This document shows positions 1-64,000 of a DNA stretch of 64,000 nt, piece by piece. Every line of letters begins with the position of its first letter. Positions within the stretch are counted from its first letter, which is position 1. Origin of the DNA: Escherichia phage vB_Ec-G1. The stretch lies in sequence record PQ433349.1; one strand, 5' to 3'. The translations under genes and the position numbers were made by a program. The notes below the pieces were generated by a model. That model saw nothing but the letters and a program-made list of their open reading frames with translations, was not told where the DNA came from and searched no databases.

Positions 1-447
1 GAATACGACGCTTAAAACCAACCAATTCTTTACCGATAGTAGTTGGATATAAACAACTTTCTACTACCATCTGATCCCCTTCCTGACGGTATTCATAACG
101 AACACCATAGAAAGATGAAACTTTTTCTTTAATGCCTCGATAACCACGTGGGTTGGTTGATGTTTCTTGAACAATTTTACGATGAATCTGTTTATTAAAT
201 TCCGAACCCACAATCTCCTCCTCTTCTTCTAAAACTTCACCATTTTCTCGTAACCATTCTACGCTAGGAATAGTGTATTCACACGCAAAGCACTTAGCAC
301 CTTTATGCTCTCCATTAGAATCTAATCCATAAACCATCAGGTTATTACGAGAGCGATCCTTGCCATTTTTCATGCAGCGCGGACAACCTGTATGCCCTTC
401 CTTGCTAAGATCAACATCAAATCCATATTTAGTTATAATGTGCGACA
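1..447 (-). CDS. DNA primase-like protein, N-terminal zinc-ribbon part (gene continues beyond window start)
   Basis: Minus-strand ORF running off the window edge; AGGAG RBS before a GTG start near 447; N-terminus has CPRC...CFAC zinc ribbon and an RGI motif resembling T7 gp4/DnaG-type primase zinc-binding domains. Confidence 0.5.
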
Positions 448-460
448 CTTTGTTCTCCTG

Positions 461-739
461 TTAAAATGGTTCGTTAGTCTCCATCATATATTCTGCTTCT
501 AGTTCTTCCATGTGCTTTCTAAATTGGAAAGCAATTTCTGCTACAGTTACATTTAAATCTTTTTCAAAAACTTCTGTAGAGCCTTCATAAAAACGAATAC
601 CGTCAATTAAAAGCCCTCCGTGGTAATCCCAATCACTTTCACGAGAAAGCGGGTTAGGCTCTTCATAATAGTAATCCACCTCCACGACTAAGGCTTTCCC
701 GTTACGAGTGGTGTATTCAAAATCAAAAGTGTTAATCAT
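461..739 (-). CDS. hypothetical protein (92 aa)
   Basis: Track ORF in operon orientation, tightly spaced with neighbours. Confidence 0.55.
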   Translation of the reverse strand: MINTFDFEYTTRNGKALVVEVDYYYEEPNPLSRESDWDYHGGLLIDGIRFYEGSTEVFEKDLNVTVAEIAFQFRKHMEELEAEYMMETNEPF

Positions 740-1683
740 TATAGCTCCTCAAATAAAAGTCTACGACGCTCATTCAACACATCAATGTGATAATGAGTCC
801 TGACATACTTAGCTAATGCTAATCCTTTCTCCATGCAAACATCGGGAGCACTTAATAAGTATTCCGTAATATCTTTCCACTCGGAAGGTGTTTCAGCAAA
901 GAATAACAGATCTTTAAACTCTTGTGTATGATAATTCTCACGAGGAGAACAGATCAAAGGTAAACCCTTAGCACCTGCCTCAAGAATTTTAAGATTGCTT
1001 TTTGCATTATTAAACACGTTATCAATCAATGGCGCAAGACTGATTTGATGACCATCGTAAGATTCCATGTAGTTGGCATATGGTCTTACACCTTCATAAA
1101 CACAAGTTGGTGCTACATTTTCCCTGATTACAGACCATTCACGACTACTTAAAACTTCAGAATCCCTACGAAAACCACATATTGTAAGATCTTTACCAAA
1201 ATCGGGCAAGATAGCCAAATCTTGTTTATGTGTTTCACTTCCAGCCCAGACTAATGGAGTTTTGGAGTAGCGATCACGGGTCAACACAAATTGACCTTCA
1301 TCGTAAGGAAGTCCATTAGGGATTATGTGCACATTATCATTGTATTGTGAAAGTTCAACTTGCAAGGCAGGTGTCGTAGTTGTAACAAGGTCACTGTGCT
1401 CTAAAAACCATTTTAAATGTTCACGAATACCTGATTCAAAAATACCTTCTAACATGTGTCCTTTTGGAATAACTAAAGAGTCATCCAAATCCATAACCAT
1501 TTTAAAGCCTAGGTTTTTAAGGGCTAAAAAGCCCTCTTTACCTTTTGTTGGCACCCCGTTAAAAACGAAAACGTTGTGTTTAGGTTGTGAAGAGAACTGC
1601 CTTGAGTAAGGCAGCACTACCCTATGGAAATCGCAGACACTATAATTGATTCCGTTACGATTGTCAAGAATTATTTGTCCCAT
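739..1683 (-). CDS. GT-B-fold glycosyltransferase-like protein, paralog 1
   Basis: 314 aa; C-terminal motif KSNLKILEAGAKGLPLICS resembles the GT-B (GT4-like) nucleotide-sugar binding region; paralog of the adjacent gene. Confidence 0.5.
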   Translation of the reverse strand: MGQIILDNRNGINYSVCDFHRVVLPYSRQFSSQPKHNVFVFNGVPTKGKEGFLALKNLGFKMVMDLDDSLVIPKGHMLEGIFESGIREHLKWFLEHSDLVTTTTPALQVELSQYNDNVHIIPNGLPYDEGQFVLTRDRYSKTPLVWAGSETHKQDLAILPDFGKDLTICGFRRDSEVLSSREWSVIRENVAPTCVYEGVRPYANYMESYDGHQISLAPLIDNVFNNAKSNLKILEAGAKGLPLICSPRENYHTQEFKDLLFFAETPSEWKDITEYLLSAPDVCMEKGLALAKYVRTHYHIDVLNERRRLLFEEL

Positions 1684-1690
1684 ACATCAC

Positions 1691-2638
1691 CTACAAACTT
1701 TCAATAACCTGGCGTCGCAATTCGTTTGCATCTGCCAGATTGTAGTGTGTTCGAACATGTTCAGCCAAGAACAAGCCACGATCTTCCCGATAGTTTGGAT
1801 TGCGAAGAAGCTTAACAATTTCGTAATGCCATTCTGCTTTATTCTCTGCGTAAGCAACAGCACGAGCATCTACAGGGTTAAAATAAGGTAACACCTTAGA
1901 ACAAACAATCGGAATACCTTTTGCCCCAGCTTCCAGGATTTTGAGATTACTTTTGCAATTATTAAAATCATTATCTACCAAAGGAGCTATAGCAATAGCA
2001 TGACTTTCGTAAACATTCATGTAATTATCTAAATCTTTTACAGCAGCTTTATATTTGGCATTTGGTAAATTTCTGCGAATCTTAATCCACTCTTGTCCCG
2101 TGATGCTCTGCGATGCTTCATATCCCGCAATAGTAAGAAGTTCATCATCGAAAGTATTAGAGACTAGTCGTAAATCGGGTTCGTGACTAGCACCGCCAGC
2201 CCATACAACAGGGGTACCGGATGAACGATCATTTGACAAAGTGAATTGTCCACTATCAAAAGGAAGTGCATTTCGGATCACAACAACATTCCTATTTAAG
2301 TGACGGATCTTATATGCCAAGTATTCCGTAGTCACAATAACCACATCAGCAAGCTTAACCATAGCCACAATAGCATGAGTGTTTGACTCGTATAAACTTG
2401 CCAAATAATGCTCTGGATTAAGTTGGTAAAAATCATCTAAGTCTACAACAATCTTAACACCTTGGCGTTTCAAAGATAAAACGTATTCTGCACCTTTAGA
2501 GTGGATACGGTTAAACACAACAACATCTTTCTTAGGTTGAATATTATTGTTGTTAAATGGTATAACAATACGATGATAGTCACAACCGCTGTGAGGTTTT
2601 GCATCAATTTTTAGTTTAGACCATTTTTTATTTGACAT
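1691..2638 (-). CDS. GT-B-fold glycosyltransferase-like protein, paralog 2
   Basis: 315 aa; shares CD(F/Y)HR, VDLDD and KSNLKILEAGAKG(L/I)P motifs with 739..1683 (tandem duplication). Confidence 0.5.
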   Translation of the reverse strand: MSNKKWSKLKIDAKPHSGCDYHRIVIPFNNNNIQPKKDVVVFNRIHSKGAEYVLSLKRQGVKIVVDLDDFYQLNPEHYLASLYESNTHAIVAMVKLADVVIVTTEYLAYKIRHLNRNVVVIRNALPFDSGQFTLSNDRSSGTPVVWAGGASHEPDLRLVSNTFDDELLTIAGYEASQSITGQEWIKIRRNLPNAKYKAAVKDLDNYMNVYESHAIAIAPLVDNDFNNCKSNLKILEAGAKGIPIVCSKVLPYFNPVDARAVAYAENKAEWHYEIVKLLRNPNYREDRGLFLAEHVRTHYNLADANELRRQVIESL

Positions 2639-3311
2639 GTGCTAGTGCCTCCTCATAAGAAAGTCGGATTTTCCCATTTTTAATATCCTCTAAAGATGCT
2701 TTGTATTCTTCCCAGTTAATACCAATAGCAGCTTCTTTCTCTTCTTTTGTCAGATTAGCAAAAGGCATAGGATTGTTTCCAAAAACATCGTCTGGGTGGA
2801 TATAAGCCATGATACGAAGTGGACAAGGTGTTGCCTGAATACCATGATTCAAACCAGCAGCTTTCAAACGGTGTCCCCATTCAGCATCTTCAAAACCATA
2901 ACCGTGAGTGTAAGGGCGGAAATAACCCATCTTCTCAACAACGGCACGAGAATACATTGCAAATTGACACATTGCAAGTTCCCAGAGAATAACTTCTCCT
3001 TTGCTTCCAACAACTTTATCTTTGAAATACTCCGGCATACCAAAGAAATCCCATCCTCCAGAAACAGCCTGATCTACAAAGTATGTTTCCCATCCTTCCA
3101 TGACTGGGTAGCAATCATCGTCAAAAATAAACCAATAATCATAACCTTCTTCATAAAACTGGTGCATAAGTTCATTCCTGGCATAAGCTACACCTTTACG
3201 ATCTGGATCGTTGAATACTCGAAAATCTGCACGTGGATCTGTTACAAGGTAGTCTTTAAGTGGACGGACGCCTACAGTGATAACACCCACTCCGATTTTA
3301 ATATTTTCCAT
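2628..3311 (-). CDS. putative GT-A-like glycosyltransferase (DxD-type)
   Basis: 227 aa; acidic FIFDDDCYP motif typical of DxD glycosyltransferases; sits in the glycosyltransferase cluster. Confidence 0.35.
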   Translation of the reverse strand: MENIKIGVGVITVGVRPLKDYLVTDPRADFRVFNDPDRKGVAYARNELMHQFYEEGYDYWFIFDDDCYPVMEGWETYFVDQAVSGGWDFFGMPEYFKDKVVGSKGEVILWELAMCQFAMYSRAVVEKMGYFRPYTHGYGFEDAEWGHRLKAAGLNHGIQATPCPLRIMAYIHPDDVFGNNPMPFANLTKEEKEAAIGINWEEYKASLEDIKNGKIRLSYEEALAHVK

Positions 3312-3319
3312 TATCTCTC

Positions 3320-3883
3320 CTAAATAGTTTTACTGTGATCGTGACAGTGTAATAAATGATGTATAGACCGTTGAGGATTTGTTTGACCTAATCTGTAAAT
3401 GTGAAACAGATACATTCCCCGCATCAATCCTAACCTCTTTCCTTTTTCATGTAAAGTGCGAGAGAAAATTAAGTCGAATTGGATAGATTTTTCTTCGAAA
3501 GGAATTTCATTCCACAACGATTTTCTAAAAAGCAAAAAGAAACCTGCCAGAGGTGTTCCGAAAGGAACTTCTTCAACACTCACTTTATGATATTCTCTTG
3601 CAATCTTAGCATATTCTATATGGTTTAGAATATCTGGATCATCGTTAATTTGGTTAGAGAAAAGCTGATAACCACTACCTAACCTGTTACAAGTTGCACC
3701 TATTACATCAAAAGGTGGGTTTGAAATAACAAGCTCTTCAAGCATAGATGGTTGATCAGGCAGGAGGAACATTGTATCGGTATCTCTTAAGCACACCCAA
3801 CTATCATCTGGAAGAACGGCAATAGCTTCATTGATAGCCTTGCCGATATTTCCTGTCAGATAGGGAGTAATATAATAAATCAT
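3320..3883 (-). CDS. putative GT-A-like glycosyltransferase
   Basis: 187 aa; N-terminal ITPY...AIAVLPDDSWVCLRDTDTMFL resembles the GT2 Rossmann region with DxD. Confidence 0.35.
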   Translation of the reverse strand: MIYYITPYLTGNIGKAINEAIAVLPDDSWVCLRDTDTMFLLPDQPSMLEELVISNPPFDVIGATCNRLGSGYQLFSNQINDDPDILNHIEYAKIAREYHKVSVEEVPFGTPLAGFFLLFRKSLWNEIPFEEKSIQFDLIFSRTLHEKGKRLGLMRGMYLFHIYRLGQTNPQRSIHHLLHCHDHSKTI

Positions 3884-3899
3884 TCTCCCCTCCGTTATA

Positions 3900-4091
3900 T
3901 TAACTGTCAGCTACAATCCCACGTTTAATCATTTCTTGTTGGATTTGGATGACACGATCTCGTGCTTCCATATATTCTTTAAAAGATTCTTGGAGATGGT
4001 CACGAGCTACATCCCGTAGTTTAATCAGTTTGTCGTTTGTCACTTCTTGAAGAGAGATCTCGCCAGTTTCATTGGTCCCAAGCGTTTTCAT
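3900..4091 (-). CDS. hypothetical protein (63 aa)
   Basis: Track ORF, operon orientation. Confidence 0.45.
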   Translation of the reverse strand: MKTLGTNETGEISLQEVTNDKLIKLRDVARDHLQESFKEYMEARDRVIQIQQEMIKRGIVADS

Positions 4092-4299
4092 TTACAACCT
4101 CCTTAATAGCTACTGCACAGTTCTTACAAATACATTGACCTTTGTTCTTAGAAATTTCAATGTAAGGTTCATTTTCGTTTTCTCCGCGTCGTGAATCGTA
4201 TATTACAGTATTGAAGCAGACAACGCAAATGTTTTTAATAACGACATATTTTTGCACTTTCTGTTTAGTGCGGAAATTGACTTCAATGACTTCTCCCAT
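4069..4299 (-). CDS. small Cys-rich zinc-finger-like protein
   Basis: Track ORF trimmed to internal ATG preceded by AGGGGAG RBS; CVVC...CICKNC cysteine pairs. Confidence 0.45.
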   Translation of the reverse strand: MGEVIEVNFRTKQKVQKYVVIKNICVVCFNTVIYDSRRGENENEPYIEISKNKGQCICKNCAVAIKEVVNENAWDQ

Positions 4300-4583
4300 C
4301 AGTGAATCTCCCCTAAAATGTTGTTTTGAGACATTACTGCGGAGCATTCTACAGCATCATGAGTCCTTGCAAAACGCTCCCACAGCACAGCATCTACTTT
4401 AAGAACCATACAAGGATAAATACTGTCGTTGATCATATCAATGCTATATTTATCTACATCCTTTTCATCTTCCATAAACAAAGTAGCGTATGCTTCCAAA
4501 TGTTTACGGGTGTAGTATACGTCCTCTTCGGTAAGACCGACAACCAGGTAACTTGCTACAACAACAGTATTATCTTCTTGCAT
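4299..4583 (-). CDS. hypothetical protein
   Basis: Track ORF trimmed to ATG preceded by AGGGGAG RBS; start overlaps stop of upstream gene. Confidence 0.5.
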   Translation of the reverse strand: MQEDNTVVVASYLVVGLTEEDVYYTRKHLEAYATLFMEDEKDVDKYSIDMINDSIYPCMVLKVDAVLWERFARTHDAVECSAVMSQNNILGEIH

Positions 4584-4584
4584 T

Positions 4585-5106
4585 TTAACTCCCCTTTGGT
4601 AGATAGAAACCATGCACTTTATCTCGATAAACAAGACGCATATCACGCTCCCAGTGTGTCCTTATATTCCGTTTCTTGAAGTATAGAGCACCTTTAGTAA
4701 CATCTAAAACAGACCGCAATTCAGGAAAATGTTTCTCTAAATAAAGTAAACGCTCCGCTATTGCTTTTGCTTCCTGCCACTTATCTTTCTCTGTTACGTT
4801 AAAAGTTTTCGCATATGAGAATTGCCCTTTCTGGAACAAGACTCCTCTGACTGTGTTAGGAAAGTAGGCATCATTTCTTCTATTGATTACCACATTCCCA
4901 ACGGCATTCATTCCTTTTTTACCCAGACCGCGACCTTCTGCGTAAATTGCACAAGCTAATAGAATTTTATCATTATATTGCTTTGTACATTTGTGAACTA
5001 CTTTAGCGGTTTTTACGTTTGCAGCTTCGGCTTTCGCCACAACAGGTGTAAATGTAAAAGCAGTTAAGGATAGTAACGCAACTGTTACAAAGTTTTTTAT
5101 CAGCAA
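4585..5106 (-). CDS. secreted cell-wall hydrolase (SleB/Hydrolase_2-like)
   Basis: 173 aa; N-terminal signal peptide; AIYAEGRG...GMNAVGNVVINRRN...GVLFQKGQFS resembles the cell wall hydrolase SleB family. Confidence 0.55.
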   Translation of the reverse strand: MLIKNFVTVALLSLTAFTFTPVVAKAEAANVKTAKVVHKCTKQYNDKILLACAIYAEGRGLGKKGMNAVGNVVINRRNDAYFPNTVRGVLFQKGQFSYAKTFNVTEKDKWQEAKAIAERLLYLEKHFPELRSVLDVTKGALYFKKRNIRTHWERDMRLVYRDKVHGFYLPKGS

Positions 5107-5167
5107 ATTTTGCCTCCTTTTTAAGTTAACGAATTTCTAGTATAACACGATAGAGGCTTTATTGCAA

Positions 5168-5187
5168 GAGGGGGATTTCTCCCCCTC
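5168..5187 (-). terminator. strong GC hairpin downstream of the TerD-like gene (possible terminator/attenuator)
   Basis: GAGGGGGA-ttt-TCCCCCTC perfect stem; flanking T-run is weak. Confidence 0.3.
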
Positions 5188-5205
5188 AAAATCATTTGTT
5201 AATTA

Positions 5206-5808
5206 TTATGGACATTCATACCATTCTTTTTTACCACCGAAGGCCATCACCACATCACAAATATCCAGACCAGCTTTGCCTACACCATATGCTTTCAGCT
5301 TCCATTCCCCATCTTCACGAACCAAGGAAGCCACGTGGCAGATTGTGTTGCCAGCTACTTCAGGAGCCAGGAAGTCAAAATCCAGAATTTCCACATTGCG
5401 CTCGGAGTCGAAGATTTTAAGCATACCTTCAGAAGCATGACCAAAACGTTTCAGACCTGTATCATCATCAATGGTCAGAACAAAGGCAATCTCTTGTGCA
5501 TCAGGGGAGATTTTAGCCAGAGTAATATCAATCTGCTCCATGCTGCCAGTTCCATCACGAACATCGTCACCAGCGAAGGTAGAACGTTCAGGATCAAACT
5601 TGTTAGCATAGCAAACCAGATGACGTGCAGACAGCATTTCAGGATTGCCAGCGGCATTGTGACGACAAACCAGTGCACTTACATCCAGATCCAGTTTAGA
5701 ATCAGATTTCCAAGAGAATTCCAGGCGCAGTTCTTTCAGAGCCGGAGCAACTTTCTTCAGGGAAATTTTTTCGCTAGAGCCTTTTTTCAGGGAAATTTTA
5801 TCAGTCAT
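5206..5808 (-). CDS. TerD-domain protein
   Basis: 200 aa; duplicated KISLKK N-terminal motif, DLD and GDDVRDGTGS motifs typical of TerD/TerZ family. Confidence 0.7.
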   Translation of the reverse strand: MTDKISLKKGSSEKISLKKVAPALKELRLEFSWKSDSKLDLDVSALVCRHNAAGNPEMLSARHLVCYANKFDPERSTFAGDDVRDGTGSMEQIDITLAKISPDAQEIAFVLTIDDDTGLKRFGHASEGMLKIFDSERNVEILDFDFLAPEVAGNTICHVASLVREDGEWKLKAYGVGKAGLDICDVVMAFGGKKEWYECP

Positions 5809-5823
5809 CTTTTGTCTCCTCTA

Positions 5824-6093
5824 TTATTTAAGTGTAATACCAGTTACAGTCAATTCTACTTCCAAAAGCTTAGATGTGTTTTGGATTGATACTAATTGTG
5901 CATGATGGTTTAGTTCTACAGCAGAATAATCATTTTCCCCATCGTCTACTTTTAAATAAACAATGATTTCACTAAGGTCTAAACCATTTTCGTCAAATGC
6001 ATTTTCATAGACGAAAGTATCTCCTACATCCAAATCTTTAATGGTAAGGCATCGTTTATTTACTTTTTGCTCATCAATTTCGAAGTTTAACAC
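5824..6093 (-). CDS. small hypothetical protein, paralog of 7115..7393
   Basis: 89 aa; shares DLDVG.TF and (L/V)TNITLK motifs with the ORF upstream of the vWA gene. Confidence 0.5.
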   Translation of the reverse strand: MLNFEIDEQKVNKRCLTIKDLDVGDTFVYENAFDENGLDLSEIIVYLKVDDGENDYSAVELNHHAQLVSIQNTSKLLEVELTVTGITLK

Positions 6094-6322
6094 TTCTTCC
6101 TCCTAATGTTATCTCCGGTTTGTATATACGAAGAATTATAGCGTTTTCATTTTCTTTGTCAACCCATTCTTCATAATCAGGCCATACATGAATCTCTACT
6201 CTACTTACAATATCTTCCATTCGCACAGTCCCAATGAAATACTCTTTGAGACTGCGCATAATGAAAGCTTCTCTCTCACGCCAATAATTTTCTATGACTT
6301 GAGAGGCAAGCTCGTCGATCAT
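6074..6322 (-). CDS. hypothetical protein (82 aa)
   Basis: Track ORF, operon orientation. Confidence 0.45.
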   Translation of the reverse strand: MIDELASQVIENYWREREAFIMRSLKEYFIGTVRMEDIVSRVEIHVWPDYEEWVDKENENAIILRIYKPEITLGGRSVKLRN

Positions 6323-7113
6323 TTTTTAGCACCTACTTTAACAACCCACTCTCCGAACTCTTCAGATAAGAGTTTGTCATAAAGCTCTGAATCTGTCAAG
6401 TCTAAATCTTTAATACCAATAAAACCAACATTATCATAAGCATTTGCCAGTTCTTTCAGGAAGCCAAACTTCTCATTACCAACGCCAACCATGAACCAAT
6501 AAATAGGTTTATTCTTATTCTCTTCGATAAGACGACGAACAGCACTAGGATCACCATTCTCACCATCCGTCTGGAAGAATACAACACCAGGGGTAACGTC
6601 AGCACCTGGTTCAGATACAGCTACAACTTTTTCACGCTCTACAGACACTGTTTCAGTTTTACCAAGCAGACGATTAAAGAAGCCTTTCTTTGGAGCCTCC
6701 TCTTGTACCACTTGTTTAGTGGTAATATATTTAGTAACAGTGCCAAAATACTCATCGTAGATATCCGCCATTACAGGGGCGTAATTTGTTCCACCTCCGA
6801 TACGAACATTACGCATACATTTACCAACATAGTCATCGTAAACATCTGCTGTTGCTGGAGTAAGCTCTTGGGAACTCGTATTGAAGGCCCACATATCAAT
6901 TTGTTGATTATCGTCGAACAGCATACCAAAAGGAAGCAGTTTACCTACAAAATCACTCACTACCCCACTAGAATATAGACCATGCATACTACCAGAAATA
7001 TCTAGAGCACATGCTACACGAAGAACAATCTTACCTTCATTCAGGTTCTTATTCTTTTTCAGAGAGAAAGCAAGGTTTTCTTGACGTTTTTTCAGGCTGA
7101 TTTTCTCGGACAT
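6319..7113 (-). CDS. von Willebrand factor A (vWA) domain protein, TerY-like
   Basis: 264 aa; MIDAS motif DISGSM plus downstream GGTNY and TDGENGD; N-terminus begins MSEKISLKK like the TerD gene. Confidence 0.6.
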   Translation of the reverse strand: MSEKISLKKRQENLAFSLKKNKNLNEGKIVLRVACALDISGSMHGLYSSGVVSDFVGKLLPFGMLFDDNQQIDMWAFNTSSQELTPATADVYDDYVGKCMRNVRIGGGTNYAPVMADIYDEYFGTVTKYITTKQVVQEEAPKKGFFNRLLGKTETVSVEREKVVAVSEPGADVTPGVVFFQTDGENGDPSAVRRLIEENKNKPIYWFMVGVGNEKFGFLKELANAYDNVGFIGIKDLDLTDSELYDKLLSEEFGEWVVKVGAKK

Positions 7114-7114
7114 A

Positions 7115-7393
7115 TTATTTCTCCTTCTTAAGTGTGATATTGGTAACTTCTAAATCTACTTCCACCATATTTGTATCTGGTGGGATGCAATGAGTATAGC
7201 CTCGTTGTGCTAGTGATCCATTAATACAGATCGCACTGTTTGTGGAATTTTTAATGAACACCAAGTTACGGTAGGTATCCAACCCTGCGTCTTCATAGGC
7301 ATCATAATACATGAATGTGGCCCCTACGTCAAGATCTTCGAAAGCAATAGGTAAATCCTGACTTTTTTCTTCTTGAATATTGAATCTAAACAC
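7115..7393 (-). CDS. small hypothetical protein, paralog of 5824..6093
   Basis: Track ORF trimmed to GTG preceded by GAGGAGG RBS; paralog alignment starts at this point. Confidence 0.45.
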   Translation of the reverse strand: MFRFNIQEEKSQDLPIAFEDLDVGATFMYYDAYEDAGLDTYRNLVFIKNSTNSAICINGSLAQRGYTHCIPPDTNMVEVDLEVTNITLKKEK

Positions 7394-7949
7394 GCATACC
7401 TCCTCTACCAATTTTGAAGCCCAAATCGTAAGCTTCCTTAGTGATCTTTTGTAACTCACTTATAGGAAGTGTTACAAGAGGATCATCTTCTTCAATTTCC
7501 ATCTTGTCATCTTCTGTTTCAATGAGAGTATTATGCACTTTGTGATAAGGGTTGTCAACACGTTTAAACTTATTCTTTTCTGTGCTGAAAAAACAGTCTG
7601 GATCTTCTTCACCATCACCCCAACCTTGGTTAGGATCTCCGTCAGATTGTTCTGTAGGGATTTCACCTGTAAAGTACTCTTCCAGCACCATAGCAATACC
7701 GTCCCTTGGATTTGAGGAATGCATTAAATCACAAACCTTACCCCAATCCATAGCCCATTCGAACCGTTCACGAATGCCATTTTCATCCTCCTTCCCAGAG
7801 AAAACACAACCATAACTATCATAGTTGCCATACATCTCTTCAATAACAACACCGTCCTTCAAAAGAAAGAGGTAGCAAGGTGATCCGTCGAAAGAAGTAG
7901 AAAGGGCAGCTTTGCCCGATTCTTTGCACAAAAAGCTAAAACAACCCAT
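7386..7949 (-). CDS. hypothetical acidic protein (187 aa)
   Basis: Track ORF, operon orientation. Confidence 0.5.
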   Translation of the reverse strand: MGCFSFLCKESGKAALSTSFDGSPCYLFLLKDGVVIEEMYGNYDSYGCVFSGKEDENGIRERFEWAMDWGKVCDLMHSSNPRDGIAMVLEEYFTGEIPTEQSDGDPNQGWGDGEEDPDCFFSTEKNKFKRVDNPYHKVHNTLIETEDDKMEIEEDDPLVTLPISELQKITKEAYDLGFKIGRGGMRV

Positions 7950-8347
7950 TACAAACCCTCCTTCAGATTATCAAGAGCTACAGTGGTTTCACAAAATTCT
8001 CCATAAGCTTTATGATGTTCCAGAAAAGCTTCGGGTCCACCCCAGTCATTATCTTGTGTATTCCAGCCATCAATAAAAGCATCTTCAATGATTGTGATCA
8101 GTTCCTGTCGAGTCAACGTAATGGTATCAGGTTTCTGCGTAGTTTCCACACGGAACCCTGGTTCTTCATAAAAACCTTTAGTTACAATGGATTCTAACTC
8201 TTCTGCATCACAGAGGAAGTAGCCACAAAGATAACACCAACCGTCATCATCTTTCATTACTTCATAAACTTCACCACTTGCTAACTTGGTGAAAAGAGTA
8301 GGGTCTGTTACTGTAAGTTTTAAAAGAATACCTGTTGGATTATACAT
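7949..8347 (-). CDS. hypothetical protein (132 aa)
   Basis: Track ORF, operon orientation. Confidence 0.5.
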   Translation of the reverse strand: MYNPTGILLKLTVTDPTLFTKLASGEVYEVMKDDDGWCYLCGYFLCDAEELESIVTKGFYEEPGFRVETTQKPDTITLTRQELITIIEDAFIDGWNTQDNDWGGPEAFLEHHKAYGEFCETTVALDNLKEGL

Positions 8348-8513
8348 CTTCTTCCTCCTCTAAAATATGGAACCCGTAATTACAATAATCCTGAAAGGTT
8401 TCGTGTGCAAGATCTTCTATATCCTCTTGAGACATATCATCTTCAATTTCGATATCCACAACCTCATTGCATCCACACCAAGCAGTTTCAATATTCACTC
8501 GTAATATTTTCAT
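8340..8513 (-). CDS. small acidic hypothetical protein (~57 aa)
   Basis: Below track cut-off; ATG overlaps upstream stop, GGAG RBS; fills an otherwise empty gap. Confidence 0.3.
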   Translation of the reverse strand: MKILRVNIETAWCGCNEVVDIEIEDDMSQEDIEDLAHETFQDYCNYGFHILEEEEDV

Positions 8514-8710
8514 TACTCCTCCTCCTCATTGAAGTCAATATCTGCAAGGAGTTCGAATTTACGGAAGTTACGACAACCTTCATAAATATAACAATCACGA
8601 CAAACTGCTAGAACACTTGGGGGATATATGCCTCCCATCGGTGCGAATCGTTTTTCGTCATCATAACGGACACCAATGTCTTCATCAATTATATAGATAC
8701 GGATTCTCAT
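8513..8710 (-). CDS. small hypothetical protein (65 aa)
   Basis: Track ORF, operon orientation. Confidence 0.4.
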   Translation of the reverse strand: MRIRIYIIDEDIGVRYDDEKRFAPMGGIYPPSVLAVCRDCYIYEGCRNFRKFELLADIDFNEEEE

Positions 8711-9819
8711 TTACCAAGCCCTCGTTTCACAGCAGCTACCATCCCGTCTTCCAGAGATTGAACTTCATTAATATAATCAACACGAGCAGCACGGGCTTCC
8801 GTATTGATGCGGTTAGTTTCTTCCAACATCTTAACCAAGTTTTCCTGATCGTGACGCAGAGTTTCAATATCCAACACTTGACGGTTAGCCAGTGCTGCTG
8901 CTTCGATCTGATTCTGTGTAGCAAGATCGCTACCCAGTTTAATTGCCAGGTTAAATTCATCAAGAACGTTATTCTGCGTCTCTGCTGCTTTCATTTGACG
9001 TAAGCTCTCGATATACATTGAGAAGTTAGCAGAGTAAGCAGGAATAACATTATTTACTATGTTACGCGCAGATCGCATTAAGCTTGCAGAAACTTTTTGC
9101 ATACCTTGTACACGCGGTCCCATTTGGACACACAGTAGGCGCAATGCTTTTAAATCTGCAATACGAATCTCCAGAAGATCCAAAGTATCTCGGATCACTT
9201 GTCGCTGTTCTACTGCATCTTCTGGAAGAGCAGCCAAAGCTTGTTCTTCTTTTTCATAGGTTGCTGTTAGAAGCTGCATATCTCGGTTCAAACTTGCAGC
9301 ATATTGTCCAATAGCTTGATGTAGCTTTTCAAGATATACCAAGGAATCTTCTTCTTTGCGAATATCCATTTGAAGGTTCTTTACCAACTCTTCAATACGG
9401 TTATTAACATTATCAAACTCCCCAAACAGGTCTTCTTTCATACCCATAACTTTTTTAATGAGTTTAGTAATACCCTTGCTTTGTTTAATAGAGTTTGGAT
9501 CAAGTTGTTTTGCCTGTTTAATCAAAGCTGTGAGTCGTTCACTCATCTGATCGCCTTGATTACTACGTTGATGTTTTAATACCTCGGCATTCAAGGAACG
9601 CAAGGTTGTTCCTGCCTCTGCCCCAATCTCTTCGATCTCTTGTCGGGTCATAGAAGGCAAAACTGGAACTTCTTGCGGTGCCGCTGGTGCATAAACAGGA
9701 CTGGCATCTAACACGCTTGGAGCGAATACAGATTTACTTGCATCTGTTGTTGCAGCAAATACGCTCATTTCAGGCTTCTTCTGACCACCAGTAACTGCTT
9801 TTAAAAATGGACTTGTCAT
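8707..9819 (-). CDS. TelA-like (toxic anion resistance / KlaB family) protein
   Basis: 370 aa, predominantly coiled-coil; length and periodicity resemble TelA family; adjacent to TerD, vWA and TerC genes. Confidence 0.5.
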   Translation of the reverse strand: MTSPFLKAVTGGQKKPEMSVFAATTDASKSVFAPSVLDASPVYAPAAPQEVPVLPSMTRQEIEEIGAEAGTTLRSLNAEVLKHQRSNQGDQMSERLTALIKQAKQLDPNSIKQSKGITKLIKKVMGMKEDLFGEFDNVNNRIEELVKNLQMDIRKEEDSLVYLEKLHQAIGQYAASLNRDMQLLTATYEKEEQALAALPEDAVEQRQVIRDTLDLLEIRIADLKALRLLCVQMGPRVQGMQKVSASLMRSARNIVNNVIPAYSANFSMYIESLRQMKAAETQNNVLDEFNLAIKLGSDLATQNQIEAAALANRQVLDIETLRHDQENLVKMLEETNRINTEARAARVDYINEVQSLEDGMVAAVKRGLGK

Positions 9820-10406
9820 TCTTCATTCTCCTCTTCTGCATCTCTTATATATGGTGAAACACCGTACTCTTTAGCTACTTTAACCCAATCGTCCCATTTA
9901 TACAACCATAATTTTCCTTCGGTCCCTTCTTTATCTGATTTCAACCACATATTAGGTTGCTTACCTGGGTACATGCGATTAGGTTTACGATTATAACCTC
10001 TAACACATCTTGTCGCAAACCTATCTACCAGAACAAGAACATATTTATATTCGTGGTTCAACGGCTCTTTGGAAGTGGCTTTAGGATTAGCCCCTAATTC
10101 TGCTGCCAGTTTTTGCCAATGAGCACCGTGCCTACTAAACTTACCCATACAACCATCAATAGCATGAGCAATTTCGTGCTTCATTGTATCCACGATCATA
10201 TCTCTTGTAGAGTTCTTATGCAAGTGCCAATTTACAACAACAATTTTATCTCGGTAGTTGCACCAACCGAAAGAGTTATTCACTTTGTTTCTAACACAAG
10301 CTTTATATCCTGCTTCACGTAACATGTTGTAGTAAACAGGAAAATCTTCTTTTATTTCCTGCATCACTTCCCACCACAAGAGTTGCAAGTCTCTCTCGGT
10401 ATACAT
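9816..10406 (-). CDS. SprT-like zinc metallopeptidase domain protein
   Basis: 196 aa; HEIAHAIDG (HExxH) motif with downstream His. Confidence 0.45.
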   Translation of the reverse strand: MYTERDLQLLWWEVMQEIKEDFPVYYNMLREAGYKACVRNKVNNSFGWCNYRDKIVVVNWHLHKNSTRDMIVDTMKHEIAHAIDGCMGKFSRHGAHWQKLAAELGANPKATSKEPLNHEYKYVLVLVDRFATRCVRGYNRKPNRMYPGKQPNMWLKSDKEGTEGKLWLYKWDDWVKVAKEYGVSPYIRDAEEENEE

Positions 10407-10409
10407 AAC

Positions 10410-11003
10410 TTACACCTTAAAAGTGAAATGCGTGGTCGTGGTTTCAAAATCAGGACCAGATAAACGTGCACTGAAATCTGAAATATTTGTAATTAAAAAG
10501 CTTTTATGCATACCTAACACAGCTACGCTTTCAATATCTTCTACTAACATTTCAATCATGTTAGAAACATGGCTGAACGTAGAGTTTTGTTTTTTGATGG
10601 TGTAGAAAGAAAGATTACCACCTGCTGTATAAGATACCTCTTCAAAATCTTTAATCGTATATTGTGTGCCATCAGTAAAGAAAATGGTAGCTTTATTAGT
10701 AGCACGTTTCTTGTTTTTTGGTCCTTTTTTACGTTTACTGCGAGTAGGCAAACCGTTTGGGAACACCATAGCTACAAATTCTTCAGCAGAAACCTCCTTA
10801 CCGAAATCATAACCATAAGAAACAGCGTCTATAAACTCGTCATCTTCATTTTTAAAATAATGGAAATAGGGCCAATTTGAGAGATTATCGAGCATCTTAT
10901 GCTCGTCCACAGCAGAGAATGTATCCCTCAAAGCGCGTGTGATTTGCAAAGCATTAGGCAACCTTTTAACACCTACGATGGAAGTACGAATAGAAATTGT
11001 CAT
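10410..11003 (-). CDS. hypothetical protein (197 aa)
   Basis: Track ORF, operon orientation. Confidence 0.5.
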   Translation of the reverse strand: MTISIRTSIVGVKRLPNALQITRALRDTFSAVDEHKMLDNLSNWPYFHYFKNEDDEFIDAVSYGYDFGKEVSAEEFVAMVFPNGLPTRSKRKKGPKNKKRATNKATIFFTDGTQYTIKDFEEVSYTAGGNLSFYTIKKQNSTFSHVSNMIEMLVEDIESVAVLGMHKSFLITNISDFSARLSGPDFETTTTHFTFKV

Positions 11004-11017
11004 TGTTTTTCTCCTTA

Positions 11018-11455
11018 TTAACGTCGCTTGCTACGAGATGAACTCTTTTTACTTAAAGGGCTATTGTAAGATTTACGAGTTGTATAGCTACTATTTGTTT
11101 TAAAAGTTTGTCTCGGCTTTTCATAAGTTTTTATCTCTTGTTTAGGCTTACCATAAAAATTAGTTTTCGGTTTAGGTGTATTATAATGCTTATTAATAAT
11201 CGTTCTGTTATCGTTATAATCCCCACTGTTACGATTACTACCACCACTCATCATATGCCCTAACAACATACCTGTAGCAAACTCACCAACACCGCTACTA
11301 CTAGAACCGCCACCATTGTTGATAATAGTTGTATCTCCGTCAGATCCTTGTTGAGCGTATTGTTGAGGAGGTTGTTGGTATTGTGCAGGATTTGTTTCAT
11401 CCTCACAAGCTGTTAAAAAGATACAACCAATTAAAATCAGGGCTAGTTTTTTCAT
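11018..11455 (-). CDS. putative lipoprotein with low-complexity Q/G/S-rich region
   Basis: Trimmed to MKKLALILIGCIFLTAC start with AGGAAAG RBS; lipobox-like LTAC after hydrophobic stretch. Confidence 0.5.
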   Translation of the reverse strand: MKKLALILIGCIFLTACEDETNPAQYQQPPQQYAQQGSDGDTTIINNGGGSSSSGVGEFATGMLLGHMMSGGSNRNSGDYNDNRTIINKHYNTPKPKTNFYGKPKQEIKTYEKPRQTFKTNSSYTTRKSYNSPLSKKSSSRSKRR

Positions 11456-11642
11456 ATTTGCTTTCCTCATTTTGACTATTAATACATCTGTGTTTGAAAT
11501 CTCCAGAGAAGCAATAAAGTTGCTCTCCATCTCGGTATAAACTCACTTTACTGCCGTTGATTACGCTTGTCAATACAAAAATTACAACAAACAACCCTAT
11601 TGCAAAACAAATATTTTCAAACACAATCAACAAGTATTTCAT
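11403..11642 (-). CDS. small membrane protein (79 aa)
   Basis: Hydrophobic N-terminus; ATGA start/stop coupling with upstream gene; overlaps lipoprotein start by about 50 nt. Confidence 0.35.
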   Translation of the reverse strand: MKYLLIVFENICFAIGLFVVIFVLTSVINGSKVSLYRDGEQLYCFSGDFKHRCINSQNEESKYEKTSPDFNWLYLFNSL

Positions 11643-11989
11643 TTTAAAAATACCTCATCATCAGTTTCATTATCCCAGAAGAACAAATCCCAACCATTCG
11701 GATCATTCCATTTGGCTGCTGGAGAAGTCCATATTTGTTCGATATCAATATTCAAAACTTCACCGTTTCGTTTTGAAACAGCTTTAGTTAATTCCCAACG
11801 AGATACAGGCTCTACTTCCCCTGAACCACTCCCACAACAAGCTACCACGTTAGGAGGCAAATTAATTGGATCTTTGGTCACGATCATAACGCTTACCCCA
11901 GGGTAAACTTTTGAAAGATAATCTAAAACGTAATCCACATCACCAGATAAATCCCAAACAAGTTCTTGAATTTCATCAAAATTATTCAT
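11639..11989 (-). CDS. hypothetical protein (116 aa)
   Basis: Track ORF; AGGAG RBS. Confidence 0.5.
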   Translation of the reverse strand: MNNFDEIQELVWDLSGDVDYVLDYLSKVYPGVSVMIVTKDPINLPPNVVACCGSGSGEVEPVSRWELTKAVSKRNGEVLNIDIEQIWTSPAAKWNDPNGWDLFFWDNETDDEVFLK

Positions 11990-12000
11990 AAGTCTCTCCT

Positions 12001-12024
12001 ATAAAATAGCCTCCCGAAGGAGGC
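12001..12024 (-). terminator. rho-independent terminator after TerC-like gene
   Basis: GCCTCC-cgaa-GGAGGC hairpin followed on the minus strand by a T-rich tract. Confidence 0.5.
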
Positions 12025-12031
12025 TCATCTA

Positions 12032-13006
12032 TTAAACAGCAGCTTCTTCTTTTTCAGGGAAGATAAAGCTTGCAATAACACCAAGAGCTAATGTGCCTAG
12101 AACAATCATCAGACTTACGTTAGGGGAAATATCATGCGGGAGGAATGACCACTTGGCATGAAGTGTTTCACCGAACGGGTGATACATAAGTTTAGCACCG
12201 ACAAATACCAGAACCACAGCAACAGCTTTCTCTAAGTGAACCAGATATTTCACAGCCACACTTAACACAAAGAAAAGTGCACGTAAACCAAGAACAGCCA
12301 TCAGCATTGCAGAATAAACTAGCAGAGGTTCTTGTGTCACACCGATCACAGCCGGAACTGAATCAAAAGAGAAGACAATATCTGTAAGCTCAATAACAAA
12401 CACACAAAGAAGAGCAGGAGTTGCATATTTAATACCATTCTTAATGGTGATGAACTTTTCACCATCCAGTGCATTGTGCACAGGCAGAACTTTACCTACT
12501 AAACGAACAGCCCAATGCTTAGAGTAATCAATATCCTCTTCTTCGTCACCACCTTTGATGATAGCCACGGCAGACCAAGCTACAATCAAACCGAACAACA
12601 CTTGGACCGACCAATGAAGGTTAAACAAAGCGGTCCCTGCTGCAACAAAAATACCTCGGAAGACAATGGCTCCTGCAATCCCCCAAAGTAAAATCTTATG
12701 TTGGAGATGTGTGCTCTTAATTCCAAAGCTTGCAAAAATTGCCATGAACACCATCAGGTTATCTACAGAAAGACTCTTTTCCAACACATAGCCACTTAGG
12801 AAAAGCGCGGCAAACTCTTTACCATGTTCTACCCAAATGAATGCGTAATATCCTAAAGCTAAAGCAATCCAAAAAACAGACCAAAGCAAAGCAGATTTAA
12901 TTCCAATTTCTTTATTCTCTTTATGACCAAAGAAATCAATACCAATAGACAATGCTAAAATACCAACTAAAACAACTACATCAATAATGGGGAAACCAAG
13001 TTGCAT
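12032..13006 (-). CDS. TerC-family integral membrane protein
   Basis: 324 aa; multiple hydrophobic helices; conserved LSVDNLMVF and acidic DGEK features typical of TerC family. Confidence 0.6.
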   Translation of the reverse strand: MQLGFPIIDVVVLVGILALSIGIDFFGHKENKEIGIKSALLWSVFWIALALGYYAFIWVEHGKEFAALFLSGYVLEKSLSVDNLMVFMAIFASFGIKSTHLQHKILLWGIAGAIVFRGIFVAAGTALFNLHWSVQVLFGLIVAWSAVAIIKGGDEEEDIDYSKHWAVRLVGKVLPVHNALDGEKFITIKNGIKYATPALLCVFVIELTDIVFSFDSVPAVIGVTQEPLLVYSAMLMAVLGLRALFFVLSVAVKYLVHLEKAVAVVLVFVGAKLMYHPFGETLHAKWSFLPHDISPNVSLMIVLGTLALGVIASFIFPEKEEAAV

Positions 13007-13087
13007 TATTTTCTCCTTTCTCTTTGCGGGGAACCACTCCCCGCCTCATGTGATACATCTTACTCTATTCTAAAACTTTGTCAACAC

Positions 13088-13309
13088 TTATTTTGAAGAA
13101 CTTGAGGAAAAGATCCCACGTAGTACAGCCATGATAAATGCCACACACACCACAGTCCAGAAGGTGACAGGAACAGTGATATCTGTGTGACCCATCATTT
13201 CAACAACGTAGTTATAAGCCAGCAGCAGAAGCCATGCTGGAATCATACTAATCAGAAAAGCAATAACAAACACAATAATCACTGCAAGAATACCTGCTAA
13301 AACGCCCAT
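13088..13309 (-). CDS. small membrane protein (73 aa)
   Basis: Two hydrophobic helices; operon orientation. Confidence 0.45.
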   Translation of the reverse strand: MGVLAGILAVIIVFVIAFLISMIPAWLLLLAYNYVVEMMGHTDITVPVTFWTVVCVAFIMAVLRGIFSSSSSK

Positions 13310-13322
13310 AATATTTCTCCTC

Positions 13323-13796
13323 TTAAAGTTTATAAATAGTCACATCGTGACCTGTTTTTACTAAAGTTTCTTCAATCATCACTTCAATGATAGCCCAATT
13401 ACCTCCTGCCAACCCTGCTCCAATCATAGGTAAGCCGATCTTACATTTTTGGTCACGGAGAAGCAAATCATTAGCCATAGCTATTAGTGCATCGTACAAG
13501 GCATCATAGTCCAACTGACGACCTTTAGCATTGTATCCGTAACGGTATTGCCCGTACAGATTATATACCAAAGGGTCTGATTGTTCGTCTGGCACCCCTA
13601 AACTAAAACAACCCAGTTTACTTTGATCACCAGCCATTGTGTCTAAGTCTGCTGCATATGCGTAAGGAAATGCTCGTTTGATTTGTGGGGCAATACCTGC
13701 CCCCATATTACACATACAGTTGCAACAATGAGCAATAACAGTTACTTCACCTGCTTTAGCGGCATCAATAAGATTACCTGTTTTCATTTTAAGCAT
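13323..13796 (-). CDS. Macro domain (ADP-ribose binding/processing) protein
   Basis: Track ORF 13323..13901 trimmed to internal ATG after upstream stop; VIAHCCNCMCNMGAGIA and IGLPMIGAGLAGG resemble Macro-domain glycine-rich motifs. Confidence 0.5.
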   Translation of the reverse strand: MLKMKTGNLIDAAKAGEVTVIAHCCNCMCNMGAGIAPQIKRAFPYAYAADLDTMAGDQSKLGCFSLGVPDEQSDPLVYNLYGQYRYGYNAKGRQLDYDALYDALIAMANDLLLRDQKCKIGLPMIGAGLAGGNWAIIEVMIEETLVKTGHDVTIYKL

Positions 13797-13809
13797 TTTT
13801 AGCCCCTTA

Positions 13810-14637
13810 TTACAGAATGTGCTGTTTTGTGTAACGATCCAAGAATTCAAAGTTTTCAGCATACTTTGAAATTCGGTTGTAACCTTCTCCCAAGCATCCA
13901 AAGAAAAGTTGCTCTACATAGTAGTGTGGCAATTGACTAAGAATGATTTTGAAGTCTTCATGATTTTGGCCCATAAGATATTTAATAGGACGAACAAGAC
14001 ACTGTGCATCACGTTCTTCATTAATCATTTTAACAAACGCTTCTGGTGTATTAATGTAGTTAAAATTCAGTTTAGCTTCGGTATCTGCTTGATTACCTTC
14101 ATATTTTGCAAAATACAGGAAGTAAACATCATTTTTAACTTGATTTTCATCAAGAATCTCAATCAGTTTGTCTTCATGCGTTCCAGTGATATTTACATCA
14201 TCAATGAATACAAGCTTCTTATCACCCCAGAATTCTTTGTTGCAGTAGAATGTATCCCCATCAATAAGTTTCTTACGACTAGCTTTATCCAAGAAACCAT
14301 AATCGTTGATATAGCTAACTTTACGATGAATAATGTCCAGTTCTGCTGAACGACCTTGATCATATTGTGATTGCAACATGTTAAAGTAATTAATAAAATG
14401 ATCTGTCATCATTGTTGCAGCATTATGCACATGGTTGTAAGGAGAAGGAATGATAACAAATTGTTCCCCAATATGTTTCATTGCCACTTGAGCAAAAAAC
14501 TGAAGTGCCAATTCTTTACCCATACGACGCGCGGCTTGGTTACTACCAAATTTCAATTTTGAATAATCTTGGATATCAAAAGTAGCAGTTTCCAGGTCAT
14601 CAAATTTATTTGCAAAAATTTGAGTTTGATTACGCAT
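13810..14637 (-). CDS. phosphoribosyltransferase (PRTase)-like protein
   Basis: 275 aa; LVFIDDVNITGTHE matches the PRTase PRPP-binding signature. Confidence 0.5.
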   Translation of the reverse strand: MRNQTQIFANKFDDLETATFDIQDYSKLKFGSNQAARRMGKELALQFFAQVAMKHIGEQFVIIPSPYNHVHNAATMMTDHFINYFNMLQSQYDQGRSAELDIIHRKVSYINDYGFLDKASRKKLIDGDTFYCNKEFWGDKKLVFIDDVNITGTHEDKLIEILDENQVKNDVYFLYFAKYEGNQADTEAKLNFNYINTPEAFVKMINEERDAQCLVRPIKYLMGQNHEDFKIILSQLPHYYVEQLFFGCLGEGYNRISKYAENFEFLDRYTKQHIL

Positions 14638-15286
14638 TTACAATTTCTCCTCTTTTAAGTTTCTCTAGTAAGTCGTTAGGGTTCTTAATATGACAGAAGT
14701 TAAATCCTAAGTCAACACATTTTCCATCATATTCTTCACTATCGCCTACGTGCAATACTTCGTGCCCTAACAGAGGGATCGGAGAATACGTGAGCGTGCG
14801 AGCAAAGAATCGCGGATCTGGTTTACAAAGTAAAGCTTCATCCGAGAAATGGGTGAACTCAAAACAATTCCAACTATCAAACTTACAAGCACGACGCAGG
14901 ATATCCCCTGATATAAAGTTGGTATTGCTCTTAATACTCAAATCATAACGTCCCGAAAGATACAGCAAGTACATCGGCAGATCCACGGCTACGTGTGGTG
15001 GAAACTTAAGGAACCACTGTTCACACTCGAAACGAAGCTTTGCAGACTTCCAAGGTGTTATCCCAAGTTCAGAACCAAGTCTTTCCCAGGCGTATGCTGC
15101 ACACTCGGCTTTGCCTTGAAGTGCTGCATTATCCAGTTCCTTTTTGATCTTCTTATAAGCTGCTCTTGCTTCCACTTCCGTAATATCTCCATATTTTGCG
15201 ATAGTCCAGGCTCGCATGTCTGCGTAATTGGAGTTTGCTGTGATCAGTGTGTTCCATACATCAAAAGAGATATGTTTAATAGTCAT
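14630..15286 (-). CDS. HAD-superfamily hydrolase-like protein
   Basis: 218 aa; N-terminal FDVWNTL (motif I-like) and HVGDSEEYD (motif IV-like). Confidence 0.5.
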   Translation of the reverse strand: MTIKHISFDVWNTLITANSNYADMRAWTIAKYGDITEVEARAAYKKIKKELDNAALQGKAECAAYAWERLGSELGITPWKSAKLRFECEQWFLKFPPHVAVDLPMYLLYLSGRYDLSIKSNTNFISGDILRRACKFDSWNCFEFTHFSDEALLCKPDPRFFARTLTYSPIPLLGHEVLHVGDSEEYDGKCVDLGFNFCHIKNPNDLLEKLKRGEIVNA

Positions 15287-15287
15287 A

Positions 15288-15893
15288 TTAAGCCCACCAT
15301 GCGTCTAAGTTAAGATTACTGTCCACTACCACTTGTTCTATGTGGTAGCCTTTTATCTGTATCCCACTGTTCAAGAGCATATCATACGCTTCATTGAAAC
15401 GCAACTTATCTTCTGCGGAATATAAGCGAGCATTATAAAATCGGTAATCAATTTCTTCAGCATTAGAAGAAATACGGAAGAAGTTTGTTTCTACTTCGGG
15501 ATCACTTGCTGAAGTCTTAATGTGAACTTCTCCATAATTTTCTTTACTTAGATCCATGAAAAGAACACAGGCAACATGTTTAAACATTCGTTCCAGTTTG
15601 TAACGAACAACATTGAAACCTGCATTCTCAAGTTTTTCTACACACTGCAACATTAAAGTAGTGTCGAGATCGCTTTGATACTTTGTTAACATACGATCAC
15701 GTTGAGACTTTGTATCCCGATGTAAATCAATTGTTGTGCATTTGGCACCAATAATCTTAGCTGCTTTCATCAACTCTTCAGAACTAACGTTAGATAAAGT
15801 AAGATGAAAATGGGCTTTCCACACTTTTTTAGCAGGGACACCAAAAGATTTATCCCCACTATTCGGCATGTTGACTACTACACTATGTTGCAT
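15288..15893 (-). CDS. 2H phosphoesterase (LigT-like) superfamily protein
   Basis: 201 aa; two H-x-T/S-x motifs (HFHLTLS and VHIKTSAS). Confidence 0.45.
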   Translation of the reverse strand: MQHSVVVNMPNSGDKSFGVPAKKVWKAHFHLTLSNVSSEELMKAAKIIGAKCTTIDLHRDTKSQRDRMLTKYQSDLDTTLMLQCVEKLENAGFNVVRYKLERMFKHVACVLFMDLSKENYGEVHIKTSASDPEVETNFFRISSNAEEIDYRFYNARLYSAEDKLRFNEAYDMLLNSGIQIKGYHIEQVVVDSNLNLDAWWA

Positions 15894-15908
15894 TACTTAT
15901 CTCCTCAC

Positions 15909-16133
15909 TTAAAATGGAAGTCTTTGAAGTTCATCTCCTCCGATATCAAGTAATTTAGCAACATCTCGATCAGAAAGCAACTCTTTTCTTTGTAAAATAT
16001 CCACAAGGGTTGCAAGAATGTCCTTAACGTCCCGATCACTGTTCTTCAAAAGTTCTCCTGCCGTCCCTACTCTATCTCCTACAGCAAAATATGTAACCAT
16101 GAAACCTCCTAAGTTAATCTGATTGCCAACCAC
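15909..16133 (-). CDS. small hypothetical protein (74 aa)
   Basis: Track ORF, overlaps NrdG stop. Confidence 0.35.
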   Translation of the reverse strand: MVGNQINLGGFMVTYFAVGDRVGTAGELLKNSDRDVKDILATLVDILQRKELLSDRDVAKLLDIGGDELQRLPF

Positions 16134-16584
16134 TTGCCGTTTTGGTCCATAATCTTTGATTATCTGACCCTCTGAAAGGTTTTGTAGTTGGATTGTTTAT
16201 TTCATACTTTCCGTCTACAATAATGTCAACAAGATTTTTAATATACAAAGGCACTTCCTCAAAAGTATATCCTGTATACACCATTATATCTTTGCTTGAC
16301 CCATAAACATCTCTAACCTTTTCTATAAGGTTTTTAACATTGTAAATATTCTGCGGATCTAATGGCTCTCCTCCTAAAATTGTTAAACCTTTTACAAACG
16401 GTCTTGACAAATCTTTTAAAACTTGCTCTACATTTTCGTGAGTAAACGGTTTCCCATAAGAATAAGACCAGGCTTTTTGGTTAAAACAGCCACGACAACC
16501 GTGGCTACAACCACTAACCCAGAGGGAGCACCTAACTCCCTCGCCATTAATAAGATCTACAGGTTCATATCCTGCAAAATTCAA
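16114..16584 (-). CDS. nrdG: anaerobic ribonucleotide reductase activating protein (radical SAM)
   Basis: 156 aa; CSHGCRGCFN radical-SAM cysteine cluster; immediately downstream of NrdD. Confidence 0.85.
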   Translation of the reverse strand: MNFAGYEPVDLINGEGVRCSLWVSGCSHGCRGCFNQKAWSYSYGKPFTHENVEQVLKDLSRPFVKGLTILGGEPLDPQNIYNVKNLIEKVRDVYGSSKDIMVYTGYTFEEVPLYIKNLVDIIVDGKYEINNPTTKPFRGSDNQRLWTKTASGWQSD

Positions 16585-18395
16585 AGATGTTTCTCCCTTT
16601 GCAAAACTTCCTGCATTTTACCTTTGTTGTAAGGGCGTGAATTAGGGGCAGAAAGATACCCTGACACACGTCTAACTACAGAAATAGTTTCTTCTTCATG
16701 GTTGCCACAATCAGGACACTCAAACCCTTTAGCCGTTGCCTTAAATTCTCCATGAAAACCACACTTAAAGCATTGATCCACGGGCTGATTAATACCAAAA
16801 TAGTGAATATGTTCATAAGCGTAGTCTACTAAAGTCTCCAAAGCTTCTAAGTTATTCTTTAAGTTTGGTGTTTCGACATAACTTATGTTACCACCATTAC
16901 TAATCTGTGCAAAACCTGCTTCATAATCCCATTTTTCAAAAGGATTTGTTACCAACCATACAGGTTGATGAAAAGAGTTAGTAAGATAATCTCTTTCTAC
17001 CAAACCTGGGTATTTTTCATTTAAAGCTGTTGCAAACTTATAGCACAAGGATTCTGCTGGAGTTCCATAGAGACTAAACGCCAGCTTAGATCGTTCTTTA
17101 AACACAGCACACACATCTTTCATATGTTGCAGAATGCTTTTACCAAGTTCCTTTTTATCTTTTTCTTCTGGATAAAGGATTTCCAAAGCTTCGGCAAGAC
17201 CTACATAACCAATACTAATAGAAGCATAACCACCTTCAAACAAAACACCAATTTCATCATTGGCATTTAAACGCGCTAAAGCCCCTTCCATGAAAAGAAT
17301 AGGGTTTTCAGATGCTTTGGTATGTCTGATACGGTTTACACGTAGCATGTGAGCATCGTAGGCTATCTCCATATGTTTATTAAGAAGATCGGTGAAAGAT
17401 TCTCCTTTACTTCTTGCTTCCGCAGCAATCAGAGGCAAGTTGATAGAAACTACTCCAAGGTTGAATCGTCCATCATATTTTTCTCCTTGTTCGGTGGCAT
17501 AGTACGACAAAAAGGAACGACAACCCATACTCGTAACGGTACCATCTGCTGATCCCGTAACTTCTTTGTTCAAAGGAACAGAAATAAAATCTGGATAAAT
17601 ACGATCAGCACAACATGCCAAAGCTTGTTGCTTAAGGTCGTAGTTAGGATCACTAGGTTTCATGTTAACACCTTCTTGTAAAAAGAAAATAACTTTAGGG
17701 AATACAGGCGTTACATGATCTTTGCCTAGACCGTTACTATGCACTTTAAGATAGTTAGCTGTGATCATTCTGCCAAAAACAGAGGTATCCAGACCCATAC
17801 TGATTGTAATAAAAGGAGATTGTCCATTAACACTCATTAAAGTGTTAACCTGATACAAAAGAGTTTGCATAGCGTCATATACATCTTGTTCGGTCATTTC
17901 TAGGGCTTCTTTCCTTGCATAACAACCGTAGCGACGTTTGGTTATCTCCATGTTTTTAAGGAAACTGGCTTCAACATAAGGACTAAGACCTTTATCAATG
18001 TGCGCACACGTTTGACCTCCATACTGACTGGAGGCAACAGCTTGGATGATTTGAGTTAGCACTGTAGTAGCCACCCCAATAGATTTTGGTTTTTCTATCT
18101 GTGCGGCTCCGATCTTAAAACCATTCTCTAACATATCTTGATAATTAACAAGACAACAGTTTGTAAGAGGAGAGAGTAGATAATCCAAGTCGTGAATATG
18201 TCCAAAACCTTCTGTATGCCATTCTGACAAGTTTTTTGGCAGTATCTGTGTCATTGCCATATGTTTGCTTAAAATCCCCGCCAAGAGATCCCTATGCGTG
18301 TTAACGAGGTGGGAAGGTTTGTTTGCATTCTCTCTAGTGTATGTTTCTGAAGTGCGATCTAAAAAAGAAAAAACATCTTGGTACAAATCTTTCAT
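16581..18395 (-). CDS. nrdD: anaerobic ribonucleoside-triphosphate reductase (class III)
   Basis: 604 aa; C-terminal CPDCG zinc site and glycyl-radical motif RVSGYL; overall NrdD-like. Confidence 0.9.
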   Translation of the reverse strand: MKDLYQDVFSFLDRTSETYTRENANKPSHLVNTHRDLLAGILSKHMAMTQILPKNLSEWHTEGFGHIHDLDYLLSPLTNCCLVNYQDMLENGFKIGAAQIEKPKSIGVATTVLTQIIQAVASSQYGGQTCAHIDKGLSPYVEASFLKNMEITKRRYGCYARKEALEMTEQDVYDAMQTLLYQVNTLMSVNGQSPFITISMGLDTSVFGRMITANYLKVHSNGLGKDHVTPVFPKVIFFLQEGVNMKPSDPNYDLKQQALACCADRIYPDFISVPLNKEVTGSADGTVTSMGCRSFLSYYATEQGEKYDGRFNLGVVSINLPLIAAEARSKGESFTDLLNKHMEIAYDAHMLRVNRIRHTKASENPILFMEGALARLNANDEIGVLFEGGYASISIGYVGLAEALEILYPEEKDKKELGKSILQHMKDVCAVFKERSKLAFSLYGTPAESLCYKFATALNEKYPGLVERDYLTNSFHQPVWLVTNPFEKWDYEAGFAQISNGGNISYVETPNLKNNLEALETLVDYAYEHIHYFGINQPVDQCFKCGFHGEFKATAKGFECPDCGNHEEETISVVRRVSGYLSAPNSRPYNKGKMQEVLQREKHL

Positions 18396-18461
18396 TATTA
18401 ATCCTTATTTTGTGAGTAGAACTATTATTCTACCTCTTCCAACCGAAAAAAGCTTTGAGGG

Positions 18462-18490
18462 AAATCAAAAAAGGCGCAAAGTGCGCCTTT
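18462..18490 (-). terminator. rho-independent terminator
   Basis: AAAGGCGCA-ctt-TGCGCCTTT hairpin followed on minus strand by TTTTTTGATTT. Confidence 0.55.
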
Positions 18491-18498
18491 AAGTTTTA

Positions 18499-19845
18499 TC
18501 ATTTGGAGAGGAATTGTCTTCCCATGATCTTACCGTTCTTCACAGCGGTCCCATCGTGTCCATTGTAATCCCAGGTTCCATCGATATTACGCAAGAAGCT
18601 ATCACGAACAGTATAGGCTTTACCGTTCTCTACTTTACTTTCTTCCACAATGATTGCCATAACAAGCTTATTTTCAATTTCGGTAGTAACCGATTCTTTG
18701 ATACCCTCTGTAACTTCACGATCATATTGGATATAAACTCGCTCCTCGGTTACTTGCACGTCTACCACATTTTTAAATGTATAGGTCTGTTGTGTAGTGT
18801 AGAGGACACGAACGACACTCTTCTTACCTACTGGCGGCTTCTGACGACGCTTGCGGTAACGTGGAGACGGGTTAAGTTTAATATAACCTACAATATCTGA
18901 TCCATCTCCAGAGTGGCTCCAATACAACGTCTCTGCCAACAAACCTTTTCCTTGGTCCCCATTTCGAAAAAGAACATTAACAGGACCATCACAAGGGCGT
19001 CTACCTCCGATGTGGGCTTGGTATTTTGCTGTTCTTGGGAGAACAAAATATTCTTCAATCTGCCATTCACTATCGTATTTCTCCCATTCAAAGTGGTTGG
19101 CTTTACATACTTCTAAAACACCATTTTTGTAACGGACTTGAACAAAGTCTTCACAAGGTTGAATACCTGTATTAGGAATATAGGTAGGCTCTGTGTCTTC
19201 TGGTTCAAAAGTCTCTTTTTGTTGTTCCACATCTTCCACTTTTCTTACATGCTTAGTATAAAACATATCTTTAAACTCCTGTGCTTCAACCTCAACTGCA
19301 AATTCATGTTCTCTGACAACCGGAGGCACAAGGCTTCCACACTCAAGATGTAGAGCATCCAGACCTGCCATTTTATCGTAAAAGATAACTTTTCGATACT
19401 TCTTACCGTCTTCTGGAATAGCAGGGTCTACTCGTTTAAGACGGGAAGCATCGCTTTTAGTCCAAAAACTCTTCCCTGTTGTATTATTGAAAGTAGTAAT
19501 CATTTCTTCAATTTCTTCTTCGGAAAGGTTACTAGTGTCTGTGTAAACATCTTCAATTTTTAGCATTTTAGTTTTCTTAAGAATTAAATCTAGCATTGCA
19601 TCTCCTGTAAAACGCAGTTCATTATCTCCTACTGTCGGATCTCCAGTAAATTCATTGGTCCCGACTGTGTGACAGATGTATGGAAAATTTGTGCAACCGT
19701 GTAAAAGAGCATATTTTCCTGTAAGTTTAGGATCTGTCTCTTTGGTCCAACCATATGCAATCTCAATAGCTTTGCAAAGCCTGTCGAACAAGCCCCGATT
19801 GTTTGCCGCTGTTACCAAATCTTGCTTATGTGCATATACATTCAT
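18499..19845 (-). CDS. hypothetical protein (448 aa), possible RNase III-like signature at N-terminus
   Basis: Long ORF; NELRFTGDAMLDLIL weakly resembles the RNase III ERLEFLGDA signature. Confidence 0.5.
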   Translation of the reverse strand: MNVYAHKQDLVTAANNRGLFDRLCKAIEIAYGWTKETDPKLTGKYALLHGCTNFPYICHTVGTNEFTGDPTVGDNELRFTGDAMLDLILKKTKMLKIEDVYTDTSNLSEEEIEEMITTFNNTTGKSFWTKSDASRLKRVDPAIPEDGKKYRKVIFYDKMAGLDALHLECGSLVPPVVREHEFAVEVEAQEFKDMFYTKHVRKVEDVEQQKETFEPEDTEPTYIPNTGIQPCEDFVQVRYKNGVLEVCKANHFEWEKYDSEWQIEEYFVLPRTAKYQAHIGGRRPCDGPVNVLFRNGDQGKGLLAETLYWSHSGDGSDIVGYIKLNPSPRYRKRRQKPPVGKKSVVRVLYTTQQTYTFKNVVDVQVTEERVYIQYDREVTEGIKESVTTEIENKLVMAIIVEESKVENGKAYTVRDSFLRNIDGTWDYNGHDGTAVKNGKIMGRQFLSK

Positions 19846-20396
19846 AATAATCCTCCTCGTTTTATTGCAATAGATGCCCTAGGCTCTGCGATACCAGTGG
19901 CGTATAAATACGGATGACCTTGTGGAGAAGTTCTCATCCCAAACGAACCTAATTCTAACCCATACGTATCTTCCACGTCAAGACCAATATCTGTCTCTAT
20001 GATTTGAGTTTGAACTTTGTAATACGTCCAAAAGAAATAGCGCATAGTTTCGGCATACTCTTTGATGGACGCTCCTGGATAAAACTCAATAATTTCCAAC
20101 TTCAAGAAAATGTTAAAATGAACATCATCTAACTCTTCCTCTGTTCGGTAGCAAGGTGTTAGAGCCATATAAGGATGATCTGTTGAAAATTCAAAACCAT
20201 CTTTCTCCATCTGGAGGAAAGACTGCTCTGCACTGGCTACGTAGAACTTACCATTAGGATGCCCCAAGGGGCGATCCTCTTTACCTTCTGGTAATGTATA
20301 TGCAAGGATATCCGCATCTACAAGATAAGGGACTTCCAACATCTCCGCAAATCGTCCGTAGTAATCAATAGCTTGAGCAATAACAGCTACGTTCAT
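19842..20396 (-). CDS. hypothetical protein (184 aa)
   Basis: Track ORF, operon orientation. Confidence 0.5.
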   Translation of the reverse strand: MNVAVIAQAIDYYGRFAEMLEVPYLVDADILAYTLPEGKEDRPLGHPNGKFYVASAEQSFLQMEKDGFEFSTDHPYMALTPCYRTEEELDDVHFNIFLKLEIIEFYPGASIKEYAETMRYFFWTYYKVQTQIIETDIGLDVEDTYGLELGSFGMRTSPQGHPYLYATGIAEPRASIAIKRGGLL

Positions 20397-20644
20397 GATC
20401 TTCCTCCTGTGCGGAAAGCGCGTTTAGTAATGTTTGACATAATGATCAAATCTTGTAAAGTCATATCTGGGAACTGTTGTTCTAAAACTCCCTCTACAGC
20501 ACCTATAATATCTGATAATTCAACAAGTTGCATTATTTTGCAATCCTGTTCAACAGCATCAAAAAGTTCTTCTACTTCCTCTTTAATCTTTTCTATACTG
20601 CCATAAGGTTGCTTCTTAATATTTGTTATGTGATACCCTGCCAT
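20393..20644 (-). CDS. small protein, possibly MazG-like nucleotide pyrophosphohydrolase
   Basis: 83 aa; EKIKEEVEELFDAVE...LVELSDIIGAVEGV resembles the EExxE/D helix pattern of MazG-like domains. Confidence 0.3.
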   Translation of the reverse strand: MAGYHITNIKKQPYGSIEKIKEEVEELFDAVEQDCKIMQLVELSDIIGAVEGVLEQQFPDMTLQDLIIMSNITKRAFRTGGRS

Positions 20645-22237
20645 TTAACGATCCTCTCTGATTTGATTAATCTTACGAGCAAGGGCAGCTATGAGCTTAT
20701 CTTCTTCGGATACAGGAGCCGTGCTCTTACCTAAACGATGCATGTCTAAAATCTCTTGAACAGTCCGGTTCCATTGCAGACATTTAATACAACGTGTATG
20801 TGCAACATACAGAAGATTTCGTTCTGATTCTTCAAGACCTACCCACTCACCCTTCTTATCATAATTGGAAGGGAAGTCATTTGCAACAATAACCTGATCC
20901 CACTCCAAACCTTTTGATTTATGGGCTGTAGTTAAAGTAACTTTAGCCGTTGGAGAGTTACGGTGCATACGTAGAGTGTATGCAATATTATTAGCTTTAC
21001 CAGAAACAACAATGTTTAAAAGTCGTTTTGCATCAGGATCTGATTCTGCACACTCTACAAATTCTTCCCAGGAAGTATAAGGTAGAACTGTCTCATGCTT
21101 AACTTTGTCCAAATCACCTCTACGTAAAGCATTAACACTATCAACCATAGAAATGAAATCTTTGGTATCTACGTTAATAATAATTTCTTCTCCGTTAGCG
21201 ATTCGGTCCATAGCTTCGAGCAACAGAGTCAAATTCTTACGGAAAATAATAGTGTAAGGTTTACTATAATCTACCACATCAGAATGAAAACTTCCAGTGA
21301 CAGTATCATAACCTTTGCCTACCAGCGGATGCTTCAGAGGTGAGCGATCAGAAAGGATCGCATTAGCAATGTCCGCAACTTTAGGACCAAAACGAAAACA
21401 AGCTGTCAGAGGCAACTCAACTCCATATGTAGCTGTTTGCTTCATCATATTCTGGCTTCCACGGAACTGATAAATACTCTGAAATTCATCACCCACAACA
21501 ACAATACGTTTAGCCGATTTAGCATTACGAAGGATAGACAGGAATGCAGGGTTAACATCCTGGAACTCATCTCCGAAAATAATATCATACCCTAAATCTT
21601 CTTTACTCAATTCAAAGAGTTTCACATAAGTGTCATGAGTCATAATGGTTTCTGACTTAGGATCAATACGCTCACGCCAAAGTTGCTTCGCATATTTAAC
21701 AACTTCGTTAATAAGTTTTTGTTCGTTGATGTTTTTACGTTTAAGATCTGACATATGCACTTTAGGAAAATGTTTATGTCCAATATGTTCATCGTCAGAA
21801 AACTCATATTTAGCTAAAGTTTGTTTTACCATTAATCCAATCATTGCACGAGTCAGTAGCACTTTACCATTCTTATCAATCAAGTTCTGAATCTTGAATT
21901 TTTTGGCAATCTCACTACCAGTTCCAGCTACGTTAACATATTGACCTTCTGGACGAGATAATTTGTGTCGAAGGTTTTGTGGAAGACGCTGGTAACAGAT
22001 AGAATGTAGCGTTCGGCACATAACATTAGGTGGCATTTTACGTCGAGCTTCCTCTGCCATACTTTTGTTAAATGCCAAGTATAGAATACTATCATTTGTG
22101 CCATTAGCCAACATATATAGTGTTGACGTTTTACCTGATCCAGATTTAGCTTGAATTGTAACGAAACGATTTTCTTTATACCCACTTTCAATAGCATATT
22201 GTTCATCGGTAGGTGTAAAACTCAATTGTGTAGACAC
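20645..22237 (-). CDS. UvrD/Rep-type superfamily 1 DNA helicase
   Basis: 530 aa; Walker A GSGKTST, Walker B region VVVGDEFQSIYQFRGS, C-terminal helicase motifs. Confidence 0.65.
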   Translation of the reverse strand: MSTQLSFTPTDEQYAIESGYKENRFVTIQAKSGSGKTSTLYMLANGTNDSILYLAFNKSMAEEARRKMPPNVMCRTLHSICYQRLPQNLRHKLSRPEGQYVNVAGTGSEIAKKFKIQNLIDKNGKVLLTRAMIGLMVKQTLAKYEFSDDEHIGHKHFPKVHMSDLKRKNINEQKLINEVVKYAKQLWRERIDPKSETIMTHDTYVKLFELSKEDLGYDIIFGDEFQDVNPAFLSILRNAKSAKRIVVVGDEFQSIYQFRGSQNMMKQTATYGVELPLTACFRFGPKVADIANAILSDRSPLKHPLVGKGYDTVTGSFHSDVVDYSKPYTIIFRKNLTLLLEAMDRIANGEEIIINVDTKDFISMVDSVNALRRGDLDKVKHETVLPYTSWEEFVECAESDPDAKRLLNIVVSGKANNIAYTLRMHRNSPTAKVTLTTAHKSKGLEWDQVIVANDFPSNYDKKGEWVGLEESERNLLYVAHTRCIKCLQWNRTVQEILDMHRLGKSTAPVSEEDKLIAALARKINQIREDR

Positions 22238-22251
22238 GTATTTCTCCTCTC

Positions 22252-22761
22252 TTAATAAAAACTCTTGACAATCCTCATCATTTCCTTAGCTCTGCTGGCG
22301 TAAGGTTCTTTTAGATTAGGTGGCAAATGTGCATTAATGTATCCCATTTGTTTTTCCCATGTCCACTTATCTTTAAATCTTGGCATGGTATCTCCTGCTA
22401 AACTGTTTTCTTTTCGTGTTTGAATAATCCAATTACATGGAAAATGCACACCACCTTTACGGAAGGGAATATAATGTCCCAATGTGAATGCCTTATTGTT
22501 CTTTAAACGTCCAGCTAAATTAAGATTAACAATAAGACTACGAAACACATAGTATTGATAAAGATTGTCAACAGTATATACAGAGTAGTATGCTCTAAGT
22601 GCATTATCTCTACTAAGATTACCAACATCCAAACTGCACCAGTTTAAATTACTTGGATCATAGTTGTGATTATCAATCCATTCTTCTCTTTCCTCAAATT
22701 CTGCATTAACAGCAGATTGCCCTGCTGTAGATACAAAAAGAGAATTTGCATCAAAGAACAT
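22252..22761 (-). CDS. hypothetical protein (169 aa)
   Basis: Track ORF, operon orientation. Confidence 0.5.
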   Translation of the reverse strand: MFFDANSLFVSTAGQSAVNAEFEEREEWIDNHNYDPSNLNWCSLDVGNLSRDNALRAYYSVYTVDNLYQYYVFRSLIVNLNLAGRLKNNKAFTLGHYIPFRKGGVHFPCNWIIQTRKENSLAGDTMPRFKDKWTWEKQMGYINAHLPPNLKEPYASRAKEMMRIVKSFY

Positions 22762-22771
22762 ACTCCCTCCT

Positions 22772-23125
22772 TTAGTTTACATCGTTTAGAGCATTACCAA
22801 TCTTTAAGATAATAACATCGTTAAGGGCTTCTTCTCCATTAAGGCCAGAGAAAGCAGGAGTAACGAAAGTTACCATATAATAATGGTCTTCTTGTAGGAT
22901 TGCGATAACGCCGTCTAGTTTAACATCTCCTGTGAAACGAAAAACTTTCAACTTTTGTTCTAAAGGAAGATCTCCTTCAACATTTAAAACCATATCTCCA
23001 ACACCAAACTTTTCTGCCCCGATGTAGATGTAAGCTTGGTCCTCTTTTTTATGATAATATAGTGTTGCTTGTTTGTCTTGTAGTGTTGTGATACCAAACA
23101 CATCTACATCAATAATATTTTTCAA
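22772..23125 (-). CDS. hypothetical protein
   Basis: Track ORF trimmed to TTG preceded by GGAGGAG RBS, overlapping upstream stop. Confidence 0.4.
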   Translation of the reverse strand: MKNIIDVDVFGITTLQDKQATLYYHKKEDQAYIYIGAEKFGVGDMVLNVEGDLPLEQKLKVFRFTGDVKLDGVIAILQEDHYYMVTFVTPAFSGLNGEEALNDVIILKIGNALNDVN

Positions 23126-23490
23126 AAATTCTCCTCCCAAATCCAATAATTGTCTACATAAGTAGGATGCCTTTTGTCCCACTCTTTTCTAGCCCAAGCC
23201 ACGGCTGCTACCAATACATCTCCATGACAAGGTTGAGGGGAGCAGAAGCAAACTAAATCTTTCCCTTCTAGCTCTAATAAATCTTCAAGAGTGATCTTAC
23301 CACAACGAATTTGCTCCCACAACCACTCTTTATACCTTTGTATAGTTGATCCTCGTGGTTCATCATCTTTTAACTTAAAAGGGTTTGCAAACTTGGAGGC
23401 TTTTAGTCCCATATGTGGCATTGCTCTACCAATATAAACAGCACCCTCTGGGATTGTTTTGCCTAAATGGTAAAAGTTTAATACCTTCAT
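23122..23490 (-). CDS. DUF4326-like protein
   Basis: 122 aa; GRAMP...SKFANPF...Y..WL...GKDLVCFCSPQPCHGDVL matches my recollection of the DUF4326 pattern. Confidence 0.4.
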   Translation of the reverse strand: MKVLNFYHLGKTIPEGAVYIGRAMPHMGLKASKFANPFKLKDDEPRGSTIQRYKEWLWEQIRCGKITLEDLLELEGKDLVCFCSPQPCHGDVLVAAVAWARKEWDKRHPTYVDNYWIWEENF

Positions 23491-23491
23491 A

Positions 23492-23854
23492 TTAACCTAA
23501 ACACATACGTGCGATCAGACCTTGAATTAGTTTATCTGCTTCTTCACGATCATAGTCGGTATCTTCTATACCACCATCTTCGTCACGATAAACTTTACCT
23601 TCCAGGTACCCAGCATCGATCAAACCAATAATCAAATCGAACTGCCAACAAGAATTACCGAAAGGACGTTTTCCACTGAAACTGTCTTCTTCTTCCCAAA
23701 GTGTAGAGAGCAGTCGTCTGAAATATTCACGCACAGTAACAGTTCCAAGATCATCGTCTTCAAAAACAACATCTAAAGCGTCTGGTTCAGCTTTCTCTAC
23801 AACAGGCACATAACGTTGACCATTAATAACAACATCTACAATCGTTTCTCTCAT
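23492..23854 (-). CDS. hypothetical acidic protein (120 aa)
   Basis: Track ORF, operon orientation. Confidence 0.5.
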   Translation of the reverse strand: MRETIVDVVINGQRYVPVVEKAEPDALDVVFEDDDLGTVTVREYFRRLLSTLWEEEDSFSGKRPFGNSCWQFDLIIGLIDAGYLEGKVYRDEDGGIEDTDYDREEADKLIQGLIARMCLG

Positions 23855-24213
23855 TTTTCCTCCTTCTTGTATTCTAAGAACATGTCAACTTCATAAGCTG
23901 TCCGTTCATTAAATTTACTAGGGTCTACTAAAATAAAAAGTTGTTTATTTATATCTTGAAACTCTTTTACTACAATGTAAAGGTGTTTCTTACAAGAGAA
24001 GCCTGTTGCTTGATAAGCATCGCCCCAATCATCCACACCTTTTAATGTTTCTACATACTTACATTTTATTTTATCTTTACCGTCTTGGTAAAGTGCTTCA
24101 CCTCCGAACCATGTGAAGAATTTAGTGCGATCTGCCCCAACCTTAAAGCCGTCACGAGCAAAAACACCAGCAGAGGCTAATAACAGCAAGGCAAACAGCA
24201 CTTTTCTCATCAC
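23851..24213 (-). CDS. secreted hypothetical protein
   Basis: 120 aa; signal peptide MMRKVLFALLLLASAGVFA. Confidence 0.5.
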   Translation of the reverse strand: MMRKVLFALLLLASAGVFARDGFKVGADRTKFFTWFGGEALYQDGKDKIKCKYVETLKGVDDWGDAYQATGFSCKKHLYIVVKEFQDINKQLFILVDPSKFNERTAYEVDMFLEYKKEEK

Positions 24214-24521
24214 ATCTCCTCGTCGGACTTCAAGGCTTTAGAGAATACTACATTAAACATTTCACCGCAACCATTATTAACATAATACATGATGTAATTA
24301 TCATCTTCGTCTACAGGCGCACGATACTCCAATTCATAACTATACAGATTAGAATTACTTGTGCAACCTTGTGGATACCAAAAGTAAAGTTCACCACAAG
24401 ATTCTACCCATTTAAGACCAGTCCGATCTTCAAACACCAATGTAGAAGGGTTTTCTGAATCTTTCACAGCTTCTTCATATTGTTGATGTACCATAACTGC
24501 TAATGATAATGTACTCATCAC
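24210..24521 (-). CDS. hypothetical protein (103 aa)
   Basis: Track ORF, start/stop overlap with neighbour. Confidence 0.5.
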   Translation of the reverse strand: MMSTLSLAVMVHQQYEEAVKDSENPSTLVFEDRTGLKWVESCGELYFWYPQGCTSNSNLYSYELEYRAPVDEDDNYIMYYVNNGCGEMFNVVFSKALKSDEEM

Positions 24522-24734
24522 GCCTCCAAATAGTGTTTACAAATGACAAAACGCCATGTTTGTTTATAATAGTCTCTTTTTTCAAGAGCCTCTTTGTAAG
24601 AGGGTATACGTTGCGACAGAAGCATCCATTCACAATCTGCACCCATTCTTCCATAAAGCGCGTAACGGATGTTACTTTGTTTATCTCCCATAAATGCCTC
24701 CTTAATCTTGTTTACAAGTATACCCTCTAATTAG

Positions 24735-24932
24735 TTACACTTTTTCCCAAGTACCAAAAGCACAGGAAGGGTAGATTCCAACTTGAGGGTTTCCGTTATC
24801 ATCTTTGAAAGTAAAACTGTTGTTGTCTTTATCAAGAACTGTAGAATAAATCTTACCAACAGTAACGCAGTTGGAAGCTTGACCCAGTTCAGTAAGAGTA
24901 AGACATTTCATTTTCTGTTTCTTTGTAGCCAT
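24735..24932 (-). CDS. small hypothetical protein (65 aa)
   Basis: Track ORF. Confidence 0.4.
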   Translation of the reverse strand: MATKKQKMKCLTLTELGQASNCVTVGKIYSTVLDKDNNSFTFKDDNGNPQVGIYPSCAFGTWEKV

Positions 24933-25014
24933 TTATAAAATCTCCTTAGTAAGTGAATCTTTATTCTACACAAAGAGCTTTGCACATGTCAAGTAACTCT
25001 TTGTCAGATTAGTC

Positions 25015-25284
25015 TTAATGATTGGTGATGTTGATGACAATCTTAGTTTCAACCTTAGCCCAACAGGAATCTGCTTCATTAAAACGACTATTCACAATGT
25101 ATTCTCCTGCACGAGAGCCTGTTAAGCACACTGCACCTGTATCTGTAGCCAAATAGTATTCCCGTTCTTGTTCATCTACTTCTGCAATGTAGTAGTAGAA
25201 AACAGACATAGGTTCAATTTCAGCTAAACGGTATAATTTTGGAACAGGGGATTTCTCGATAAACTCAACAGAAGTTTTACTCAT
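25015..25284 (-). CDS. hypothetical protein (89 aa)
   Basis: Track ORF downstream of the promoter-like element A. Confidence 0.45.
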   Translation of the reverse strand: MSKTSVEFIEKSPVPKLYRLAEIEPMSVFYYYIAEVDEQEREYYLATDTGAVCLTGSRAGEYIVNSRFNEADSCWAKVETKIVINITNH

Positions 25285-25462
25285 TTGTTTTCTCCTAGAT
25301 CTAAACTAATTAAGAAGTCACGAAGGATGATCATTTGTTCTGTAGACAATGATAACACACTCTCCTATTATTGTTCTTGATCTTACGATCATCTACCGAT
25401 AAGAACAAGTACTTAAATCTCTGTTCTTCGAACATCTAACGATAGAGATTAATCTATTACAT

Positions 25463-25526
25463 AATCTATACTCGCTATCGCTCGACCCTTCGGGGTTAGG
25501 GTAGCATATTTTTTGAAAAAAGTCAA
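25463..25526 (-). promoter_or_regulatory. conserved promoter-like element A (TTGACT-N17-TACCCT) with adjacent palindrome
   Basis: Minus-strand -35 TTGACT and -10 TACCCT spaced 17 bp, followed by ACCCCGAAGGGT palindrome and conserved arm CGAGCGATAGCGAGT; near-identical copy near 59324-59388. Confidence 0.45.
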
Positions 25527-25846
25527 CATTTATTTTTGGTAAGCAGATAAATCAACTGTTCACCTGCTTCTGGTGCATATAGTGATTTAGTATCGAAGTC
25601 AAAGAAGTGAGTGACTCCTGTTACTTTGGATGCCTGAATAGATAATCGTGCAAGCTTAAGCAGATTATCCATTTCCGCAATCTTTGCACGAAATACTGCA
25701 CGTGTAGCGTCAAAAGCTGCATGTGGCATGTATTTACGATTTAGACTACTACGTTTAAATTTACGATAATCTGCAATGATCTTGTTACGTTCTTTGTTCA
25801 AGTGCTTTACCAGTGCAGTGTATACATGTGGTTCTTTGTTAGCCAT
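25523..25846 (-). CDS. hypothetical protein
   Basis: Track ORF trimmed to ATG (MANKEPH) preceded by GAGGAG RBS. Confidence 0.5.
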   Translation of the reverse strand: MANKEPHVYTALVKHLNKERNKIIADYRKFKRSSLNRKYMPHAAFDATRAVFRAKIAEMDNLLKLARLSIQASKVTGVTHFFDFDTKSLYAPEAGEQLIYLLTKNKC

Positions 25847-26051
25847 TGTTAATCTCCTCTTCATATGTTGGTAGTGCATGGTATGCGATCACAGGTGCCA
25901 AGTCAAAATAAAAATGACCATTGATAACAGCTATCGTGCCATTGCGTGTTTTGTTAACTTCACAGAATCCCTTCTTGCCGTTTGCCATGATTACAAGCCA
26001 CTCTCCGATAGGAACATCCTCGGTACCAGATACTTTAATCCATCCACTCAC
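25839..26051 (-). CDS. small hypothetical protein (70 aa)
   Basis: Track ORF. Confidence 0.45.
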   Translation of the reverse strand: MSGWIKVSGTEDVPIGEWLVIMANGKKGFCEVNKTRNGTIAVINGHFYFDLAPVIAYHALPTYEEEINNG

Positions 26052-26305
26052 TTTACTTCCCCTTTGTAATCGGACACTATACCAGGCCTTACTTTTGCCT
26101 TAAGATGTTTCAACTCTACCATAGGAGTTGCCACTTGTATAGGGCTAACTTCAACCTTGTAGATAGTATATTCATAAGTCGCATATTTACCTATGGAATG
26201 CAAATACTTAATTGCGTGTTCAGGGGAATCTGCTTCAACATACCCTAAATCTTTCGTAGTACGACCTTCGGTATCGCCTTCAGTGGTTACGTGATAAAGT
26301 GTCAT
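26048..26305 (-). CDS. hypothetical protein (85 aa)
   Basis: Track ORF. Confidence 0.5.
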   Translation of the reverse strand: MTLYHVTTEGDTEGRTTKDLGYVEADSPEHAIKYLHSIGKYATYEYTIYKVEVSPIQVATPMVELKHLKAKVRPGIVSDYKGEVK

Positions 26306-26625
26306 AAAACCTCCTTCTGGTTGGCTGCTTCAATCATAACGTTAAGAGTCTCCATACCGCTTTCAACTGCTTGAGCAATCTCTTGGAACACTGTTTTCTT
26401 AAAGATGTATAAAGATCCTGCCTGTAAGCGTTGCACACAGCATAAGAGGGTTTGGTGATCCATAACAAAGTCTCCATAAGCACAATCAATTTTCCCTGTG
26501 ATTGGGTTGTCTCGTGAGCGAGGATCGTATTCTAATGTGATATGCGTTACACCAGGTAAAGTAACAAACTGACAACGGATGTTGACACGTGGTGCAATTG
26601 ACACGCTAAACAAACTGTTTGACAT
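26302..26625 (-). CDS. hypothetical protein (107 aa)
   Basis: Track ORF. Confidence 0.5.
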   Translation of the reverse strand: MSNSLFSVSIAPRVNIRCQFVTLPGVTHITLEYDPRSRDNPITGKIDCAYGDFVMDHQTLLCCVQRLQAGSLYIFKKTVFQEIAQAVESGMETLNVMIEAANQKEVL

Positions 26626-26772
26626 TTAAACCTCCTCGTAGTAAGGCAAAGCTTTGATCAGCTGTTCTGAAGTGCCATTCTCTGTCCATGTAACCCCGTT
26701 GTCAAGAGAAACATACCCTTTCTTATCGATAAATTTACGGAGACAACCAGTGAACTTGTTTTTGTAGATCAT
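26626..26772 (-). CDS. small hypothetical protein (~48 aa)
   Basis: Below track cut-off; ATGA-type start/stop overlap with upstream gene and abuts downstream start. Confidence 0.3.
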   Translation of the reverse strand: MIYKNKFTGCLRKFIDKKGYVSLDNGVTWTENGTSEQLIKALPYYEEV

Positions 26773-27212
26773 TTCTTCTTTCCTTTCTTTAATTTGTTGT
26801 GACCTTTACCCTTATAAAGCTTGTGATTACGAGCAGATGGGTTATTTTGGTTCTCCAGTCGGCTAACAGGTGTATTCCAAAGATTTCCTGCTACAAAAGA
26901 TGCTGCCACAAGTTCTTCCAGGTATACAAAATCCAAAGCAGGTATCTTTGTTTCCCTCATCTTGCGTTCTACATTAGACAACACGCCTTCTTCCTTACTG
27001 TCTTCTTTTTCAATTACAGACCAACCCTCTTCCTGCCAAGCTTCCCCTCTGAACCAAGTTTCCATGTTATAACCTTGTTCGTCGAGAATAACACCATCTC
27101 GCATCTCAAACCATTCGCCACCACAAAAATGGCGGTGCTCAACACGTCTACCTTCCTTCATTGCTTCTTTAGCTTCGGGCCAAGTCAGTTTGATGTTTTG
27201 GATGTTTTGCAT
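26769..27212 (-). CDS. hypothetical protein (147 aa), first gene of the minus-strand block
   Basis: Track ORF; basic C-terminus. Confidence 0.5.
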   Translation of the reverse strand: MQNIQNIKLTWPEAKEAMKEGRRVEHRHFCGGEWFEMRDGVILDEQGYNMETWFRGEAWQEEGWSVIEKEDSKEEGVLSNVERKMRETKIPALDFVYLEELVAASFVAGNLWNTPVSRLENQNNPSARNHKLYKGKGHNKLKKGKKK

Positions 27213-27273
27213 TTGTTTTCTCCTTTTGTTTGGTAGGAGTTGATCTTAACAAGATTAAAAAGTATGTCAATAC

Positions 27274-27301
27274 TTGATCTGAAATTATTTTCAGGTATCA
27301 T
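27274..27301 (+). promoter_or_regulatory. sigma70-like promoter at the divergent switch region
   Basis: TTGATC -35 and TATCAT -10 about 16 bp apart, upstream of first plus-strand gene. Confidence 0.35.
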
Positions 27302-27326
27302 GTATGAACATTAACAAGAGAGGTAG

Positions 27327-27620
27327 ATGATGAACATTACTTTAGCAACTAAGAATATTTCTGAAACAATTAACGGTTTTGGTGTGATTGTAGCCTTGCA
27401 CGGTAACAATGAGAAATGGTTGGCTTCTTTTGAAGAGGATCGTCAACACAACATTATTTTAGATGCCCCTATAAAAGTTATGCATATCGTTGGTGAAAGC
27501 AAAGTGCTCACTTCCTCCCGTTCAAAAGAACAAATTACAAATGAATTAGTAAAACTGCTTGACAATGTTCTTAACATGTTTGATAATGCACCCATCGATA
27601 CAAAACGTGTCTTAATGTGA
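27327..27620 (+). CDS. hypothetical protein (97 aa)
   Basis: Track ORF, first plus-strand gene. Confidence 0.5.
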   Translation: MMNITLATKNISETINGFGVIVALHGNNEKWLASFEEDRQHNIILDAPIKVMHIVGESKVLTSSRSKEQITNELVKLLDNVLNMFDNAPIDTKRVLM

Positions 27621-27632
27621 GAGGAGAACAAA

Positions 27633-27920
27633 ATGTACTATTCACAAGACGAAGCAGCAAACATTAAACTGGCAGTTGGCGATCTTATTGTGTCACCTAA
27701 CTACCATTGGGATAACACAGATTTGGTTGAAGTAGTAACTCATGTTGGGTTTGAGGGTGTTGTGCTCTACACACTGGGTGGAGGTGTTGTTGGGGAAATG
27801 GAACGTTATACAACAACGAAGAAACTGGTAAGCTCTTATCGCATGTTTTTACACCAAGGTTCGGAAGAGTATACAGCTTTCTTGTTGAAATTAGATGCAG
27901 ATCGGGAGAAGGCACGATGA
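27633..27920 (+). CDS. hypothetical protein (95 aa)
   Basis: Track ORF with GAGGAG RBS. Confidence 0.5.
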   Translation: MYYSQDEAANIKLAVGDLIVSPNYHWDNTDLVEVVTHVGFEGVVLYTLGGGVVGEMERYTTTKKLVSSYRMFLHQGSEEYTAFLLKLDADREKAR

Positions 27921-28273
27921 AAATTGTACACGATGAAATTCAAATAGAAGAAAGTGACCTGATGGATTTGGATGCAGTTTTGGGGAAGGTAATCTATGCA
28001 GGAATTAAAGCCTTCCGTGAGAAGGCAAACAATAGCACGTTTGTCATGATCCCCACTAAACTGATGCGTGTTTTGTATCCAAATAGAAGTGCGTCGTATA
28101 CAGATGAAGAAGAGGAGACAGGTAGAAGAGAGTGGTTAAATATTTTAGAAAAGATGGAGAATGCTTTTATTGATAGTGGTAATCCAGAAATCGTGTATGC
28201 TGAAGATCAAAGGAAGGCACGGTTAGAGGGCCGTCTTTTATTCGCTAGTTATTTTGATAATCTTTGGAGCTAA
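27917..28273 (+). CDS. hypothetical protein (118 aa)
   Basis: Track ORF. Confidence 0.5.
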   Translation: MKIVHDEIQIEESDLMDLDAVLGKVIYAGIKAFREKANNSTFVMIPTKLMRVLYPNRSASYTDEEEETGRREWLNILEKMENAFIDSGNPEIVYAEDQRKARLEGRLLFASYFDNLWS

Positions 28274-28275
28274 AT

Positions 28276-28452
28276 ATGTCTGAATTCTTCATAATGGCTT
28301 TCTTAGGGATCTATCTGATTATTAGTGCTGTTGGCTTAATCATGTCTCTAATAGAGGAAATGGGAATTAAGTGGAATTGTGCATTCGGTATAGCTCTTAT
28401 GCTCACTCCAGTTTGGATCTACATTTGCAAATCGGTTGAACTAATTGGTTAA
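28276..28452 (+). CDS. small membrane protein
   Basis: Trimmed to ATG after GGAG RBS; two hydrophobic helices. Confidence 0.4.
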   Translation: MSEFFIMAFLGIYLIISAVGLIMSLIEEMGIKWNCAFGIALMLTPVWIYICKSVELIG

Positions 28453-28462
28453 TGGAGGTAAT

Positions 28463-28801
28463 ATGTTTAGTAAAGAAATGAGAGAGGTGATCGCTACTCT
28501 GGTAGTTGATCATGGTGTTGAAGTTGAGCGTCACGTTTGGAAAGACGAGCCTCCTTTCTTTGATTTGGCATCACGGGCTAAAAGTCACATGTATCTCCTT
28601 GAAGATGATAAGGATTTTATTCTGCGTATGCGTTATGATCGAGAGTTTAGAATTCCTCTTGACACAGATCCTGATGATGTAGTATTGTGGTTGGCAGAGC
28701 ATTTCGCATTTAACGCTCTACATGGAAGAAGTTTTGGTAATGAACGTTGGGATACCATTTGTCGTAAACATAATATTGAACCAGAATACGGGAGTATGTA
28801 G
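28463..28801 (+). CDS. hypothetical protein
   Basis: Trimmed to ATG after GGAGGT RBS. Confidence 0.5.
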   Translation: MFSKEMREVIATLVVDHGVEVERHVWKDEPPFFDLASRAKSHMYLLEDDKDFILRMRYDREFRIPLDTDPDDVVLWLAEHFAFNALHGRSFGNERWDTICRKHNIEPEYGSM

Positions 28802-29052
28802 TGTTAAGTATCAAACCTAAAATGATTACTGAAGATCAAAAAGATTACATTTATAAATGTGGTCGGGTGTGGAAAGAATACACTAAAGGTAATGAAGTTA
28901 TTGTAGTTACGGAACATGCTATTTCTTTATCAGATCTTTTTGGTGATTATTTGCAAGTCATTAAAATTGGTATTGACAGAGGTTTGGTGCAGGTGTTAAC
29001 ATTATCCCAAGTTGAAGCAGAACACTTAGACAAAATCATTGTCGAGTTCTAA
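28801..29052 (+). CDS. hypothetical protein (83 aa)
   Basis: Track ORF (GTG start). Confidence 0.4.
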   Translation: MLSIKPKMITEDQKDYIYKCGRVWKEYTKGNEVIVVTEHAISLSDLFGDYLQVIKIGIDRGLVQVLTLSQVEAEHLDKIIVEF

Positions 29053-29065
29053 AAGGAGAAAGAAT

Positions 29066-29230
29066 ATGATCTCTTTAGAATCAATAGCTTTTAAGAAAGG
29101 GTATACCGCAGGGTTCAAGTTTGGTATGTTTAATAAAGTAAATCCATATTGTCTAATGACACACAAAAAGGAATTCGAAGAATGGGAAGATGGATTTTCT
29201 AAAGGCTATCAGGCAAAGGGTTGGTTGTAA
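29066..29230 (+). CDS. small hypothetical protein
   Basis: Trimmed to ATG after AAGGAGA RBS. Confidence 0.4.
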   Translation: MISLESIAFKKGYTAGFKFGMFNKVNPYCLMTHKKEFEEWEDGFSKGYQAKGWL

Positions 29231-29239
29231 GGAGAGAAT

Positions 29240-29404
29240 ATGATTTTAAACTTCATCATCAACTTGTGTTTGACATTGGGACTACTTTGTGCAATAGTAT
29301 CCCCTTTGGTTGGTGAATATTGTTCTGAATTGGCGATGTTTATAGTTCTTGGTGCGGCTATTGCTAATATGTTTGTCGCTGCGATTTGTATGTTGTGGGA
29401 ATAG
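29240..29404 (+). CDS. small hydrophobic membrane peptide (~54 aa)
   Basis: Below track cut-off; GGAGAG RBS; almost entirely hydrophobic. Confidence 0.3.
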   Translation: MILNFIINLCLTLGLLCAIVSPLVGEYCSELAMFIVLGAAIANMFVAAICMLWE

Positions 29405-29415
29405 GAGGGAAGTTT

Positions 29416-29772
29416 ATGAAAAAATTAATCTTAGCCACATTGCTGGCTACCGTAAGCTTCACCACTTACGCTCAAAAATTTGTAGCAGTTAAAACGGATA
29501 TTGGTAAAGATGTTGTGATCACAGGCAACAAGTTTTACTATACACCTGGGAATGGTGTTCTAGAAGAGTGCAAAGATGTTGAGGCATATACAGGAAAAGA
29601 AGATAACACGGAACGTCCTTTTTATTCGATTATAGCTACTTGCAAAAATGAAATAGTAGCTATTAAACAATACAAAGATGCCCCTGGAGGAGAGTACTTA
29701 TTAATCAAGAATATTAAGAGTGAAAAAACTGCAAAGTTTACAGTAATTATTTTAAAAGGAGAAACGTTCTAA
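29416..29772 (+). CDS. secreted hypothetical protein
   Basis: Trimmed to MKKLILATLLATVSFTTYA signal peptide start after AGGAGGG RBS. Confidence 0.5.
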   Translation: MKKLILATLLATVSFTTYAQKFVAVKTDIGKDVVITGNKFYYTPGNGVLEECKDVEAYTGKEDNTERPFYSIIATCKNEIVAIKQYKDAPGGEYLLIKNIKSEKTAKFTVIILKGETF

Positions 29773-30911
29773 TGAAATACACTATTTTTGGAGATGTAGC
29801 TGTTGTAAATAAGGAATATGGCGTTGAAGCTAATAAACTTCCTGCTGGAGTTTGGGTTGTCAACTGCGATCCGCACGGTAACTACTCTTTAGTGCGTGGC
29901 GAAAGTTTCTCTCTTCCGAACACTCTTTATGGGGAAACTAAAGACCGCGCCGCACATGTTATTAAAACATTTGCTCGTCGTAGTAAAGAAGGTAAAAATA
30001 CTGGGGTGTTACTGACAGGGACAAAGGGCAGTGGTAAGACGATGTTAGCTAAACTGATTAGCATGTCCCTAATGTCCACAGAAGGTTTAGGTATTCCAAC
30101 CATTTTGGTGACACAGCCTTACACAGATGCTGGATTCTTAGAATTTATGAGTAAAATTACAGATCGTGCTGTTGTTTTATTTGACGAGTTTGATAAAGTG
30201 TACGCTAAGAAAGAAGATCAGGAAGCACTGTTGACCTTGTTGGATGGAACAGGAAGTGGAAATAAACTTTACATCCTCACTAAAAATAGTGGCTATATCT
30301 CGGAATATTTTGTAAACCGTCCTAGTCGTATCTACTACAGTTTCAATTACGATAAACTGTCTAGTGAAACTATGTTAGATTACTTGGATAAGAACTTGGT
30401 AAATAAAAAGCACGTAGATAACTTCCAACGTTTATGGGATGTTAGCACAGAGTTGTCTTTCGATGTTATTCAAGGCATTGTAGAAGAATTGAATTTCTAT
30501 CCAAAAATGACTTTTAAAGAATGTCTTGAAATGATGGGTATTTCTTTAGGGAACGATGCTAAATGGAATGTGGCTTCTATCGTAGCTAATGGCAAAACCT
30601 TGAAGGTGAATTGGATCAATAACTGGCACGACTTCACCCCTACTAAGTTTTTGTCGGGTGCTTGTTCCCTGAACATCTATCTACAAAGTTTGAAAGATGA
30701 TGAAGTGGAAGCAATGGAAACCAACAGTTATGTTATCCTGGATGAAGATGGTGATCCACATATTGATCTATGTGCAACGGCTGATGGTCTAACTTGTGAT
30801 CTGATTGAAGGTGGTAAGATTCTGGTTATGAGCACTACACCAGGAAACACTCTGCGAGTGGTGCTGGAGCCTGTAACACAACGTTCCACTACTTTGGGTA
30901 GCGTATTCTAA
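29772..30911 (+). CDS. AAA+ family ATPase
   Basis: 379 aa; Walker A GTKGSGKT and Walker B VVLFDEFD. Confidence 0.6.
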   Translation: MKYTIFGDVAVVNKEYGVEANKLPAGVWVVNCDPHGNYSLVRGESFSLPNTLYGETKDRAAHVIKTFARRSKEGKNTGVLLTGTKGSGKTMLAKLISMSLMSTEGLGIPTILVTQPYTDAGFLEFMSKITDRAVVLFDEFDKVYAKKEDQEALLTLLDGTGSGNKLYILTKNSGYISEYFVNRPSRIYYSFNYDKLSSETMLDYLDKNLVNKKHVDNFQRLWDVSTELSFDVIQGIVEELNFYPKMTFKECLEMMGISLGNDAKWNVASIVANGKTLKVNWINNWHDFTPTKFLSGACSLNIYLQSLKDDEVEAMETNSYVILDEDGDPHIDLCATADGLTCDLIEGGKILVMSTTPGNTLRVVLEPVTQRSTTLGSVF

Positions 30912-30927
30912 TAAGGCTCCCTTATTA

Positions 30928-30952
30928 AACCCGCTTCGGCGGGTTTTGTTAT
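30928..30952 (+). terminator. rho-independent terminator
   Basis: AAACCCGC-ttcg-GCGGGTTT hairpin followed by TTGTT; identical hairpin recurs near 62387. Confidence 0.7.
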
Positions 30953-30988
30953 ATTGATTTCAGTTTAATAGGAAGAGAATTGTTAGAT

Positions 30989-31981
30989 ATGCCAGTAAAG
31001 AAGAGTATTGAAACATATATGGAAGAATGTAAGCCGATAGCTGAGGCTAAAGGGATTACCATTCTCGGCACGTATGGAGAAGATAAAGGTGTGCATACGA
31101 AGATGATCAATCGTTGTGAACATGGTCATGAATGGAACACTACAACCTTTAATAAATTTAAGTCTGGTCGTGGTTGCCCTGTTTGTAGGTATGAGAGAGC
31201 AGGACAAGCTAAAACTATTCCAGATGATCAGCACATACAAGATTTTATGAATACAGGCAAGTTTAAACCTGGGACTATCTTCACTAATACAGGAAAACGA
31301 GCTAAAGGAGGGCGCAATATTTTATGGTGTGTAGAGTGTCCTGTTTGTAGTGTTGATGAATATGTTCAAGCGGGTGTCTGCAATGGTAAATTTTACTCTA
31401 CAGGGAGTAGCCTTAAAAAAGGGCAAACCCCTTGCCGTTGTGCAACTAACTATCACCACACAGAAGAACAGATCACCTACAGAACAAAGAAGGAAGTAGA
31501 GAGTAAAGGATACATTTGGATAGGATGGATCGGGAAACCTTTTGCACATGGTAAGTTTAAATATGGATGTAAGGAGCACGGAGAGCAGATAGGACGTGCA
31601 AGGGATTTATTACACCAGGGTAGTGGTTGTCCTGGTTGCGCTGGCAAGAATCAACAACAGGCATACATTAACAACGTCTATGATGAACAAGGTGTTCTTT
31701 GTGCATTGAAGTTTGGCATTGCCAATAATAGCGATCAGCGTATTAAGATCCAGAACTACAACAATGTGTTTACGATGAAACAAACCCAAGTGTGGCGCTT
31801 CCCTACTGTGAAGCAATGCAAAGATGCAGAGAAGCGTTGTAAGCGTGTCCTTCACACGGAAGCAGTGAGCAAATATTCTATGCCAGATGGCTACACAGAG
31901 ACAGTGGAGTTATCTTGCATGGCATCAATACAAAATATTTATAAACTTTATGGTGGAACATTACAGGAGGAAACATGTTAG
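30989..31981 (+). CDS. Cys-rich protein with repeated zinc-ribbon motifs and a C-terminal T5orf172/GIY-YIG-like region
   Basis: Repeated C..H..W...G.GCP.C units; C-terminal LCALKFGIANNSDQRIKIQ resembles T5orf172-type domains. Confidence 0.4.
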   Translation: MPVKKSIETYMEECKPIAEAKGITILGTYGEDKGVHTKMINRCEHGHEWNTTTFNKFKSGRGCPVCRYERAGQAKTIPDDQHIQDFMNTGKFKPGTIFTNTGKRAKGGRNILWCVECPVCSVDEYVQAGVCNGKFYSTGSSLKKGQTPCRCATNYHHTEEQITYRTKKEVESKGYIWIGWIGKPFAHGKFKYGCKEHGEQIGRARDLLHQGSGCPGCAGKNQQQAYINNVYDEQGVLCALKFGIANNSDQRIKIQNYNNVFTMKQTQVWRFPTVKQCKDAEKRCKRVLHTEAVSKYSMPDGYTETVELSCMASIQNIYKLYGGTLQEETC

Positions 31982-32340
31982 TTGACGTTCAAATTATGCG
32001 CAACGAAAGAATGGACTTCTTTGAAGCAGTAGAGAAACATCTGATCCGATGGGACTATGAATTTGTTCCTGCTGGATGTGGACCAGTAGAGCATTTAGCG
32101 GAAGACGACGATGTATACATGATCATTCGTCAAGTGTACCAGACAGACCAGTGTGAAGAAACTCCCGAACTGATTTTGTTTGAGTGTAAAGATCTTGCAA
32201 AATATTTTGACTATGGCGGAAAAGAGGGTCATAATCTCTCCAGATACAATAAACGTCTACTTATCTTAGACTACATGCGGAACAACAAACACAAACTCAT
32301 CGACGCAGACGCAGTTTATGGCTACTGGTGGATGGACTAA
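31975..32340 (+). CDS. hypothetical protein (121 aa)
   Basis: Track ORF. Confidence 0.5.
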   Translation: MLVDVQIMRNERMDFFEAVEKHLIRWDYEFVPAGCGPVEHLAEDDDVYMIIRQVYQTDQCEETPELILFECKDLAKYFDYGGKEGHNLSRYNKRLLILDYMRNNKHKLIDADAVYGYWWMD

Positions 32341-32353
32341 CAAAGGAGAAACT

Positions 32354-32533
32354 ATGGCACGTTTAGCAGATCATGAAATCTTTAAACCTATTCTGAACCA
32401 CTATGATGAACTTAAAGCAGTGTTGGATTGTTATAGAGAGGATGAAGAACGTTTGGAAGTCAATCTTAAGATAGTTCTGATGAAAGCTTTTCAAGACGGG
32501 CAAGCTAAAGTTTTAGAAGGCATGAAAAAATGA
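32354..32533 (+). CDS. small hypothetical protein
   Basis: Trimmed to ATG after AAAGGAGA RBS. Confidence 0.45.
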   Translation: MARLADHEIFKPILNHYDELKAVLDCYREDEERLEVNLKIVLMKAFQDGQAKVLEGMKK

Positions 32534-33072
32534 GAATAACTGATGAATATGTATTCTTCTTTTCACATAAAGATGTGTTTAGTAATTGGTATATTGCACC
32601 CTTTACAGAAACTGAACCAGGTTACAATGAGACTTTCTGTTGTGTTGAGCAATATATGATGTGGCGTAAGGCTTTGCTGTTCAAGGATCATGCGATTGCA
32701 GCAGCTATCCTTGATCACTCAACTATACGTGACAACGAGAGGAAACAAGCATACTACAAACGTATGGGTCGAGCGGTATCTGGTTTTAATAATGATATGT
32801 GGGAAGAGAACCGTGAGCGTATTGTTATGCGAGGCTTATGCTTGAAATATGTACAGAATCCAGATTTGTATGCAGACTTACACCTTTACCAATACAAAAC
32901 GTTTGTTGAAGCAAGCCCCTACGATAAGGTTTACGGAATTGGAATGGGGATGTATGAACCAGGGGTGCTAAACCCTGCTACCTGGAAAGGGCAGAATCTT
33001 TTAGGCAAATATCATAATAAACTGATCGAAATACTTTTCCCAGACAAAATACCGCAAAGACGATATTTGTGA
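32530..33072 (+). CDS. NADAR (YbiA-like, DUF1768) domain protein
   Basis: 180 aa; F.F...SNWY..PF...F..VEQYMMWRKALLF...MGRAV..F...W...R...M...KY.QNP.L...L.....FVEASPYD..YGIG pattern matches NADAR. Confidence 0.6.
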   Translation: MRITDEYVFFFSHKDVFSNWYIAPFTETEPGYNETFCCVEQYMMWRKALLFKDHAIAAAILDHSTIRDNERKQAYYKRMGRAVSGFNNDMWEENRERIVMRGLCLKYVQNPDLYADLHLYQYKTFVEASPYDKVYGIGMGMYEPGVLNPATWKGQNLLGKYHNKLIEILFPDKIPQRRYL

Positions 33073-33127
33073 TATTTTAACTTTTTTCATTTTTAGAACA
33101 AAGGTGTCACTTTGTAGCACAGAAATA

Positions 33128-33163
33128 AGGCTCCTACAGCACCGTAGAGAGCCTGTTATTTTG
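33128..33163 (+). terminator. rho-independent terminator after NADAR gene
   Basis: GGCTCCTAC-agcacc-GTAGAGAGCC hairpin followed by TGTTATTTTGT. Confidence 0.55.
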
Positions 33164-33169
33164 TCCTAT

Positions 33170-33520
33170 ACAAACCCTTATCTTTTTCAGTTTGCATCAC
33201 TAGGATTCGATCTAAGTGGGTTCCTGAAGGTCTGCCAATAAGATTAAAGGTTATCTCAAATTCCCACTACCTATTATCTCAAAAATCCCTCAAATTATTT
33301 AAACTTTTTAAGAATTTACAAAAGTGAAAGTTGAAAACCAAAATTTAAAGTTTAGGAAAATTATCTTAAAATGTTAGATACAAAACAAAACTCAAAAATC
33401 AAGGAAAATTTTAAAAATTTTGCGCGCCCACAGTATTTAAAGTTTTTTTGCTTTTACAAAAATGAAAGTACAAAAGCAAAATTTAAAGTTTACAAAAATT
33501 TATGCAGATGGGAATGAGAA
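33170..33520. repeat. AT-rich intergenic region with short direct repeats
   Basis: Repeated TTATCTCAAA, AAATTTAAAGTTTA and TTTACAAAARTGAAAGT units; no ORF. Confidence 0.45.
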
Positions 33521-33620
33521 GAGTTCTCATATGGAAATGCAAATGATAATGATTCGCATTTAGGTTTATAAATGAGATTGATTCTTATTCAATAAGGTAA
33601 ATGATAATCATTCTCATTTA
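33512..33620. promoter_or_regulatory. three tandem palindromic operator-like sites (Fur-box-like)
   Basis: ATGAGAAgagTTCTCAT, AAATGATAATgATTCGCATTT and AAATGATAATcATTCTCATTT; resemble the TGATAATnATTATCA Fur-box core. Confidence 0.45.
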
Positions 33621-33878
33621 AAGAATGACGCGCAGGGGCGGTGTTTGTCTCGCGCTCCCGTGTCCCCTCGCCATGTAATAAGAATAACAGATCCAGCCAG
33701 GAAAGCAAGCGATTATTTTATCTTTACATTTCTTTACAAATATATAGCGCCCAGCCTACCGGCGATCAACCTTCCAACCAGTGCCCCCTGGTATGTTAGC
33801 CCCGCCTTTACGCCGTGGGGTGGCGCTTCCTCTTCTGTATGTAAAACAGTATAAGCCCGATCCCTGGGCTTGTCAAGA

Positions 33879-34145
33879 TTATTTTTTGTTTTCTTGCCAG
33901 GATAGGACACCTAACCAAAAATATATATCGCCCCGCGCCCCTGGTGGTATCTTGCTTTCCCCGCCGCCACTGCAAGCCCATAGATAACCATTTGCGAACG
34001 TATCAAAATGATCTATCTCTTCCACCTTATGATCGCCCAGGTTGAGAACGGTTTCAACCTTTAAGCCCGTTGCGCTTGCTACCTGGTGCACCGTGCCGCC
34101 TTGCCAGCCCAATGAGTGCATAAGGTGTAATGTAGTATTTGTCAT
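33879..34145 (-). CDS. hypothetical protein (88 aa) on opposite strand in a GC-rich island
   Basis: Only minus-strand ORF inside the plus block; GC-rich codons; plausible RBS; function unknown. Confidence 0.3.
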   Translation of the reverse strand: MTNTTLHLMHSLGWQGGTVHQVASATGLKVETVLNLGDHKVEEIDHFDTFANGYLWACSGGGESKIPPGARGDIYFWLGVLSWQENKK

Positions 34146-34254
34146 GGTATCGCCCTTTCTTTGATGTGCGCCCTGGTTGGCGCGGTAGAAAGATGATAGC
34201 CCTTTCTTTTATATATAGCAAGCAAAAAGAAAATAAAAAAGATTGAAAAAGTGA

Positions 34255-34313
34255 TTGACGTTCGCCAGGTGGCGGCATAATATTTACCACGTAGGGCGGC
34301 AATGGTGCCGCTC
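34255..34313 (+). promoter_or_regulatory. cassette 1: promoter + stem-loop
   Basis: TTGACG-N17-TAATAT then GGGCGGCaatggtGCCGCTC. Confidence 0.55.
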
Positions 34314-34332
34314 ATTATTTGGAGTTAAAATC

Positions 34333-34530
34333 ATGGCAACATTGCACATTGTGGCGAAAGCTGGACAAATAAACGTGGTAGTAAACGGTTTTACTGAGTT
34401 CAGTCATCCCCAGGATGATCATGAAACGGTTTTATCTTTCATTGATTCACTGTTAGAAATGGGAGTAATTACAGAAGACCAGCACGCTACAAAATGCAAG
34501 CGCGTTAATCAAATTGCAGGGATAGAATAA
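34333..34530 (+). CDS. small hypothetical protein
   Basis: Track ORF 34255..34530 trimmed to ATG downstream of cassette 1 hairpin with GGAG RBS. Confidence 0.5.
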   Translation: MATLHIVAKAGQINVVVNGFTEFSHPQDDHETVLSFIDSLLEMGVITEDQHATKCKRVNQIAGIE

Positions 34531-34536
34531 AAAGTA

Positions 34537-34599
34537 TTGACAACAAACAACAACCTGATAAGATGTATCACATAGGGCGGCGGAATGGTCCAGCCGCTC
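34537..34599 (+). promoter_or_regulatory. cassette 2: promoter + stem-loop
   Basis: TTGACA-N16-TAAGAT then GGGCGGCGGaatggtCCAGCCGCTC. Confidence 0.55.
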
Positions 34600-34622
34600 A
34601 CAACAGAAGAGAGATTATAATC

Positions 34623-34895
34623 ATGGCATCATATAGCGCAACAATGATCGTAGCTGGCACCACTGGTAAACCTATGCGCGGTGGCGGATCTTTCGCTAAT
34701 ATCAATATTGACGGGCGTTTATCCCTGGACGCAGCGATCACCGTGGCGCGGGAAACATTTAAGAAAGAATGTAAATTCAATAAACAAGATTATCTCGGTT
34801 TCGCTATTGAAAAAACCGCGCGTTTTGTTGATTATAAAAGCCCAAAAATGGTTGATACTACACTAAAAGCGCAAGATGTAGCGTTTTTGCTTTAA
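34623..34895 (+). CDS. hypothetical protein
   Basis: Track ORF 34563..34895 trimmed to ATG after cassette 2 leader. Confidence 0.5.
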   Translation: MASYSATMIVAGTTGKPMRGGGSFANINIDGRLSLDAAITVARETFKKECKFNKQDYLGFAIEKTARFVDYKSPKMVDTTLKAQDVAFLL

Positions 34896-34898
34896 GGC

Positions 34899-34954
34899 TT
34901 GACATTAACGAATAATTTGTTAATATGTTACATAAAGCGGGAATAGTTCCCGCT
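34899..34954 (+). promoter_or_regulatory. cassette 3: promoter + stem-loop
   Basis: TTGACA then GCGGGAAtagTTCCCGC hairpin. Confidence 0.5.
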
Positions 34955-34971
34955 ATTTGTAAGGTGGTAGA

Positions 34972-35229
34972 ATGTTTTACATCAAATTAAAAGGTCACGT
35001 GATCGCGTTCAAAGATAACGCTTTTTACAGATTAGCAAAATATGCGTTAATACATCCCCACTATGTTTATATAAGGGGGCGTGATGAAATAAATATCTTT
35101 GATCAAACAACATGCGAGAACATCGAGATCCGCAAGGTTGGCGTACGTGATTATCGTACATCTTTCTACCCTTGCAAGGATTCAGCAAGTCTTTTTAAAG
35201 TATGCCAATTGTTGAAAAAAGGTGGTTAA
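34972..35229 (+). CDS. hypothetical protein (85 aa)
   Basis: Track ORF after cassette 3. Confidence 0.5.
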   Translation: MFYIKLKGHVIAFKDNAFYRLAKYALIHPHYVYIRGRDEINIFDQTTCENIEIRKVGVRDYRTSFYPCKDSASLFKVCQLLKKGG

Positions 35230-35230
35230 T

Positions 35231-35788
35231 ATGGGCCGCGAATATGTGATCCAGTCTTGGGTAAAACATGAAGCAGATGATCCGCGCATCATTCCCGATC
35301 ATCTTATCGATGAATCCACGGGATATAGCGGTGAGCAAATAGGTAACAGATTAGCACGTAGTAACGGCAACGTAAAAGCGCGTTATGTGCGCCCTGGTTG
35401 GCTGGCAAATGGTAACGCTGATTTATCCAGTGCGGAAGATGCGAGCGACGGCGCGAAAGATAATCCTTTGTACAAAGTTGATCCGGCTTTTCGTGTCCTG
35501 GATGAATACCCCAGCAAGATAGCGGCGCTCGATCAGGCCCTGGAAAGTAAGCGCATCACCTGGACCGCTTACAACATGGCAAAAAACGTACTTGATGGTA
35601 AATTGATTCAAGCTGAAAGAAAATTAGCCAAAATTGCAGCCATAGCCCAGGAGGAAGACGAGGAGACAACGGAAGAGGAAGAGTACGAAGAGATCCCGCC
35701 GTTGTTGTGTGTTGATGCTTTTCCTGATTATCAGCCGACAGAGGAAGAAAAAAGGATCGCACTAGAAAACTTTGAAAATAGTCTTTGA
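35231..35788 (+). CDS. hypothetical protein with acidic C-terminus
   Basis: Track ORF trimmed to ATG after AAGGTGG RBS. Confidence 0.5.
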   Translation: MGREYVIQSWVKHEADDPRIIPDHLIDESTGYSGEQIGNRLARSNGNVKARYVRPGWLANGNADLSSAEDASDGAKDNPLYKVDPAFRVLDEYPSKIAALDQALESKRITWTAYNMAKNVLDGKLIQAERKLAKIAAIAQEEDEETTEEEEYEEIPPLLCVDAFPDYQPTEEEKRIALENFENSL

Positions 35789-35843
35789 CATATCGCCGCC
35801 ACTGGCATAATATTTACCACGTAGGGCGGCAATGGTGCCGCTC
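35785..35843 (+). promoter_or_regulatory. cassette 5: promoter + stem-loop
   Basis: TTGACA-N17-TAATAT then GGGCGGCaatggtGCCGCTC (near-identical to cassette 1). Confidence 0.55.
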
Positions 35844-35870
35844 ATAGTGAAATTATGCAAGAGGCTTACA

Positions 35871-35966
35871 ATGATTAATAAAGAAAATAGCTTGACGGTT
35901 GGAACGATTAACGCTATCATTCTAGCCGTTCCATTTTGGATTGTAGTAGCGGCTATTATTTTCTAA
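35871..35966 (+). CDS. small hydrophobic peptide (~31 aa)
   Basis: Below track cut-off; single predicted transmembrane helix; downstream of cassette 5. Confidence 0.3.
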   Translation: MINKENSLTVGTINAIILAVPFWIVVAAIIF

Positions 35967-35974
35967 AAATATTC

Positions 35975-36036
35975 TTGACAACGTTTTTTAATCTGATAAG
36001 ATGTATCACATAGGGCGGCGGAATACTTCCCCGCCA
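35975..36036 (+). promoter_or_regulatory. cassette 6: promoter + stem-loop
   Basis: TTGACA-N16-TAAGAT then GGCGGCGGAAtacTTCCCCGCC hairpin. Confidence 0.5.
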
Positions 36037-36056
36037 AAACAAAAAAGGGTAACACA

Positions 36057-36419
36057 ATGAGCAAGCAAATCAATACTATCATGTTTAATCTGGTATCTTT
36101 CCGCGATGATATGAAAAATTTACCACGTGAAACGGTTGATATTCATGTTTCAGCTTATCGCGCCCTTATTGACATGTTACCGCTAAAACGTGATCAACAT
36201 GCCGCTAATATGATGCTTAATGCTATGCTTAAAAAGATGATTCAAACGGATCTTACTCTGGCGTATGAGTATCAAGGGCGCTTATATGCGACTTACAACA
36301 AAGCGGTACCTGGTCTGGGAAGTACCGAAGAGTTGCACGGCTTAAACCTGGATCAAAACACTTGGGATAGTATGCGCCGCGTTATGGTATGGGCCGAAAG
36401 CGGTAAAATTTACGAATAA
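36057..36419 (+). CDS. hypothetical protein (120 aa)
   Basis: Track ORF after cassette 6. Confidence 0.55.
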   Translation: MSKQINTIMFNLVSFRDDMKNLPRETVDIHVSAYRALIDMLPLKRDQHAANMMLNAMLKKMIQTDLTLAYEYQGRLYATYNKAVPGLGSTEELHGLNLDQNTWDSMRRVMVWAESGKIYE

Positions 36420-36425
36420 AAACGG

Positions 36426-36482
36426 TTGACACTGTTTAAACTTCTGGTATAGTTTATCACGTAGGGCGGCAATGGTGCCGCC
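36426..36482 (+). promoter_or_regulatory. cassette 7: promoter + stem-loop
   Basis: TTGACA-N17-TATAGT then GGGCGGCaatggtGCCGCC. Confidence 0.55.
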
Positions 36483-36502
36483 AACAATAAAAGGTTAACA
36501 TC

Positions 36503-36682
36503 ATGGCTATCATTGCAAAAACTGAGATTATAGGTTTAGATTCGATCCTCCTGGCTTATGAGGAAACTTTAAAAATGTATGTAGTGACCTATGGTGATTA
36601 TGTGCGTGAATACGAATACATTGATCTTGCTTTCGAATGTTACATTCGCCAGGTCAATAAAGCCTATAATGATTATCGTTAA
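36503..36682 (+). CDS. small hypothetical protein (~59 aa)
   Basis: Below track cut-off; follows cassette 7 with RBS. Confidence 0.4.
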   Translation: MAIIAKTEIIGLDSILLAYEETLKMYVVTYGDYVREYEYIDLAFECYIRQVNKAYNDYR

Positions 36683-36701
36683 AAGTTTTAGTCTTATACT
36701 A

Positions 36702-36753
36702 TTGACAATGAGTGATAGTATAAGCATAATAACTTTTATCGGGAATACTTCCC
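36702..36753 (+). promoter_or_regulatory. cassette 8: promoter flanked by palindrome, short stem-loop
   Basis: CTTATACTAtTGACAATGAGTGATAGTATAAG inverted repeat spanning -35; CATAAT -10; GGGAAtacTTCCC hairpin. Confidence 0.45.
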
Positions 36754-36779
36754 ACTAACCAAAAAGAGAGAGTGACACC

Positions 36780-37145
36780 ATGGCTATTAATATCAATGTT
36801 TCCGCTTATGCTACCCTGGCTAACACGGCTAAAATTGAATTATCCAGCATTGAGGCGGTGCATATTAGCGCCCGTCGCTGGTTTCAACGGTCCTACGGTA
36901 ATACATATTTTTCTTTAATGGTTGACGTTGAGATCGGCGGTAAACTGATCGAGGTGGTTAACGTTCCGTTTCAATATGGCTATGGTGATCATTTTGATAC
37001 CGTCGCCCTGGAAGAATTTAGCAAGGTTATTAATATGGAAGGTAAAGAGTTTTCACGTGGCGCGTATCTTTCCCGTTTTTGCCGTGATAATGGGATCACT
37101 GTATACAGTCATGCAAGCGATGTAAAACGTAAAAAAGATTTATAA
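36780..37145 (+). CDS. hypothetical protein (121 aa)
   Basis: Track ORF after cassette 8. Confidence 0.55.
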   Translation: MAININVSAYATLANTAKIELSSIEAVHISARRWFQRSYGNTYFSLMVDVEIGGKLIEVVNVPFQYGYGDHFDTVALEEFSKVINMEGKEFSRGAYLSRFCRDNGITVYSHASDVKRKKDL

Positions 37146-37151
37146 AAAGCA

Positions 37152-37210
37152 TTGACAGCACGAATAAAAAGAGTAAACTGTATTACATAGAGAGCGGGAA
37201 TAGTTCCCGC
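37152..37210 (+). promoter_or_regulatory. cassette 9: promoter + stem-loop
   Basis: TTGACA then GCGGGAAtagTTCCCGC. Confidence 0.5.
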
Positions 37211-37234
37211 CTCACTGAAAAAGAGAGAAAAATC

Positions 37235-37474
37235 ATGGCTAAATCTAAAATGTACAACGGTCACAAAAACAAAACTCATTGGAATGTAAGCCTGTGGATT
37301 AATAACGATGAGGGATTGTATCGGTTTGCATTGGGATTGATCAATGAGTGCGGTAATAAAGATCAGGCGGCTGATTTAATGTGCTACCGTTTGAAACAGG
37401 ATGGAATCACTACAACGCCAGACGGCTTTAAGTATAGTAAAACTGCAATCCGCGCCGCTATGGTTGGAATGTAA
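37235..37474 (+). CDS. hypothetical protein (79 aa)
   Basis: Track ORF after cassette 9. Confidence 0.5.
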   Translation: MAKSKMYNGHKNKTHWNVSLWINNDEGLYRFALGLINECGNKDQAADLMCYRLKQDGITTTPDGFKYSKTAIRAAMVGM

Positions 37475-37483
37475 TAAAAACAG

Positions 37484-37544
37484 TTGACAACGTTTAAAAT
37501 TAGTGTAAGATGTATCACATAGGGCGGGAAATGGTTTCCCGCTC
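37484..37544 (+). promoter_or_regulatory. cassette 10: promoter + stem-loop
   Basis: TTGACA-N16-TAAGAT then GGGCGGGAAatggtTTCCCGCTC. Confidence 0.55.
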
Positions 37545-37568
37545 ACAACAGAAGAGAGATTAAAGATT

Positions 37569-37796
37569 ATGGCTATCAATATTGTTCGCGTATCCGGTAC
37601 CGTTGGTAACTCCCAGGTTGTAGCAGTTATCACAGAGAAGAAAGGGGATGATCTTCACTCTTCCTTGAATAGCTGGGCGGTCGCTAACTTCGGGCAATGG
37701 TCGAGCGTTGAGTACATCGAATCCTACCAGGTGCCGACGATTAGCCTAACCGATCTCAACGTTGATCGCTTGTTGTGCCTGGATGAATTAATCTGA
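37569..37796 (+). CDS. hypothetical protein (75 aa)
   Basis: Track ORF after cassette 10. Confidence 0.5.
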   Translation: MAINIVRVSGTVGNSQVVAVITEKKGDDLHSSLNSWAVANFGQWSSVEYIESYQVPTISLTDLNVDRLLCLDELI

Positions 37797-37806
37797 AAAA
37801 AGATTA

Positions 37807-37868
37807 TTGACACCGGAAAGAAAAAGAGTAGAATATATTACATAGGGCGGCGGAATGGTCCACCGCTC
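37807..37868 (+). promoter_or_regulatory. cassette 11: promoter + stem-loop
   Basis: TTGACA then GGGCGGCGGaatggtCCACCGCTC. Confidence 0.55.
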
Positions 37869-37891
37869 ACAACAGAAGAGAGATTATCACG

Positions 37892-38107
37892 ATGGCTAAT
37901 ATCCGCACTTTACTGAAAAATGCAAGTCAAGTTTTATTTTCAGATGACGAGTATTTCAATAAAGACATTACAGGCGTGAAAAATTTAAAAGACGTGAAGG
38001 ATGTTATCGGTATCCGTGGATCTTTACGTAAGGGCGATTACTACGGTAACAAGGTGCAATATAAACTGTCAAAGGATTACAATTTTACTTTGACAATTAT
38101 TTCATAA
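37892..38107 (+). CDS. hypothetical protein (71 aa)
   Basis: Track ORF after cassette 11. Confidence 0.5.
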   Translation: MANIRTLLKNASQVLFSDDEYFNKDITGVKNLKDVKDVIGIRGSLRKGDYYGNKVQYKLSKDYNFTLTIIS

Positions 38108-38113
38108 AACCGC

Positions 38114-38173
38114 TTGCAATACTGCAAAAATAAAGTAAACTATATTCATCAAGGCGGGGAATGGTCCGCCGCC
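38114..38173 (+). promoter_or_regulatory. cassette 12: promoter + stem-loop
   Basis: TTGCAA-like -35 then GGCGGGGaatggtCCGCCGCC hairpin. Confidence 0.45.
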
Positions 38174-38197
38174 TAACAAAGAGAAGAGGAAAACATC

Positions 38198-38365
38198 ATG
38201 ATCACTTTCGCTACCCGTGAAGCCGCTCGCAACGTTGCACGTAAAGTTAACGCCGCCAACCTGGGCGCTACGCTTAAAGCCCCGGTGAAAGATGAATCAG
38301 GCAAATGGATCTTCCCTGGTCTGCGTCATGCTGACAAGTTAGGTACTTTAAGCCTTAAAAAATAA
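38198..38365 (+). CDS. small basic protein (~55 aa) starting MITFA
   Basis: Below track cut-off; shares MITFA N-terminus with next ORF. Confidence 0.4.
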   Translation: MITFATREAARNVARKVNAANLGATLKAPVKDESGKWIFPGLRHADKLGTLSLKK

Positions 38366-38368
38366 TCG

Positions 38369-38403
38369 TTGACTTTTCGTTATAGCGCCTTACAATGGGC
38401 GCT
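38369..38403 (+). promoter_or_regulatory. cassette 13 variant: promoter with palindrome overlapping -10
   Basis: TTGACT-N16-TACAAT; TATAGCGCC...GGCGCTATA inverted repeat spans the -10. Confidence 0.45.
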
Positions 38404-38439
38404 ATAGAGAAGAGAAACCACTGCTAACAAGGAAACATC

Positions 38440-38661
38440 ATGATCACTTTCGCTATTGTCGCCGTTGTCGCTGGTCAGGTTTACGTAAACGATACATTCA
38501 CCACAGAAGACAAGGCCGCAGGAGACATAACCGCCGTTTACAATGAGTGCAAGGCAGTAGAAAGGATGTTAGCGCCTTGTATGCTAATGAGTGAACGCCA
38601 GGACGGGATAACAGTATTTACTAACATTGAAACAGGGTACCAAATGGTAGTAACAAAATAA
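38440..38661 (+). CDS. hypothetical protein (73 aa) starting MITFA
   Basis: Track ORF. Confidence 0.5.
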   Translation: MITFAIVAVVAGQVYVNDTFTTEDKAAGDITAVYNECKAVERMLAPCMLMSERQDGITVFTNIETGYQMVVTK

Positions 38662-38664
38662 AGC

Positions 38665-38723
38665 TTGACACGGATTTAATTTTTAGTAAACTGTTACACG
38701 TAGGGCGGGAATAGTTCCCGCTC
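38665..38723 (+). promoter_or_regulatory. cassette 14: promoter + stem-loop
   Basis: TTGACA then GGGCGGGAAtagTTCCCGCTC. Confidence 0.55.
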
Positions 38724-38740
38724 AAAAAGAGAGAAAGACC

Positions 38741-39094
38741 ATGAAAGCACAAAATGCAATTAAAGAGTACATCCTTGCCGCTATCGATTTTAATGATTAC
38801 GGTATTACAACCGAAAAAGAGAAGATCGCGGAATTGATGCGCCGTTTTAATTCCGAGTACTGGTACCCTGATAACCAATCACGTTTTAATTATAGTATTG
38901 TTAAAGCACTTGCATCATGGTTACAAGGCTTGCCATCAGATATCAATATCGCTTTCGAATATTGGGAAATTGATCGCCTGTTAACATCCTGGGGATACAT
39001 TAAAGAGAATAGCAGCGATGATAAAATCCAACGAGAAAGGGAAAATTATTGGCTTTATATTGCAGGCGTGATCCTTGCTTGCTCTTATGAATGA
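38741..39094 (+). CDS. hypothetical protein (117 aa)
   Basis: Track ORF after cassette 14. Confidence 0.55.
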   Translation: MKAQNAIKEYILAAIDFNDYGITTEKEKIAELMRRFNSEYWYPDNQSRFNYSIVKALASWLQGLPSDINIAFEYWEIDRLLTSWGYIKENSSDDKIQRERENYWLYIAGVILACSYE

Positions 39095-39100
39095 TAAACC

Positions 39101-39154
39101 TTGACAATTTTACAAAACAGTTTAAATTAACAATATAGCGGCAATGGTGCCGCT
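39101..39154 (+). promoter_or_regulatory. cassette 15: promoter + stem-loop
   Basis: TTGACA then AGCGGCaatggtGCCGCT. Confidence 0.5.
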
Positions 39155-39173
39155 CATATGAAGAGGAAACAAA

Positions 39174-39320
39174 ATGAATACATCTAATCGCGCAGAAAAA
39201 ATTCAATCTTCCAAGATCCGCAAGGCCTGGAACGAGGAAGTGATCCGCAAAGGCGACAAGCGCAATAAAACAAAGCGCGGGAAGAGTGACAAATATAATT
39301 GGATGGATTTAGAGGATTAA
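39174..39320 (+). CDS. small basic protein (~48 aa)
   Basis: Below track cut-off; RBS AGAGGAAA; followed by terminator. Confidence 0.4.
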   Translation: MNTSNRAEKIQSSKIRKAWNEEVIRKGDKRNKTKRGKSDKYNWMDLED

Positions 39321-39327
39321 CATAACA

Positions 39328-39355
39328 AGGGCGCACCAAGCGCCCTTTCTTTTTA
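39328..39355 (+). terminator. rho-independent terminator
   Basis: AGGGCGC-acca-AGCGCCCT hairpin followed by TTCTTTTTAT. Confidence 0.65.
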
Positions 39356-39375
39356 TATACAGAGGATAAACAAAG

Positions 39376-39561
39376 ATGACTTTAAACGAGCTTAAAACAG
39401 CCTACAACGCAACATTAAAAATAGCCGTGCGTTACCGTGATGCGTATGGTTTTATCGCGCAGGGCGTGATCCTGGGCTTTTCTGACGATGGTTTGATCTA
39501 TGTTGATGCACATCACAACAAGGTTAAACCTGAAAACGTCATTAACATAAAATATCTTTAA
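39376..39561 (+). CDS. small hypothetical protein (61 aa)
   Basis: Track ORF. Confidence 0.45.
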   Translation: MTLNELKTAYNATLKIAVRYRDAYGFIAQGVILGFSDDGLIYVDAHHNKVKPENVINIKYL

Positions 39562-39567
39562 AAACGG

Positions 39568-39627
39568 TTGACACCATAACCGGACCTGTTAAACTGTATT
39601 ACATCAGGCGGGGGAATAGTTCCCCAC
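39568..39627 (+). promoter_or_regulatory. cassette 16: promoter + stem-loop
   Basis: TTGACA then GGCGGGGGAAtagTTCCCC. Confidence 0.5.
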
Positions 39628-39647
39628 CATACAAAAAGGTAAATATT

Positions 39648-39854
39648 ATGATCACCGCAAAACAAGAAAAAATTATTATCGACGTTGCAGCCGTTGCCGC
39701 TATTGCTATTATTGGATCTTATTATGATACCCGTTTCCCGTCGGCTATGCATGAGATCGCCGCCGTTGCATCAGTTGGCGTGCTGTTTTACGTTGGTAAA
39801 CGCTATTTATCACCAATGATTAACAAGCTAACACCGTGGAAAAATAAAGGTTGA
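39648..39854 (+). CDS. small membrane protein (68 aa)
   Basis: Track ORF; hydrophobic segments. Confidence 0.5.
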   Translation: MITAKQEKIIIDVAAVAAIAIIGSYYDTRFPSAMHEIAAVASVGVLFYVGKRYLSPMINKLTPWKNKG

Positions 39855-39905
39855 TCCTGCTTTATATTGTGTTATAGTTATCGTGTAGGGCGGCAATGGT
39901 GCCGC
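39851..39905 (+). promoter_or_regulatory. cassette 17: promoter + stem-loop
   Basis: TTGATC -35 then GCGGCAatggTGCCGC hairpin. Confidence 0.45.
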
Positions 39906-39926
39906 GCCCCCTTTGAGGATGAAATC

Positions 39927-40211
39927 ATGAGTAAAGCTAACACCGTGCTAATGTTTTCCTTGGTTAATGATGCCGCTTACTTGTCCAACATGACGCAGGA
40001 GGGTAACACATTAACGGCAACATTCACCAATAAGCTTAATCGAGTGATCATCATCTCACTGAAAACAATTAGTAAAGGCGTTTACTCGTTAGCTTATCAT
40101 TGGATCACTGATACCAACGAGACAAGCCAGGACTATAGCGCCCCTTTCCCTGAATCAATGGCACGGGAGATCATCGCCGCCGTTGTAAATGATGGTTTGT
40201 TTACTGCATAA
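39927..40211 (+). CDS. hypothetical protein
   Basis: Track ORF 39867..40211 trimmed to ATG after hairpin/RBS. Confidence 0.5.
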   Translation: MSKANTVLMFSLVNDAAYLSNMTQEGNTLTATFTNKLNRVIIISLKTISKGVYSLAYHWITDTNETSQDYSAPFPESMAREIIAAVVNDGLFTA

Positions 40212-40229
40212 AATAATTTAGAAAAAGGC

Positions 40230-40286
40230 TTGCAATCATTTTGAGATAGTGTATATTTAATTCATAGGGCGGCGGGAATAGTTCCC
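40230..40286 (+). promoter_or_regulatory. cassette 18: promoter + stem-loop
   Basis: TTGCAA-like -35 then GGCGGGAAtagTTCCC. Confidence 0.45.
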
Positions 40287-40309
40287 AAGGCAAACGAGAG
40301 GATTACACG

Positions 40310-40429
40310 ATGAGCAAGTACACAGTAGAATACACGGTACAAAATCCGGCAGTATCCGAAGGTAAAAAGATGACATTTGCCATCAGTATAATCGCTTTCG
40401 TTGTCACTATCTTATTAATCATCTTATAA
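40310..40429 (+). CDS. small hydrophobic peptide (~39 aa)
   Basis: Below track cut-off; C-terminal transmembrane helix; RBS GAGAGGA. Confidence 0.3.
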   Translation: MSKYTVEYTVQNPAVSEGKKMTFAISIIAFVVTILLIIL

Positions 40430-40439
40430 GGTGCGTACC

Positions 40440-40601
40440 ATGAAAACAACAGACATTATCAAAGAGATCGCCCTTGCCGCTGACGTTGAGATCGAGGAAG
40501 TGATCGCGCTCAATCTTACAGAAGAAGACTTGCGCAATTATGAAGCGGAAAGCGTGAAAGCAAGCGGCGCGGTCCTGGCATATAATCCGGCTAACAAGTA
40601 A
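40440..40601 (+). CDS. small acidic protein (~53 aa)
   Basis: Below track cut-off; same direction, short spacing. Confidence 0.3.
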   Translation: MKTTDIIKEIALAADVEIEEVIALNLTEEDLRNYEAESVKASGAVLAYNPANK

Positions 40602-40610
40602 GGGGATAAC

Positions 40611-40760
40611 ATGAATCCGAAAGATATGCAAGCATGGAAAGGGTACGACGATCTAAGCGCCTTGCGCAATAAGTCAAGCCGTAACCTTAGACGGTTAGAA
40701 GCAAAGAAAAAGAAAAACAGTTTGACAAGTCCGCTTAATCTGGTAAAGTGTATCTCGTAG
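40611..40760 (+). CDS. small basic protein (~49 aa)
   Basis: Below track cut-off; GGGGA RBS; 3' end overlaps next cassette. Confidence 0.25.
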   Translation: MNPKDMQAWKGYDDLSALRNKSSRNLRRLEAKKKKNSLTSPLNLVKCIS

Positions 40761-40778
40761 GGCGGCAATGATGCCGCT
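40722..40778 (+). promoter_or_regulatory. cassette 19: promoter + stem-loop
   Basis: TTGACA then GGGCGGCaatgatGCCGCTC. Confidence 0.55.
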
Positions 40779-40798
40779 CACAAGAAGAGAGAAAAATC

Positions 40799-41083
40799 AT
40801 GAAGATCACAAAAAGCCTAACTAATTATGCAGCACGTCGCGGATTATGCTTAACCGTTGAAAACTTAGGGAAAGAAGATTTTTTGTGTTTTTGGGAGCTT
40901 GAAAATGATTGCGAGTGGATGTTTTCTTATTCTATCTGCGAAGATCAAAACGGTTGTTTGTTAACCTGGCGCGGTAATATCTATTTACCGCAAGAAATTA
41001 AAGAGGAATTACCAGGTACGATCATGACAGAGAGACAGCTTAAGGAAGTGATCAATTTTGTAGGGCAAAACATTAAAAAATAA
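40799..41083 (+). CDS. hypothetical protein (94 aa)
   Basis: Track ORF after cassette 19. Confidence 0.55.
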   Translation: MKITKSLTNYAARRGLCLTVENLGKEDFLCFWELENDCEWMFSYSICEDQNGCLLTWRGNIYLPQEIKEELPGTIMTERQLKEVINFVGQNIKK

Positions 41084-41084
41084 T

Positions 41085-41146
41085 TTGACAGCAGGCAAAC
41101 AACGTAGTAAAGTTTATCACATAGGGCGGGAAATGGTTTCCCGCTC
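41085..41146 (+). promoter_or_regulatory. cassette 20: promoter + stem-loop
   Basis: TTGACA then GGGCGGGAAatggtTTCCCGCTC. Confidence 0.55.
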
Positions 41147-41167
41147 ACAGCAGAAGAGAGACACATC

Positions 41168-41338
41168 ATGATCCCGACTATGTTTTATGTATCGCGCAAA
41201 GGTCACAATATTTTTTGGTCTGAAGATTTAAATGAAGCTATGACGTTTGCCCGTGATCGTGTTGCTATCGGTGGCGTTAATATCACCGTAACCGATGAAA
41301 ACGGCATTGAATACTATAACGGCGACGATGAAGAGTAA
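41168..41338 (+). CDS. small hypothetical protein (~56 aa)
   Basis: Below track cut-off; follows cassette 20; followed by AAGCTGTATT...AATACAGCTT hairpin. Confidence 0.4.
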   Translation: MIPTMFYVSRKGHNIFWSEDLNEAMTFARDRVAIGGVNITVTDENGIEYYNGDDEE

Positions 41339-41397
41339 TTAACAACCTGGAAGCTGTATTTTTACAATACAGCTTAAAAGGTGTAGTAAAATAATTC

Positions 41398-41467
41398 TTG
41401 ACAATAGTTTGTTACTTGATAGAATGTATCACGTAGGGCGGGGCAATAAGGCAACGCCCATTAATGA
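41398..41467 (+). promoter_or_regulatory. cassette 21: promoter + stem-loop
   Basis: TTGACA then GGGCG...CGCCC hairpin with larger loop. Confidence 0.45.
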
Positions 41468-41477
41468 GGGTAGAATC

Positions 41478-41582
41478 ATGTTAGAGAAAATTTTCACGGT
41501 TGTAATAGTAGGCCTGGCGTTATCGGTTGGAGTGGTTGCAACTATGGCTAACATGATCCTATCTTCCCACGGTATCGATTAA
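41478..41582 (+). CDS. small hydrophobic peptide (~34 aa)
   Basis: Below track cut-off; single transmembrane helix. Confidence 0.3.
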   Translation: MLEKIFTVVIVGLALSVGVVATMANMILSSHGID

Positions 41583-41592
41583 GGTGAAACAG

Positions 41593-41808
41593 ATGATCAC
41601 GAACAAAACAGGCAAAACAGAATTTTTACGCGGCTTACAAGTCGGTAAGCCTGAGATCTGGCATTGCAGCAAGTCGGCGCATAACGAAATGAAAGACTTT
41701 ACCGCTACTTTACAACGTGTTAAAATATCTATCACACAGAAAAAAGCCTTGTTAGTAGTAGAAAACGAGATCCCGCAAACTATTATTATTGTCGAGCGTA
41801 CAGCATGA
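41593..41808 (+). CDS. hypothetical protein
   Basis: Track ORF 41584..41808 trimmed to ATG after AAGGTG RBS. Confidence 0.5.
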   Translation: MITNKTGKTEFLRGLQVGKPEIWHCSKSAHNEMKDFTATLQRVKISITQKKALLVVENEIPQTIIIVERTA

Positions 41809-42191
41809 AAACAGAAATCATTATTGAAATCATCAACGGTTATAAAGAAGCCTTTATTTTTGCTGAATCAGCCAGGGATCACGAAGGTAATTTTATTGAT
41901 AACTTAGACGATTATGATTTTTCAGATCAAGCCCATCAGCGGATCGCCCAGGATGTAACAGCCTTTATTAATGCTAATCTTGCCGCTATCTCTGAGGCAA
42001 TGAGCGACGGCGCAACAGCCAACCAGATCGGGAATGATTTACATTTTACCCGTAACGGTCACGGCGTAGGATTTTGGGATCGCCCTGAAATATACACCAC
42101 TAACACGGCGAACCGCCTAACCAATGCAGCTAAGTTTATGCCGAATGTGTCGGCTTACATTGGTGAAGATAATTTGATTTATATTGAATAA
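41805..42191 (+). CDS. hypothetical acidic protein (128 aa)
   Basis: Track ORF, overlapping start/stop with upstream gene. Confidence 0.55.
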   Translation: MKTEIIIEIINGYKEAFIFAESARDHEGNFIDNLDDYDFSDQAHQRIAQDVTAFINANLAAISEAMSDGATANQIGNDLHFTRNGHGVGFWDRPEIYTTNTANRLTNAAKFMPNVSAYIGEDNLIYIE

Positions 42192-42197
42192 AAAGTA

Positions 42198-42254
42198 TTG
42201 ACACAGATCGCCAGTGTGCTAATATTTACCACGTAGGGCGGCAATGGTGCCGCC
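42198..42254 (+). promoter_or_regulatory. cassette 23: promoter + stem-loop
   Basis: TTGACA-N17-TAATAT then GGGCGGCaatggtGCCGCC. Confidence 0.55.
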
Positions 42255-42272
42255 GATAACGAGGAAAGTAAA

Positions 42273-42572
42273 ATGGAAACTATCGCTATTGTTACCGTAG
42301 AAAAACTGGTTGTTGGTGATGTATTCGCGTTAATGGTGCCTAACAGCAGCAAGCTGGGCGCTTATGAAGTGATGGACCATAAAAATGAATCATTTGGCGA
42401 CGGTTGCACAATGGCGGTAAGATCCTTAAAGGATGGAATCATCCGCCAGGCTAACTGGCACAAAGGGAATCAAGTCGGTTTAATATCAGCTAATTTCTTG
42501 CCAGAAGAGCAAACATTAGACCAACTATCAGGCGGTAAGACGTTAGCCGAACTACTGGAAACAGCGATCTAA
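42273..42572 (+). CDS. hypothetical protein (99 aa)
   Basis: Track ORF after cassette 23; followed by GGGGCGgcaaCGCCCC hairpin. Confidence 0.55.
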   Translation: METIAIVTVEKLVVGDVFALMVPNSSKLGAYEVMDHKNESFGDGCTMAVRSLKDGIIRQANWHKGNQVGLISANFLPEEQTLDQLSGGKTLAELLETAI

Positions 42573-42625
42573 TCAACAAAGGGGCGGCAACGCCCCATTA
42601 AACGCAATAGGAAGAGGATAGACAC

Positions 42626-42916
42626 ATGAAAAAGATGATCGCAGTAGTTGCCCTGGTTGTTGGTATTAACGCGCCTGTACTGGCTAATGAGTTGCCAGAA
42701 TCCATCACGCTAACCGATATCCACGCAATAAACCGGATCGGCGTTAATTATCGCCTATGCCTTGCCGCTAAAACTTTTAAGGACGGCGAAACAGAATATC
42801 ACGGATTCGAGGGCATCCGCTGCGGTGAGCTTGCACGCGACCTTAAGGAAGATCCAGACCTTGAGGCCATACCGATGACCGTAAACGGTAAAGCCTACGT
42901 AAGCCGCCAACAATGA
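42626..42916 (+). CDS. secreted hypothetical protein
   Basis: 96 aa; signal peptide MKKMIAVVALVVGINAPVLA. Confidence 0.55.
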   Translation: MKKMIAVVALVVGINAPVLANELPESITLTDIHAINRIGVNYRLCLAAKTFKDGETEYHGFEGIRCGELARDLKEDPDLEAIPMTVNGKAYVSRQQ

Positions 42917-43047
42917 GAAAGGTAATCATCACAATGGGGATCATAGTAGCGACGCTGGCGCTTATCCCCTTTATAGTTGAATATGTGCTGATAAGTGTTG
43001 TCCTGGTAGTCAGTGACCTATTGGAAACGGTTGGCAACTGGTTTTAA
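42913..43047 (+). CDS. small hydrophobic peptide (~44 aa)
   Basis: Below track cut-off; ATGA overlap with upstream stop; hydrophobic throughout. Confidence 0.3.
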   Translation: MRKVIITMGIIVATLALIPFIVEYVLISVVLVVSDLLETVGNWF

Positions 43048-43225
43048 AAATAAGAAAAACAGGACTTGTTTTTGTTCTGTTTTTTGTTATACTTATTGAA
43101 CGGGCGGCACCTGGAAGCAGGGGGAAGATAATCACCGGAAGACCCCGCTATATATTGATAACTAACGCCTATCAAACAACAAAACATCAAAGGAATAAAC
43201 TATCAAATCTTTACAATTCTACCTA

Positions 43226-43286
43226 TTGACACCGGATCACGCTTACATTATTATTTATCACGTAGGGCGAGCAATACAGCAAGCCC
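43226..43286 (+). promoter_or_regulatory. cassette 24: promoter + stem-loop
   Basis: TTGACA then GGGC...GCCC hairpin. Confidence 0.45.
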
Positions 43287-43304
43287 ACAAAGAGGAAAAT
43301 AAAA

Positions 43305-43672
43305 TGAGCAAATCAGCAATTAAAGCACTTGAAAAAGCACAAGAAGTGATCGCAACGTCAACCACTGGCGCAAAGGTTAATCTTGTTGGTTATCTGACAG
43401 ATGAAACTATCCGTAAAAATTGGCGTAATGCTGATTTACTGGCTTGCTTATTGATTAATAGTGTCGCTAATGCTTTCCAGTGTGAAACAGTCGAGAGCCT
43501 GGAAGAAAACTTGTTCGACAATATGGATCAAGCCATTGAAATATATATTCAATCCAACTTAGATAGCTGGAACAGTAAAACATGGCCTGACAGCTTACGC
43601 AATACAACTGATCAACTGATCCGCCTTGCGGTGATGGTTGAACGCGATAACGTTTACAACAGCACAAAGTAA
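43305..43672 (+). CDS. hypothetical protein
   Basis: Track ORF 43226..43672 trimmed to ATG after RBS GAGGAAA. Confidence 0.55.
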
Positions 43673-43692
43673 GATTATACAAGGGGCGCACT

Positions 43693-43720
43693 AAGCGCCC
43701 TTTATTTTTGCCCGAACAAT
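43693..43720 (+). terminator. rho-independent terminator closing the cassette array
   Basis: AGGGGCGC-acta-AGCGCCCT hairpin followed by TTATTTTTG. Confidence 0.65.
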
Positions 43721-44688
43721 GTTGATAGCTTAAACCTATGAAAAACCGACACAGAACAAAATTGCATAATTTGCGCTATCGAGCTAATCAACCATTAAAC
43801 GAATAACCATACATCCCAGGGAAACAGGTTGTTAGAGAGCTATTTAGAGCGGTTAAAATCGATCTACAACCAACAACAAACCATCAAAAACACCCTTTTA
43901 CCTCCTTTCTAGTGCAATGATAACCATTATCATCTACCTATGATTATCTATTCAATATAAGTGCATAACTATAATGTTGATAATAGTTCGCAACAACTAA
44001 CCCACCAACAACCTAAAACAATAAGCAAACTAATCATAATCAAAGGAATAATAGCAAGATGATTGATAACGACAAACAATCAAACCATGATGAATATTAA
44101 GCAAGATAACGATAACACGACAAAACAACCAACTAACGAACAATAACAAACGAAACCATTAAAAGATCAACTATTAGCAAAATAGTGCCTATTGCCATAA
44201 TAGTGACTTAATGAAATCATTACAAAATGAATCATTCCAAGGATCATCATTAGCACGCTACGCCGGACACGTAGCGAGCTAATAATAAGCCAACTACACC
44301 CCAACAATCATAACCATCGGTGACGGTTATTTCTTGTTACTGCGTAGCTTGCAATAATTGCAAGCGTAATGACGCTTACACTTATTGCGCTGGCTTATTA
44401 TTAGCATTATATGTAATTACCAAGATCATAACATTAGCGCAATAACAATAATCATTGTGGTAATTACAAGATGAAATCATTAGCAAGATGAATAATTGCA
44501 CGTAGCAACATGAGCGAATAGCGACAGGTTGCATAGTGTGCACATAGTGTATAAACATACAAGAAAATAAAGGCTAATCTTTTGGGGGCGAATACTATCG
44601 CGTAGCGATATGTTGAGCACCTTCTCTTAAACGTAAATAAAATCAGAAAATTCTTGATTTATTTTAGTTTTTATGTTAATAAACGTTT

Positions 44689-44709
44689 AAATAATAATCA
44701 TTCTCATAT
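44689..44709. promoter_or_regulatory. Fur-box-like operator site
   Basis: AAATAATAATCATTCTCATAT resembles the sites at 33541-33620. Confidence 0.35.
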
Positions 44710-44867
44710 AAATAATAGTCTGCTTGTCATGAGCGGGATTAGTTGACATTGTTCCGTCATATGATGAAGTTGCCAAACCATTGATAAATAAGTGTTTGTG
44801 TGATTTATAATCAAGTGGCCCACCTTGTCGCTATGTTGGCATGAGCCTTGCATAAGTCATTGAATAC

Positions 44868-44888
44868 GAATGATAATTATTCTCATTC
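44868..44888. promoter_or_regulatory. Fur-box-like near-perfect palindrome
   Basis: GAATGATAAT-T-ATTCTCATTC, 10-1-10 inverted repeat with one mismatch. Confidence 0.45.
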
Positions 44889-45228
44889 GCATGATATTTG
44901 GGAATTGTCGCTGCGTGGACCTGACGGCCCGAAAATTCGCGTTAAGCACTTCTTACGTATGCGCCATGATTTTTGCCATATGATATTGATTCTATTAGAT
45001 ATTCTTGCCATGATTGCCATGAAACAGGGTGTCCCGAAATAATCTCTCCCCGTAGATATTTTGGGTTACTTTTTATACAAGAGTGGGGTGTCAAAAATAA
45101 TCGGTATATATGGGATAATTGATAGGAATCCCCTATGATAATTCGATTGTAATTCCCTAAGATTGATCGTATGATGTTGGTGATTGATGATTGCCATGAA
45201 AGATGGCTAACGATGAGAGGAGATTGTC

Positions 45229-45603
45229 ATGCAAGAGAGTAAAAATGTTCCGTTGAGTAGTGCAACATTGCTTCGCTTCTATAAAGCATGGATTGCCAAC
45301 TATCCTGCAATGAATCGCACAACGAGTGGCTTATGTGGTTGTCTGGTAGATTATGTAAATGATTTTGTTGGTGAGACAACCAGAGAAGAAGATAGAAGAT
45401 GGCGGGATAGTTTGTTGGACCGTTTGAAATATGAAATGAGGAAACAATTTACATGTGCAGGGCTGGACTATAATCTTCCGTTCAATGCAGATTGCATGGA
45501 TTACCTTTCAGAGTGTATAAACTTGGCGTGTCATACCAACACGTTACGTCTTCAGTGGGTGAAAGACAGAATTGAAGATGCAAATAATGCTTGCATTGAA
45601 TAA
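45229..45603 (+). CDS. hypothetical protein, member of 5-copy paralog family
   Basis: 124 aa; shares FY..W...GLC, LPF and R..WVKDR pattern with four other ORFs. Confidence 0.55.
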   Translation: MQESKNVPLSSATLLRFYKAWIANYPAMNRTTSGLCGCLVDYVNDFVGETTREEDRRWRDSLLDRLKYEMRKQFTCAGLDYNLPFNADCMDYLSECINLACHTNTLRLQWVKDRIEDANNACIE

Positions 45604-45652
45604 AGATGTTTGTATAATGGATGACATAACAGATAGCCAATGAGGAGATGAA

Positions 45653-45862
45653 ATGAAGAATTTGAAAACTGTCACAATGTTCTTGACTGATCCTACACGT
45701 GTGCAAGCACTGGCTAAAGCCAGCCGTGTAGCTGTAGAATTCCAAAACTTTAAGCCGTCCGTTGTGACAGGCAGTGAAACGTGTGTTATCGATTTCATTA
45801 ACGAATACTTCCGAGGGAATCCGGTTGGTCGTTACTTCATTAAGGGTCTAAAGGATGCATAA
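45653..45862 (+). CDS. hypothetical protein (69 aa)
   Basis: Track ORF with GAGGAG RBS. Confidence 0.5.
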   Translation: MKNLKTVTMFLTDPTRVQALAKASRVAVEFQNFKPSVVTGSETCVIDFINEYFRGNPVGRYFIKGLKDA

Positions 45863-45863
45863 C

Positions 45864-46085
45864 ATGAAACGCATGAAAATTCGTATTGAGAATGATGGTG
45901 GTTATAAAGGATTGGCACATGCAAAATTTCCACTTGTGCTGGAAGCTACGGTGGAATACAGTGGGCTTGCTCATGTGCGATTCTCGAAGATGATGGAAGT
46001 GCAGGAATGGTTTTGGGACGAGATAGATGCACGAGAAGGGGAAGATTATGTTTTCCTTCCTCACGAATATGAAATTGTTTATTAA
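45864..46085 (+). CDS. hypothetical protein, paralog of 50474..50695
   Basis: Track ORF trimmed to ATG; shares MKIR..., EWF(W/E), EG.DYVF motifs. Confidence 0.5.
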   Translation: MKRMKIRIENDGGYKGLAHAKFPLVLEATVEYSGLAHVRFSKMMEVQEWFWDEIDAREGEDYVFLPHEYEIVY

Positions 46086-46097
46086 AGGTTGTGTGCA

Positions 46098-46337
46098 ATG
46101 ATCACACCACAACAGAATGAAGCAGCAATGGATCTTCTTGATAGTTTGTATTTCGATAATTGGTACTCTGAATGTGAATGGATGAATATGCAAACTCTGA
46201 AAGAGAAGACAAAAGCGTTGATTACAGTAGATCAATTTCTTGCAGAGACGGAAAGAATGAATTATGATATGGTATCTCGCGCACGACGCGTTTCCATTTT
46301 CAATAAAATGTTAGCATTATGGGGAGGTAGAAAATGA
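46098..46337 (+). CDS. hypothetical protein
   Basis: Track ORF 46089..46337 trimmed to first ATG. Confidence 0.5.
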   Translation: MITPQQNEAAMDLLDSLYFDNWYSECEWMNMQTLKEKTKALITVDQFLAETERMNYDMVSRARRVSIFNKMLALWGGRK

Positions 46338-46795
46338 GACAACCATCTATACTGGAAGCGCATGTGCAATGTGTTGTAGATTATGTCAAAGAACACTCAA
46401 GTTTGTTGAATGTAACCTGTGCAGTGCAAAACGATGTAGGTATTGTCTGTGTGCAACATATCTTATCTGAAACTCGTTATGAAGTATTTCGTGCCACGTT
46501 GTTTGGATGTGATCGAGTGCATGTAAACTTCCTGGACTCCAATTATCGTTATGCTTTAGAAAATATTGATGATTATCTTCCTTGCTCTCCGACAGGATAT
46601 GTAATGGTAACAGCAAACGAAGTAACACCGAGCAACAGTGAACAGGAAGCTTTGTTACGGAAGAAAATACGCCAACTGCAAGTGTTGAATGAACTGAAAG
46701 AAGAGATTGAAAAAGAACTAAAAGAAGATTTTGGTATGCTTCCAAAAGACGCTTTGAAATGGTATGATGAGTTAGGAGGAGAGAACAATGTTTAA
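46334..46795 (+). CDS. hypothetical protein (153 aa)
   Basis: Track ORF. Confidence 0.55.
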   Translation: MRQPSILEAHVQCVVDYVKEHSSLLNVTCAVQNDVGIVCVQHILSETRYEVFRATLFGCDRVHVNFLDSNYRYALENIDDYLPCSPTGYVMVTANEVTPSNSEQEALLRKKIRQLQVLNELKEEIEKELKEDFGMLPKDALKWYDELGGENNV

Positions 46796-47246
46796 AGAAG
46801 GTCATGTCTACCGTTTCCAGGATGAGGATTATATGCGATTATATTCTACCTTTGATAACAGTATTGCTGCTATCATTGGAGAGAATTTTTTCGAGGTGTT
46901 GAGCACTGATGCAAATGGTAATATCTTGTCAATGGTTGTGATAGGTATGAGAGATGGTATTATCACTGCTAGTGATGGGGATCGTTACATAATCAATTCT
47001 GCTCATATAGATTATTTTGTTGACGGCGGTGTTCGTGGTGGTCGTGGAAAACCACAAGAAGAACCTATTGATAAAACAAAAGAAGAGTGGTATGTTGTAA
47101 TGACTGGTGACACGTGTATTTCTGGATCTCAAAGTTATGAAGAAGCTTTGAAAGAGGCAGCAGAGCATAAAATGTCTAATCCTACCGAAGAGGTTGAAGT
47201 TTATAAACGTTTGGTTGTTGCTACCATCGGCGTATCTTTTGTTTAA
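46788..47246 (+). CDS. hypothetical protein, tandem MFK-family paralog 1
   Basis: 152 aa; N-terminal MFKEGHVYRF and C-terminal EEALKEA...VEVYKRLVVATIG shared with next gene. Confidence 0.55.
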   Translation: MFKEGHVYRFQDEDYMRLYSTFDNSIAAIIGENFFEVLSTDANGNILSMVVIGMRDGIITASDGDRYIINSAHIDYFVDGGVRGGRGKPQEEPIDKTKEEWYVVMTGDTCISGSQSYEEALKEAAEHKMSNPTEEVEVYKRLVVATIGVSFV

Positions 47247-47258
47247 AAGGGGAATGTT

Positions 47259-48044
47259 ATGTTTAAAGTAGGTTTTGTTTATAATTTCAAATCGGAAGAT
47301 ACCAAAAATAATTTTGGTAAAGCTAGTATTCGTAACGCTTTCTTTGTAGGTTGCATTCAAGACAGTAAATTTAAAGTTTTGGATGTTGATTTTCTTGGTT
47401 CTGTGTCCAAGGTGAAGGTATTAGACACAAATAAAATCATCGAAGGTGGTTCTGGGCTTTTCCCTGAAGGTTATAAGCTTGTAAGTTGTATGGATTATGC
47501 TCGTTTTGAAGAACATACCCCTGAAGATTATGAAGATTCTCCTACAGGGGGCTGTGTCTTTGTAGAAGGTGGTGTCTATAAGTTTGCAAGTGAACAAGAT
47601 CGTAAGCTTTTCGCCAATTATATTGACGGCGGACAAACGACAAACAATGTAAACCGAAAAATTTCCGATCTTATTGGCGATGATCCTTTCGTGATCACAA
47701 AGATGGTTGGACAAGATGTAACAGCAATCCGTAGGCTTGTATGTAATACAAATCATGTAGCAGGTGAAGGCTGGTTCAAGGAAGCTTGTGCACTGCTAAT
47801 CAAAAGTGATAACCCTTATTTTAAAAATATTAAAGATGCTGTTGAGCCTAAACAAGAGGAACCCGCAGCGAATTTTAAACACTATGCTATTGTTAAAGGT
47901 ATGAATGTCCAACTGGTGTCACATTCTTACGAAGAGATCGCCACAGAAGCAAAAAAGATGAAGGAAGAATACCCAATTTCTACTGTTGAGATCTATGAGC
48001 GTATTGGTGTTGTTACTATTGAGCCTACTGCGGTAATAAAATAA
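47259..48044 (+). CDS. hypothetical protein, tandem MFK-family paralog 2
   Basis: 261 aa; MFKVGFVYNF start and YEEIATEA...VEIYERIGVVTIEP C-terminus. Confidence 0.55.
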   Translation: MFKVGFVYNFKSEDTKNNFGKASIRNAFFVGCIQDSKFKVLDVDFLGSVSKVKVLDTNKIIEGGSGLFPEGYKLVSCMDYARFEEHTPEDYEDSPTGGCVFVEGGVYKFASEQDRKLFANYIDGGQTTNNVNRKISDLIGDDPFVITKMVGQDVTAIRRLVCNTNHVAGEGWFKEACALLIKSDNPYFKNIKDAVEPKQEEPAANFKHYAIVKGMNVQLVSHSYEEIATEAKKMKEEYPISTVEIYERIGVVTIEPTAVIK

Positions 48045-48053
48045 GGAGTTATT

Positions 48054-48491
48054 ATGTTCAAAGTTAATGCTGTTTACTGTTTCAAAAGTAAAGCTGCCTG
48101 TGAAGCTTTCTCTATGATCTCTGATGAAAATTTCAAAATGGCAGCTTTGATTGAAGGGTCTTGTTTCCGCGTCGAGGATGTTAGTGAATCAGGGTCTGTT
48201 TGCTCATTGACTTTATTGGACAGCGGGGATATTATTGAAGCTGGACAGTATCCGTTCAGAAGTTGGGAGATATTGTTAGCTCGCGGAGAGCGTAACTTTT
48301 TTATGTGCGTGTCTGCGGGGGAAGTTGTGAAAGAAACTAAGGATGTTTCTGTTTACAATTCTGAATTTATAAGTTATAGTGAGTATCAACATCTGGAAGG
48401 CATTGTTGGTCACTTGTTATCTCTGATTGACATTGAATGTGACCTGCCTGAATCATTGAAAGAAGAGTTGAAAGCATTAGATCTGTTATAA
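48054..48491 (+). CDS. hypothetical protein, tandem MFK-family paralog 3
   Basis: 145 aa; MFKVNAVYCF start. Confidence 0.55.
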   Translation: MFKVNAVYCFKSKAACEAFSMISDENFKMAALIEGSCFRVEDVSESGSVCSLTLLDSGDIIEAGQYPFRSWEILLARGERNFFMCVSAGEVVKETKDVSVYNSEFISYSEYQHLEGIVGHLLSLIDIECDLPESLKEELKALDLL

Positions 48492-48518
48492 TGTTTCGCA
48501 CAACGAAAGGAGAATAAG

Positions 48519-48818
48519 ATGAATCTGACCGAACAGTTACGCCGTATTGCAAAAGAAGCTTCCTTCAACTTCCCTGTTGAAGAAGTGATTGAGACATGTT
48601 TTGCTGAAGCACGAGCGGGAAACTCTTCAAGAAATTTCACGCCATCTGATTTTGGTCTGGATAATTCCCCTACCCACCCAGGGGAGATCTACAATCAGGT
48701 GAAGTGGATGGATGAAGCAGTAGCAATTCTTCGTGAGCGTGGGCTTATTGTTTATAAAGAAATGGATCTGAACGGGGCATACGAGTGGATCACTATTGAT
48801 TGGTCGGAGGTGAAATAA
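48519..48818 (+). CDS. hypothetical protein (99 aa)
   Basis: Track ORF with AAGGAGA RBS. Confidence 0.55.
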   Translation: MNLTEQLRRIAKEASFNFPVEEVIETCFAEARAGNSSRNFTPSDFGLDNSPTHPGEIYNQVKWMDEAVAILRERGLIVYKEMDLNGAYEWITIDWSEVK

Positions 48819-49027
48819 TGGTTACTATCACGTTGACAGTTACACAAGAGCAAGCAGAAGAATTACGTGATGCACTGGCATATATGGGACGCTGTTATTA
48901 TATGCCTCACAAATCTCAAGATGTTTTTGCTACAGCCGTTGAGAAAGCTTTAAACAAATACCGAGAAACTCATGCCGTTCCTAAAGTATCAGCAGAAGAG
49001 TTTGGCACTTGGCACGAAGTTCACTGA
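48818..49027 (+). CDS. hypothetical protein
   Basis: Track ORF 48800..49027 trimmed to ATG after GGAGGTG RBS. Confidence 0.5.
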   Translation: MVTITLTVTQEQAEELRDALAYMGRCYYMPHKSQDVFATAVEKALNKYRETHAVPKVSAEEFGTWHEVH

Positions 49028-49037
49028 GGAGGTTTCG

Positions 49038-49271
49038 ATGAAAGGTAACAAGATGAAAGTTAATCAAGTGCCGAGCGCATACACTTTGTGGCTTGCGCGA
49101 GCGTTACACCAGACGATCAAAGACCCTAAGAAGCCAATGAAGAGTGGGAAGAAGTTTATGTCTAAGGGCAAAACAACCTTTGGCTTCACTCGTATGTCTG
49201 TTAAGATGAAAAGGCTGGGGTATAAGCCAAACTACGCTCGTTACCCTTCCGAATACAACTGGTTTGATTAA
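49038..49271 (+). CDS. basic hypothetical protein
   Basis: Track ORF 48972..49271 trimmed to ATG after GAGGAGG RBS. Confidence 0.5.
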   Translation: MKGNKMKVNQVPSAYTLWLARALHQTIKDPKKPMKSGKKFMSKGKTTFGFTRMSVKMKRLGYKPNYARYPSEYNWFD

Positions 49272-49286
49272 AGAGGAGAACAAAAC

Positions 49287-49571
49287 ATGAAAACATCTAT
49301 TCGCGTAAAACATGATCCAAACAGCAGTTACCCATATGTGTATGTTGAACGTCATGAAGGGGACTATTACACCATAAAACGTAAAGTCCCAACTGATACA
49401 GGGTTTAACTTTGATGTTATTGCACTGGATGATCAAGGTGTTGATAATCTGGTAAATGCATTACTCGCATTGAAGGAAGTACGACATGAAAATCAGACTA
49501 AAGGTAAAGTGGCTTTCGATTCTTGTGATCGTTTAGCCGAAGAGATTGCCGAATGGCGTGATACTCACTAA
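49287..49571 (+). CDS. hypothetical protein (94 aa)
   Basis: Track ORF with AGAGGAGA RBS. Confidence 0.55.
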   Translation: MKTSIRVKHDPNSSYPYVYVERHEGDYYTIKRKVPTDTGFNFDVIALDDQGVDNLVNALLALKEVRHENQTKGKVAFDSCDRLAEEIAEWRDTH

Positions 49572-49586
49572 AACAGGAGAAAGATT

Positions 49587-49763
49587 ATGGCTACTTTTCA
49601 ACAACTGAAAGATGTTTCACGTTTAGTAAGAAAAATCCGAGAAGCAGACGCTGCTGTGCGGAATGCATTAACGCCAGCAGAGCGTGAAGATCTTGAAGAG
49701 GAGGTGAAAACAGCCGAGAATGCTTTTGCTGCGTATCTTTCAACACTGTATACAGGAGGTTAA
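49587..49763 (+). CDS. small hypothetical protein (~58 aa)
   Basis: Below track cut-off; CAGGAGA RBS; fills gap. Confidence 0.4.
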   Translation: MATFQQLKDVSRLVRKIREADAAVRNALTPAEREDLEEEVKTAENAFAAYLSTLYTGG

Positions 49764-50078
49764 ATGTCAGAAGAACTTAAAGAATTTTATCAGGCATATC
49801 ATAACTGGCTGTTAGCTGGTGCTCCAGATAATAATCCTTTCTGGCATGATAAAGGATTATGTAGTTGCCTCTACCTTTGGACTGGAGGTTATGATGATCT
49901 AAATTATGAAATGCAAATGCAATTCCGTGAGGCAGGATTGTCTGAAGAATACCCGTTTGATGACGGAGACTGGTTTAAATATGATTTTGCACAAAGAAAC
50001 GGGCTGCTACATTTAAATGCTGCCCGTATAAAATGGGTAAAAGATCATGCTACACAGGAGGATGTGCAATGCCTATAG
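49764..50078 (+). CDS. hypothetical protein, member of 5-copy paralog family
   Basis: 104 aa; FYQAYHNWL...GLCSCL...R..WVKD pattern. Confidence 0.55.
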   Translation: MSEELKEFYQAYHNWLLAGAPDNNPFWHDKGLCSCLYLWTGGYDDLNYEMQMQFREAGLSEEYPFDDGDWFKYDFAQRNGLLHLNAARIKWVKDHATQEDVQCL

Positions 50079-50269
50079 TGTTTGTTTTCTTGGCAATTGT
50101 TATGGTTGTTCTTTTCGCCGCATGGCTTTGGGATTTTGACCCAGGAGCCGCGCAGCAAAGAGCTACAGACTTGAAAGAACAATGTATTGTGCTCAAACAT
50201 GAACGAAATGCGGAGAAATTTCTTGACCTGGAGTGTGATCGCCTTGTAAGATACAAGCAAGATAAATAA
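50069..50269 (+). CDS. small membrane protein
   Basis: Track ORF 50033..50269 trimmed to ATG after AGGAGGA RBS; N-terminal transmembrane helix. Confidence 0.5.
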   Translation: MPIVFVFLAIVMVVLFAAWLWDFDPGAAQQRATDLKEQCIVLKHERNAEKFLDLECDRLVRYKQDK

Positions 50270-50283
50270 CTTTGAGGTGCAAA

Positions 50284-50472
50284 ATGGTAATTGAGATTAA
50301 ACTTGAATATGCTGGGGCTGTTGCCTTGATCGCACAAATGCTTGGAGCAAAGATTGAAGAAGTGTATATCAACGCCTGGAGCGTAGAGATTGATGTTCCT
50401 ATGGACAACATTGCTAATCGCTTGCTGGTGGCAGAGTGTGAACGCACCAACATAATCTACAAAGGAGCATAA
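50284..50472 (+). CDS. small hypothetical protein
   Basis: Track ORF 50272..50472 trimmed to ATG after GAGGTG RBS. Confidence 0.45.
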   Translation: MVIEIKLEYAGAVALIAQMLGAKIEEVYINAWSVEIDVPMDNIANRLLVAECERTNIIYKGA

Positions 50473-50473
50473 T

Positions 50474-50695
50474 ATGAAAATTAGAGTTTGTGATGTATTG
50501 GGTTATGTTGGTTTTGAGAATGTTCAGATTCCTTTTGTTGTTGAAGCACATCTTGTTAGTGAGGATATGACAACATTCTTTGTTACGATAGAAGAAATGT
50601 CTAAAGTTGAGGGATGGGAGTGGTTTGAAGAAGATGTTTGGGAAGGTTGTGATTACGTATTTTTCTCTGACGAAGTGAATGTTCTTGCGGAGTAG
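50474..50695 (+). CDS. hypothetical protein, paralog of 45864..46085
   Basis: Track ORF; shared motifs. Confidence 0.5.
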   Translation: MKIRVCDVLGYVGFENVQIPFVVEAHLVSEDMTTFFVTIEEMSKVEGWEWFEEDVWEGCDYVFFSDEVNVLAE

Positions 50696-50697
50696 GT

Positions 50698-50904
50698 ATG
50701 TCTTGTTTTACAAAAGCAGTGTCCATATGTAAGAAACAGTATGAAAGTGATTACGGAATATTTAATATTCCAGTAGATCATACAGTGTATTGTTCATGTG
50801 GTGGCAGAATGAAGAAAACAGTGATTTATGCGGATAATGGAGATGAACTTGTTCCAGTTATGGTTTGCAAAGCTTGTCATTCTGTTAAAACATTAAAAGC
50901 GTAA
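50698..50904 (+). CDS. small zinc-ribbon-like protein
   Basis: 68 aa; CSCGG...CKACH cysteine pairs. Confidence 0.45.
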   Translation: MSCFTKAVSICKKQYESDYGIFNIPVDHTVYCSCGGRMKKTVIYADNGDELVPVMVCKACHSVKTLKA

Positions 50905-51000
50905 GGAGTCGGGACACCCGACGATTGGAGCTAAAAATTTTGCGTACAACCCTTTCCGCCCAACAGGGGGCGCATCGGGTAAACAAAGAGGAGAGTTTAT

Positions 51001-51399
51001 ATGAAAAAGATTATCGTAGGTTTATTGTTACTCATTGCATCTCTTGGAACAGCGAATGCATCTCAAGTTTATGAGTGTGTATCAGACGTAGTTGTTAAAA
51101 ATCTGAAAGGTGAAGTGATTTCTGGTCCTAAGAAAATGGCTTCTGTTGTCATTAATAAAGACAACTCCTTTATCCTTAAAAATTCGGGTGGTGCTTTGAT
51201 GAGCGGTATTCTTCAAAACACAGGAGGAAAGAGTAAAGATGGAAGTTCTATGTACGGTTCACAGCAGTTTATTGGCACTACCGAAGTTGTGATGATGCGC
51301 ACAGAGTATCGAGATACTTTAGCTTGGTTTGCATTTCTAAAAAATGATAAAACAATAACGAATGTTCTTACTCTAGAAGCTGATTGTACGCAACGATAA
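51001..51399 (+). CDS. secreted hypothetical protein
   Basis: 132 aa; signal peptide MKKIIVGLLLLIASLGTANA. Confidence 0.55.
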   Translation: MKKIIVGLLLLIASLGTANASQVYECVSDVVVKNLKGEVISGPKKMASVVINKDNSFILKNSGGALMSGILQNTGGKSKDGSSMYGSQQFIGTTEVVMMRTEYRDTLAWFAFLKNDKTITNVLTLEADCTQR

Positions 51400-51409
51400 G
51401 GGGGGATTT

Positions 51410-51856
51410 ATGACTAAAGTGAGGCATTACGCTGTAAACTGCAACGATGCTTGGCGTTTGTGTCCTGATGATCCGACAGAAGGCACATTTGTAAGATATG
51501 AGGATTATAAAGAGTTATCGGATGCTGTGATCGCATTGTTAACTGATATCCGTTCACGTTATCCAGGACAAGATTTCACTTGCCCTCACATCAAACTTCT
51601 TGCTTGTCTGGTAGAAGGTGAGAAAGAAGTGGAAGATGGCTTCAAGTGTGTAGAGTATCAAGGTGAAACTTTAGATGTTCCTGAATTTGTTAATTATATT
51701 GCAACAGATTCGAGTGGCGAGCGTTATGGCTACAGCCATAAGCCAGAGATTCCTGATTGGATTCCCGCTTGGAGATATTCCGTTAGTACCGGAGACTATA
51801 TCTTCCTTGGTGTAGGTAGTAGTAAGGATTGGCGTTTCTCTTTGACAGAGGTTTAA
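51410..51856 (+). CDS. hypothetical protein (148 aa)
   Basis: Track ORF. Confidence 0.55.
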   Translation: MTKVRHYAVNCNDAWRLCPDDPTEGTFVRYEDYKELSDAVIALLTDIRSRYPGQDFTCPHIKLLACLVEGEKEVEDGFKCVEYQGETLDVPEFVNYIATDSSGERYGYSHKPEIPDWIPAWRYSVSTGDYIFLGVGSSKDWRFSLTEV

Positions 51857-51860
51857 TAAT

Positions 51861-52124
51861 ATGGAAGAAACATTACCAGCAGCATATCGTTTGAATGATG
51901 AGCGTATTTGGGAGTGGACCGACGTTTCTTGTTTTTACCCTGAAATAGTTCAGTATTGGCGAGCGAAAGGGTGTGTTGTAGTTATCAACCCTTGTGGACC
52001 AGTGGATGAAGATTGCTTGTATCTCGATGGAAAGTGGCACAGTTATTGTCGCTGGCCTTTTGAGTGGATGTGTAAAGAAGATCTCCCAGAGGGTTGGGAG
52101 TATCCAAAAGCAAATAGGAGATAA
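51861..52124 (+). CDS. hypothetical protein (87 aa)
   Basis: Track ORF. Confidence 0.5.
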   Translation: MEETLPAAYRLNDERIWEWTDVSCFYPEIVQYWRAKGCVVVINPCGPVDEDCLYLDGKWHSYCRWPFEWMCKEDLPEGWEYPKANRR

Positions 52125-52125
52125 T

Positions 52126-52488
52126 ATGTCTAAAGATTTTGTTGAAGTGTTTGTCAAAGATGAAGAAACTGGTTTAGGCACGGGTTTCATTTGTGAAGAA
52201 ACTTTTAAACGTGAACAAGAAAAAGCTATCCTTATGCGAAACTATGATCATGCATTAGAACAATGGAAAAATGCAGAACAAAAATGCAAAAACCTTTATG
52301 CAGAAAATAGAAAACTACAAGATCAAATGGAGTTGTTAGCTATCAGTTTACGATCTCTCATTTTGGCTGTAGAAGATGGTTTTAAAAATCCAGATGGTTT
52401 TCCTGTGAGCGATATTGAACATGATTTGTATCTTGCTCGTGGTGCTTACTTTTATGTTAAACAGAAGTCTGTAGAAGGAGAGAAGTGA
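52126..52488 (+). CDS. hypothetical coiled-coil protein
   Basis: Track ORF 51994..52488 trimmed to ATG after AGGAGA RBS, avoiding overlap with upstream gene. Confidence 0.5.
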   Translation: MSKDFVEVFVKDEETGLGTGFICEETFKREQEKAILMRNYDHALEQWKNAEQKCKNLYAENRKLQDQMELLAISLRSLILAVEDGFKNPDGFPVSDIEHDLYLARGAYFYVKQKSVEGEK

Positions 52489-52685
52489 TGGAAGAAAAAC
52501 TGGAACGTATTATCGAGTTAGCCATGTCTATTGGCTACGACGATTGTTTTCTCCAAACTATCGGAGAAACACAGAACGATTACGACTCTTGGGTGAAAGA
52601 GTTGGAAGAACTCAAAACTTCCTTGATTGCTGACTTTGCTGAAGCAGAGGATAAAGCGGATCGTTACAACTATCTGTGTCGATAA
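52485..52685 (+). CDS. small hypothetical protein (66 aa)
   Basis: Track ORF. Confidence 0.5.
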   Translation: MMEEKLERIIELAMSIGYDDCFLQTIGETQNDYDSWVKELEELKTSLIADFAEAEDKADRYNYLCR

Positions 52686-52687
52686 AC

Positions 52688-52715
52688 CTTGACATTTCTT
52701 TTATGTATGGTATAC
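52688..52715 (+). promoter_or_regulatory. sigma70-like promoter
   Basis: TTGACA with TATACA about 16 bp downstream, upstream of 52747 gene. Confidence 0.4.
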
Positions 52716-52746
52716 ATACATTATCAACACAGATAAGGAGAGAAAA

Positions 52747-53091
52747 ATGATTAAACTTTTATGTGCAGAGTCTTCTGTCGAGTTCCTTAAGGAGGGTAAG
52801 CAGTATCTAGCTTCCCAAGTTATAGATAATCCAGGCTTGTTTTATATTACAGACGAAGAAGGGGATACCCTGTGTATCTCTTTGATTATGGATTGTGGTC
52901 GGTTCCATGTAATTGAGGATGACACTATTCGTCTCTTTGAGGTTTCCTATACAAAAGACAATGGTCCTGTCCGTAAATATCAAATTCCTGCAAAATCCGC
53001 CTTTAATGCATGTGTACGATTAGGTCAAATCTACGGGGACGATAAAGATTGTCGTGAAGACGTGTTTATCAATGTGATCGAGGTGGTGTAA
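52747..53091 (+). CDS. hypothetical protein (114 aa)
   Basis: Track ORF with AAGGAGAGA RBS. Confidence 0.55.
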   Translation: MIKLLCAESSVEFLKEGKQYLASQVIDNPGLFYITDEEGDTLCISLIMDCGRFHVIEDDTIRLFEVSYTKDNGPVRKYQIPAKSAFNACVRLGQIYGDDKDCREDVFINVIEVV

Positions 53092-53092
53092 C

Positions 53093-53365
53093 ATGAATAA
53101 AGATCGGTTTCTTTCTTTAGTCGCGGAAGCGCCTTTTGATGTTCTTGGGGTGAGATTATGGAAAGACAGAAACTATGGGTTAGATGTTCAAACATATTCT
53201 CTTTGGTTGGTTGGGGAGCACAGCTTAGATGAAAGCTTGTGCATGGGTAGGGATTCTCGTTCCCTCTGTTTAAAATTTAGAAGCTTAGAACGCGCAAACA
53301 AAGAGCAAGAAAAACTAACGAGGTGGCTAAATGAAAACAAGCGCAGGGTTGATGGAGTTTTATAA
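53093..53365 (+). CDS. hypothetical protein (90 aa)
   Basis: Track ORF. Confidence 0.5.
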   Translation: MNKDRFLSLVAEAPFDVLGVRLWKDRNYGLDVQTYSLWLVGEHSLDESLCMGRDSRSLCLKFRSLERANKEQEKLTRWLNENKRRVDGVL

Positions 53366-53657
53366 AATTTATCTAGCATGGATTGATGTTGGTGCTCCTG
53401 ATGGTAAACCTTTTCGGCGGGATTGTGGTTTGTGTGCCAACTTGTTCGATTATGTGCACAGAGGTAATTACAACCCCATTATAACAACCTTGTCAGATGA
53501 AATGCACGCACAGTTTTACCACAAAGGGTTGAGTCAAGGACTCCCTTTCAATGAGAACTACGATGCATATGTCTTAGAATCAGATGCAGAGGTATGTCAC
53601 CTGAACGTGGACAGGATTAATTGGGTAAGAGATCGTATTGCAGAGGAGGATGAATAA
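53331..53657 (+). CDS. hypothetical protein, member of 5-copy paralog family
   Basis: 108 aa; FYKIYLAWI...GLCANL...LPF...R..WVRDR pattern. Confidence 0.55.
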   Translation: MKTSAGLMEFYKIYLAWIDVGAPDGKPFRRDCGLCANLFDYVHRGNYNPIITTLSDEMHAQFYHKGLSQGLPFNENYDAYVLESDAEVCHLNVDRINWVRDRIAEEDE

Positions 53658-53884
53658 TGTCGGATTATAACTGGTATGAACTTGAGGCTGTTTGTCAGTT
53701 TTATGACTCAATAGTTCTGCGTGATCCAATCTGTCAAGAATTGAGTCGCCGTGCAAGTGCATTGGCAATCCGTGTTAAAATAAACGGTTGGAACGCAGAT
53801 TTGGAAAAAGAGTTGGAATTTCTCTTAGAAACAACACGTGTCTTCCACAAAGTGTTCCCTGAATGGTTCGAGATGGAAGAATGA
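53657..53884 (+). CDS. hypothetical protein (75 aa)
   Basis: Track ORF. Confidence 0.5.
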   Translation: MSDYNWYELEAVCQFYDSIVLRDPICQELSRRASALAIRVKINGWNADLEKELEFLLETTRVFHKVFPEWFEMEE

Positions 53885-54102
53885 TCATGTGGATTGTACG
53901 TCTTAAATATGATGGCCCTGATTCTTGGGTGCATAACGTTTGCGGTTGTGATTCCGAAGAAGCAGCACATAAAGCAGGAAGAGCAGTAAGTGCCTTCTAT
54001 AATGACAAACCTCTTTGTTTAGAAATGGCAGGTGTGGTTTGTATGAGCATGTTCGAATACTACTCTTACGAGATCAAAGAACATCAAGGCGAGTGGAAAT
54101 AA
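53881..54102 (+). CDS. hypothetical protein
   Basis: Track ORF 53863..54102 trimmed to ATG overlapping upstream stop. Confidence 0.45.
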   Translation: MIMWIVRLKYDGPDSWVHNVCGCDSEEAAHKAGRAVSAFYNDKPLCLEMAGVVCMSMFEYYSYEIKEHQGEWK

Positions 54103-54106
54103 ATCG

Positions 54107-54135
54107 TTGACAGAAGGATCTGTCTTTGTCATACT
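54107..54135 (+). promoter_or_regulatory. sigma70-like promoter
   Basis: TTGACA-N17-CATACT upstream of 54165 gene. Confidence 0.4.
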
Positions 54136-54164
54136 CATCTCATCAAAACAAAGAGGAGAAAATC

Positions 54165-54578
54165 ATGAAAAAGTTTATCTGCACCCGTTCTACTAACAGT
54201 GATATCCTTGTAGGCAAGGTTATCAAAGGAGAACTCTTCCACGCAAACGGTAAGAAATATATCTTGTTGAAAGATTCTTTCAACGGGGAGTATCCGCGCT
54301 GCACTTTCTTCAATTACAACACTCCATTTGCTTTAGAAGGAGATGCTTGGGAATGGGCTGAACTCAATCCTTGTTGTGAGGAAGAAGAATCTATGTTCTT
54401 AGGTTTAAACGTTTACCGTGTAGATTACACGATGTGTGGAGCGGAACATTCTATTCGCGTAGAAGCCGAGTCCAAACTACAAGCACCTTTCAAGGCAGGA
54501 TTGACTTTGGGTCATTGTTTGGCAAACATTGAAGATGTTGTGATCCAAAGAGTTGTTTTAGAGAAAGAGGCTATTTGA
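54165..54578 (+). CDS. hypothetical protein
   Basis: Track ORF 54126..54578 trimmed to ATG after AAGAGGAGAA RBS. Confidence 0.55.
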   Translation: MKKFICTRSTNSDILVGKVIKGELFHANGKKYILLKDSFNGEYPRCTFFNYNTPFALEGDAWEWAELNPCCEEEESMFLGLNVYRVDYTMCGAEHSIRVEAESKLQAPFKAGLTLGHCLANIEDVVIQRVVLEKEAI

Positions 54579-54631
54579 TAGAAGACGGTACAATATTTAA
54601 AATATAAAGATTAACCACAAAGGAGATAGAT

Positions 54632-54931
54632 ATGCAAGTTGAAGACCTGATCAAAATTTTGAATGAAGCCAAAGAGAAAGGTGCTATCAAGGACTGGAAA
54701 CGTGAAACAAGTGAAGACCTATCTCACTGTTGCCGAGAATTTTACATCGAAGGTATTGCTGACGATCACTATATTATCGAATGGTATATCAACTTAATGA
54801 CTCTTAAGCACGGTTCGTTTGAGGTTTGGTTTGATGACATTGATGTAAATGGTTTTCATCCTGGCTATAAAATTGCTATGCAGTTATCTTATCGTAGAGA
54901 AGTTGTAGCACATTTGGGTTTACATAACTAA
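54632..54931 (+). CDS. hypothetical protein (99 aa)
   Basis: Track ORF with AAGGAGA RBS. Confidence 0.55.
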   Translation: MQVEDLIKILNEAKEKGAIKDWKRETSEDLSHCCREFYIEGIADDHYIIEWYINLMTLKHGSFEVWFDDIDVNGFHPGYKIAMQLSYRREVVAHLGLHN

Positions 54932-54941
54932 GGAGAAAAGA

Positions 54942-55265
54942 ATGCAAGCAGTTGTTAACGAAGCTATTATGAACTTATCTTTCTTGTTAGCTGGTTTAGG
55001 AGGTGTTCTCATAGGTTTGGCTCTTATCTGGTGTATTCGTCGATTAATCGGGTACCGACAAAAAGGTGTTTCATGTTTTGTATCTTACAATTTTACAACT
55101 GCTTACAGCAATGAGGTTGGATCTGGTAATGCTCAAGCATTTTTACCAACATATCCTCCTACAGTAGAAGATATTCGAAACTTGGAAGTAGAACTTATGG
55201 GACTAAGTGATAACTATACATCTCTAGTTATTCAAAATATTTTTCGACTAAAACAGGAGGCGTGA
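54942..55265 (+). CDS. membrane-anchored hypothetical protein
   Basis: 107 aa; N-terminal transmembrane helix. Confidence 0.55.
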   Translation: MQAVVNEAIMNLSFLLAGLGGVLIGLALIWCIRRLIGYRQKGVSCFVSYNFTTAYSNEVGSGNAQAFLPTYPPTVEDIRNLEVELMGLSDNYTSLVIQNIFRLKQEA

Positions 55266-55478
55266 ATGAAGGTACATTATCCTCATCCCTTTGATCCTAA
55301 AAACAAAGCCGTAATTCTTCGTCAATGGCAACGGGTTTGTCGTACTAAATGTCCAATCAATAGCCCACACAATGTAGACAAGGACTATCTTGGCACATTT
55401 GTTGAATACACCTACATAGATAAAAACAAGCGTAAACAACATGTCGAGGAATACTGCTTAAAAGTAGAATGGCTGTAA
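55266..55478 (+). CDS. small basic protein (70 aa)
   Basis: Track ORF. Confidence 0.5.
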   Translation: MKVHYPHPFDPKNKAVILRQWQRVCRTKCPINSPHNVDKDYLGTFVEYTYIDKNKRKQHVEEYCLKVEWL

Positions 55479-55490
55479 ATAATAAATACC

Positions 55491-55519
55491 TTGACAAGTG
55501 TTTATTCGTTTTGTAAAGT
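55491..55519 (+). promoter_or_regulatory. sigma70-like promoter upstream of recombinase gene
   Basis: TTGACA-N17-TAAAGT. Confidence 0.45.
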
Positions 55520-55548
55520 GAGAATACAGCAATGGTTTAGGAGTGGTT

Positions 55549-56220
55549 ATGAAAAAGTTTGTTGTTTACAGTCGTCTTTCTAAACAGAAAAAAGGTGAGG
55601 CACAATATGGTATGGAGAGCCAAGAGAACGATATCCGTTACTTCTTAGACTCTGTGCCTGATGCTGAAGTTATTGGTCAATTTTCTGAATACTATTCGGG
55701 TAAGGGCGATTGGAAGCAACGTAAGGAACTGGTTAAAGCGGTTGAAATGTGTAAAGCTACCGGAGCAACTTTATTGGTAGCTAAAGTTGACCGCTTGGGT
55801 CGTAACAACGCCTCCGTAGCAACTCTTCTAGAAATGATCGATGTTAAGATAGCCATCATGCCAGACGCAGATAAAATGGTTATACAGCTTCTGTCTGTTC
55901 TGGCTGAACAAGAAGTTAGAGGTATTGCTGATCGTATTAAAAAGGGTCTTGCTGTAGCAAAAAGCAAAGGTGTTTTATTAGGCAGTGCTAATCCTAAAAC
56001 TGCTGCTGCACGTAGAAAAGGAAAAATGGAATACAATTCTGTTAAAGCAGACGCTTTTGCAGAGACATTCCGTGAACGCTTAGAAATCCTTAGAGATTTA
56101 AATACACCTTACAAAACTATTGCTGAAAAATTCAATAGTAAGAAAATCGCAACAGCACGTGGTGGTAAGTGGGATGCTAAAACTGTTTCTCGCTTGTGTG
56201 CTAGATTGAACATTAAATAG
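55549..56220 (+). CDS. serine recombinase (resolvase/invertase family)
   Basis: Y-S-R-L-S-K-Q catalytic serine motif, LLVAKVDRLGRN and ADRIKKGLAVAKSKG resolvase motifs, C-terminal DNA-binding-like region; ATG after AGGAG RBS. Confidence 0.7.
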   Translation: MKKFVVYSRLSKQKKGEAQYGMESQENDIRYFLDSVPDAEVIGQFSEYYSGKGDWKQRKELVKAVEMCKATGATLLVAKVDRLGRNNASVATLLEMIDVKIAIMPDADKMVIQLLSVLAEQEVRGIADRIKKGLAVAKSKGVLLGSANPKTAAARRKGKMEYNSVKADAFAETFRERLEILRDLNTPYKTIAEKFNSKKIATARGGKWDAKTVSRLCARLNIK

Positions 56221-56228
56221 GAGAGGAT

Positions 56229-56639
56229 ATGAAACAAGAAAATGAATCTGTAGATCACTTAATCATGCTGTCAGCCCTTTTTGCCGGATGGGACGTATTT
56301 TTTGAAAATTTGTTCAATTCTGCTACAGATGGTTCCGATTTTATGCGGCAGTTTAAACGACGAACTGTTGAGGACTATGCTTTCTATTCAGGTCGGATTG
56401 AAAAAGGTTACGAAGATACAAATACAACACTCACCATTAAAGTTTTAGATGTGATGTTTAGTGTTATAGATGCTATCGACGAAAGTCTTCCGATCCTGGA
56501 CAATTGTAATACGAAAGCCTATGTTTACAAAATAGCTCGTGCTTATGTGTCTGCAAACAGTTGTCTTCTTTCCACGCAGATTGCCGTGAACAATCTTGCC
56601 AACTTGTTCGACGAAGGAGAAACTTTTTATGACAATTGA
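56229..56639 (+). CDS. hypothetical protein (136 aa)
   Basis: Track ORF with GGAGAGGA RBS. Confidence 0.55.
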   Translation: MKQENESVDHLIMLSALFAGWDVFFENLFNSATDGSDFMRQFKRRTVEDYAFYSGRIEKGYEDTNTTLTIKVLDVMFSVIDAIDESLPILDNCNTKAYVYKIARAYVSANSCLLSTQIAVNNLANLFDEGETFYDN

Positions 56640-56994
56640 TTTGAAGTGTAAAAGGATTCTTTTAGATTTCTATAATAATTGGTTAGAACACCTCCGTCTC
56701 TTTCCAAGAGAAAGTGGTTACGCTGATGTTGGCTTATGCCGAGGTCTACGTATGTATATAAGTGATGAATTTCGGGCCGAGCATTCTTTAGCATATTCTG
56801 TTTATGGTATGCAATTAGCCAGTTTTGAAAACGCTGGCTTAGATACAACTTTCCCATTTAACACAGCAAAATCTTTTGAGCAAGAGTGTAAGGAAAAACG
56901 TTGCATGTTTAATGAAAAACGTGTACAGTGGGTTAAGGATCGAGTTAAACAACTGGAACAAGAGTTGGATTTCTTCTATGATGAGGCAGAATAA
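56629..56994 (+). CDS. hypothetical protein, member of 5-copy paralog family
   Basis: Track ORF 56596..56994 trimmed to ATG after AAGGAGA RBS; FYNNWL...GLCRGL...FPF...R..WVKDR pattern. Confidence 0.55.
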   Translation: MTIDLKCKRILLDFYNNWLEHLRLFPRESGYADVGLCRGLRMYISDEFRAEHSLAYSVYGMQLASFENAGLDTTFPFNTAKSFEQECKEKRCMFNEKRVQWVKDRVKQLEQELDFFYDEAE

Positions 56995-57266
56995 TGGATA
57001 GACAAACCTTAAAAACAATGGCAGATGCCACTAATTCCCCGTACTTTGAAAAAGTAAGTAAATTGGTAGCTCAAGCCGCAGAGGAAGGATATTATAACAT
57101 AAACATCCACAACCCAAGTCTTATACTAGAAATGCCAAGTGATAAGAAGATACAAGAAAGTATCTGTGAAGGTATTGTTAGTTACTGGCGCGAGCGTGGG
57201 TGTGGTGCAAACATGGCTTTAGACAGTGCAAACATTGTAAGATATATAAATATTTCTTGGGGGTGA
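56994..57266 (+). CDS. hypothetical protein (90 aa)
   Basis: Track ORF. Confidence 0.5.
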   Translation: MDRQTLKTMADATNSPYFEKVSKLVAQAAEEGYYNINIHNPSLILEMPSDKKIQESICEGIVSYWRERGCGANMALDSANIVRYINISWG

Positions 57267-57270
57267 TTTT

Positions 57271-57882
57271 ATGATTCAATGCACTCATATCCAAATTACT
57301 TGGAGAGATGAACTTTACCATTTGGGACAATTTACTGTAGGGGAAACATACCCTATCATTAAACATAATCCTAACATCGCAAACTTTGACAGGATGGTTC
57401 TTGTTGAGGACGATCTAGGTCAAACTTATTCTTTAGATCTAAAATATCCGTTTTCTTACGGCTACGATTGGATCGTTACTTTTGAAGACGTGGAGGAAAA
57501 TAAAACAATGAACGAAAAAAATTCTTGGTATTATCGTTGTGAACTGCCGCCAGTAGGTGAAAAGGTTATCTTTGTTCCTGATTTGGAAAGATATTCTTGG
57601 GACAGTTCTTATTCTGTTCCTAAAGAAGGCACCGAAGTTGAAGTTATTGCACATCGCACAACTTCACATGGTAACGATGTAGCAGTTGTTTTCTGGGATG
57701 ATGAAGGCGCTGCTTGTGCAGGTGGCTTTGTTGCAGGTAATTTTGAACCCCTGCCAGATCCTTTGAAGGAGGCAATTTTAGGCGTAGCTTCTTTTGGACT
57801 CTCTTACACATCTGCACAGGAGATCGTAGAAGGTATTTTAAACGGTACCGTTCCAAACGAAATTTTCAAACAGATTAAATAA
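57271..57882 (+). CDS. hypothetical protein (203 aa)
   Basis: Track ORF. Confidence 0.55.
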   Translation: MIQCTHIQITWRDELYHLGQFTVGETYPIIKHNPNIANFDRMVLVEDDLGQTYSLDLKYPFSYGYDWIVTFEDVEENKTMNEKNSWYYRCELPPVGEKVIFVPDLERYSWDSSYSVPKEGTEVEVIAHRTTSHGNDVAVVFWDDEGAACAGGFVAGNFEPLPDPLKEAILGVASFGLSYTSAQEIVEGILNGTVPNEIFKQIK

Positions 57883-57887
57883 CAGTT

Positions 57888-57915
57888 GCACCCCGTTCTT
57901 CGGGGTGTTATTGTA
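57888..57915 (+). terminator. rho-independent terminator (partial read-through likely)
   Basis: GCACCCCG-ttct-TCGGGGTG hairpin followed by TTATTGTAT. Confidence 0.55.
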
Positions 57916-57933
57916 TACGTAAAGGAGGAGATA

Positions 57934-58272
57934 ATGTATTACACTGAAGACTACATACTGTATAACTTTTTTAAAGGCTGGTTGAAATGGGCTGAACAAG
58001 CTCCTGTCGGAGATTGTGTTTTTCCTTGGGATTCTCGTCAAGGTTTGTGTCGTTGTTTGGAAGATTGGCTTATAACCACAAACTACAACTCAGAAACTAA
58101 GAAATCTACATCACAGAGACTAAAAATGTTATTTGAAGAAGATGGTTTAGATCCGATTTATCCTTTCGGTGAGGAAAGTTTCCACAATGGTCTTTTCCTT
58201 GGCACTCAACATTATGATAAAGATCGTGTAGATTGGGTAAAAGAAAAGGTAGCACAGTATGAATGGGGTTAA
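57934..58272 (+). CDS. hypothetical protein, member of 5-copy paralog family
   Basis: Track ORF 57886..58272 trimmed to ATG after AAGGAGGAGA RBS; NFFKGWL...GLCRCL...YPF...R..WVKEK pattern. Confidence 0.55.
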   Translation: MYYTEDYILYNFFKGWLKWAEQAPVGDCVFPWDSRQGLCRCLEDWLITTNYNSETKKSTSQRLKMLFEEDGLDPIYPFGEESFHNGLFLGTQHYDKDRVDWVKEKVAQYEWG

Positions 58273-58462
58273 GAATTATCACCGCTGGTTAGAAAGCTAT
58301 CTTAAGAAATGTGAACTTGGTGTTCCAGGTTATACTTACGACACGGACGAGATTCTTGATGAAATGGAAGTTTGGTTTAAAGAGCCTCGTGAACTATTGG
58401 CAAACATTCTAATGTCTTGGGACGGTACGGCACAAAGCATTGAAGGAGGTAGTAATGAGTAA
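58259..58462 (+). CDS. hypothetical protein (67 aa)
   Basis: Track ORF. Confidence 0.5.
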   Translation: MNGVKNYHRWLESYLKKCELGVPGYTYDTDEILDEMEVWFKEPRELLANILMSWDGTAQSIEGGSNE

Positions 58463-58589
58463 GAAGTTGTTTAATATTCGTGAGAATCGTGATGGATCGT
58501 TCTCTGTAGTCAATGAGTTTAATGTTTCTGTTGGAACTTTTATTACTAAACGTCAAGCAGAACAAGTAAGAGATACTTTAAACAAGTAA
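58455..58589 (+). CDS. small hypothetical protein (~44 aa)
   Basis: Below track cut-off; GGAGGT RBS. Confidence 0.3.
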   Translation: MSKKLFNIRENRDGSFSVVNEFNVSVGTFITKRQAEQVRDTLNK

Positions 58590-58606
58590 GTTTTTAAGGG
58601 GGACTT

Positions 58607-59026
58607 ATGTTAGGTAAGATCAAAGCTTTTTTCAAACGTATTATTGAAGGAAGTCCAACAGAAGGTGCATTAGGAAGATCTCTAACAGGAGAACCACTTT
58701 CCATAATTTCTATCAGTCGGTATGGTGGATATTCAATTCGACAAACACCTTTAGGTATAGAAGGTAGTATGCTTTCTTGGACAATATCTCAAGTGGGTGA
58801 TAACAGACTTGCAGCTATAGCGTTACTTCGTGGGGAGTATGACTATTGTTTATCAGCATCTTGTAAAAAGCACCTCATAGAGCACATTAGAGACAGAGTA
58901 GAAAGAGAAGGCGGATACTTCTTCGAAACTAAGAGAAACGAACAAGGAACTCTTGACTTCACTAAGGTTTACTGGGACAATCATACTCGTCAAACTGTTG
59001 AACAACTTCTGGAGGAAAGATGTTAA
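58607..59026 (+). CDS. hypothetical protein (139 aa)
   Basis: Track ORF with AAGGGGGA RBS. Confidence 0.55.
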   Translation: MLGKIKAFFKRIIEGSPTEGALGRSLTGEPLSIISISRYGGYSIRQTPLGIEGSMLSWTISQVGDNRLAAIALLRGEYDYCLSASCKKHLIEHIRDRVEREGGYFFETKRNEQGTLDFTKVYWDNHTRQTVEQLLEERC

Positions 59027-59229
59027 AAGCTTTTGCTGTATACTCTACTGTAGGATTCTTTTATTGGATTATAGTTATTGTCGGATGTTGGTTGGGTTCT
59101 TCTGTTGTGATGGGAGAATGGTTAACATACAATGTATTTGAATGGGATGTAGTTTGTAGATCATTACTTGTTATATGGACTGCTATTGTTTGTTGGATAA
59201 CTGTTAGTCTAACATTAGATCTATATTGA
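59020..59229 (+). CDS. small membrane protein (69 aa)
   Basis: Two hydrophobic helices. Confidence 0.5.
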   Translation: MLKAFAVYSTVGFFYWIIVIVGCWLGSSVVMGEWLTYNVFEWDVVCRSLLVIWTAIVCWITVSLTLDLY

Positions 59230-59323
59230 TTAATAGATGGTAGATAGATGATCATAGTTTATCTACCTTCACTTACGTTTCATACCTCACTATCGTGAGT
59301 AACATGAAACATTATTATATAGA

Positions 59324-59388
59324 AATCTACTACTCGCTATCGCTCGTAAACATATGTTTAGGGTACCATATTTTTTTGAAAAAGTCAA
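59324..59388 (-). promoter_or_regulatory. conserved promoter-like element B (TTGACT-N17-TACCCT) with adjacent palindrome, antisense to plus block
   Basis: Same conserved arms as element A; central palindrome is AAACATATGTTT instead of ACCCTTCGGGGT. Confidence 0.45.
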
Positions 59389-59522
59389 TGCTGACTCACC
59401 TATCAATTATCTGTTTAAGATAAGTCTTACCTATCAATCTAACTCTTAACTAGTATTGCACCTATAGTAAGACTATTCCTATAGTTATTAACCCTCTTCT
59501 TCTGTAGAATGTAATTAGATCC

Positions 59523-59552
59523 TTGACAAACTCACAAAGCTTGTGTTACATT
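59523..59552 (+). promoter_or_regulatory. sigma70-like promoter
   Basis: TTGACA with TACATT about 18 bp downstream, upstream of 59590 gene. Confidence 0.4.
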
Positions 59553-59589
59553 GTGTCTCACAGGTGAATAATACCGAACAGGAGGAAGA

Positions 59590-59805
59590 ATGAGTTCCAA
59601 TTTTCTATACAAAGCAAAAGATTCACGAGATGGAGAGAACCATTGGTGGTTGATCACAGAAGATGGTGTTATCATCCTACCGTGGGACGGAGAGACGAAA
59701 GTTCAAATACTAGAGAAAGTAAAAGGTGTTAGTTTTAATGTTAGTCATGACATAACAACTTTCAAAGCTTTTGCTATGAATCCTAGTCTTGTTGCTGAAT
59801 GGTAA
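59590..59805 (+). CDS. hypothetical protein (71 aa)
   Basis: Track ORF with AGGAGGAAGA RBS. Confidence 0.55.
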   Translation: MSSNFLYKAKDSRDGENHWWLITEDGVIILPWDGETKVQILEKVKGVSFNVSHDITTFKAFAMNPSLVAEW

Positions 59806-59818
59806 TCCAGGAGAAAAT

Positions 59819-60037
59819 ATGACTAAAATGTATGCAGCCGTTGATAAGCTGGATGGGTCTGATTCTGTTTTTATTTTGAATAAAATGGGCGTCTTAGTTT
59901 ATGCCCGAACTTCTCAAAACATAGAACACCAAGTGGAAGCAGCACAAATTTTAGAGCAAATAACCCCTCCATATCTATACTCAAATGTTGAGCGTTTTAA
60001 CGATGCACTTGGTTTGACGTTAATAGCGGAATGGTAG
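59819..60037 (+). CDS. hypothetical protein
   Basis: Track ORF 59789..60037 trimmed to ATG after CAGGAGAAAA RBS. Confidence 0.5.
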   Translation: MTKMYAAVDKLDGSDSVFILNKMGVLVYARTSQNIEHQVEAAQILEQITPPYLYSNVERFNDALGLTLIAEW

Positions 60038-60039
60038 TA

Positions 60040-60237
60040 ATGGCGAAAATGTTGGAAATTGATAATGTCGTAACAATCACTACGTCCATACCTTGTCCTC
60101 CTATGCCTTGCCCCTATTGTGGTGGTGCAGGATATGTTATGGCGGACGTAGGTCAAATTTACGAGTGTAACCCGTGCAAAACCACAGGTTATATCCAAAT
60201 AGAATCAGAGGAGAAACACTATGAGCCAAAACGCTAA
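60040..60237 (+). CDS. small zinc-ribbon protein
   Basis: Trimmed track ORF; CPYCGG...CNPCK cysteine pairs. Confidence 0.5.
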   Translation: MAKMLEIDNVVTITTSIPCPPMPCPYCGGAGYVMADVGQIYECNPCKTTGYIQIESEEKHYEPKR

Positions 60238-60670
60238 AGAAAAAGAAGTAATCACGGTAATCCGTCAGATGGAAGGTGCCGAAAACAATGCTTTTGTTAC
60301 TAAGATTCTTCTTAATATTTTTGAAGATGTTATTTTAAACAACCCTGGTCATAAAGATTATCAGTATGATGTTATGATGGGTGCTTTGCTTGAGATTAAC
60401 AAAAACACTTTTGCTGAATATGAGCAACACATGCTTTTACCAGAGGAAGATCAGGATTATTTGTTATCTGGTGCTTTAAGTGCACAAGAAAATTTCTACC
60501 ACGTTCTTAATATGGCTTATGCAGATGAACTTGCTGTTTCCCTTGAAGAGCGTATTCAAATGGTTCGAGATGTGATGAATGAACAAATCCAAGAAGTTGA
60601 AGACTTGGTAGCAGAACCTTTAGCAGAAATTCGTGCAGCTATTGAAAAACAAAAAGGAACTCAATCATGA
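60221..60670 (+). CDS. hypothetical acidic protein (149 aa)
   Basis: Track ORF. Confidence 0.55.
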   Translation: MSQNAKEKEVITVIRQMEGAENNAFVTKILLNIFEDVILNNPGHKDYQYDVMMGALLEINKNTFAEYEQHMLLPEEDQDYLLSGALSAQENFYHVLNMAYADELAVSLEERIQMVRDVMNEQIQEVEDLVAEPLAEIRAAIEKQKGTQS

Positions 60671-60834
60671 TGCAAGTAGGTGATGTGGTTTGCCTTAAAG
60701 GTGCAAACAAACAAATGACAGTAATAGAAAGTTATGGTGAATCTTGTAAAGTAACTTGGTTCGATGAAAACGGGGAATTGCAACACGCCATATTCGATCA
60801 AAAAGCTTTGAGGAAGGTTGAAGAAAAAGAATGA
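60667..60834 (+). CDS. small protein, DUF2158-like (~55 aa)
   Basis: Below track cut-off; VGDVVCLKGANKQMTV resembles the DUF2158 GD.V.LKSGGP.MTV signature. Confidence 0.4.
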   Translation: MMQVGDVVCLKGANKQMTVIESYGESCKVTWFDENGELQHAIFDQKALRKVEEKE

Positions 60835-61094
60835 GCCATCCGTCAATATTTTTCTGTTTTGTAGATCTTGAAAACGAGTCTTTAATCGTTGATAGTGAGG
60901 GTTACTTCACTTATTGGGAATCCGAGCACGAAACTATAAGTGTAGTGAAAGAAATTATGCAAACCAATCCAAGCCTACCAGCGCATAAGTACGGTATTGC
61001 AAAAGTGTTTGTTACTAAAACAGAGTACACAAAAGAGCGAAGCACTTTGTACCATAATATTGAAGTGATTCACTATTTCAAAGATGTTATTTAG
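60831..61094 (+). CDS. hypothetical protein (87 aa)
   Basis: Track ORF. Confidence 0.5.
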   Translation: MSHPSIFFCFVDLENESLIVDSEGYFTYWESEHETISVVKEIMQTNPSLPAHKYGIAKVFVTKTEYTKERSTLYHNIEVIHYFKDVI

Positions 61095-61102
61095 GAGGTT
61101 AT

Positions 61103-61711
61103 ATGGAAGAGAAGATTTGGGATGGTAAAGATCCTTTAGAAGTTGGACACGTAGCGCGTGTCAAAAAATCTACTACGGGTCCTGGTTTTTCTGGTTTGTA
61201 TCATATACCAGAAGAAGGTCAGCACGTTACAATTTTGGCTCGTGACAAACAAAACGGAGCAACGCCTGTGTGGATTGTTCGTTGGTATGACAAAGATCTT
61301 AACATTTGCTTGTCACCTATTATGGCTCATTTGCTGGAAGCCCCTTGCTCTGAAGAAGCTCTAATTTTTGTTTCGGCTTTTCAGAAAGCCACAGGTTTAA
61401 CATTAGATGCAAAAGATGTGCAAAAAGCATTTGACATTATTCAGGAAGACAACGATACTACATCTAACGACGAACTGGTTGAAGTTACAATCTTATCTTC
61501 AGCAGATATTCGAGAGATTGATAATTGTGATTTTCCAATCACGTTTAAAATGTCACAGAAAGACGTGCAGTCATCTGGAAGTTGTTTTGGTATACCTCGT
61601 TGGTTTTTTGATTCTATCAAAAATTCTACTACAGAGGGATCAGATTATGATCAAGATGACATGCTTTGGTTCTTAAAAAACCGAGAGATTGTTCTCTCAC
61701 CACTTAAGTAA
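61103..61711 (+). CDS. hypothetical protein (202 aa)
   Basis: Track ORF with AGGAGG RBS. Confidence 0.55.
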   Translation: MEEKIWDGKDPLEVGHVARVKKSTTGPGFSGLYHIPEEGQHVTILARDKQNGATPVWIVRWYDKDLNICLSPIMAHLLEAPCSEEALIFVSAFQKATGLTLDAKDVQKAFDIIQEDNDTTSNDELVEVTILSSADIREIDNCDFPITFKMSQKDVQSSGSCFGIPRWFFDSIKNSTTEGSDYDQDDMLWFLKNREIVLSPLK

Positions 61712-61720
61712 GGAGAAATA

Positions 61721-61813
61721 ATGGTTTCATTTATCGTAGGCGTAGTTGTAGGCTATCTTATTAACAAATATCAAGACGTTATCACGGCAAAAGTAAAAGA
61801 CATTTTAGACTAA
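61721..61813 (+). CDS. small hydrophobic peptide (~30 aa)
   Basis: Below track cut-off; AAGGAGAAA RBS; single transmembrane helix. Confidence 0.3.
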   Translation: MVSFIVGVVVGYLINKYQDVITAKVKDILD

Positions 61814-61874
61814 TCTAAATAATCTATCAAAGCTGCATCTTCAATAGGTGCAGTCTTTTAAAAGGAGATACGAC

Positions 61875-62048
61875 ATGACTAAACGCACTGATTTTAAATG
61901 TATGCATTGTGGGAAATCTTTTGGGGATCATCAAGCTCGCACATTCAATTGTCCACGTAAAGGTCGTGGAAATTTTAAAGGTTTTAATCCTGCACATGTT
62001 TATTCTCCAGATTACGATAAGCCAGAAGAAGAAAAATTTGTTATTTAA
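61875..62048 (+). CDS. small zinc-ribbon-like protein
   Basis: Track ORF 61848..62048 trimmed to ATG after AAAGGAGA RBS; CMHCG...CPRKGRG. Confidence 0.5.
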   Translation: MTKRTDFKCMHCGKSFGDHQARTFNCPRKGRGNFKGFNPAHVYSPDYDKPEEEKFVI

Positions 62049-62060
62049 TAAGGAGGTCGT

Positions 62061-62342
62061 ATGGAACTCGTTCAAGAATTGTATAACGCTTTAGGAGCAA
62101 AAGGAAAGGATTGGCCCGAACATGCGCTTATCGCTATAAGAGACTCCGATGGTGAGATTAAGTTCTCTAGTGTAAGTAAAGAACACATCGTAGAAACAAA
62201 GTTTGGTATTTACATGCGTGGAACTTATTGCTTATTCAACACCAGAATGGTAGAAGCCCCTGTTATTGAGTGTGGAACAAAAGGTTGCCCCACAATCGTA
62301 ACAAAATCTGAATATGAGAAGTTTTTCTACGCTAAAGCTTGA
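62061..62342 (+). CDS. hypothetical protein (93 aa)
   Basis: Track ORF with AAGGAGG RBS. Confidence 0.55.
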   Translation: MELVQELYNALGAKGKDWPEHALIAIRDSDGEIKFSSVSKEHIVETKFGIYMRGTYCLFNTRMVEAPVIECGTKGCPTIVTKSEYEKFFYAKA

Positions 62343-62385
62343 CACAGAAACAATACTGTAGGATAGTGATCCTATCGTAGCAATA

Positions 62386-62409
62386 GAACCCGCTTCGGCG
62401 GGTTTTTTC
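62386..62409 (+). terminator. rho-independent terminator
   Basis: AACCCGC-ttcg-GCGGGTT hairpin followed by TTTTTC; same hairpin as at 30928. Confidence 0.7.
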
Positions 62410-62433
62410 ATATCTGTAGCAATAGGAGGTCGT

Positions 62434-62664
62434 GTGTTAAATAAAATCGAAGAAGGTTGTATGGCATTTTTGGTAGATAACCCGTTTCCGTTTATGGTTA
62501 AGATTCATGTAGGAGAGTATTTAGGTAATGACGAATGGGATTGTAGTATCAATAGTGAAATGCACCACTACCAACCAACAATCCTTAAGACGGATCAAAT
62601 GGCGCGTATTACAGTAGAGGATGAATTGATTATTGAGTTATACGAGAGAACACTACACAAGTAA
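62434..62664 (+). CDS. hypothetical protein (76 aa)
   Basis: Track ORF, last plus-strand gene. Confidence 0.45.
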   Translation: MLNKIEEGCMAFLVDNPFPFMVKIHVGEYLGNDEWDCSINSEMHHYQPTILKTDQMARITVEDELIIELYERTLHK

Positions 62665-62706
62665 GCTAGAACCCACCTAAATCAAACAGAGACGCTCTAA
62701 AATAGA

Positions 62707-62730
62707 AAAGGCACCCACTTGGGTGCCTTT
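62707..62730. terminator. bidirectional rho-independent terminator between convergent genes
   Basis: AAAGGCACCCA-ctt-GGGTGCCTTT hairpin with T-runs on both strands. Confidence 0.65.
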
Positions 62731-62733
62731 ATT

Positions 62734-63006
62734 TTATTCTTCGTTAGATTGCGTTTCAGACGCGTTAAATTCGGTTTCAGTACAACTTGCTAGGTAACTT
62801 ATGTTTTGCATCACTACAACTACAGGTGTTTGAAGTTTATCTTCTAGCCCAGCAGCCACTTGAGCCAAGGCATTATCAATATTTGATTTCCTAACACCTG
62901 TTCCATGCCCTGTTGCCAAGTAAAGATTACCTTCCCCTTTTTGTGTAGCATTAGCAAAGTAGTAAACGTAATGTGCAAGGTAGTAATCACGGATTTCTTC
63001 AGTCAT
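62734..63006 (-). CDS. hypothetical protein (90 aa)
   Basis: Track ORF with AGGAGAA RBS. Confidence 0.5.
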   Translation of the reverse strand: MTEEIRDYYLAHYVYYFANATQKGEGNLYLATGHGTGVRKSNIDNALAQVAAGLEDKLQTPVVVVMQNISYLASCTETEFNASETQSNEE

Positions 63007-63021
63007 TTTATTCTCCTAATA

Positions 63022-63045
63022 AGAAAGGGGCCGAAGCCCCTTGAG
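63022..63045 (-). terminator. hairpin terminator/attenuator downstream of Sir2-like gene
   Basis: AGGGGCC-gaag-CCCCT stem with T-rich tail on minus strand. Confidence 0.4.
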
Positions 63046-63049
63046 TGGT

Positions 63050-63850
63050 TTATTTGTTTAAATGGTCTTCAACCATTTTGATAAAGCCTTCATCACTGAA
63101 GACTGTTCCTGCTTTCTCTCGGTAGACAAGCACTCCACGTTCTTCGTAGAGAGTTTGTTCTACAAAATTCAAACCTGGGTTAACTACAACCATCTTAACC
63201 CCAATATTCAGGGCAGGGAAGAGTTCCCAGTTGAAGTTGATTACTTGGTTAGAGCAGCCTACAACGATAACCATATCTTGTGATGTTAGTTGATCCAGTT
63301 TGTGATACATGTCTGTGTAGAGTGGTGCATTCTCACCAAAAAACACCACATTAGGCTTCACATATTTGTAATCGTCTACATCAATAGCTGCGTAACCCAC
63401 ATCTTTGATAATTTTGTTATCAACAACAACTTCTGGCAAGAAACCATGAACGTGCAATATTTCTTCTCTATCGATTCCAGCGCGTTCTAATAGATCGTCA
63501 ACGTTAGTAGTGATGTTAATAATCCTTTCTGCACCGTATTTTTCGAACCATTCTCCAATCTGAAGATGTGCTGGATTCGGGTCAACTTTCTCTAATTCCA
63601 CGCGACGTTTATTGTAGAAGTCGTGAGTTTTACGGTAGAGGTTATATCCTTCCACATCTAAGCCACCCATAGCATCAGGAATACCCTGTTCTTGCTGATA
63701 ACCGTCACGGAAGTTGAAAATGTCACAGACTTCTGTTAAATCATATTCATCCCATAATGCCTTTCCAGAATCTGTTTCTGTGCGAAATGTTTGGATTCCG
63801 CTGTCAGCACTTAGTCCCGCACCACTAATAAAATATACACGTCTTGGCAT
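63050..63850 (-). CDS. Sir2-family (sirtuin-like) NAD-dependent protein
   Basis: 266 aa; GAGLSADSGIQTFR (sirtuin GAGISxxSGIPxFR), HVHG, VVFFGE and VIVVGCSNQV motifs; no obvious CxxC zinc site. Confidence 0.6.
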   Translation of the reverse strand: MPRRVYFISGAGLSADSGIQTFRTETDSGKALWDEYDLTEVCDIFNFRDGYQQEQGIPDAMGGLDVEGYNLYRKTHDFYNKRRVELEKVDPNPAHLQIGEWFEKYGAERIINITTNVDDLLERAGIDREEILHVHGFLPEVVVDNKIIKDVGYAAIDVDDYKYVKPNVVFFGENAPLYTDMYHKLDQLTSQDMVIVVGCSNQVINFNWELFPALNIGVKMVVVNPGLNFVEQTLYEERGVLVYREKAGTVFSDEGFIKMVEDHLNK

Positions 63851-63962
63851 TATTCGTCCTCCTCAAATGGATCATAAGAATCATATTCGTAAGTATCATC
63901 TTCTGAAAATTCTACTTCGAAATAAATATCAAACTCTGCAAATAGACGGAGGATGTTAGACA
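63850..63962 (-). CDS. small acidic protein (~37 aa), start uncertain
   Basis: Short ORF whose stop overlaps the Sir2 start; may extend from a longer upstream frame. Confidence 0.2.
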
Positions 63963-64000
63963 TGCTATAATAATTATCGTAGGCAGATTCAGCTTCATAA

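What the first reader, a model, noticed from the sequence alone, without database searches (positions are those of the whole stretch)
25463..25526. Two copies of a conserved promoter-like element with a covarying palindrome, 34 kb apart
Elements at about 25463-25526 and 59324-59388 share a left arm ACTCGCTATCGCTCG and right arm TAGGGTA.CATATTTTTTGAAAAAGTCAA, which on the minus strand reads TTGACT-N17-TACCCT. The sequence between the arms is a different perfect palindrome in each copy (ACCCTTCGGGGT versus AAACATATGTTT). Copy A lies upstream of minus-strand genes; copy B points antisense into the plus-strand block and is followed by nested hairpins without an ORF, so it could drive a small antisense or non-coding RNA. 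The two copies are direct repeats flanking the entire plus-strand block.
Basis: seen in the sequence. Interest (0 to 1): 0.6.

Follow-up and report, generated by a model that had tools for sequence, protein, structure and literature searches.

The report
Three-copy phage promoter with mini-hairpin box
The two look-alike elements are real and belong to a set of exactly three promoter-like signals, conserved across a whole subfamily of large E. coli phages, each joining a host-type promoter to an invariant 13-14-base hairpin-forming box; nobody appears to have described them, and how the box works is still open.

Summary
The window is a Phapecoctavirus (phAPEC8/ESCO13-like E. coli myophage). Both elements exist as described. 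Read on the minus strand each is TTGACT, a 17-bp spacer ending in TGn, TACCCTA, a 12-nt variable segment, then the box CGAGCGATAGCGAG. Complete relatives carry exactly three copies. The third lies outside the window, before the tRNA/late block. The same three copies, in the same three gene contexts, occur in Justusliebigvirus and in metagenomic relatives (28 distinct versions). Copy A is an internal sense promoter of the minus-strand replication block. Copy B points against its neighbours in all five lineages examined and has no ORF downstream. The "covarying palindrome" is only partly true. A short inverted repeat is universal in class A, with real compensatory changes, but it is absent in some B and C copies. 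It straddles the predicted start site, so it cannot be a complete RNA hairpin. The invariant part is the box. Its core GCG-N(N)-AGC fits the published "mini-hairpin DNA" motif, and all family variation falls on the loop. It resembles the RfaH ops hairpin in architecture (9/12 identical) but lacks the bases RfaH needs. Best reading: a specialised host-RNAP promoter class with a promoter-proximal single-strand hairpin signal. The mechanism is unproven. The copies do not flank the plus-strand block.

The parts
25521..25526 (-). Copy A, -35 hexamer TTGACT. The TGA stop codon of upstream ORF 25523..25879 lies inside it.
   Evidence: TTGAC[T/A] in 25 of 28 distinct family members.
25504..25520 (-). 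Copy A, 17-bp spacer TTTTTCAAAAAATATGC: a T-run, C, an A-run, ending in the TGn of an extended -10.
   Evidence: spacer 17 bp in 21 and 18 bp in 7 of 28 members; 76% A+T.
25497..25503 (-). Copy A, -10 hexamer TACCCT plus invariant A.
   Evidence: TGnTACCCTA occurs only in the elements.
25485..25496 (-). Copy A, variable segment ACCCCGAAGGGT. It is an inverted repeat ACCC/GGGT and contains CCGAAGG, a GAA-triloop mini-hairpin type. The predicted transcription start at about 25490-25492 falls in its centre.
   Evidence: The start position is inferred from the usual 7 +/- 1 nt distance to the -10 hexamer.
25471..25484 (-). Copy A, box CGAGCGATAGCGAG, with core GCGATAGC = GCG-NN-AGC.
   Evidence: the box occurs only in the elements; predicted hairpin; motif definition.
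25360..25470 (-). Copy A leader (5' UTR). Hairpin ATCTCT...TGTTC-GAA-GAACA...AGAGAT at 25417-25449. Second hairpin at 25373-25406, annotated as a terminator in phage ASO2A. Shine-Dalgarno AGGAGAG at 25360-25366.
   Evidence: The outer stem covaries with contig L012 (ATCTCT/AGAGAT versus GTTTCT/AGAAAC).
59383..59388 (-). Copy B, -35 hexamer TTGACT.
59366..59382 (-). Copy B, 17-bp spacer TTTTCAAAAAAATATGG with TG of an extended -10.
59359..59365 (-). Copy B, -10 hexamer TACCCT plus A.
59347..59358 (-). Copy B, variable segment AACATATGTTTA. With neighbouring bases it forms the 14-nt perfect palindrome TAAACATATGTTTA (59347-59360). The predicted start is at about 59352-59354.
59333..59346 (-). 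Copy B, box CGAGCGATAGCGAG.
   Evidence: the only consensus pairs found in the class B alignment.
59239..59332 (-). Region downstream of copy B on the minus strand. Nested hairpin at 59277-59310 and hairpin at 59239-59267. The latter, read on the + strand, is the predicted terminator of the preceding + genes. There is no conserved ORF on either strand.
59523..59552 (+). Canonical + strand promoter (TTGACA, 18 bp, TACATT with TG) divergent from copy B. It restarts + transcription towards ORF 59590.

Best explanation
The two elements are members A and B of a three-member class of host-RNA-polymerase promoters that fire on the window's minus strand. The class is conserved throughout Stephanstirmvirinae phages. 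Each element has four parts: an A-rich upstream stretch; a near-consensus -35 (TTGACT); a 17-18 bp A/T-rich spacer; and an extended -10 with an unusually C-rich hexamer (TGnTACCCTA).

Eleven to fifteen bases after the -10, at roughly +8 to +22, comes an invariant box CGAGCG-N(1-2)-AGCGAG. Its core is a GCG-N(N)-AGC mini-hairpin flanked by two G.A mismatches and a C-G pair.

Shown: the sequence architecture, the copy number, the conservation, and the gene contexts.

Inferred: RNA polymerase starts about 7 nt after TACCCT. The box then acts as a single-strand hairpin signal on the sense strand, either in the non-template DNA of the early elongation bubble (as the ops hairpin does for RfaH) or at the 5' end of the RNA. 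That signal marks these three transcripts for a factor or a fate that ordinary early transcripts do not get, most plausibly processivity or antitermination.

Copy A feeds the long minus-strand replication and nucleotide-metabolism block. The third copy feeds the tRNA, lysis and structural block. Copy B fires against the early genes, giving either a short non-coding RNA or antisense and convergent transcription that damps the early block.

The stated confidence (0.6) is for the elements being promoters that fire on the minus strand. For the box acting as a factor-loading or processivity signal I put about 0.25-0.3.
For: - Motif and chance.
- Exactly three copies per genome in two genera. The box and TGnTACCCTA never occur apart from each other.
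- 28 distinct versions from phage records, IMG/VR and metagenomes keep the -35, a spacer of 17 bp (21 members) or 18 bp (7 members), TG, TACCCTA and the box. The -10-to-box distance floats between 11 and 15 nt. Rigid spacing in the promoter part with a floating distance to the box is what a sigma-70 promoter followed by a separately read element predicts.
- BLAST between genera aligns only the element, at about 75% identity, and not its flanks.
- Contexts are conserved. Class A has co-directional genes on both sides and a structured, covarying leader running to a Shine-Dalgarno sequence. Class C sits at a divergent junction ahead of PRPP synthetase or the tRNA and late genes. Class B is antisense in 5 of 5 lineages.
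- An A-rich AAATAAA stretch lies near -50.
- All box variation (AT, A, C, GG, including the change between 1 and 2 nt) falls on the free loop positions of the published mini-hairpin motif GCGNAGC/GCGNNAGC.
- Folding predicts stem / 2x2 G.A / GC / loop for 5 of 6 copies.
- Pairs flanking the box average 2.0 against 1.03 in permutations, with 0 of 2000 permutations reaching the observed value. Several are G.T pairs that exist only on the sense strand.
- ops GGCGGTAGCGTG contains the same GCG-NN-AGC scaffold and works as a non-template-strand hairpin.
Against: - No transcript data exist for any of these phages.
- TACCCT matches the -10 consensus at only 3 of 6 positions and fails the standard scan.
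- The predicted start falls inside the inverted repeat, whose role is therefore unexplained.
- Copy B has no gene and no conserved downstream structure.
- The box lacks ops G5 and T11. G5A abolishes RfaH recruitment, so the host factor that would be the obvious reader is excluded.
- No NusG-, sigma- or Q-like domain was found among about 80 early-block ORFs. No such product is annotated in PHB05.
- Predicted hairpin energies are small, and copy A has no stem extension around its box.
- The invariance of TACCCTA and the box in the 28-member set is partly imposed by my search patterns.
Confidence: 0.6

Rival explanations
1. Transcription-primed replication origins or priming signals. Host polymerase starts at the promoter part. 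The purine-rich sense strand folds into very stable DNA mini-hairpins (the variable segment and the box), which keeps the R-loop open. The phage's T7-like polymerase and primase-helicase then take over. Three such sites per genome would serve as origins rather than for gene expression.
For: - Mini-hairpin DNA motifs are reported at initiation sites: the G4, St-1 and alpha3 complementary-strand origins, RSF1010 ssiA (CCGAAGG, the very heptamer in copy A), and N4 early promoters.
- DNA versions are much more stable than RNA versions.
- The phages encode a T7-like DNA polymerase and primase/helicase.
- Copy B's gene-independent, antisense and strictly conserved placement is easier to explain this way.
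- Class C copies are followed within about 120-200 nt by an extremely A+T-rich stretch.
Against: - GC skew follows gene orientation only and shows no feature at B.
- No consistent A+T-rich unwinding element follows classes A and B.
- Class A runs straight into a structured mRNA leader and a Shine-Dalgarno sequence.
- No origin has been mapped in this phage group.
- All evidence is by analogy.
Confidence: 0.12
2. Ordinary promoters whose box is just a 5'-terminal stabiliser hairpin of the RNA, with no dedicated factor. It would protect three transcripts against 5'-end-dependent decay, as the early promoter family of the same phage does with its own 5' hairpin.
For: - The early promoters at 34.3-43.3 kb are each followed by a hairpin placed right after the predicted start.
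- The box would lie within about 8-22 nt of the 5' end.
- RNA folding predicts the hairpin.
- G.U-compatible flanking pairs occur on the sense strand.
Against: - A stabiliser hairpin should tolerate compensatory stem changes, as the early-family hairpins do. The 12 non-loop bases of the box are identical in every copy found in the two complete genomes and in the BLAST-detected relatives.
- The predicted RNA stability is low (0 to -8 kcal/mol), and copy A's is no better than shuffles.
- The RNA form of the motif is reported to be far less stable than the DNA form.
Confidence: 0.15
3. Double-strand DNA sites for a phage or host DNA-binding protein (operator, partition-like or nucleoid protein) that only resemble a promoter by chance. 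The AGCG...AGCG direct repeat and the palindrome would be the contacts.
For: - The box contains a direct repeat (GAGCG / AGCGAG).
- Some copies have true palindromes over the predicted start, a classic operator position.
Against: - The palindromes differ completely between copies and lineages, and some copies have none.
- The repeat spacing changes by one base.
- The -35, the 17-18 bp spacer and TG-TAnnnT are all conserved together, which a non-promoter site does not require.
- The loop-purine asymmetry and the G.T pairs are strand-specific.
Confidence: 0.06
4. Functional on the + strand, as a terminator or RNA element of + transcripts, or as direct-repeat recombination sites that could excise the 34-kb segment between them.
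For: - The terminator scan flags a weak hairpin plus T-rich tail on the + strand at 25485-25502.
- The two copies are direct repeats.
- PHB05 encodes a DNA invertase.
Against: - No terminator-like call is made at copy B.
- The T-run is 12 nt away from the hairpin.
- At copy A the + strand is antisense to every neighbouring gene.
- The third copy is inverted relative to A and B.
- The central segments of A and B differ, which site-specific recombinases do not tolerate.
- The spacer that faintly resembles a hix half-site is not conserved in the family.
- More than 60 related genomes keep the intervening block.
Confidence: 0.03

Closest known systems
ops element and RfaH (E. coli operon polarity suppressor in leaders of long LPS, capsule, hemolysin and F tra operons)
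   Same: - A short conserved element in the non-template (sense) strand of a promoter-proximal transcribed region ahead of very long operons.
- ops GGCGGTAGCGTG contains GCGGTAGC, the same GCG-NN-AGC scaffold as the window box GCGATAGC. The two are 9/12 identical.
- ops works by forming a tiny hairpin (C3:G8 pair, loop G4-A7) in the exposed non-template DNA.
   Different: - The box has A at ops position 5 and A at position 11. G5A abolishes RfaH recruitment and T11G is strongly defective.
- Other lineages have a 3-nt loop with no T6.
- No consensus pause signal is present.
- The box sits at about +8 to +22 rather than further down a leader.
- It is flanked by CGA...GAG, which ops lacks.
Mini-hairpin DNA motif GCGNAGC / GCGNNAGC (Hirao and co-workers), as found at the phage G4, St-1 and alpha3 complementary-strand origins, RSF1010 ssiA and N4 virion-RNA-polymerase promoters
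   Same: - Exact fit of the box core in all four variants (GCGATAGC, GCGAAGC, GCGCAGC, GCGGGAGC).
- Copy A's variable segment contains CCGAAGG, the ssiA heptamer.
- The known examples are associated with sites where polymerases start.
   Different: - Those examples act in single-stranded templates or for a phage-encoded single-subunit RNA polymerase. No such polymerase is annotated here.
- Here the motif sits just downstream of a sigma-70-type promoter in duplex DNA.
Lambdoid late-promoter and nut-type antitermination signals (PR' with Q, nutL/nutR with N, HK022 put)
   Same: A few copies per genome (two to three), each placed just downstream of promoters that head long transcription units. 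Each combines a conserved segment with a hairpin whose stem varies.
   Different: - No boxA (CGCTCTTA).
- No Q-, N- or NusG-like protein was found (annotations).
- The order and sequence of the parts differ.
- The variable hairpin would be only half transcribed.
Promoter-dependent phage origins (T4 ori(uvsY)/ori(34): middle promoter plus unwinding element; T7 primary origin: promoters plus A+T-rich region)
   Same: A promoter plus a downstream structural DNA element. There are several per genome. The replisome is T7-like.
   Different: No consistent unwinding element, and no replication data.
Canonical early promoters of the same phage (TTGACA, 17 bp, TAAGAT plus a conserved 5' hairpin; 34.3-43.3 kb)
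   Same: Same -35 and spacing, with a hairpin just after the start.
   Different: - The early family has A/T-rich -10 hexamers, a different and covarying hairpin, 13 or more copies, and always points with the genes.
- The three elements have TACCCTA, an invariant box, and one antisense member.

Membership tests
sigma-70-type bacterial promoter (extended -10 subclass) | -35 hexamer close to TTGACA | tested here: met
   TTGACT (5/6) in both window copies. TTGAC[T/A] in 25 of 28 distinct relatives and TTTACT in 3.
sigma-70-type bacterial promoter (extended -10 subclass) | 17 +/- 1 bp between the hexamers | tested here: met
   17 bp in both window copies. 17 bp in 21 and 18 bp in 7 of 28 relatives.
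sigma-70-type bacterial promoter (extended -10 subclass) | -10 hexamer resembling TATAAT | tested here: inconclusive
   TACCCT keeps the three key positions (T-12, A-11, T-7) but matches only 3/6. The consensus scan, which needs at least 4/6, lists neither copy.
sigma-70-type bacterial promoter (extended -10 subclass) | TG one base upstream of the -10 hexamer | tested here: met
   TGC (copy A) and TGG (copy B). TG is present in all eight copies of the window and the two complete genomes.
sigma-70-type bacterial promoter (extended -10 subclass) | Transcription actually initiates about 7 nt downstream | not testable with these tools
   No transcriptome or 5'-end data for Stephanstirmvirinae were found in the library.
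RfaH ops site | GGCGGTAGnnTG with G5 and T6 as specificity bases and T11/G12 for pausing | tested here: not met
   The window box aligns as AGCGATAGCGAG (9/12), with G1A, G5A and T11A. G5A abolishes recruitment and T11G is strongly defective. Other lineages have 3-nt loops.
RfaH ops site | Small hairpin in the non-template strand (C3:G8 pair, loop G4-A7) | tested here: met
   GCG-AT-AGC lies on the sense strand. The C:G pair and the G...A positions are retained. This is met by sequence only; the structure was not observed.
Mini-hairpin DNA motif | Sequence GCGNAGC or GCGNNAGC | tested here: met
   GCGATAGC in both window copies; GCGAAGC, GCGCAGC and GCGGGAGC in relatives.
Mini-hairpin DNA motif | Actually folds in vivo (strand separation or extrusion) | not testable with these tools
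   Nearest-neighbour models give only 0 to -3 kcal/mol for DNA. They do not carry the special GNA-loop bonus.
Lambda-type nut site | boxA CGCTCTT(T)A plus a boxB hairpin in the transcript, and an N-like protein | tested here: not met
   No boxA on the sense strand. The variable hairpin straddles the predicted start. No matching domain was found among about 80 early ORFs (a partial scan).
N4-type hairpin promoter | 5-7 bp stem with a 3-nt purine loop, read by a phage virion RNA polymerase | tested here: not met
   The box stem has 2 Watson-Crick pairs plus mismatches. No RNA polymerase gene is annotated in PHB05. The genome was not exhaustively searched.
Intrinsic terminator | G+C-rich hairpin directly followed by a T-run | tested here: not met
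   There is only a weak + strand call at copy A with a poor tail, and none at copy B.
Hin/Gin-type or other site-specific recombination sites | Identical crossover core, a conserved about 26-bp imperfect palindrome, and sites in a functional orientation | tested here: not met
   The central segments differ between copies. The spacer is not conserved. The third copy is inverted.
Known RNA families (Rfam 15, including JUMPstart) | Match to a covariance model | tested here: not met
   No hit at gathering thresholds in the window. Only chance-level hits (E 0.4-9) appear around both copies.

The most novel reading that the evidence does not exclude
The box is a new ops-like signal. It would be a DNA mini-hairpin that forms in the non-template strand within the first 25 nt after a dedicated C-rich extended -10 promoter, and it would load a still unidentified phage or host elongation factor onto RNA polymerase. 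That would make three transcripts terminator-resistant. Two would read through the 35-47 kb replication and late blocks. The third (copy B) would run backwards through about 32 kb of early genes to shut them off and then join the replication block.
Probability: 0.15. Interest if true: 0.8.

Novelty: new variant of a known kind. Interest (0 to 1): 0.55.

Why it matters
phAPEC8/phi92-like phages are widely isolated and proposed for therapy against avian and human pathogenic E. coli and Klebsiella, yet their transcription programme is unknown. These phages encode no recognisable RNA polymerase, sigma factor or antiterminator.

A strictly three-copy, subfamily-wide signal that couples a host-type promoter to an invariant hairpin box is the first concrete handle on how they separate early from later expression. 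If the box acts in the non-template strand, it would be a second natural example of the ops principle, with a different reader. If it acts in priming, it would locate the origins.

Either way it gives a 60-bp element that can be tested directly with reporters and 5'-end mapping. It also shows that the small ORF annotated over copy B in several records is probably not a gene.

Tried and rejected
1. Chance, or a window-specific duplication. Rejected: 0 matches expected, and the element is conserved in 120+ phage records and in metagenomes.

2. More copies in the window. None found by pattern, box-only, TACCCTA-only or profile search.

3. A wide family outside these phages. My degenerate scans returned many unrelated contigs. 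These come from an extremely abundant bacterial repeat, GTCATTCCGAGCG-N-AGCGAGGAATC, that happens to contain the box. TACCCT is absent upstream of it in 128 of 128 genomic sites, so those hits were produced by the search design and say nothing about the phage element.

4. A known RNA family. None.

5. A conserved small RNA downstream of copy B. Each lineage has local hairpins, but five lineages do not align and RNAalifold finds only the box.

6. The 39-aa ORF over copy B (phAPEC8_0059 / ASO2A_058). It is interrupted by stops in all frames in the other four lineages.

7. A replication origin seen in composition. The skew only mirrors gene strand.

8. A host homologue. No match in 5,426 E. coli genomes.

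9. A phage NusG, sigma or Q-like factor. Not found among about 80 early-block ORFs. The rest of the proteome was not scanned.

10. Literature. No paper in the library describes promoters or transcriptomes of this phage group. The best-annotated record, ASO2A, marks only canonical TTGACA/TATAAT promoters and none at these sites.

11. Recombination sites and + strand terminators. Rejected; see the rival explanations.

Full report
**What the window is.** Both regions are 98-99.7% identical to many Phapecoctavirus records (phAPEC8, ESCO13, ASO2A and others; Stephanstirmvirinae; genomes of about 150 kb). The window holds three gene blocks:
- a minus-strand block (461-27212);
- a divergent region;
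- a plus-strand block of small early-type ORFs (27327-62664), after which a second minus-strand block begins.

GC skew mirrors these blocks and nothing else.

**The observation.** Copy A (25470-25526) and copy B (59332-59388) share ACTCGCTATCGCTCG, then 12 differing bases, then TAGGGTA. This pattern gives 2 matches against 0 expected. The remainder is the same apart from one G/C difference and a one-base shift between the T-run and the A-run.

On the minus strand each copy reads:
- TTGACT;
- a 17-bp spacer ending in TGn;
- TACCCTA;
- a 12-nt variable segment;
- CGAGCGATAGCGAG.

Two details of the finding are inexact:
- Copy A's centre is a 4-bp inverted repeat around a non-palindromic loop. 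Only B is a perfect palindrome.
- The copies do not bracket the plus-strand block. A is 1.8 kb inside the minus block, and B is 3.3 kb short of the end of the plus block.

**Copy number and distribution.** I assembled two complete genomes from the phage collection: Phapecoctavirus 536P1 and Justusliebigvirus PHB05. Pattern scans, box-only scans and an nhmmer profile all give the same answer. There are exactly three elements per genome (E of 1e-13 or better), and the next hit has E = 0.76. The box and TGnTACCCTA never occur apart from each other.

The third Phapecoctavirus copy lies about 38.7 kb beyond B, outside the window and on the opposite strand. It sits in the divergent gap ahead of small ORFs, the tRNA cluster and the late genes. 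In PHB05 it lies ahead of PRPP synthetase and NAMPT.

Between the two genera, BLAST aligns only the element, at about 75% identity, and not its flanks. Scans of IMG/VR and of metagenomes added further relatives, giving 28 distinct versions.

**Anatomy across the family**:
- -35: TTGAC[T/A] in 25 members, TTTACT in 3.
- Spacer: 17 bp in 21 members, 18 bp in 7; 76% A+T, usually a T-run followed by an A-run.
- TG, then TACCCTA.
- A variable segment of 11-15 nt.
- The box CGAGCG-N(1-2)-AGCGAG, with loop A, C, AT or GG.
- An A-rich AAATAAA stretch near -50.

The promoter part is spaced rigidly, while the distance to the box floats. That fits a sigma-70-type promoter followed by a separately read element. 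One caveat applies: TACCCTA and the box were fixed in my collection patterns, so their invariance in the 28-member set is partly imposed. Their invariance in the eight copies found by looser searches in the window and the two complete genomes is not imposed.

**Contexts** (annotations):
- Class A (window copy A). Genes run the same way on both sides, and the stop codon of the upstream ORF overlaps the -35. A leader of 120-200 nt with covarying hairpins leads to a Shine-Dalgarno sequence.
- Class C. It sits at a divergent junction and points into the late block.
- Class B (window copy B). Every neighbour is on the other strand, in all five lineages examined.

In the window, B sits in a 360-bp gap. 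On one side is the predicted terminator of the preceding + genes (59239-59277, as annotated in ASO2A). On the other is a canonical + promoter at 59523-59552. The 39-aa ORF that some records annotate across B is broken by stop codons in the other lineages.

**The 'covarying palindrome'.** Across 23 distinct variable segments, the best hairpin stem averages 3.13 bp against 2.29 bp in shuffles. Seven segments reach 4 bp or more.
- In class A an inverted repeat is present in all seven lineages, with different stems: CCC/GGG, CAC/GTG, ACCT/AGGT, CCT/AGG, AACC/GGTT. They often surround a GAA loop. This is real compensation.
- No inverted repeat of 3 bp or more is present in Justusliebigvirus class B (ATCTTATATAC).
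- In Phapecoctavirus class C the best stem is no better than in shuffles (GAAATCTATTAA; 3 bp, P = 0.61). There the box is instead enclosed by TTAA/TTAA.

If TACCCT is the -10 hexamer, transcription starts in the middle of this segment. It therefore cannot be a complete RNA hairpin. Because its sequence is copy-specific, it is also unlikely to be one protein's operator. It may fold in the non-template strand of the open or scrunched complex. I regard its role as unexplained.

**The box.**
- Its core fits the published 'mini-hairpin DNA' motif GCGNAGC/GCGNNAGC: two G-C pairs and a sheared G.A pair. That motif is reported at the G4, St-1 and alpha3 origins, in RSF1010 ssiA, and in N4 promoters, and it is far more stable as DNA than as RNA.
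- All family variation, including the change between 1 and 2 nt, falls on the free loop positions.
- Folding predicts stem / 2x2 G.A / GC / loop for five of six copies.
- Flanking complementarity exceeds permutation controls (mean 2.0 against 1.03; 0 of 2000 permutations reach the observed value). It often uses G.T pairs that exist only on the sense strand.
- The purine loops are likewise on the sense strand, so the signal is strand-specific: either RNA or non-template DNA.
- The nearest functional analogue is ops (GGCGGTAGCGTG). It contains GCGGTAGC and recruits RfaH by forming a small non-template-strand hairpin. The window box is 9/12 identical to it.
- However, the box has A at position 5 and A at position 11. 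G5A abolishes RfaH recruitment, so this is not an RfaH site.
- No NusG-, sigma- or Q-like domain appeared among about 80 early-block ORFs.

**A false lead.** My degenerate scans also returned many unrelated contigs. They derive from a very abundant repeat, GTCATTCCGAGCG-N-AGCGAGGAATC, found as an exact 25-mer in species from many bacterial phyla and in one Nanoarchaeota MAG. It is usually one arm of a long inverted repeat. TACCCT is never upstream of it (0 of 128 sites), so the co-occurrence was produced by my pattern. In viral contigs the 13-mer is commonly the tip of a hairpin: at least 2 flanking pairs in 50% of 123 sites, against 6% by chance. That agrees with the box being a folding module but says nothing more specific.

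**Conclusion.** The finding is real and undersold in one respect: it is a subfamily-wide, three-copy signal. It is oversold in another: the palindrome is not the constant part, and the copies do not flank the block.

The best-supported reading is a specialised class of host-polymerase promoters with a promoter-proximal hairpin box. I put about 0.6 on these being promoters that fire on the minus strand. I put about 0.25-0.3 on the box acting as a factor-loading or processivity signal. The rivals are transcription-primed origins, a plain 5' stabiliser hairpin, and a duplex protein site.

No paper or annotation in the collections I could search describes the element. Nothing here shows transcription; 5'-end mapping would settle the first step.

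Noticed in passing
window 34267-43270, + strand: A family of at least 13 strong canonical promoters (TTGACA, 17 bp, TAAGAT/TATAGT/TAATAT). Each is followed by a conserved GTATCAC(A/G)TAGGGCGG and a G+C-rich hairpin with covarying stem and loop (GGCGGCAATGGTGCCGC, GGCGGGAAATGGTTTCCCGC and others) right at the predicted 5' end of the RNA. Many are then followed by AGAGAGAAAAATCATG-type ribosome sites.
   Followed up: partly
window 25351/25352: A 125-bp deletion relative to ESCO13 and about 60 other Phapecoctavirus records. It is bounded by an ATAA(T/C)ACAC microhomology and removes most of the first gene downstream of copy A (ESCO13_00244, 65 aa).
   Followed up: partly
window 33540-33625 and 44688-44716: Sequences very close to the E. 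coli Fur box, as I recall the consensus (GATAATGATAATCATTATC). AATGATAATGATTCGCATT and AATGATAATCATTCTCATT lie in tandem at 33.5 kb, and AATAATAATCATTCTCAT at 44.7 kb. The two sites bracket the early-promoter array, which suggests iron- or Fur-linked control of something in this phage.
   Followed up: no
window 33291-33362 and 33429-33500: Two 72-nt, 82% identical, extremely A+T-rich direct repeats in an ORF-free stretch (about 33.1-33.6 kb) next to the Fur-box-like sites. Possibly origin-like or a regulatory region.
   Followed up: no
loci L322-L441 (GTDB genomes) and many of L082-L201: The exact 25-mer GTCATTCCGAGCG-N-AGCGAGGAATC occurs in species genomes from Acidobacteriota, Chloroflexota, Planctomycetota, Gemmatimonadota, Bacteroidota, Patescibacteria, Firmicutes and a Nanoarchaeota MAG. 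Its reverse complement usually lies 20-50 nt downstream. It is a remarkably widespread palindromic repeat that I could not name; there is no Rfam hit in 12 loci.
   Followed up: partly
loci L023, L118, L135, L150, L151 and PHB05 130.45-130.6 kb (class A leaders): A conserved 5' UTR stem-loop, CTATTCGTTCC-TGAC-[hairpin]-GGAAGGGACGGATAG. Its inner hairpin covaries (CACTC/GAGTG, CTATC/GATAG, CATTC/GAATG). It lies ahead of a small conserved membrane protein (MDVMTMRF...). In PHB05 the sequence just after the box can pair with the Shine-Dalgarno region.
   Followed up: partly
window 59304-59423, + strand: The 39-aa ORF annotated here in phAPEC8 and ASO2A (phAPEC8_0059 / ASO2A_058) overlies copy B. 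It is not conserved as an ORF in four other lineages, so it is probably not a gene.
   Followed up: yes
window about 50025, 53613, 56920, 58225 (+ ORFs): Four or more paralogous small early ORFs share a C-terminal motif (R(I/L)xWVxDRI...) and a CxC-containing core. They appear to form an expanded gene family in the early block.
   Followed up: no
window 30928-30954 and 62387-62413: Two nearly identical strong terminator hairpins, AACCCGCTTCGGCGGGTTTT(T/G)T. The second lies at the convergent end of the + early block.
   Followed up: no

Follow-up and report, generated by a model that had tools for sequence, protein, structure and literature searches.

A free-standing gene of the CapR/T5orf172 type, probably a homing endonuclease gene, behind an AAA+ ATPase gene in Escherichia phage vB_Ec-G1

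An ATPase gene, a terminator and a zinc-module gene

vB_Ec-G1 is a phAPEC8-like E. coli myovirus of the genus Phapecoctavirus, subfamily Stephanstirmvirinae. We analysed a 64,000-nucleotide stretch of its genome (PQ433349.1; the window), in which positions 29772-31981 hold the ATPase ORF, terminator and Cys-rich ORF that an earlier note had described from the sequence. The first gene (29772..30911, + strand) encodes a 379-aa AAA+ ATPase, assigned from Pfam AAA, phrog_2376, its predicted structure and Foldseek. Its translation contains Walker A (GTKGSGKT) and Walker B (VVLFDEFD) motifs, and as the longest ORF within 27-35 kb it is indeed the largest gene of its block. The protein matches Pfam AAA (PF00004) with E 8.7e-7 (29.9 bits, cutoff 21.2) and phrog_2376 with E 3.9e-111. 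The structural model (pLDDT 85.6) consists of an N-terminal beta domain (residues ~1-45), a classic-clade AAA core (~55-255) and a C-terminal beta-rich domain (~265-367). Bcs1, YjoB, FtsH, Rpt, Cdc48 and NSF were its best Foldseek matches (E about 1e-8 to 1e-7), and all of its Foldseek neighbours are classic-clade AAA proteins. Besides the two Walker motifs the protein has the second region of homology with Arg fingers, and N172 and R183-P-S-R186 are invariant across 60 homologues. By predicted structure it is a classic-clade AAA+ protein remodeller rather than a DNA-acting ATPase. Because PADLOC and NCBIfam searches returned generic P-loop matches only (Hda-like at 19 bits, cutoff 195), the labels 'regulatory inactivator Hda' and 'FtsH-like protease' carried by the ATPase in some records are unsupported.

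Between the ATPase gene and the Cys-rich gene (gene 2) lies an intrinsic terminator of a form we term type B (30927..30952, + strand; AAACCCGC-TTCG-GCGGGTTT followed by TTTTGTT), where the earlier note had placed one. Its hairpin (30927-30946), with a GC-rich 8-bp stem and a TTCG loop, is present in both the MFE and the centroid fold, and phage ASO2A has an annotated terminator at the equivalent position. Comparison of junctions showed that the type B terminator travels with the gene 2 allele lineage of vB_Ec-G1, whereas empty sites and other alleles have a type A hairpin (GATGCCCCGCAAGGGGCATTT) instead.

Gene 2 had been described as a 333-aa ORF, and such an ORF does run on the + strand from TTG 30980 to 31981. 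ATG 30989 is nevertheless the better start, giving a free-standing gene of homing-endonuclease type of 330 aa (MPVKK...; 30989..31981), because the closest database homologue, aligned at 100% coverage, is likewise 330 aa long and the corresponding ATG, behind a GAGGAG-type RBS, is where relatives begin. The final codons (..Q-E-E-T-C-stop) overlap the start of a downstream 121-aa gene, covering its RBS GGAGGAAA and its ATG (31975). Alignment of the window with phiWec188 defines this 3' junction (31960..31981, + strand); at the empty site of phiWec188 the same RBS/ATG sequence directly follows the terminator, and a 37%-identical allele in phiWec179 overlaps the downstream start equally. The sequence comparison thus places the probable insertion point of gene 2 between the terminator of the conserved ATPase gene and the RBS of the next gene. 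A promoter scan gave no excess over shuffled sequences and no convincing promoter between terminator and gene 2; Rfam and tRNA scans of the surrounding sequence gave no match, and the 121-aa protein had no PADLOC or NCBIfam match.

The whole gene 2 protein matches the CapR profile (PF21817) with E 1.5e-22 over three stretches, and so carries at least one CapR (or DUF723/DUF4379) zinc-finger domain, as CapR/T5orf172 family members do. Module 1, a CapR/treble-clef zinc module (31028..31186, + strand, aa ~14-66; C43, H45, H47, C63, C66), on its own matches CapR with E 4.3e-8 and DUF4379 with E 7.9e-5. Module 2 (31238..31444, + strand, aa ~84-152; CxxCxxC...CxC) matches CapR with E 3.1e-13, and module 3 (31487..31660, + strand, aa ~167-224; C194, H197, C214, C217) with E 3.3e-4. 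The repeated zinc motifs noticed earlier are present as C43-x-H45-x-H47...C63PVC66 and C194-x2-H197...C214PGC217; module 2 has a variant motif, C114xxC117xxC120...C149xC151, in which C151 is invariant among the gene 2 family. An HMM of module 1 finds module 3 at E 1.5e-7, and one of module 3 finds module 1 at E 1.4e-12. Searching all six-frame ORFs of the window with tblastn and family HMMs revealed no second gene 2 copy, and the protein had no match in PDB sequences (phmmer), PADLOC or NCBIfam.

The C-terminal GIY-YIG domain

The C-terminal part of gene 2 (31655..31978, + strand, aa ~223-330) is a divergent T5orf172-like nuclease domain of the GIY-YIG superfamily. The GIY-YIG relationship suspected earlier is borne out by the fold, a beta-beta-alpha-beta-alpha-alpha core with a three-stranded sheet and flanking helices, while Pfam on the single sequence stays below threshold (T5orf172 E 0.07, 14.1 bits against a cutoff of 20; MUG113 E 0.09). 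Barth et al. 2023 admit to the family proteins matching T5orf172 (PF10544) or MUG113 (PF13455) at E <= 0.001, and gene 2 falls short of this value. Judged by profile, gene 2 is therefore a divergent relative. Its orthologues in this slot score better (EmilieFrey E 6.8e-4, 20.6 bits; others 0.004-0.03), 39 of 59 family members give a match at E <= 1 (best 6.3e-5), and the published member ICP1 gp165 is likewise below threshold in the same Pfam release, at 17.3 bits.

The domain contains the full GIY-YIG motif set, with a Tyr in strand 1, (Y/K)xG in strand 2, an Arg in helix 1 and a Glu before the last helix; the motif residues are Y225, K241-F-G243-I244, R251, E281 and D300-G-Y-T-E304-T. Among 59 homologues, Y225 (xYIN), K241-F-G243, R251 and E304 are each kept in 90% or more, with no variation at G243 and E304. 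We matched these residues to Y6, Y17, R27 and E75 of I-TevI by motif order rather than superposition; read in the same way, the equivalent of I-TevI His31 is apparently Gln. Foldseek with the full-length gene 2 model found nothing. Within the genus the nuclease domain is the best-conserved part of gene 2, at 81-97% identity. The predicted fold and the architecture together make gene 2 a member of the CapR/T5orf172 family, and the RefSeq label 'endonuclease' for this slot is now backed by fold and motifs, beyond PHROG transfer alone.

Empty sites, divergent alleles and a synonymous hotspot

The gene 2 slot is occupied in phiWec179 and is a clean empty site in phiWec188/190, with flanks 98% and 95.6% identical; Klebsiella phage phi1_175008 also has the ATPase with an empty slot. 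Nearly all sampled Phapecoctavirus genomes carry an allele, which implies that classical homing into empty sites is now rare. Across about 60 near-identical genomes the alleles are 37-95% identical, with shuffled zinc modules numbering three to five. Synonymous divergence (dS) of gene 2 is 0.44-3.1, compared with 0.015-0.11 in both flanking genes (roughly 5-100 times). Against 536P1 the relation is reversed, with one mismatch in about 1 kb of gene 2 and more diverged flanks. Gene 2 is thus polymorphic for presence at a fixed site and has a history discordant with its flanks, as a homing gene would. Three results indicate mobility: the empty sites, the divergence of alleles in near-identical genomes and the excess synonymous divergence.

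All alleles examined are intact and evolve under purifying selection (dN/dS 0.1-0.4 for gene 2 overall). Degraded copies, which would be expected of a purely selfish element near fixation, were not seen among them, and the zinc modules gave no sign of positive selection (dN/dS 0.2-0.4). Two further candidates were discarded. An apparent N-terminal domain swap in MRostami-2023b comes from a stretch of Ns in that scaffolded, unverified record, and what looked like a second empty site in EP57 is a deletion by which the downstream gene is joined in frame to residue 376 of the ATPase. The 130-kb EP57 record has several further deletions and fragmented ORFs. Its deletion may be real, in which case gene 2 is dispensable, or an assembly artefact, and EP57 was for this reason left out of the evidence.

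The ATPase protein is 100% identical in most Phapecoctavirus records irrespective of the allele that follows, and at least 99% identical in 62 phage records. Its last seven codons (T-T-L-G-S-V-F; 30888..30908, + strand) form a hotspot of synonymous substitution, clearest in the five codons T-T-L-G-S. Of 45 segregating sites, 6 lie in these last 21 sense nucleotides, and none of the 374 windows holds more; six genomes show five haplotypes here. Consistent with this, the independent pair phiWec179/188 has 6 of its 25 differences in the last 24 nucleotides, all of them synonymous (P 6e-6). From its sequence pattern the hotspot is a candidate for the site that the predicted nuclease encoded downstream recognises or cuts, or for its co-conversion junction. 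The last ~20 nucleotides of the ATPase ORF accordingly offer a concrete candidate target for studying how CapR-module arrays specify DNA.

A probable homing endonuclease, its rivals and its relatives

These data allow us to propose, with a probability of about 0.8, that gene 2 encodes a free-standing homing endonuclease of the CapR-zinc-finger/T5orf172 family within the GIY-YIG superfamily. Its three tandem zinc modules would read a long DNA target like beads on a string, and the C-terminal domain would cut nearby in co-infecting relatives without this allele, most likely at the 3' end of the ATPase coding sequence or in the terminator region. Repair of the break by recombination with the nuclease-carrying genome would copy gene 2 and some flanking sequence into the recipient, and in the vB_Ec-G1 lineage the gene's own upstream terminator and leader would have been copied along with it. 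The data show the architecture, the fold, conserved catalytic-motif residues, purifying selection, a precise site of presence or absence, and exchange of alleles; nuclease activity, target site and present-day homing are what we infer here. Weighing against the proposal are the sub-threshold T5orf172 score, the apparent Gln in place of I-TevI His31, the near-complete occupancy of the slot, the lack of degraded copies and the empty Foldseek search with the full-length model. Of the readings offered in the earlier note, that of a homing-endonuclease-like mobile gene is supported by the GIY-YIG fold, the CapR array, the empty site and the exchange of old alleles between near-identical genomes, and that of a DNA-targeting or anti-defence pair is not. 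The note had set against a mobile gene a second protein with no nuclease fold and two genes invariant in relatives; gene 2 has such a fold and varies among relatives, which leaves the mobile-gene reading intact.

Conflict systems often contain ATPase-nuclease pairs, and in both Phapecoctavirus and Justusliebigvirus the ATPase gene and gene 2 lie side by side, as they would if the AAA+ protein regulated or loaded the nuclease in a DNA-targeting, defence or anti-defence module. The distribution of the genes already contradicts this reading, and we give it almost no credence. Homologues of the ATPase occur in 394 phage records, and the module reading fails because hundreds of phages have the ATPase without a gene 2 neighbour, phiWec188/190 and Klebsiella phi1_175008 among those with no nuclease beside it. 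In GAP32 the homologues of the two genes lie 63 kb apart, and ICP1 has several nuclease copies. The genes are separated by a terminator, the factor of roughly 5 to 100 in dS means that they have different histories, the ATPase fold is that of classic protein-remodelling AAA proteins, and PADLOC yields just generic P-loop matches. The ATPase is an independent, widely conserved neighbour that supplies the landing site and lies outside the mobile element. The practical consequence is a corrected annotation logic, under which ATPase and gene 2 are not treated as a system. A nuclease-dead DNA-binding regulator, acting at a promoter or terminator, for instance of the overlapped downstream genes, is very improbable. 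CapR is itself a repressor derived from the CapR/T5orf172 family (PMC8096241), I-TevI has autorepressor activity, and the position of gene 2 behind a terminator, its stop overlapping the next gene's start, suggests coupling. CapR, however, lacks a nuclease domain, whereas that of gene 2 is its best-conserved part, with the GIY-YIG Arg and Glu near-invariant or invariant; replacement by 37%-identical alleles and absence from close relatives are not expected of a regulator either.

It is unlikely, though compatible with homing, that gene 2 is a domesticated nuclease, kept because it benefits the phage by attacking co-infecting relatives (marker exclusion) or phage satellites and other parasites, like ICP1 Odn, its zinc array diversifying to track targets. 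Nearly every sampled member of the genus has the slot occupied, the alleles examined all being intact and subject to purifying selection, the modules are shuffled and vary in number, and Odn-like T5orf172 nucleases have been reported in Mt1B1_P17 and Muut of the same subfamily (PMC10448857). Gene 2, however, has CapR modules only, with no RepA_N or other satellite-derived DNA-binding domain and no PADLOC match; the dN/dS of its modules gives no hint of positive selection, and phiWec188/190 live without it. Quite speculatively, the slot might be a long-lived allele-exchange locus at which nucleases whose zinc arrays differ in specificity cut one another's sites, or empty ones, where the ATPase gene ends (3'), and so form an inter-phage exclusion system, and module order might be a DNA-recognition code with one ~68-aa module per DNA sub-site. 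As a probable homing endonuclease gene, gene 2 belongs to a phage nuclease family already described; the finding is largely ordinary and introduces no new principle. The locus is a tidy natural case of allele turnover in such genes, in a genus of therapeutic phages.

The closest known systems are the ICP1-type CapR-domain/T5orf172 homing endonucleases such as gp165 and gp174 (Netter et al. 2021, PMC8096241; Barth et al. 2023, PMC10448857). Homology to these recognised members is clear: BLASTP of gene 2 against gp165 gives E 5e-32 with 31% identity over 255 aa, and tblastn matches fall in 142 Vibrio phage records, each ICP1 genome having 3-4 copies. Like gene 2, gp165/gp174-type proteins have CapR modules in tandem ahead of a T5orf172-like GIY-YIG domain at the C-terminus; both are free-standing, adjoin a conserved gene at a boundary of genetic exchange, and vary between alleles in repeat number and by domain shuffling. 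Gene 2 is homologous to gp165 chiefly through its zinc modules, its nuclease domain being a separate, more divergent branch, and two of the three gene 2 modules have C-x-H...CxxC ligands instead of the CxxC...CxC of the ICP1 type. Gene 2 also differs in its host, an E. coli Stephanstirmvirinae phage, and in its landing site behind an AAA+ ATPase gene, outside the essential-gene neighbourhoods stressed in the ICP1-type work. CapR of PLE, the capsid-operon repressor of a Vibrio cholerae satellite and namesake of PF21817, shares the zinc-finger module; it is a nuclease-less domesticated satellite repressor, whereas the gene 2 protein is phage-encoded with a conserved nuclease domain. The free-standing GIY-YIG and HNH endonucleases of T4 (Seg/Mob) and I-TevI bind DNA through HTH or NUMOD-type domains in place of a zinc-module array, and the nuclease is N-terminal in I-TevI and Seg, the reverse of the predicted order in gene 2. 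Kinship with SLX1 and HIGLE is at fold level only (12-14% identity); these are eukaryotic structure-specific GIY-YIG repair nucleases with RING/PHD partners, unlike gene 2. The ATPase, for its part, has the AAA core and an SRH-like NRPSR motif in common with Bcs1, B. subtilis YjoB, FtsH and Rpt (Foldseek E about 1e-8) at 15-20% identity; it lacks a protease or transmembrane domain, and compared with these proteins its N- and C-terminal beta domains are unique to the phage ATPase.

Locus layout and the AAA+ ATPase

The region shares 98.8% identity with Phapecoctavirus 536P1 and 87-90% with phAPEC8 and relatives, and on the basis of these values we assign the window's source to the phAPEC8-like E. 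coli myoviruses (Stephanstirmvirinae). The open reading frames described in the earlier note were recovered, with a 379-aa AAA+ ATPase at 29772-30911 (+) and a second frame, gene 2, ending at 31981. Between them lies an intrinsic terminator (30927-30952; AAACCCGC-TTCG-GCGGGTTT followed by TTTTGTT), whose hairpin is present in the MFE and centroid folds alike. Gene 2 would encode 333 aa from a TTG at 30980 or 330 aa from an ATG at 30989; the ATG is the better start, since the closest homologue is 330 aa long with full coverage and the start used by relatives agrees.

The ATPase carries Walker A and B motifs, an invariant sensor Asn172 and an SRH-like R183-P-S-R186, and scores above the cutoff for PF00004. 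In its predicted model (pLDDT 85.6), the AAA core lies between a beta domain at the N-terminus and a beta-rich domain at the C-terminus. Every Foldseek neighbour is a protein remodeller of the classic clade (Bcs1, YjoB, FtsH, Rpt subunits, Cdc48 and NSF; E about 1e-8 to 1e-7). Homologues occur in 394 phage records in total, with protein identities of at least 99% in 62 records, 80% in the phiWec group, 64% in Justusliebigvirus and 27-45% in jumbo, Aeromonas, Proteus, Herelleviridae-like Bacillus/Enterococcus/Staphylococcus and crAss-like phages. In GAP32, 63 kb separate the ATPase homologue from the CapR-nuclease homologue. Two existing annotations reflect generic P-loop similarity and were rejected: 'DnaA regulatory inactivator Hda' (SKA64, OM362897), where the Hda model scores 19 bits (cutoff 195), and 'FtsH-like protease' (EmilieFrey, MZ501063), which is without a protease domain. 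A tblastn search with the ATPase hit two places per Justusliebigvirus record (e.g. MZ501063 EmilieFrey and NC_052655 alia), suggesting that these genomes encode a paralogous AAA+ protein at another locus as well.

A variable slot downstream of the ATPase

The interval between the ATPase and a downstream 121-aa gene is occupied differently in different genomes. Across Phapecoctavirus and Justusliebigvirus, the slot proteins range from 326 to 486 aa and contain 3, 4 or 5 CapR zinc modules, the additional ones being N-terminal units of ~68 aa. In every slot allele, the last codons overlie the RBS and start codon of the gene that follows. In phiWec188 and phiWec190 the slot is empty, such that the ATPase stop is followed by a terminator and then CATATAC-GGAGGAAAATT-ATG of the next gene; the slot of Klebsiella phage phi1_175008 is likewise empty. 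phiWec179 and phiWec188 share one ATPase allele (98% identity over 2.4 kb upstream and 95.6% downstream), but in phiWec179 a 1007-bp insertion replaces 9 bp. The product of this insertion (337 aa) shares the architecture of the window protein at only 37% identity. The 5' junctions fall into two types: a 'type A' terminator, GATGCCCCGCAAGGGGCATTT, is found at empty sites and in ASO2A, ESCO5 and phiWec179, and the window's 'type B' terminator accompanies the alleles of the window, 536P1, phAPEC8, SKA64 and EmilieFrey. This latter allele lineage thus appears to carry along a terminator and leader of its own.

In comparisons of the window with SKA64, phAPEC8 or ESCO5, gene 2 has a dS of 0.44-3.1, compared with 0.03-0.10 for the ATPase and 0.015-0.11 for the downstream gene, while dN/dS is 0.10-0.38 across all gene 2 domains. 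This contrast with the flanks, together with the dN/dS values, shows the slot alleles to be old functional lineages put into near-identical backbones through recombination, and not a fast-evolving resident gene. Against 536P1, gene 2 shows one mismatch in ~1 kb and the adjoining ATPase 3' half ~3 per 100 bp. The domains have separate histories: the database allele P0001 shows 98-100% identity in the zinc modules and 85% in the nuclease domain, and Justusliebigvirus-type alleles show ~70% identity in modules 2-3 and 44% in the nuclease.

The earlier note had suggested that the ATPase and gene 2 could form a DNA-targeting or anti-defence module, or that gene 2 could be a homing-endonuclease-like mobile gene. 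Some genomes have an empty slot, a terminator separates the two genes, and their dS differs roughly 5- to 100-fold; on these grounds we reject the paired module and consider the two genes neighbours. The homing-endonuclease reading is supported by CapR/T5orf172 family homology, the empty sites and the dS discordant with the flanks. Gene 2 may still be purely selfish, or it may have been retained for inter-phage or anti-satellite conflict.

Two records show anomalies at the slot. EP57 (OR544956, 3380-3520) has neither gene 2 nor the terminator, and its ATPase, short of the final three codons, is fused in frame with the 121-aa gene as an annotated 501-aa CDS. Either the deletion is genuine or it stems from the assembly, the 130-kb record having several other deletions and fragmented ORFs. 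In MRostami-2023b (OQ031492, 2646-3540), an unverified, apparently reference-scaffolded record, a run of Ns takes the place of the variable zinc-finger portion of this gene. Hypervariable homing endonuclease gene (HEG) alleles can defeat mapping-based assembly.

A candidate target and the surrounding sequence

Two independent comparisons identified a ~20-nt, purely synonymous hypervariable patch at the extreme end of the ATPase ORF (30888-30908). Among six close genomes with identical or nearly identical ATPase proteins, the last 21 sense nt contain 6 of the 45 segregating sites in five haplotypes, the highest count among 374 windows (per-window P 9e-5, corrected P about 0.035). The 13 codons preceding these last seven are nucleotide-identical. 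In the independent phiWec179/phiWec188 pair, the final 24 nt contain 6 of the 25 differences, every one of them synonymous (P 6e-6). The patch is a candidate homing site that would evade cleavage via silent changes, and would also fit a co-conversion junction. The modest added value of the locus lies in its clean natural allele series, alongside an unoccupied site and this candidate target.

About 600 bp 3' of the nuclease gene, within a YbiA-like/NADAR-type gene (32530-33072; 180 aa), positions 32572-32872 carry 58 mismatches in 300 bp relative to the otherwise ~98-99% identical 536P1. This second sharp mosaic patch is possibly another recombination tract. The only ORFs in the ~1.1 kb at 33100-34250 are short, overlapping ones on both strands, and tRNA and Rfam scans gave no match; the annotation of relatives amounts here to a terminator and little more. 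The region is large and conserved, and is either non-coding or made up of small genes. The locus was also found in MG065650, MG065639 and MG065645 (Campylobacter phages B15, A150 and A145), OP562383 (Acinetobacter phage ABPW7) and OR584014 (Pseudomonas phage PsgM04F). Identity to E. coli Phapecoctavirus/Justusliebigvirus genomes is 88-97% at the nucleotide level, or 64.5% for the ATPase protein. The stated hosts of these records look doubtful, with contamination or misattribution possible.

Gene 2 as a CapR/T5orf172 protein

Gene 2 (30989-31981 (+)) matches three CapR homology domains in Pfam (PF21817, E 1.5e-22). Scanned separately, these are module 1 (aa 14-66; E 4e-8), module 2 (aa 84-152; E 3e-13; ligands CxxCxxC...CxC) and module 3 (aa 167-224; E 3e-4). 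The zinc-ribbon motif noticed previously corresponds to the C-x-H...GCPxC ligands of modules 1 and 3, whose HMMs detect one another reciprocally, indicating true internal repeats.

For the C-terminal ~105 residues, this sequence alone gives sub-threshold matches to T5orf172 (E 0.07), MUG113 (E 0.09) and DUF1802 (E 0.009), and a precomputed T5orf172 call is present in 0 of 85 database homologues. Further lines, including family-wide matches and conserved columns, settle the T5orf172-type assignment. Among 59 aligned family members, the same region matches T5orf172 in 39 (best E 6.3e-5); 28 members match MUG113 there and 4 match GIY-YIG itself, and the EmilieFrey orthologue passes the Pfam curated T5orf172 cutoff (20.6 against 20 bits). 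Conservation falls on columns Y225, K241-x-G243-I244, R251, E281 and D300-G-x-T-E304-T, with G243 and E304 invariant even at ~20% sequence identity. By motif order, rather than superposition, these occupy the GIY, YIG, Arg and Glu positions.

CapR, which represses the capsid operon in the V. cholerae satellite PLE, has been shown to be kin to the N-terminal zinc fingers of T5orf172 homing endonucleases from ICP1 (PMC8096241). T5orf172 HEGs usually carry at least one CapR/DUF723/DUF4379 zinc module, as beads on a string that are duplicated and shuffled; these genes lie at genetic-exchange boundaries, and the conserved Glu is required for nuclease activity in at least one case (Barth et al., PMC10448857). 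RefSeq already labels gene 2 orthologues 'endonuclease', and one record reads 'putative homing endonuclease'. The ICP1 protein gp165 ('putative homing endonuclease') is homologous to the gene 2 protein (E 5e-32), chiefly across the zinc modules, and at 17.3 bits is, like gene 2, sub-threshold for T5orf172 in the Pfam release used. This homology, together with gp165's own sub-threshold score, marks the gene 2 protein as a divergent but typical member of the described CapR/T5orf172 HEG kind.

Follow-up and report, generated by a model that had tools for sequence, protein, structure and literature searches.

Fur-box-like palindromes in two non-coding regions of a virulent coliphage and a conserved candidate RNA locus beside the left-hand array

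Do virulent phages carry operators for the host iron regulator Fur in their non-coding DNA, and what might such operators do there? The question is raised by Escherichia phage vB_Ec-G1. In a 64,000-nt stretch of its DNA (PQ433349.1; this whole stretch is called the window below), an initial annotation made from the sequence alone described palindromes close to the enterobacterial Fur box on both sides of an island of small open reading frames (ORFs), and proposed that they control entry into or exit from the island or else mark the boundaries of a recombination module. Positions 33000-34200 are 98-99% identical to the phAPEC8-like myoviruses UP17, ESCO13 and ZCKP1 (Phapecoctavirus, Stephanstirmvirinae), relatives that are strictly virulent and have genomes of ~150 kb. 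GenBank annotation at the box regions offers at most a repeat_region.

The window has a G+C content of 38-40%, and a scan of it for tRNA and tmRNA found no gene. The phage encodes NrdA/NrdB (an iron-dependent class Ia ribonucleotide reductase), ThyX and glutaredoxin; a tblastn search of the ~153 kb genome, i.e., the window plus the remainder of the 99%-identical UP17 genome, which is also the material of the genome-wide scan, found no Fur homologue. Among six neighboring proteins, a Pfam scan detected no DNA-binding domain; Pfam and PHROGs assign a NADAR domain to one upstream protein and no function to the others. Several phage records labelled Campylobacter, Pseudomonas (PsgM04F) and Acinetobacter (ABPW7) are 79-99% identical to coliphage sequences over the queried regions, and these host labels are probably mislabels or reflect contaminant isolates.

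Fur-like boxes in two non-coding gaps

The boxes are almost confined to two non-coding gaps, one at 33165-33879 and the other at 43704-45228, with a combined length of 2.24 kb, or 1.5% of the genome. Allowing up to 3 mismatches to the consensus of the initial annotation yields 11 strand-matches against 0.19 expected, a number reached in 0 of 100 shuffles. When the ~153 kb genome is scanned with an E. coli Fur matrix at a threshold of at least 15 bits, 8 of the 11 matches fall in the two gaps, where 0.12 would be expected and where 1000 simulations using the gaps' own composition produce a maximum of 2; the remaining ~150 kb (the rest of the window and of UP17) contains only 3 further matches. 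The principal features of the two gaps are:

33291-33500, no strand: two copies of a ~72-nt A/T-rich direct repeat (138-bp period, 82% identity), directly left of the array
33513-33531, no strand: box 1, Fur-like, AATGAGAAGAGTTCTCATA, 15.4 bits
33542-33560, no strand: box 2, Fur-like, AATGATAATGATTCGCATT, 24.4 bits, with an overlapping match 6 bp leftward (33536)
33571-33589, no strand: box 3, Fur-like, AATGAGATTGATTCTTATT, 21.1 bits, 18/19 identical to palindrome I of phage T5
33600-33618, no strand: box 4 (proximal), Fur-like, AATGATAATCATTCTCATT, 27.6 bits, above all E. coli training sites
43704-45228, no strand: second long non-coding gap, ~1.5 kb, after the island terminator, with an A-rich plus strand; holds boxes 5-7
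43916-43934, no strand: box 5, Fur-like, AATGATAACCATTATCATC, 21.2 bits, invariant in four Phapecoctavirus genomes
44690-44708, no strand: box 6, Fur-like, AATAATAATCATTCTCATA, 23.7 bits, 18/18 to the ryhB operator core
44863-44887, no strand: box 7, Fur-like, AATACGAATGATAATTATTCTCATT, two overlapping matches 6 bp apart (17.8 and 27.2 bits)

The sequence at the coordinates first reported matches its description, and the best copy, described as a 10-1-10 inverted repeat with one mismatch, is found as such at 33599-33619 (AAATGATAAT-C-ATTCTCATTT). The left cluster, given as three palindromes, is present but comprises four units, which start at 33513, 33542, 33571 and 33600 with a period of exactly 29 bp; the linkers that separate them are not conserved. 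On the right, both sites listed initially (~44689-44709 and 44868-44888) are there, but the list was incomplete: it lacked one more good site (43916-43934) as well as a weaker site in the vicinity of 44393.

Phage muut has a different Fur-like box at the position of box 5, and phiWec181 and PsgM04F carry one extra GATAAT hexamer at the 44869 box, a change of exactly one Fur hexamer unit, and the 19-mer score there rises to 24.6 bits. No ORF of 40 aa or longer is present between 43692 and 44166, and two small conserved palindromes lie at 44253-44279 and 44349-44363. The ORF-free stretch 43960-44240 is strongly strand-asymmetric (A 137, C 54, G 31, T 58) and rich in GATAA and ATCAT words; it is followed by the two palindromes, the former a conserved hairpin and the latter a perfect palindrome, TTGCAATAATTGCAA. 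In muut, the region matching 43960-44363 contains four 16-nt GTAATCATTTCATACA repeats. The GenBank records of ESCO13, ESCO5, Schickermooser and WPEC4 begin inside this gap, at window positions 43745, 44868 and 44944. DnaA boxes (TTWTNCACA) are absent from both gaps, and the whole window has 5 against 11 expected. Boxes 5-7 overlap no convincing conserved sigma-70 promoter; since the many candidates reach only 8-9/12 matches in both directions and none is conserved, a promoter assignment was dropped, and the resemblance of Fur boxes themselves to -10 hexamers further weakens promoter calls around these sites.

Are the palindromes Fur boxes? Here a Fur box is a 19-bp inverted repeat matching GATAATGATAATCATTATC, or 7-1-7 TGATAATnATTATCA; boxes 33600, 44869 and 43916 have one mismatch to the latter and the other copies have 2-4. 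E. coli Fur footprint coordinates were taken from Chen et al. (2007; PMC2189734), and the reference was 68 kb of MG1655 sequence surrounding twelve Fur-regulated promoters; picked around Fur loci, this set covers Fur sites and not the motifs of all other regulators. With a matrix built from 7 phage sites, the top 16 of 67,847 MG1655 positions are all known Fur promoters, namely ryhB, fecI, fhuF (twice), fhuA, entC, fecA, entS, cirA, sodA, fepB and fepA; the first-ranked ryhB site, AATAATAATCATTCTCATT, is identical at 18/19 positions to two phage boxes, the best box included. In the reciprocal direction, the weight-matrix scoring suggested with the initial annotation places the phage sites at 15.4-27.6 bits, within or above the 13.7-25.9 bits of the training sites (12 promoters), and at 13.7 bits the matrix finds zero matches in the 68 kb set beyond known Fur-regulated intergenic regions. 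The palindromes are thus Fur-box-like, as first proposed, in every sequence test run (reciprocal matrices, scores and operator matches).

The direct matches are equally close. The ryhB operator and 44690-44707 agree at 18/18 positions, and a blastn search of 5,426 E. coli genomes with the best box (33600) returns as its best exact match a 20/20 identity just upstream of mntH, among the commonest across the 1,182 matching genomes. The mntH gene is repressed by Fur and MntR. Pairs of overlapping matches 6 bp apart occur at 33536/33542, 33594/33600 and 44863/44869; similarly, Chen et al. (2007; PMC2189734) describe E. coli Fur clusters whose overlapping sites are shifted by 6 (or 3) bp. The half-site variation among the phage boxes falls within that of E. 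coli Fur sites. The arms of the best box are imperfectly complementary yet each is a Fur-compatible half-site (GATAAT / GAGAAT), which favors recognition of DNA by a protein over an RNA hairpin. As Fur-site sequence matches, the palindromes equal or beat E. coli's own operators, and their relevant ligand is probably host Fur.

A conserved candidate RNA locus next to the left array

Window positions 33600-33890 show 70-92% nucleotide conservation across Stephanstirmvirinae and five Vequintavirinae genera, in a block that begins exactly at the proximal box and contains these elements:

33620-33841, minus strand: conserved and non-coding element; probably transcribed leftward, toward the boxes, as a ~220-nt early RNA
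33652-33671, minus strand: covarying hairpin H1, nearer the boxes
33756-33773, minus strand: invariant block, AAGGUUGAUCGCCGGUAG; as RNA AAGGUKGAUCGCCGGUAG, single-stranded
33774-33796, minus strand: bulged hairpin H3, part of the covarying structure
33798-33825, minus strand: hairpin or possible pseudoknot S1/S2, part of the covarying structure
33848-33876, minus strand: strong sigma-70 promoter (TTGACA-17-TATACT, 11/12) with a G+C-rich hairpin in the spacer, pointing into the element
33597-33626, plus strand: candidate Fur-controlled promoter, in the window GTAAAT-18-AAGAAT, weak and inconsistently conserved

In the conserved hairpins, 82.7% of cells are paired, as compared to 26-45% in slid controls, and double changes occur in 10 of 15 pairs; the observed values are matched by 0 of 500 shuffles. 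A small number of G-U pairs favor the minus strand. The minus-strand promoter is present in 19/19 lineages examined (9-11/12). Its distance to the invariant block is 64-77 nt in 18 lineages and 114 nt in the remaining one, an Aeromonas-phage contig. The RNA core also occurs in Aeromonas phages of the 2L372D group. The minus strand of 33620-33876 is a candidate new phage non-coding RNA: Rfam 15 covariance models give no match to 32000-46500 up to E = 1, and no clear intrinsic terminator was found for the minus-strand RNA. A coding role of the conserved ~230 bp was rejected because indels are not multiples of 3, the invariant block lies in differing frames and the small ORFs are unconserved. A GGUG/CGCC helix predicted on the plus strand by RNAalifold was also dropped, as it competes with H1, a hairpin that does covary, and its own changes are confined to one side. 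An RyhB-like RNA or RyhB sponge was rejected because the match is to the ryhB operator alone. A minus-strand match to the RyhB core AAGCACGACATTGCTCA at 10165-10181 (16/17) was taken as chance, given E = 0.13 and the same sense. Host origin was likewise rejected: no E. coli match to 33500-33890 was found.

How does the array relate to this locus? In every Enterobacterales-phage homologue, a high-scoring proximal box lies 147-158 nt from the invariant block; several homologues carry additional boxes, and the 29-bp spacing recurs in Certrevirus and Mydovirus. By sequence, then, the spacing between the proximal box and the conserved, structured element is fixed, and this element is predicted to be read toward the boxes from the minus-strand promoter (33876->33848). 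In the right-hand gap of Phapecoctavirus and Justusliebigvirus, the three boxes are invariant or swapped for other Fur-like boxes, with flanks that have diverged, even between the genera. The alignments show that boxes stay in position as flanks diverge. Their number ranges from 1-3 in rV5-type phages to ~10 per genome in Justusliebigvirus. Since Aeromonas-phage homologues and some metagenomic ones have the RNA core and promoter but no Fur box, the box appears to be an accessory of the locus, not an integral part. In the IMG/VR contig 3300013307_000052, AATGATA-N7-TATCATT and GTTAGTCAC..GTGAGTAAC palindromes lie ~120-220 nt to the left of the invariant block, at the position that the Fur box occupies in enterobacterial phages, in what looks like an operator swap.

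The plus-strand promoter is less clear-cut. Most Vequintavirinae homologues have TTGAAT-18-CAGAAT (8/12) with the spacer taken up by the proximal box, and conservation of the TTG exceeds the needs of Fur; however, the key A2 of the -10 hexamer is missing in Mydovirus and pEa56, and in most lineages other promoter-like matches score better. The place left of the boxes that the 72-nt repeats occupy in the window is taken in CR9, W70, pEa56, GEC and muut by other, genus-specific repeats, e.g., the A/T-rich ACTTGAGAGGTTTTTC (W70, pEa56) and GGTCTCGATCGGTTTTTC (CR9); the position is constant. Such repeats resemble iterons for a co-evolving phage protein. Of the features of an iteron-type origin, the region has the direct repeats, which are genus-specific, and the A/T-rich array; DnaA boxes are missing from the gaps, and no initiator gene was recognized.

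The palindromes do border the small-ORF island (34.2-43.7 kb) on both sides, as initially described, and the same holds in Justusliebigvirus. Between 34250 and 43300 there are at least 13 copies of TTGACA-N17-TAAGAT followed by a GTATCACGTAGGGCGG...CCGC hairpin; this unit, an early promoter with a 5' stem-loop, precedes almost every small island ORF. The ORFs are all shorter than 190 aa, with no large A1-like gene among them, and the island terminator is at 43681-43703. The proposal that the palindromes control entry into or exit from the island finds no support, because the island genes carry their own promoters and no Fur match of 13.7 bits or more lies inside; the left cluster belongs instead to the conserved non-coding RNA locus and is found with it in relatives that lack such an island arrangement.

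Similarities to T5 and to known Fur operators

The array query also matched T5-like phages. In T5 (AY587007.1), palindromes E, G, H and I and copies 1-4 of direct repeat C, at 9473-9637, are near-consensus Fur boxes: those in the injection-stop region score 22.7, 27.6 and 22.8 bits, the highest being AATGAGAATCATTATCATT at 9577, and palindrome I and window box 3 (33571) are the pair that agrees at 18/19 positions. These boxes of Repeat Region 3 lie 30-190 bp from the 7.9% nick, at the first-step-transfer shear point, calculated as 9618 (Davison, bioRxiv 10.1101/866236). The same source describes an ordered set of DnaA boxes in the injection-stop region, and neither it nor a 2026 T5 preprint, the T5 literature searched, mentions Fur. 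The T5 boxes are in a non-coding region with no annotated promoter, so a cis-acting role of the DNA fits them at least as well as gene regulation. In both phages, the palindromes cluster in repeat-rich non-coding DNA, next to ~10 kb in which the early genes are small and have sigma-70 promoters. By contrast, the T5 region has DnaA boxes and sits in a terminal repeat at the nick, whereas the window gaps have no DnaA boxes, and the window has no known terminal repeat and no A1/A2-type genes, its island being seen as small ORFs only.

The phage boxes share with chromosomal E. coli Fur operators (ryhB, mntH, fhuA, fecI, fhuF, entC) the 19-bp inverted repeat, equal or higher scores and the 6-bp offsets. 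Their setting is different: a virulent phage, long non-coding regions, four sites phased at 29 bp, no downstream iron-related gene, and, in the window, weak or unclear overlap with promoters. Fur boxes on phage DNA have a precedent in temperate phages. The stx1 gene is a Fur-regulated cargo gene of such phages. Another case is the sitABCD operon of lambdoid phages, which joins the Fur regulon of the host through a Fur box on the phage DNA (PMC6969025). These are single boxes at promoters of prophage metal or toxin cargo, unlike the arrays described here, which are cargo-free and lie in core non-coding regions. In the literature searched, the only Fur boxes on phages are those in front of the sitABCD cargo operon in lambdoid prophages, and searches on Fur boxes in lytic, T5-like and rV5-like phages, on transcriptomes and on genome termini returned nothing relevant; the rV5 genome map shows an unexplained non-coding box (PMC3606486). 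Against this background, the finding is best described as ordinary Fur operators, by sequence, in an unusual, conserved viral setting.

ColE1 RNA I / RNA II and the coliphage 186 pR / pL are convergent-promoter or antisense RNA control modules. By analogy, the window locus would combine a strong promoter and a facing, regulated promoter ~230 bp apart around a structured RNA. It has no homology to either module, its facing promoter is only predicted, and a role in replication or in a lysis-lysogeny choice is not implied.

What the boxes may do

Our preferred reading, to which we give about an even chance, is that the palindromes are authentic host-Fur operators under selection in two non-coding regions, where they would make the RNA locus iron-responsive and titrate Fur. 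When iron is sufficient, Fe2+-Fur dimers would fill the four 29-bp-phased boxes; bound Fur would shut the weak plus-strand promoter overlapped by the proximal box and/or stop RNA polymerase arriving from the minus-strand promoter, so that a defined early RNA is made and its antisense partner is absent. It is this silencing of the facing promoter and/or block to the polymerase that would render the locus iron-responsive. When iron is scarce, Fur would depart, and antisense or read-through transcription could alter the output of the locus; the early program would thereby be coupled to the iron status of the host. Titration would follow from this and needs no mechanism of its own: each genome brings at least 7 near-consensus sites, replication multiplies them, and together they may draw Fur off the chromosome and de-repress iron uptake while the iron-dependent class Ia ribonucleotide reductase of the phage is at work.

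The arrays could instead act mainly as a Fur sink, with phage DNA, once replicated to hundreds of copies and so offering thousands of high-affinity sites, stripping Fur from the chromosome and turning on iron uptake and RyhB. This seems rather unlikely. Many boxes lack an obvious promoter, the phage scores rise above those of the best host sites, Justusliebigvirus has up to ~10 boxes, and the phage-encoded NrdAB is an iron-requiring enzyme that would benefit; in a Fur titration assay, reportedly described by Stojiljkovic et al. in 1994, one Fur box on a multicopy plasmid suffices to de-repress fhuF. A cell contains roughly 5,000-10,000 copies of Fur. A sink, however, would not depend on position, yet the distance between the proximal box and the RNA block is constant and the 29-bp phasing is kept in three genera; rV5-type phages have only 1-3 boxes, titration requires iron-loaded Fur, and new iron uptake may come too slowly for one lytic cycle. 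We also consider it unlikely that the arrays are a T5-like cis-acting DNA module, i.e., a boundary for staged entry, a replication start or a packaging signal, with Fur as an architectural or roadblock protein or with another factor in its place. The identity of up to 18/19 to the Repeat Region 3 palindromes near the T5 nick and shear point, the shared setting of long, repeat-filled non-coding DNA beside ~10 kb of small early genes, the iteron-like repeats that adjoin the array, the strong promoter that sends a G-rich RNA into A/T-rich DNA and the several GenBank records that start within the right-hand gap would all fit such a module, but record starts may be arbitrary, the gaps differ from T5 in having no DnaA boxes, the island has no large A1-like gene, and staged injection is unreported for these phages in the literature searched.

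The remaining alternatives keep the palindromes but replace Fur, or DNA binding altogether. That the sites bind a phage-encoded protein or a non-Fur host regulator, with the likeness to Fur boxes being coincidence or mimicry, an alternative already raised with the initial annotation, is also unlikely: the unrelated palindromes of the IMG/VR contig imply that the position can host different operators, and most neighboring genes have no known function, but the genome encodes no Fur homologue, the six neighboring proteins match no DNA-binding domain, the identities to the ryhB and mntH operators are complete (18/18 and 20/20), the half-sites vary only within E. coli Fur usage, and the boxes are common to three phage groups with few proteins in common. 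It is very unlikely that the palindromes serve not as DNA sites but as RNA hairpins that weakly terminate the minus-strand RNA or direct processing of its 3' end. The left boxes do lie downstream of a conserved promoter, and on the minus strand each is followed by a short U-rich stretch; yet the stems would be A/U-rich and weak, arm mismatches are tolerated while Fur half-sites are kept, compensatory changes are absent, and neither boxes 5-7 nor the T5 boxes are downstream of such a promoter. Least credible, and close to negligible, is the proposal of the initial annotation that the boxes are recombination boundaries of an exchangeable cassette island: they do flank a variable small-ORF island, but there is no recombinase gene, no core-site-like asymmetry and no breakpoint at the boxes in alignments of relatives, and the left cluster is present in phages that lack the island arrangement.

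A broader conjecture, which we regard as a long shot, is that Fur-box arrays are a shared cis module of virulent enterobacterial phages (T5, rV5-like and phAPEC8/phi92-like), with Fur acting as an architectural or roadblock factor on incoming DNA. If so, the arrays would bound the segment that is expressed or enters first, the onset of infection would depend on iron status, the 10-kb island would be the counterpart of the T5 first-step-transfer DNA, and Fur would be the missing host factor of the T5 injection stop.

Fur boxes on phage DNA were known solely as switches of prophage cargo genes; here, near-consensus sites are conserved in core non-coding control regions of three strictly virulent coliphage groups. 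If Fur binds them, the T5 injection-stop palindromes gain a concrete protein candidate and the candidate new conserved phage RNA gains an experimental handle. These groups are used or proposed as therapy against extra-intestinal E. coli, which face iron limitation; with Fur bound, phage development or the host iron response would depend on iron, and efficacy in serum, urine and the gut may be affected. The sites suggest that the viruses that carry them sense the iron status of their host cell or manipulate it.
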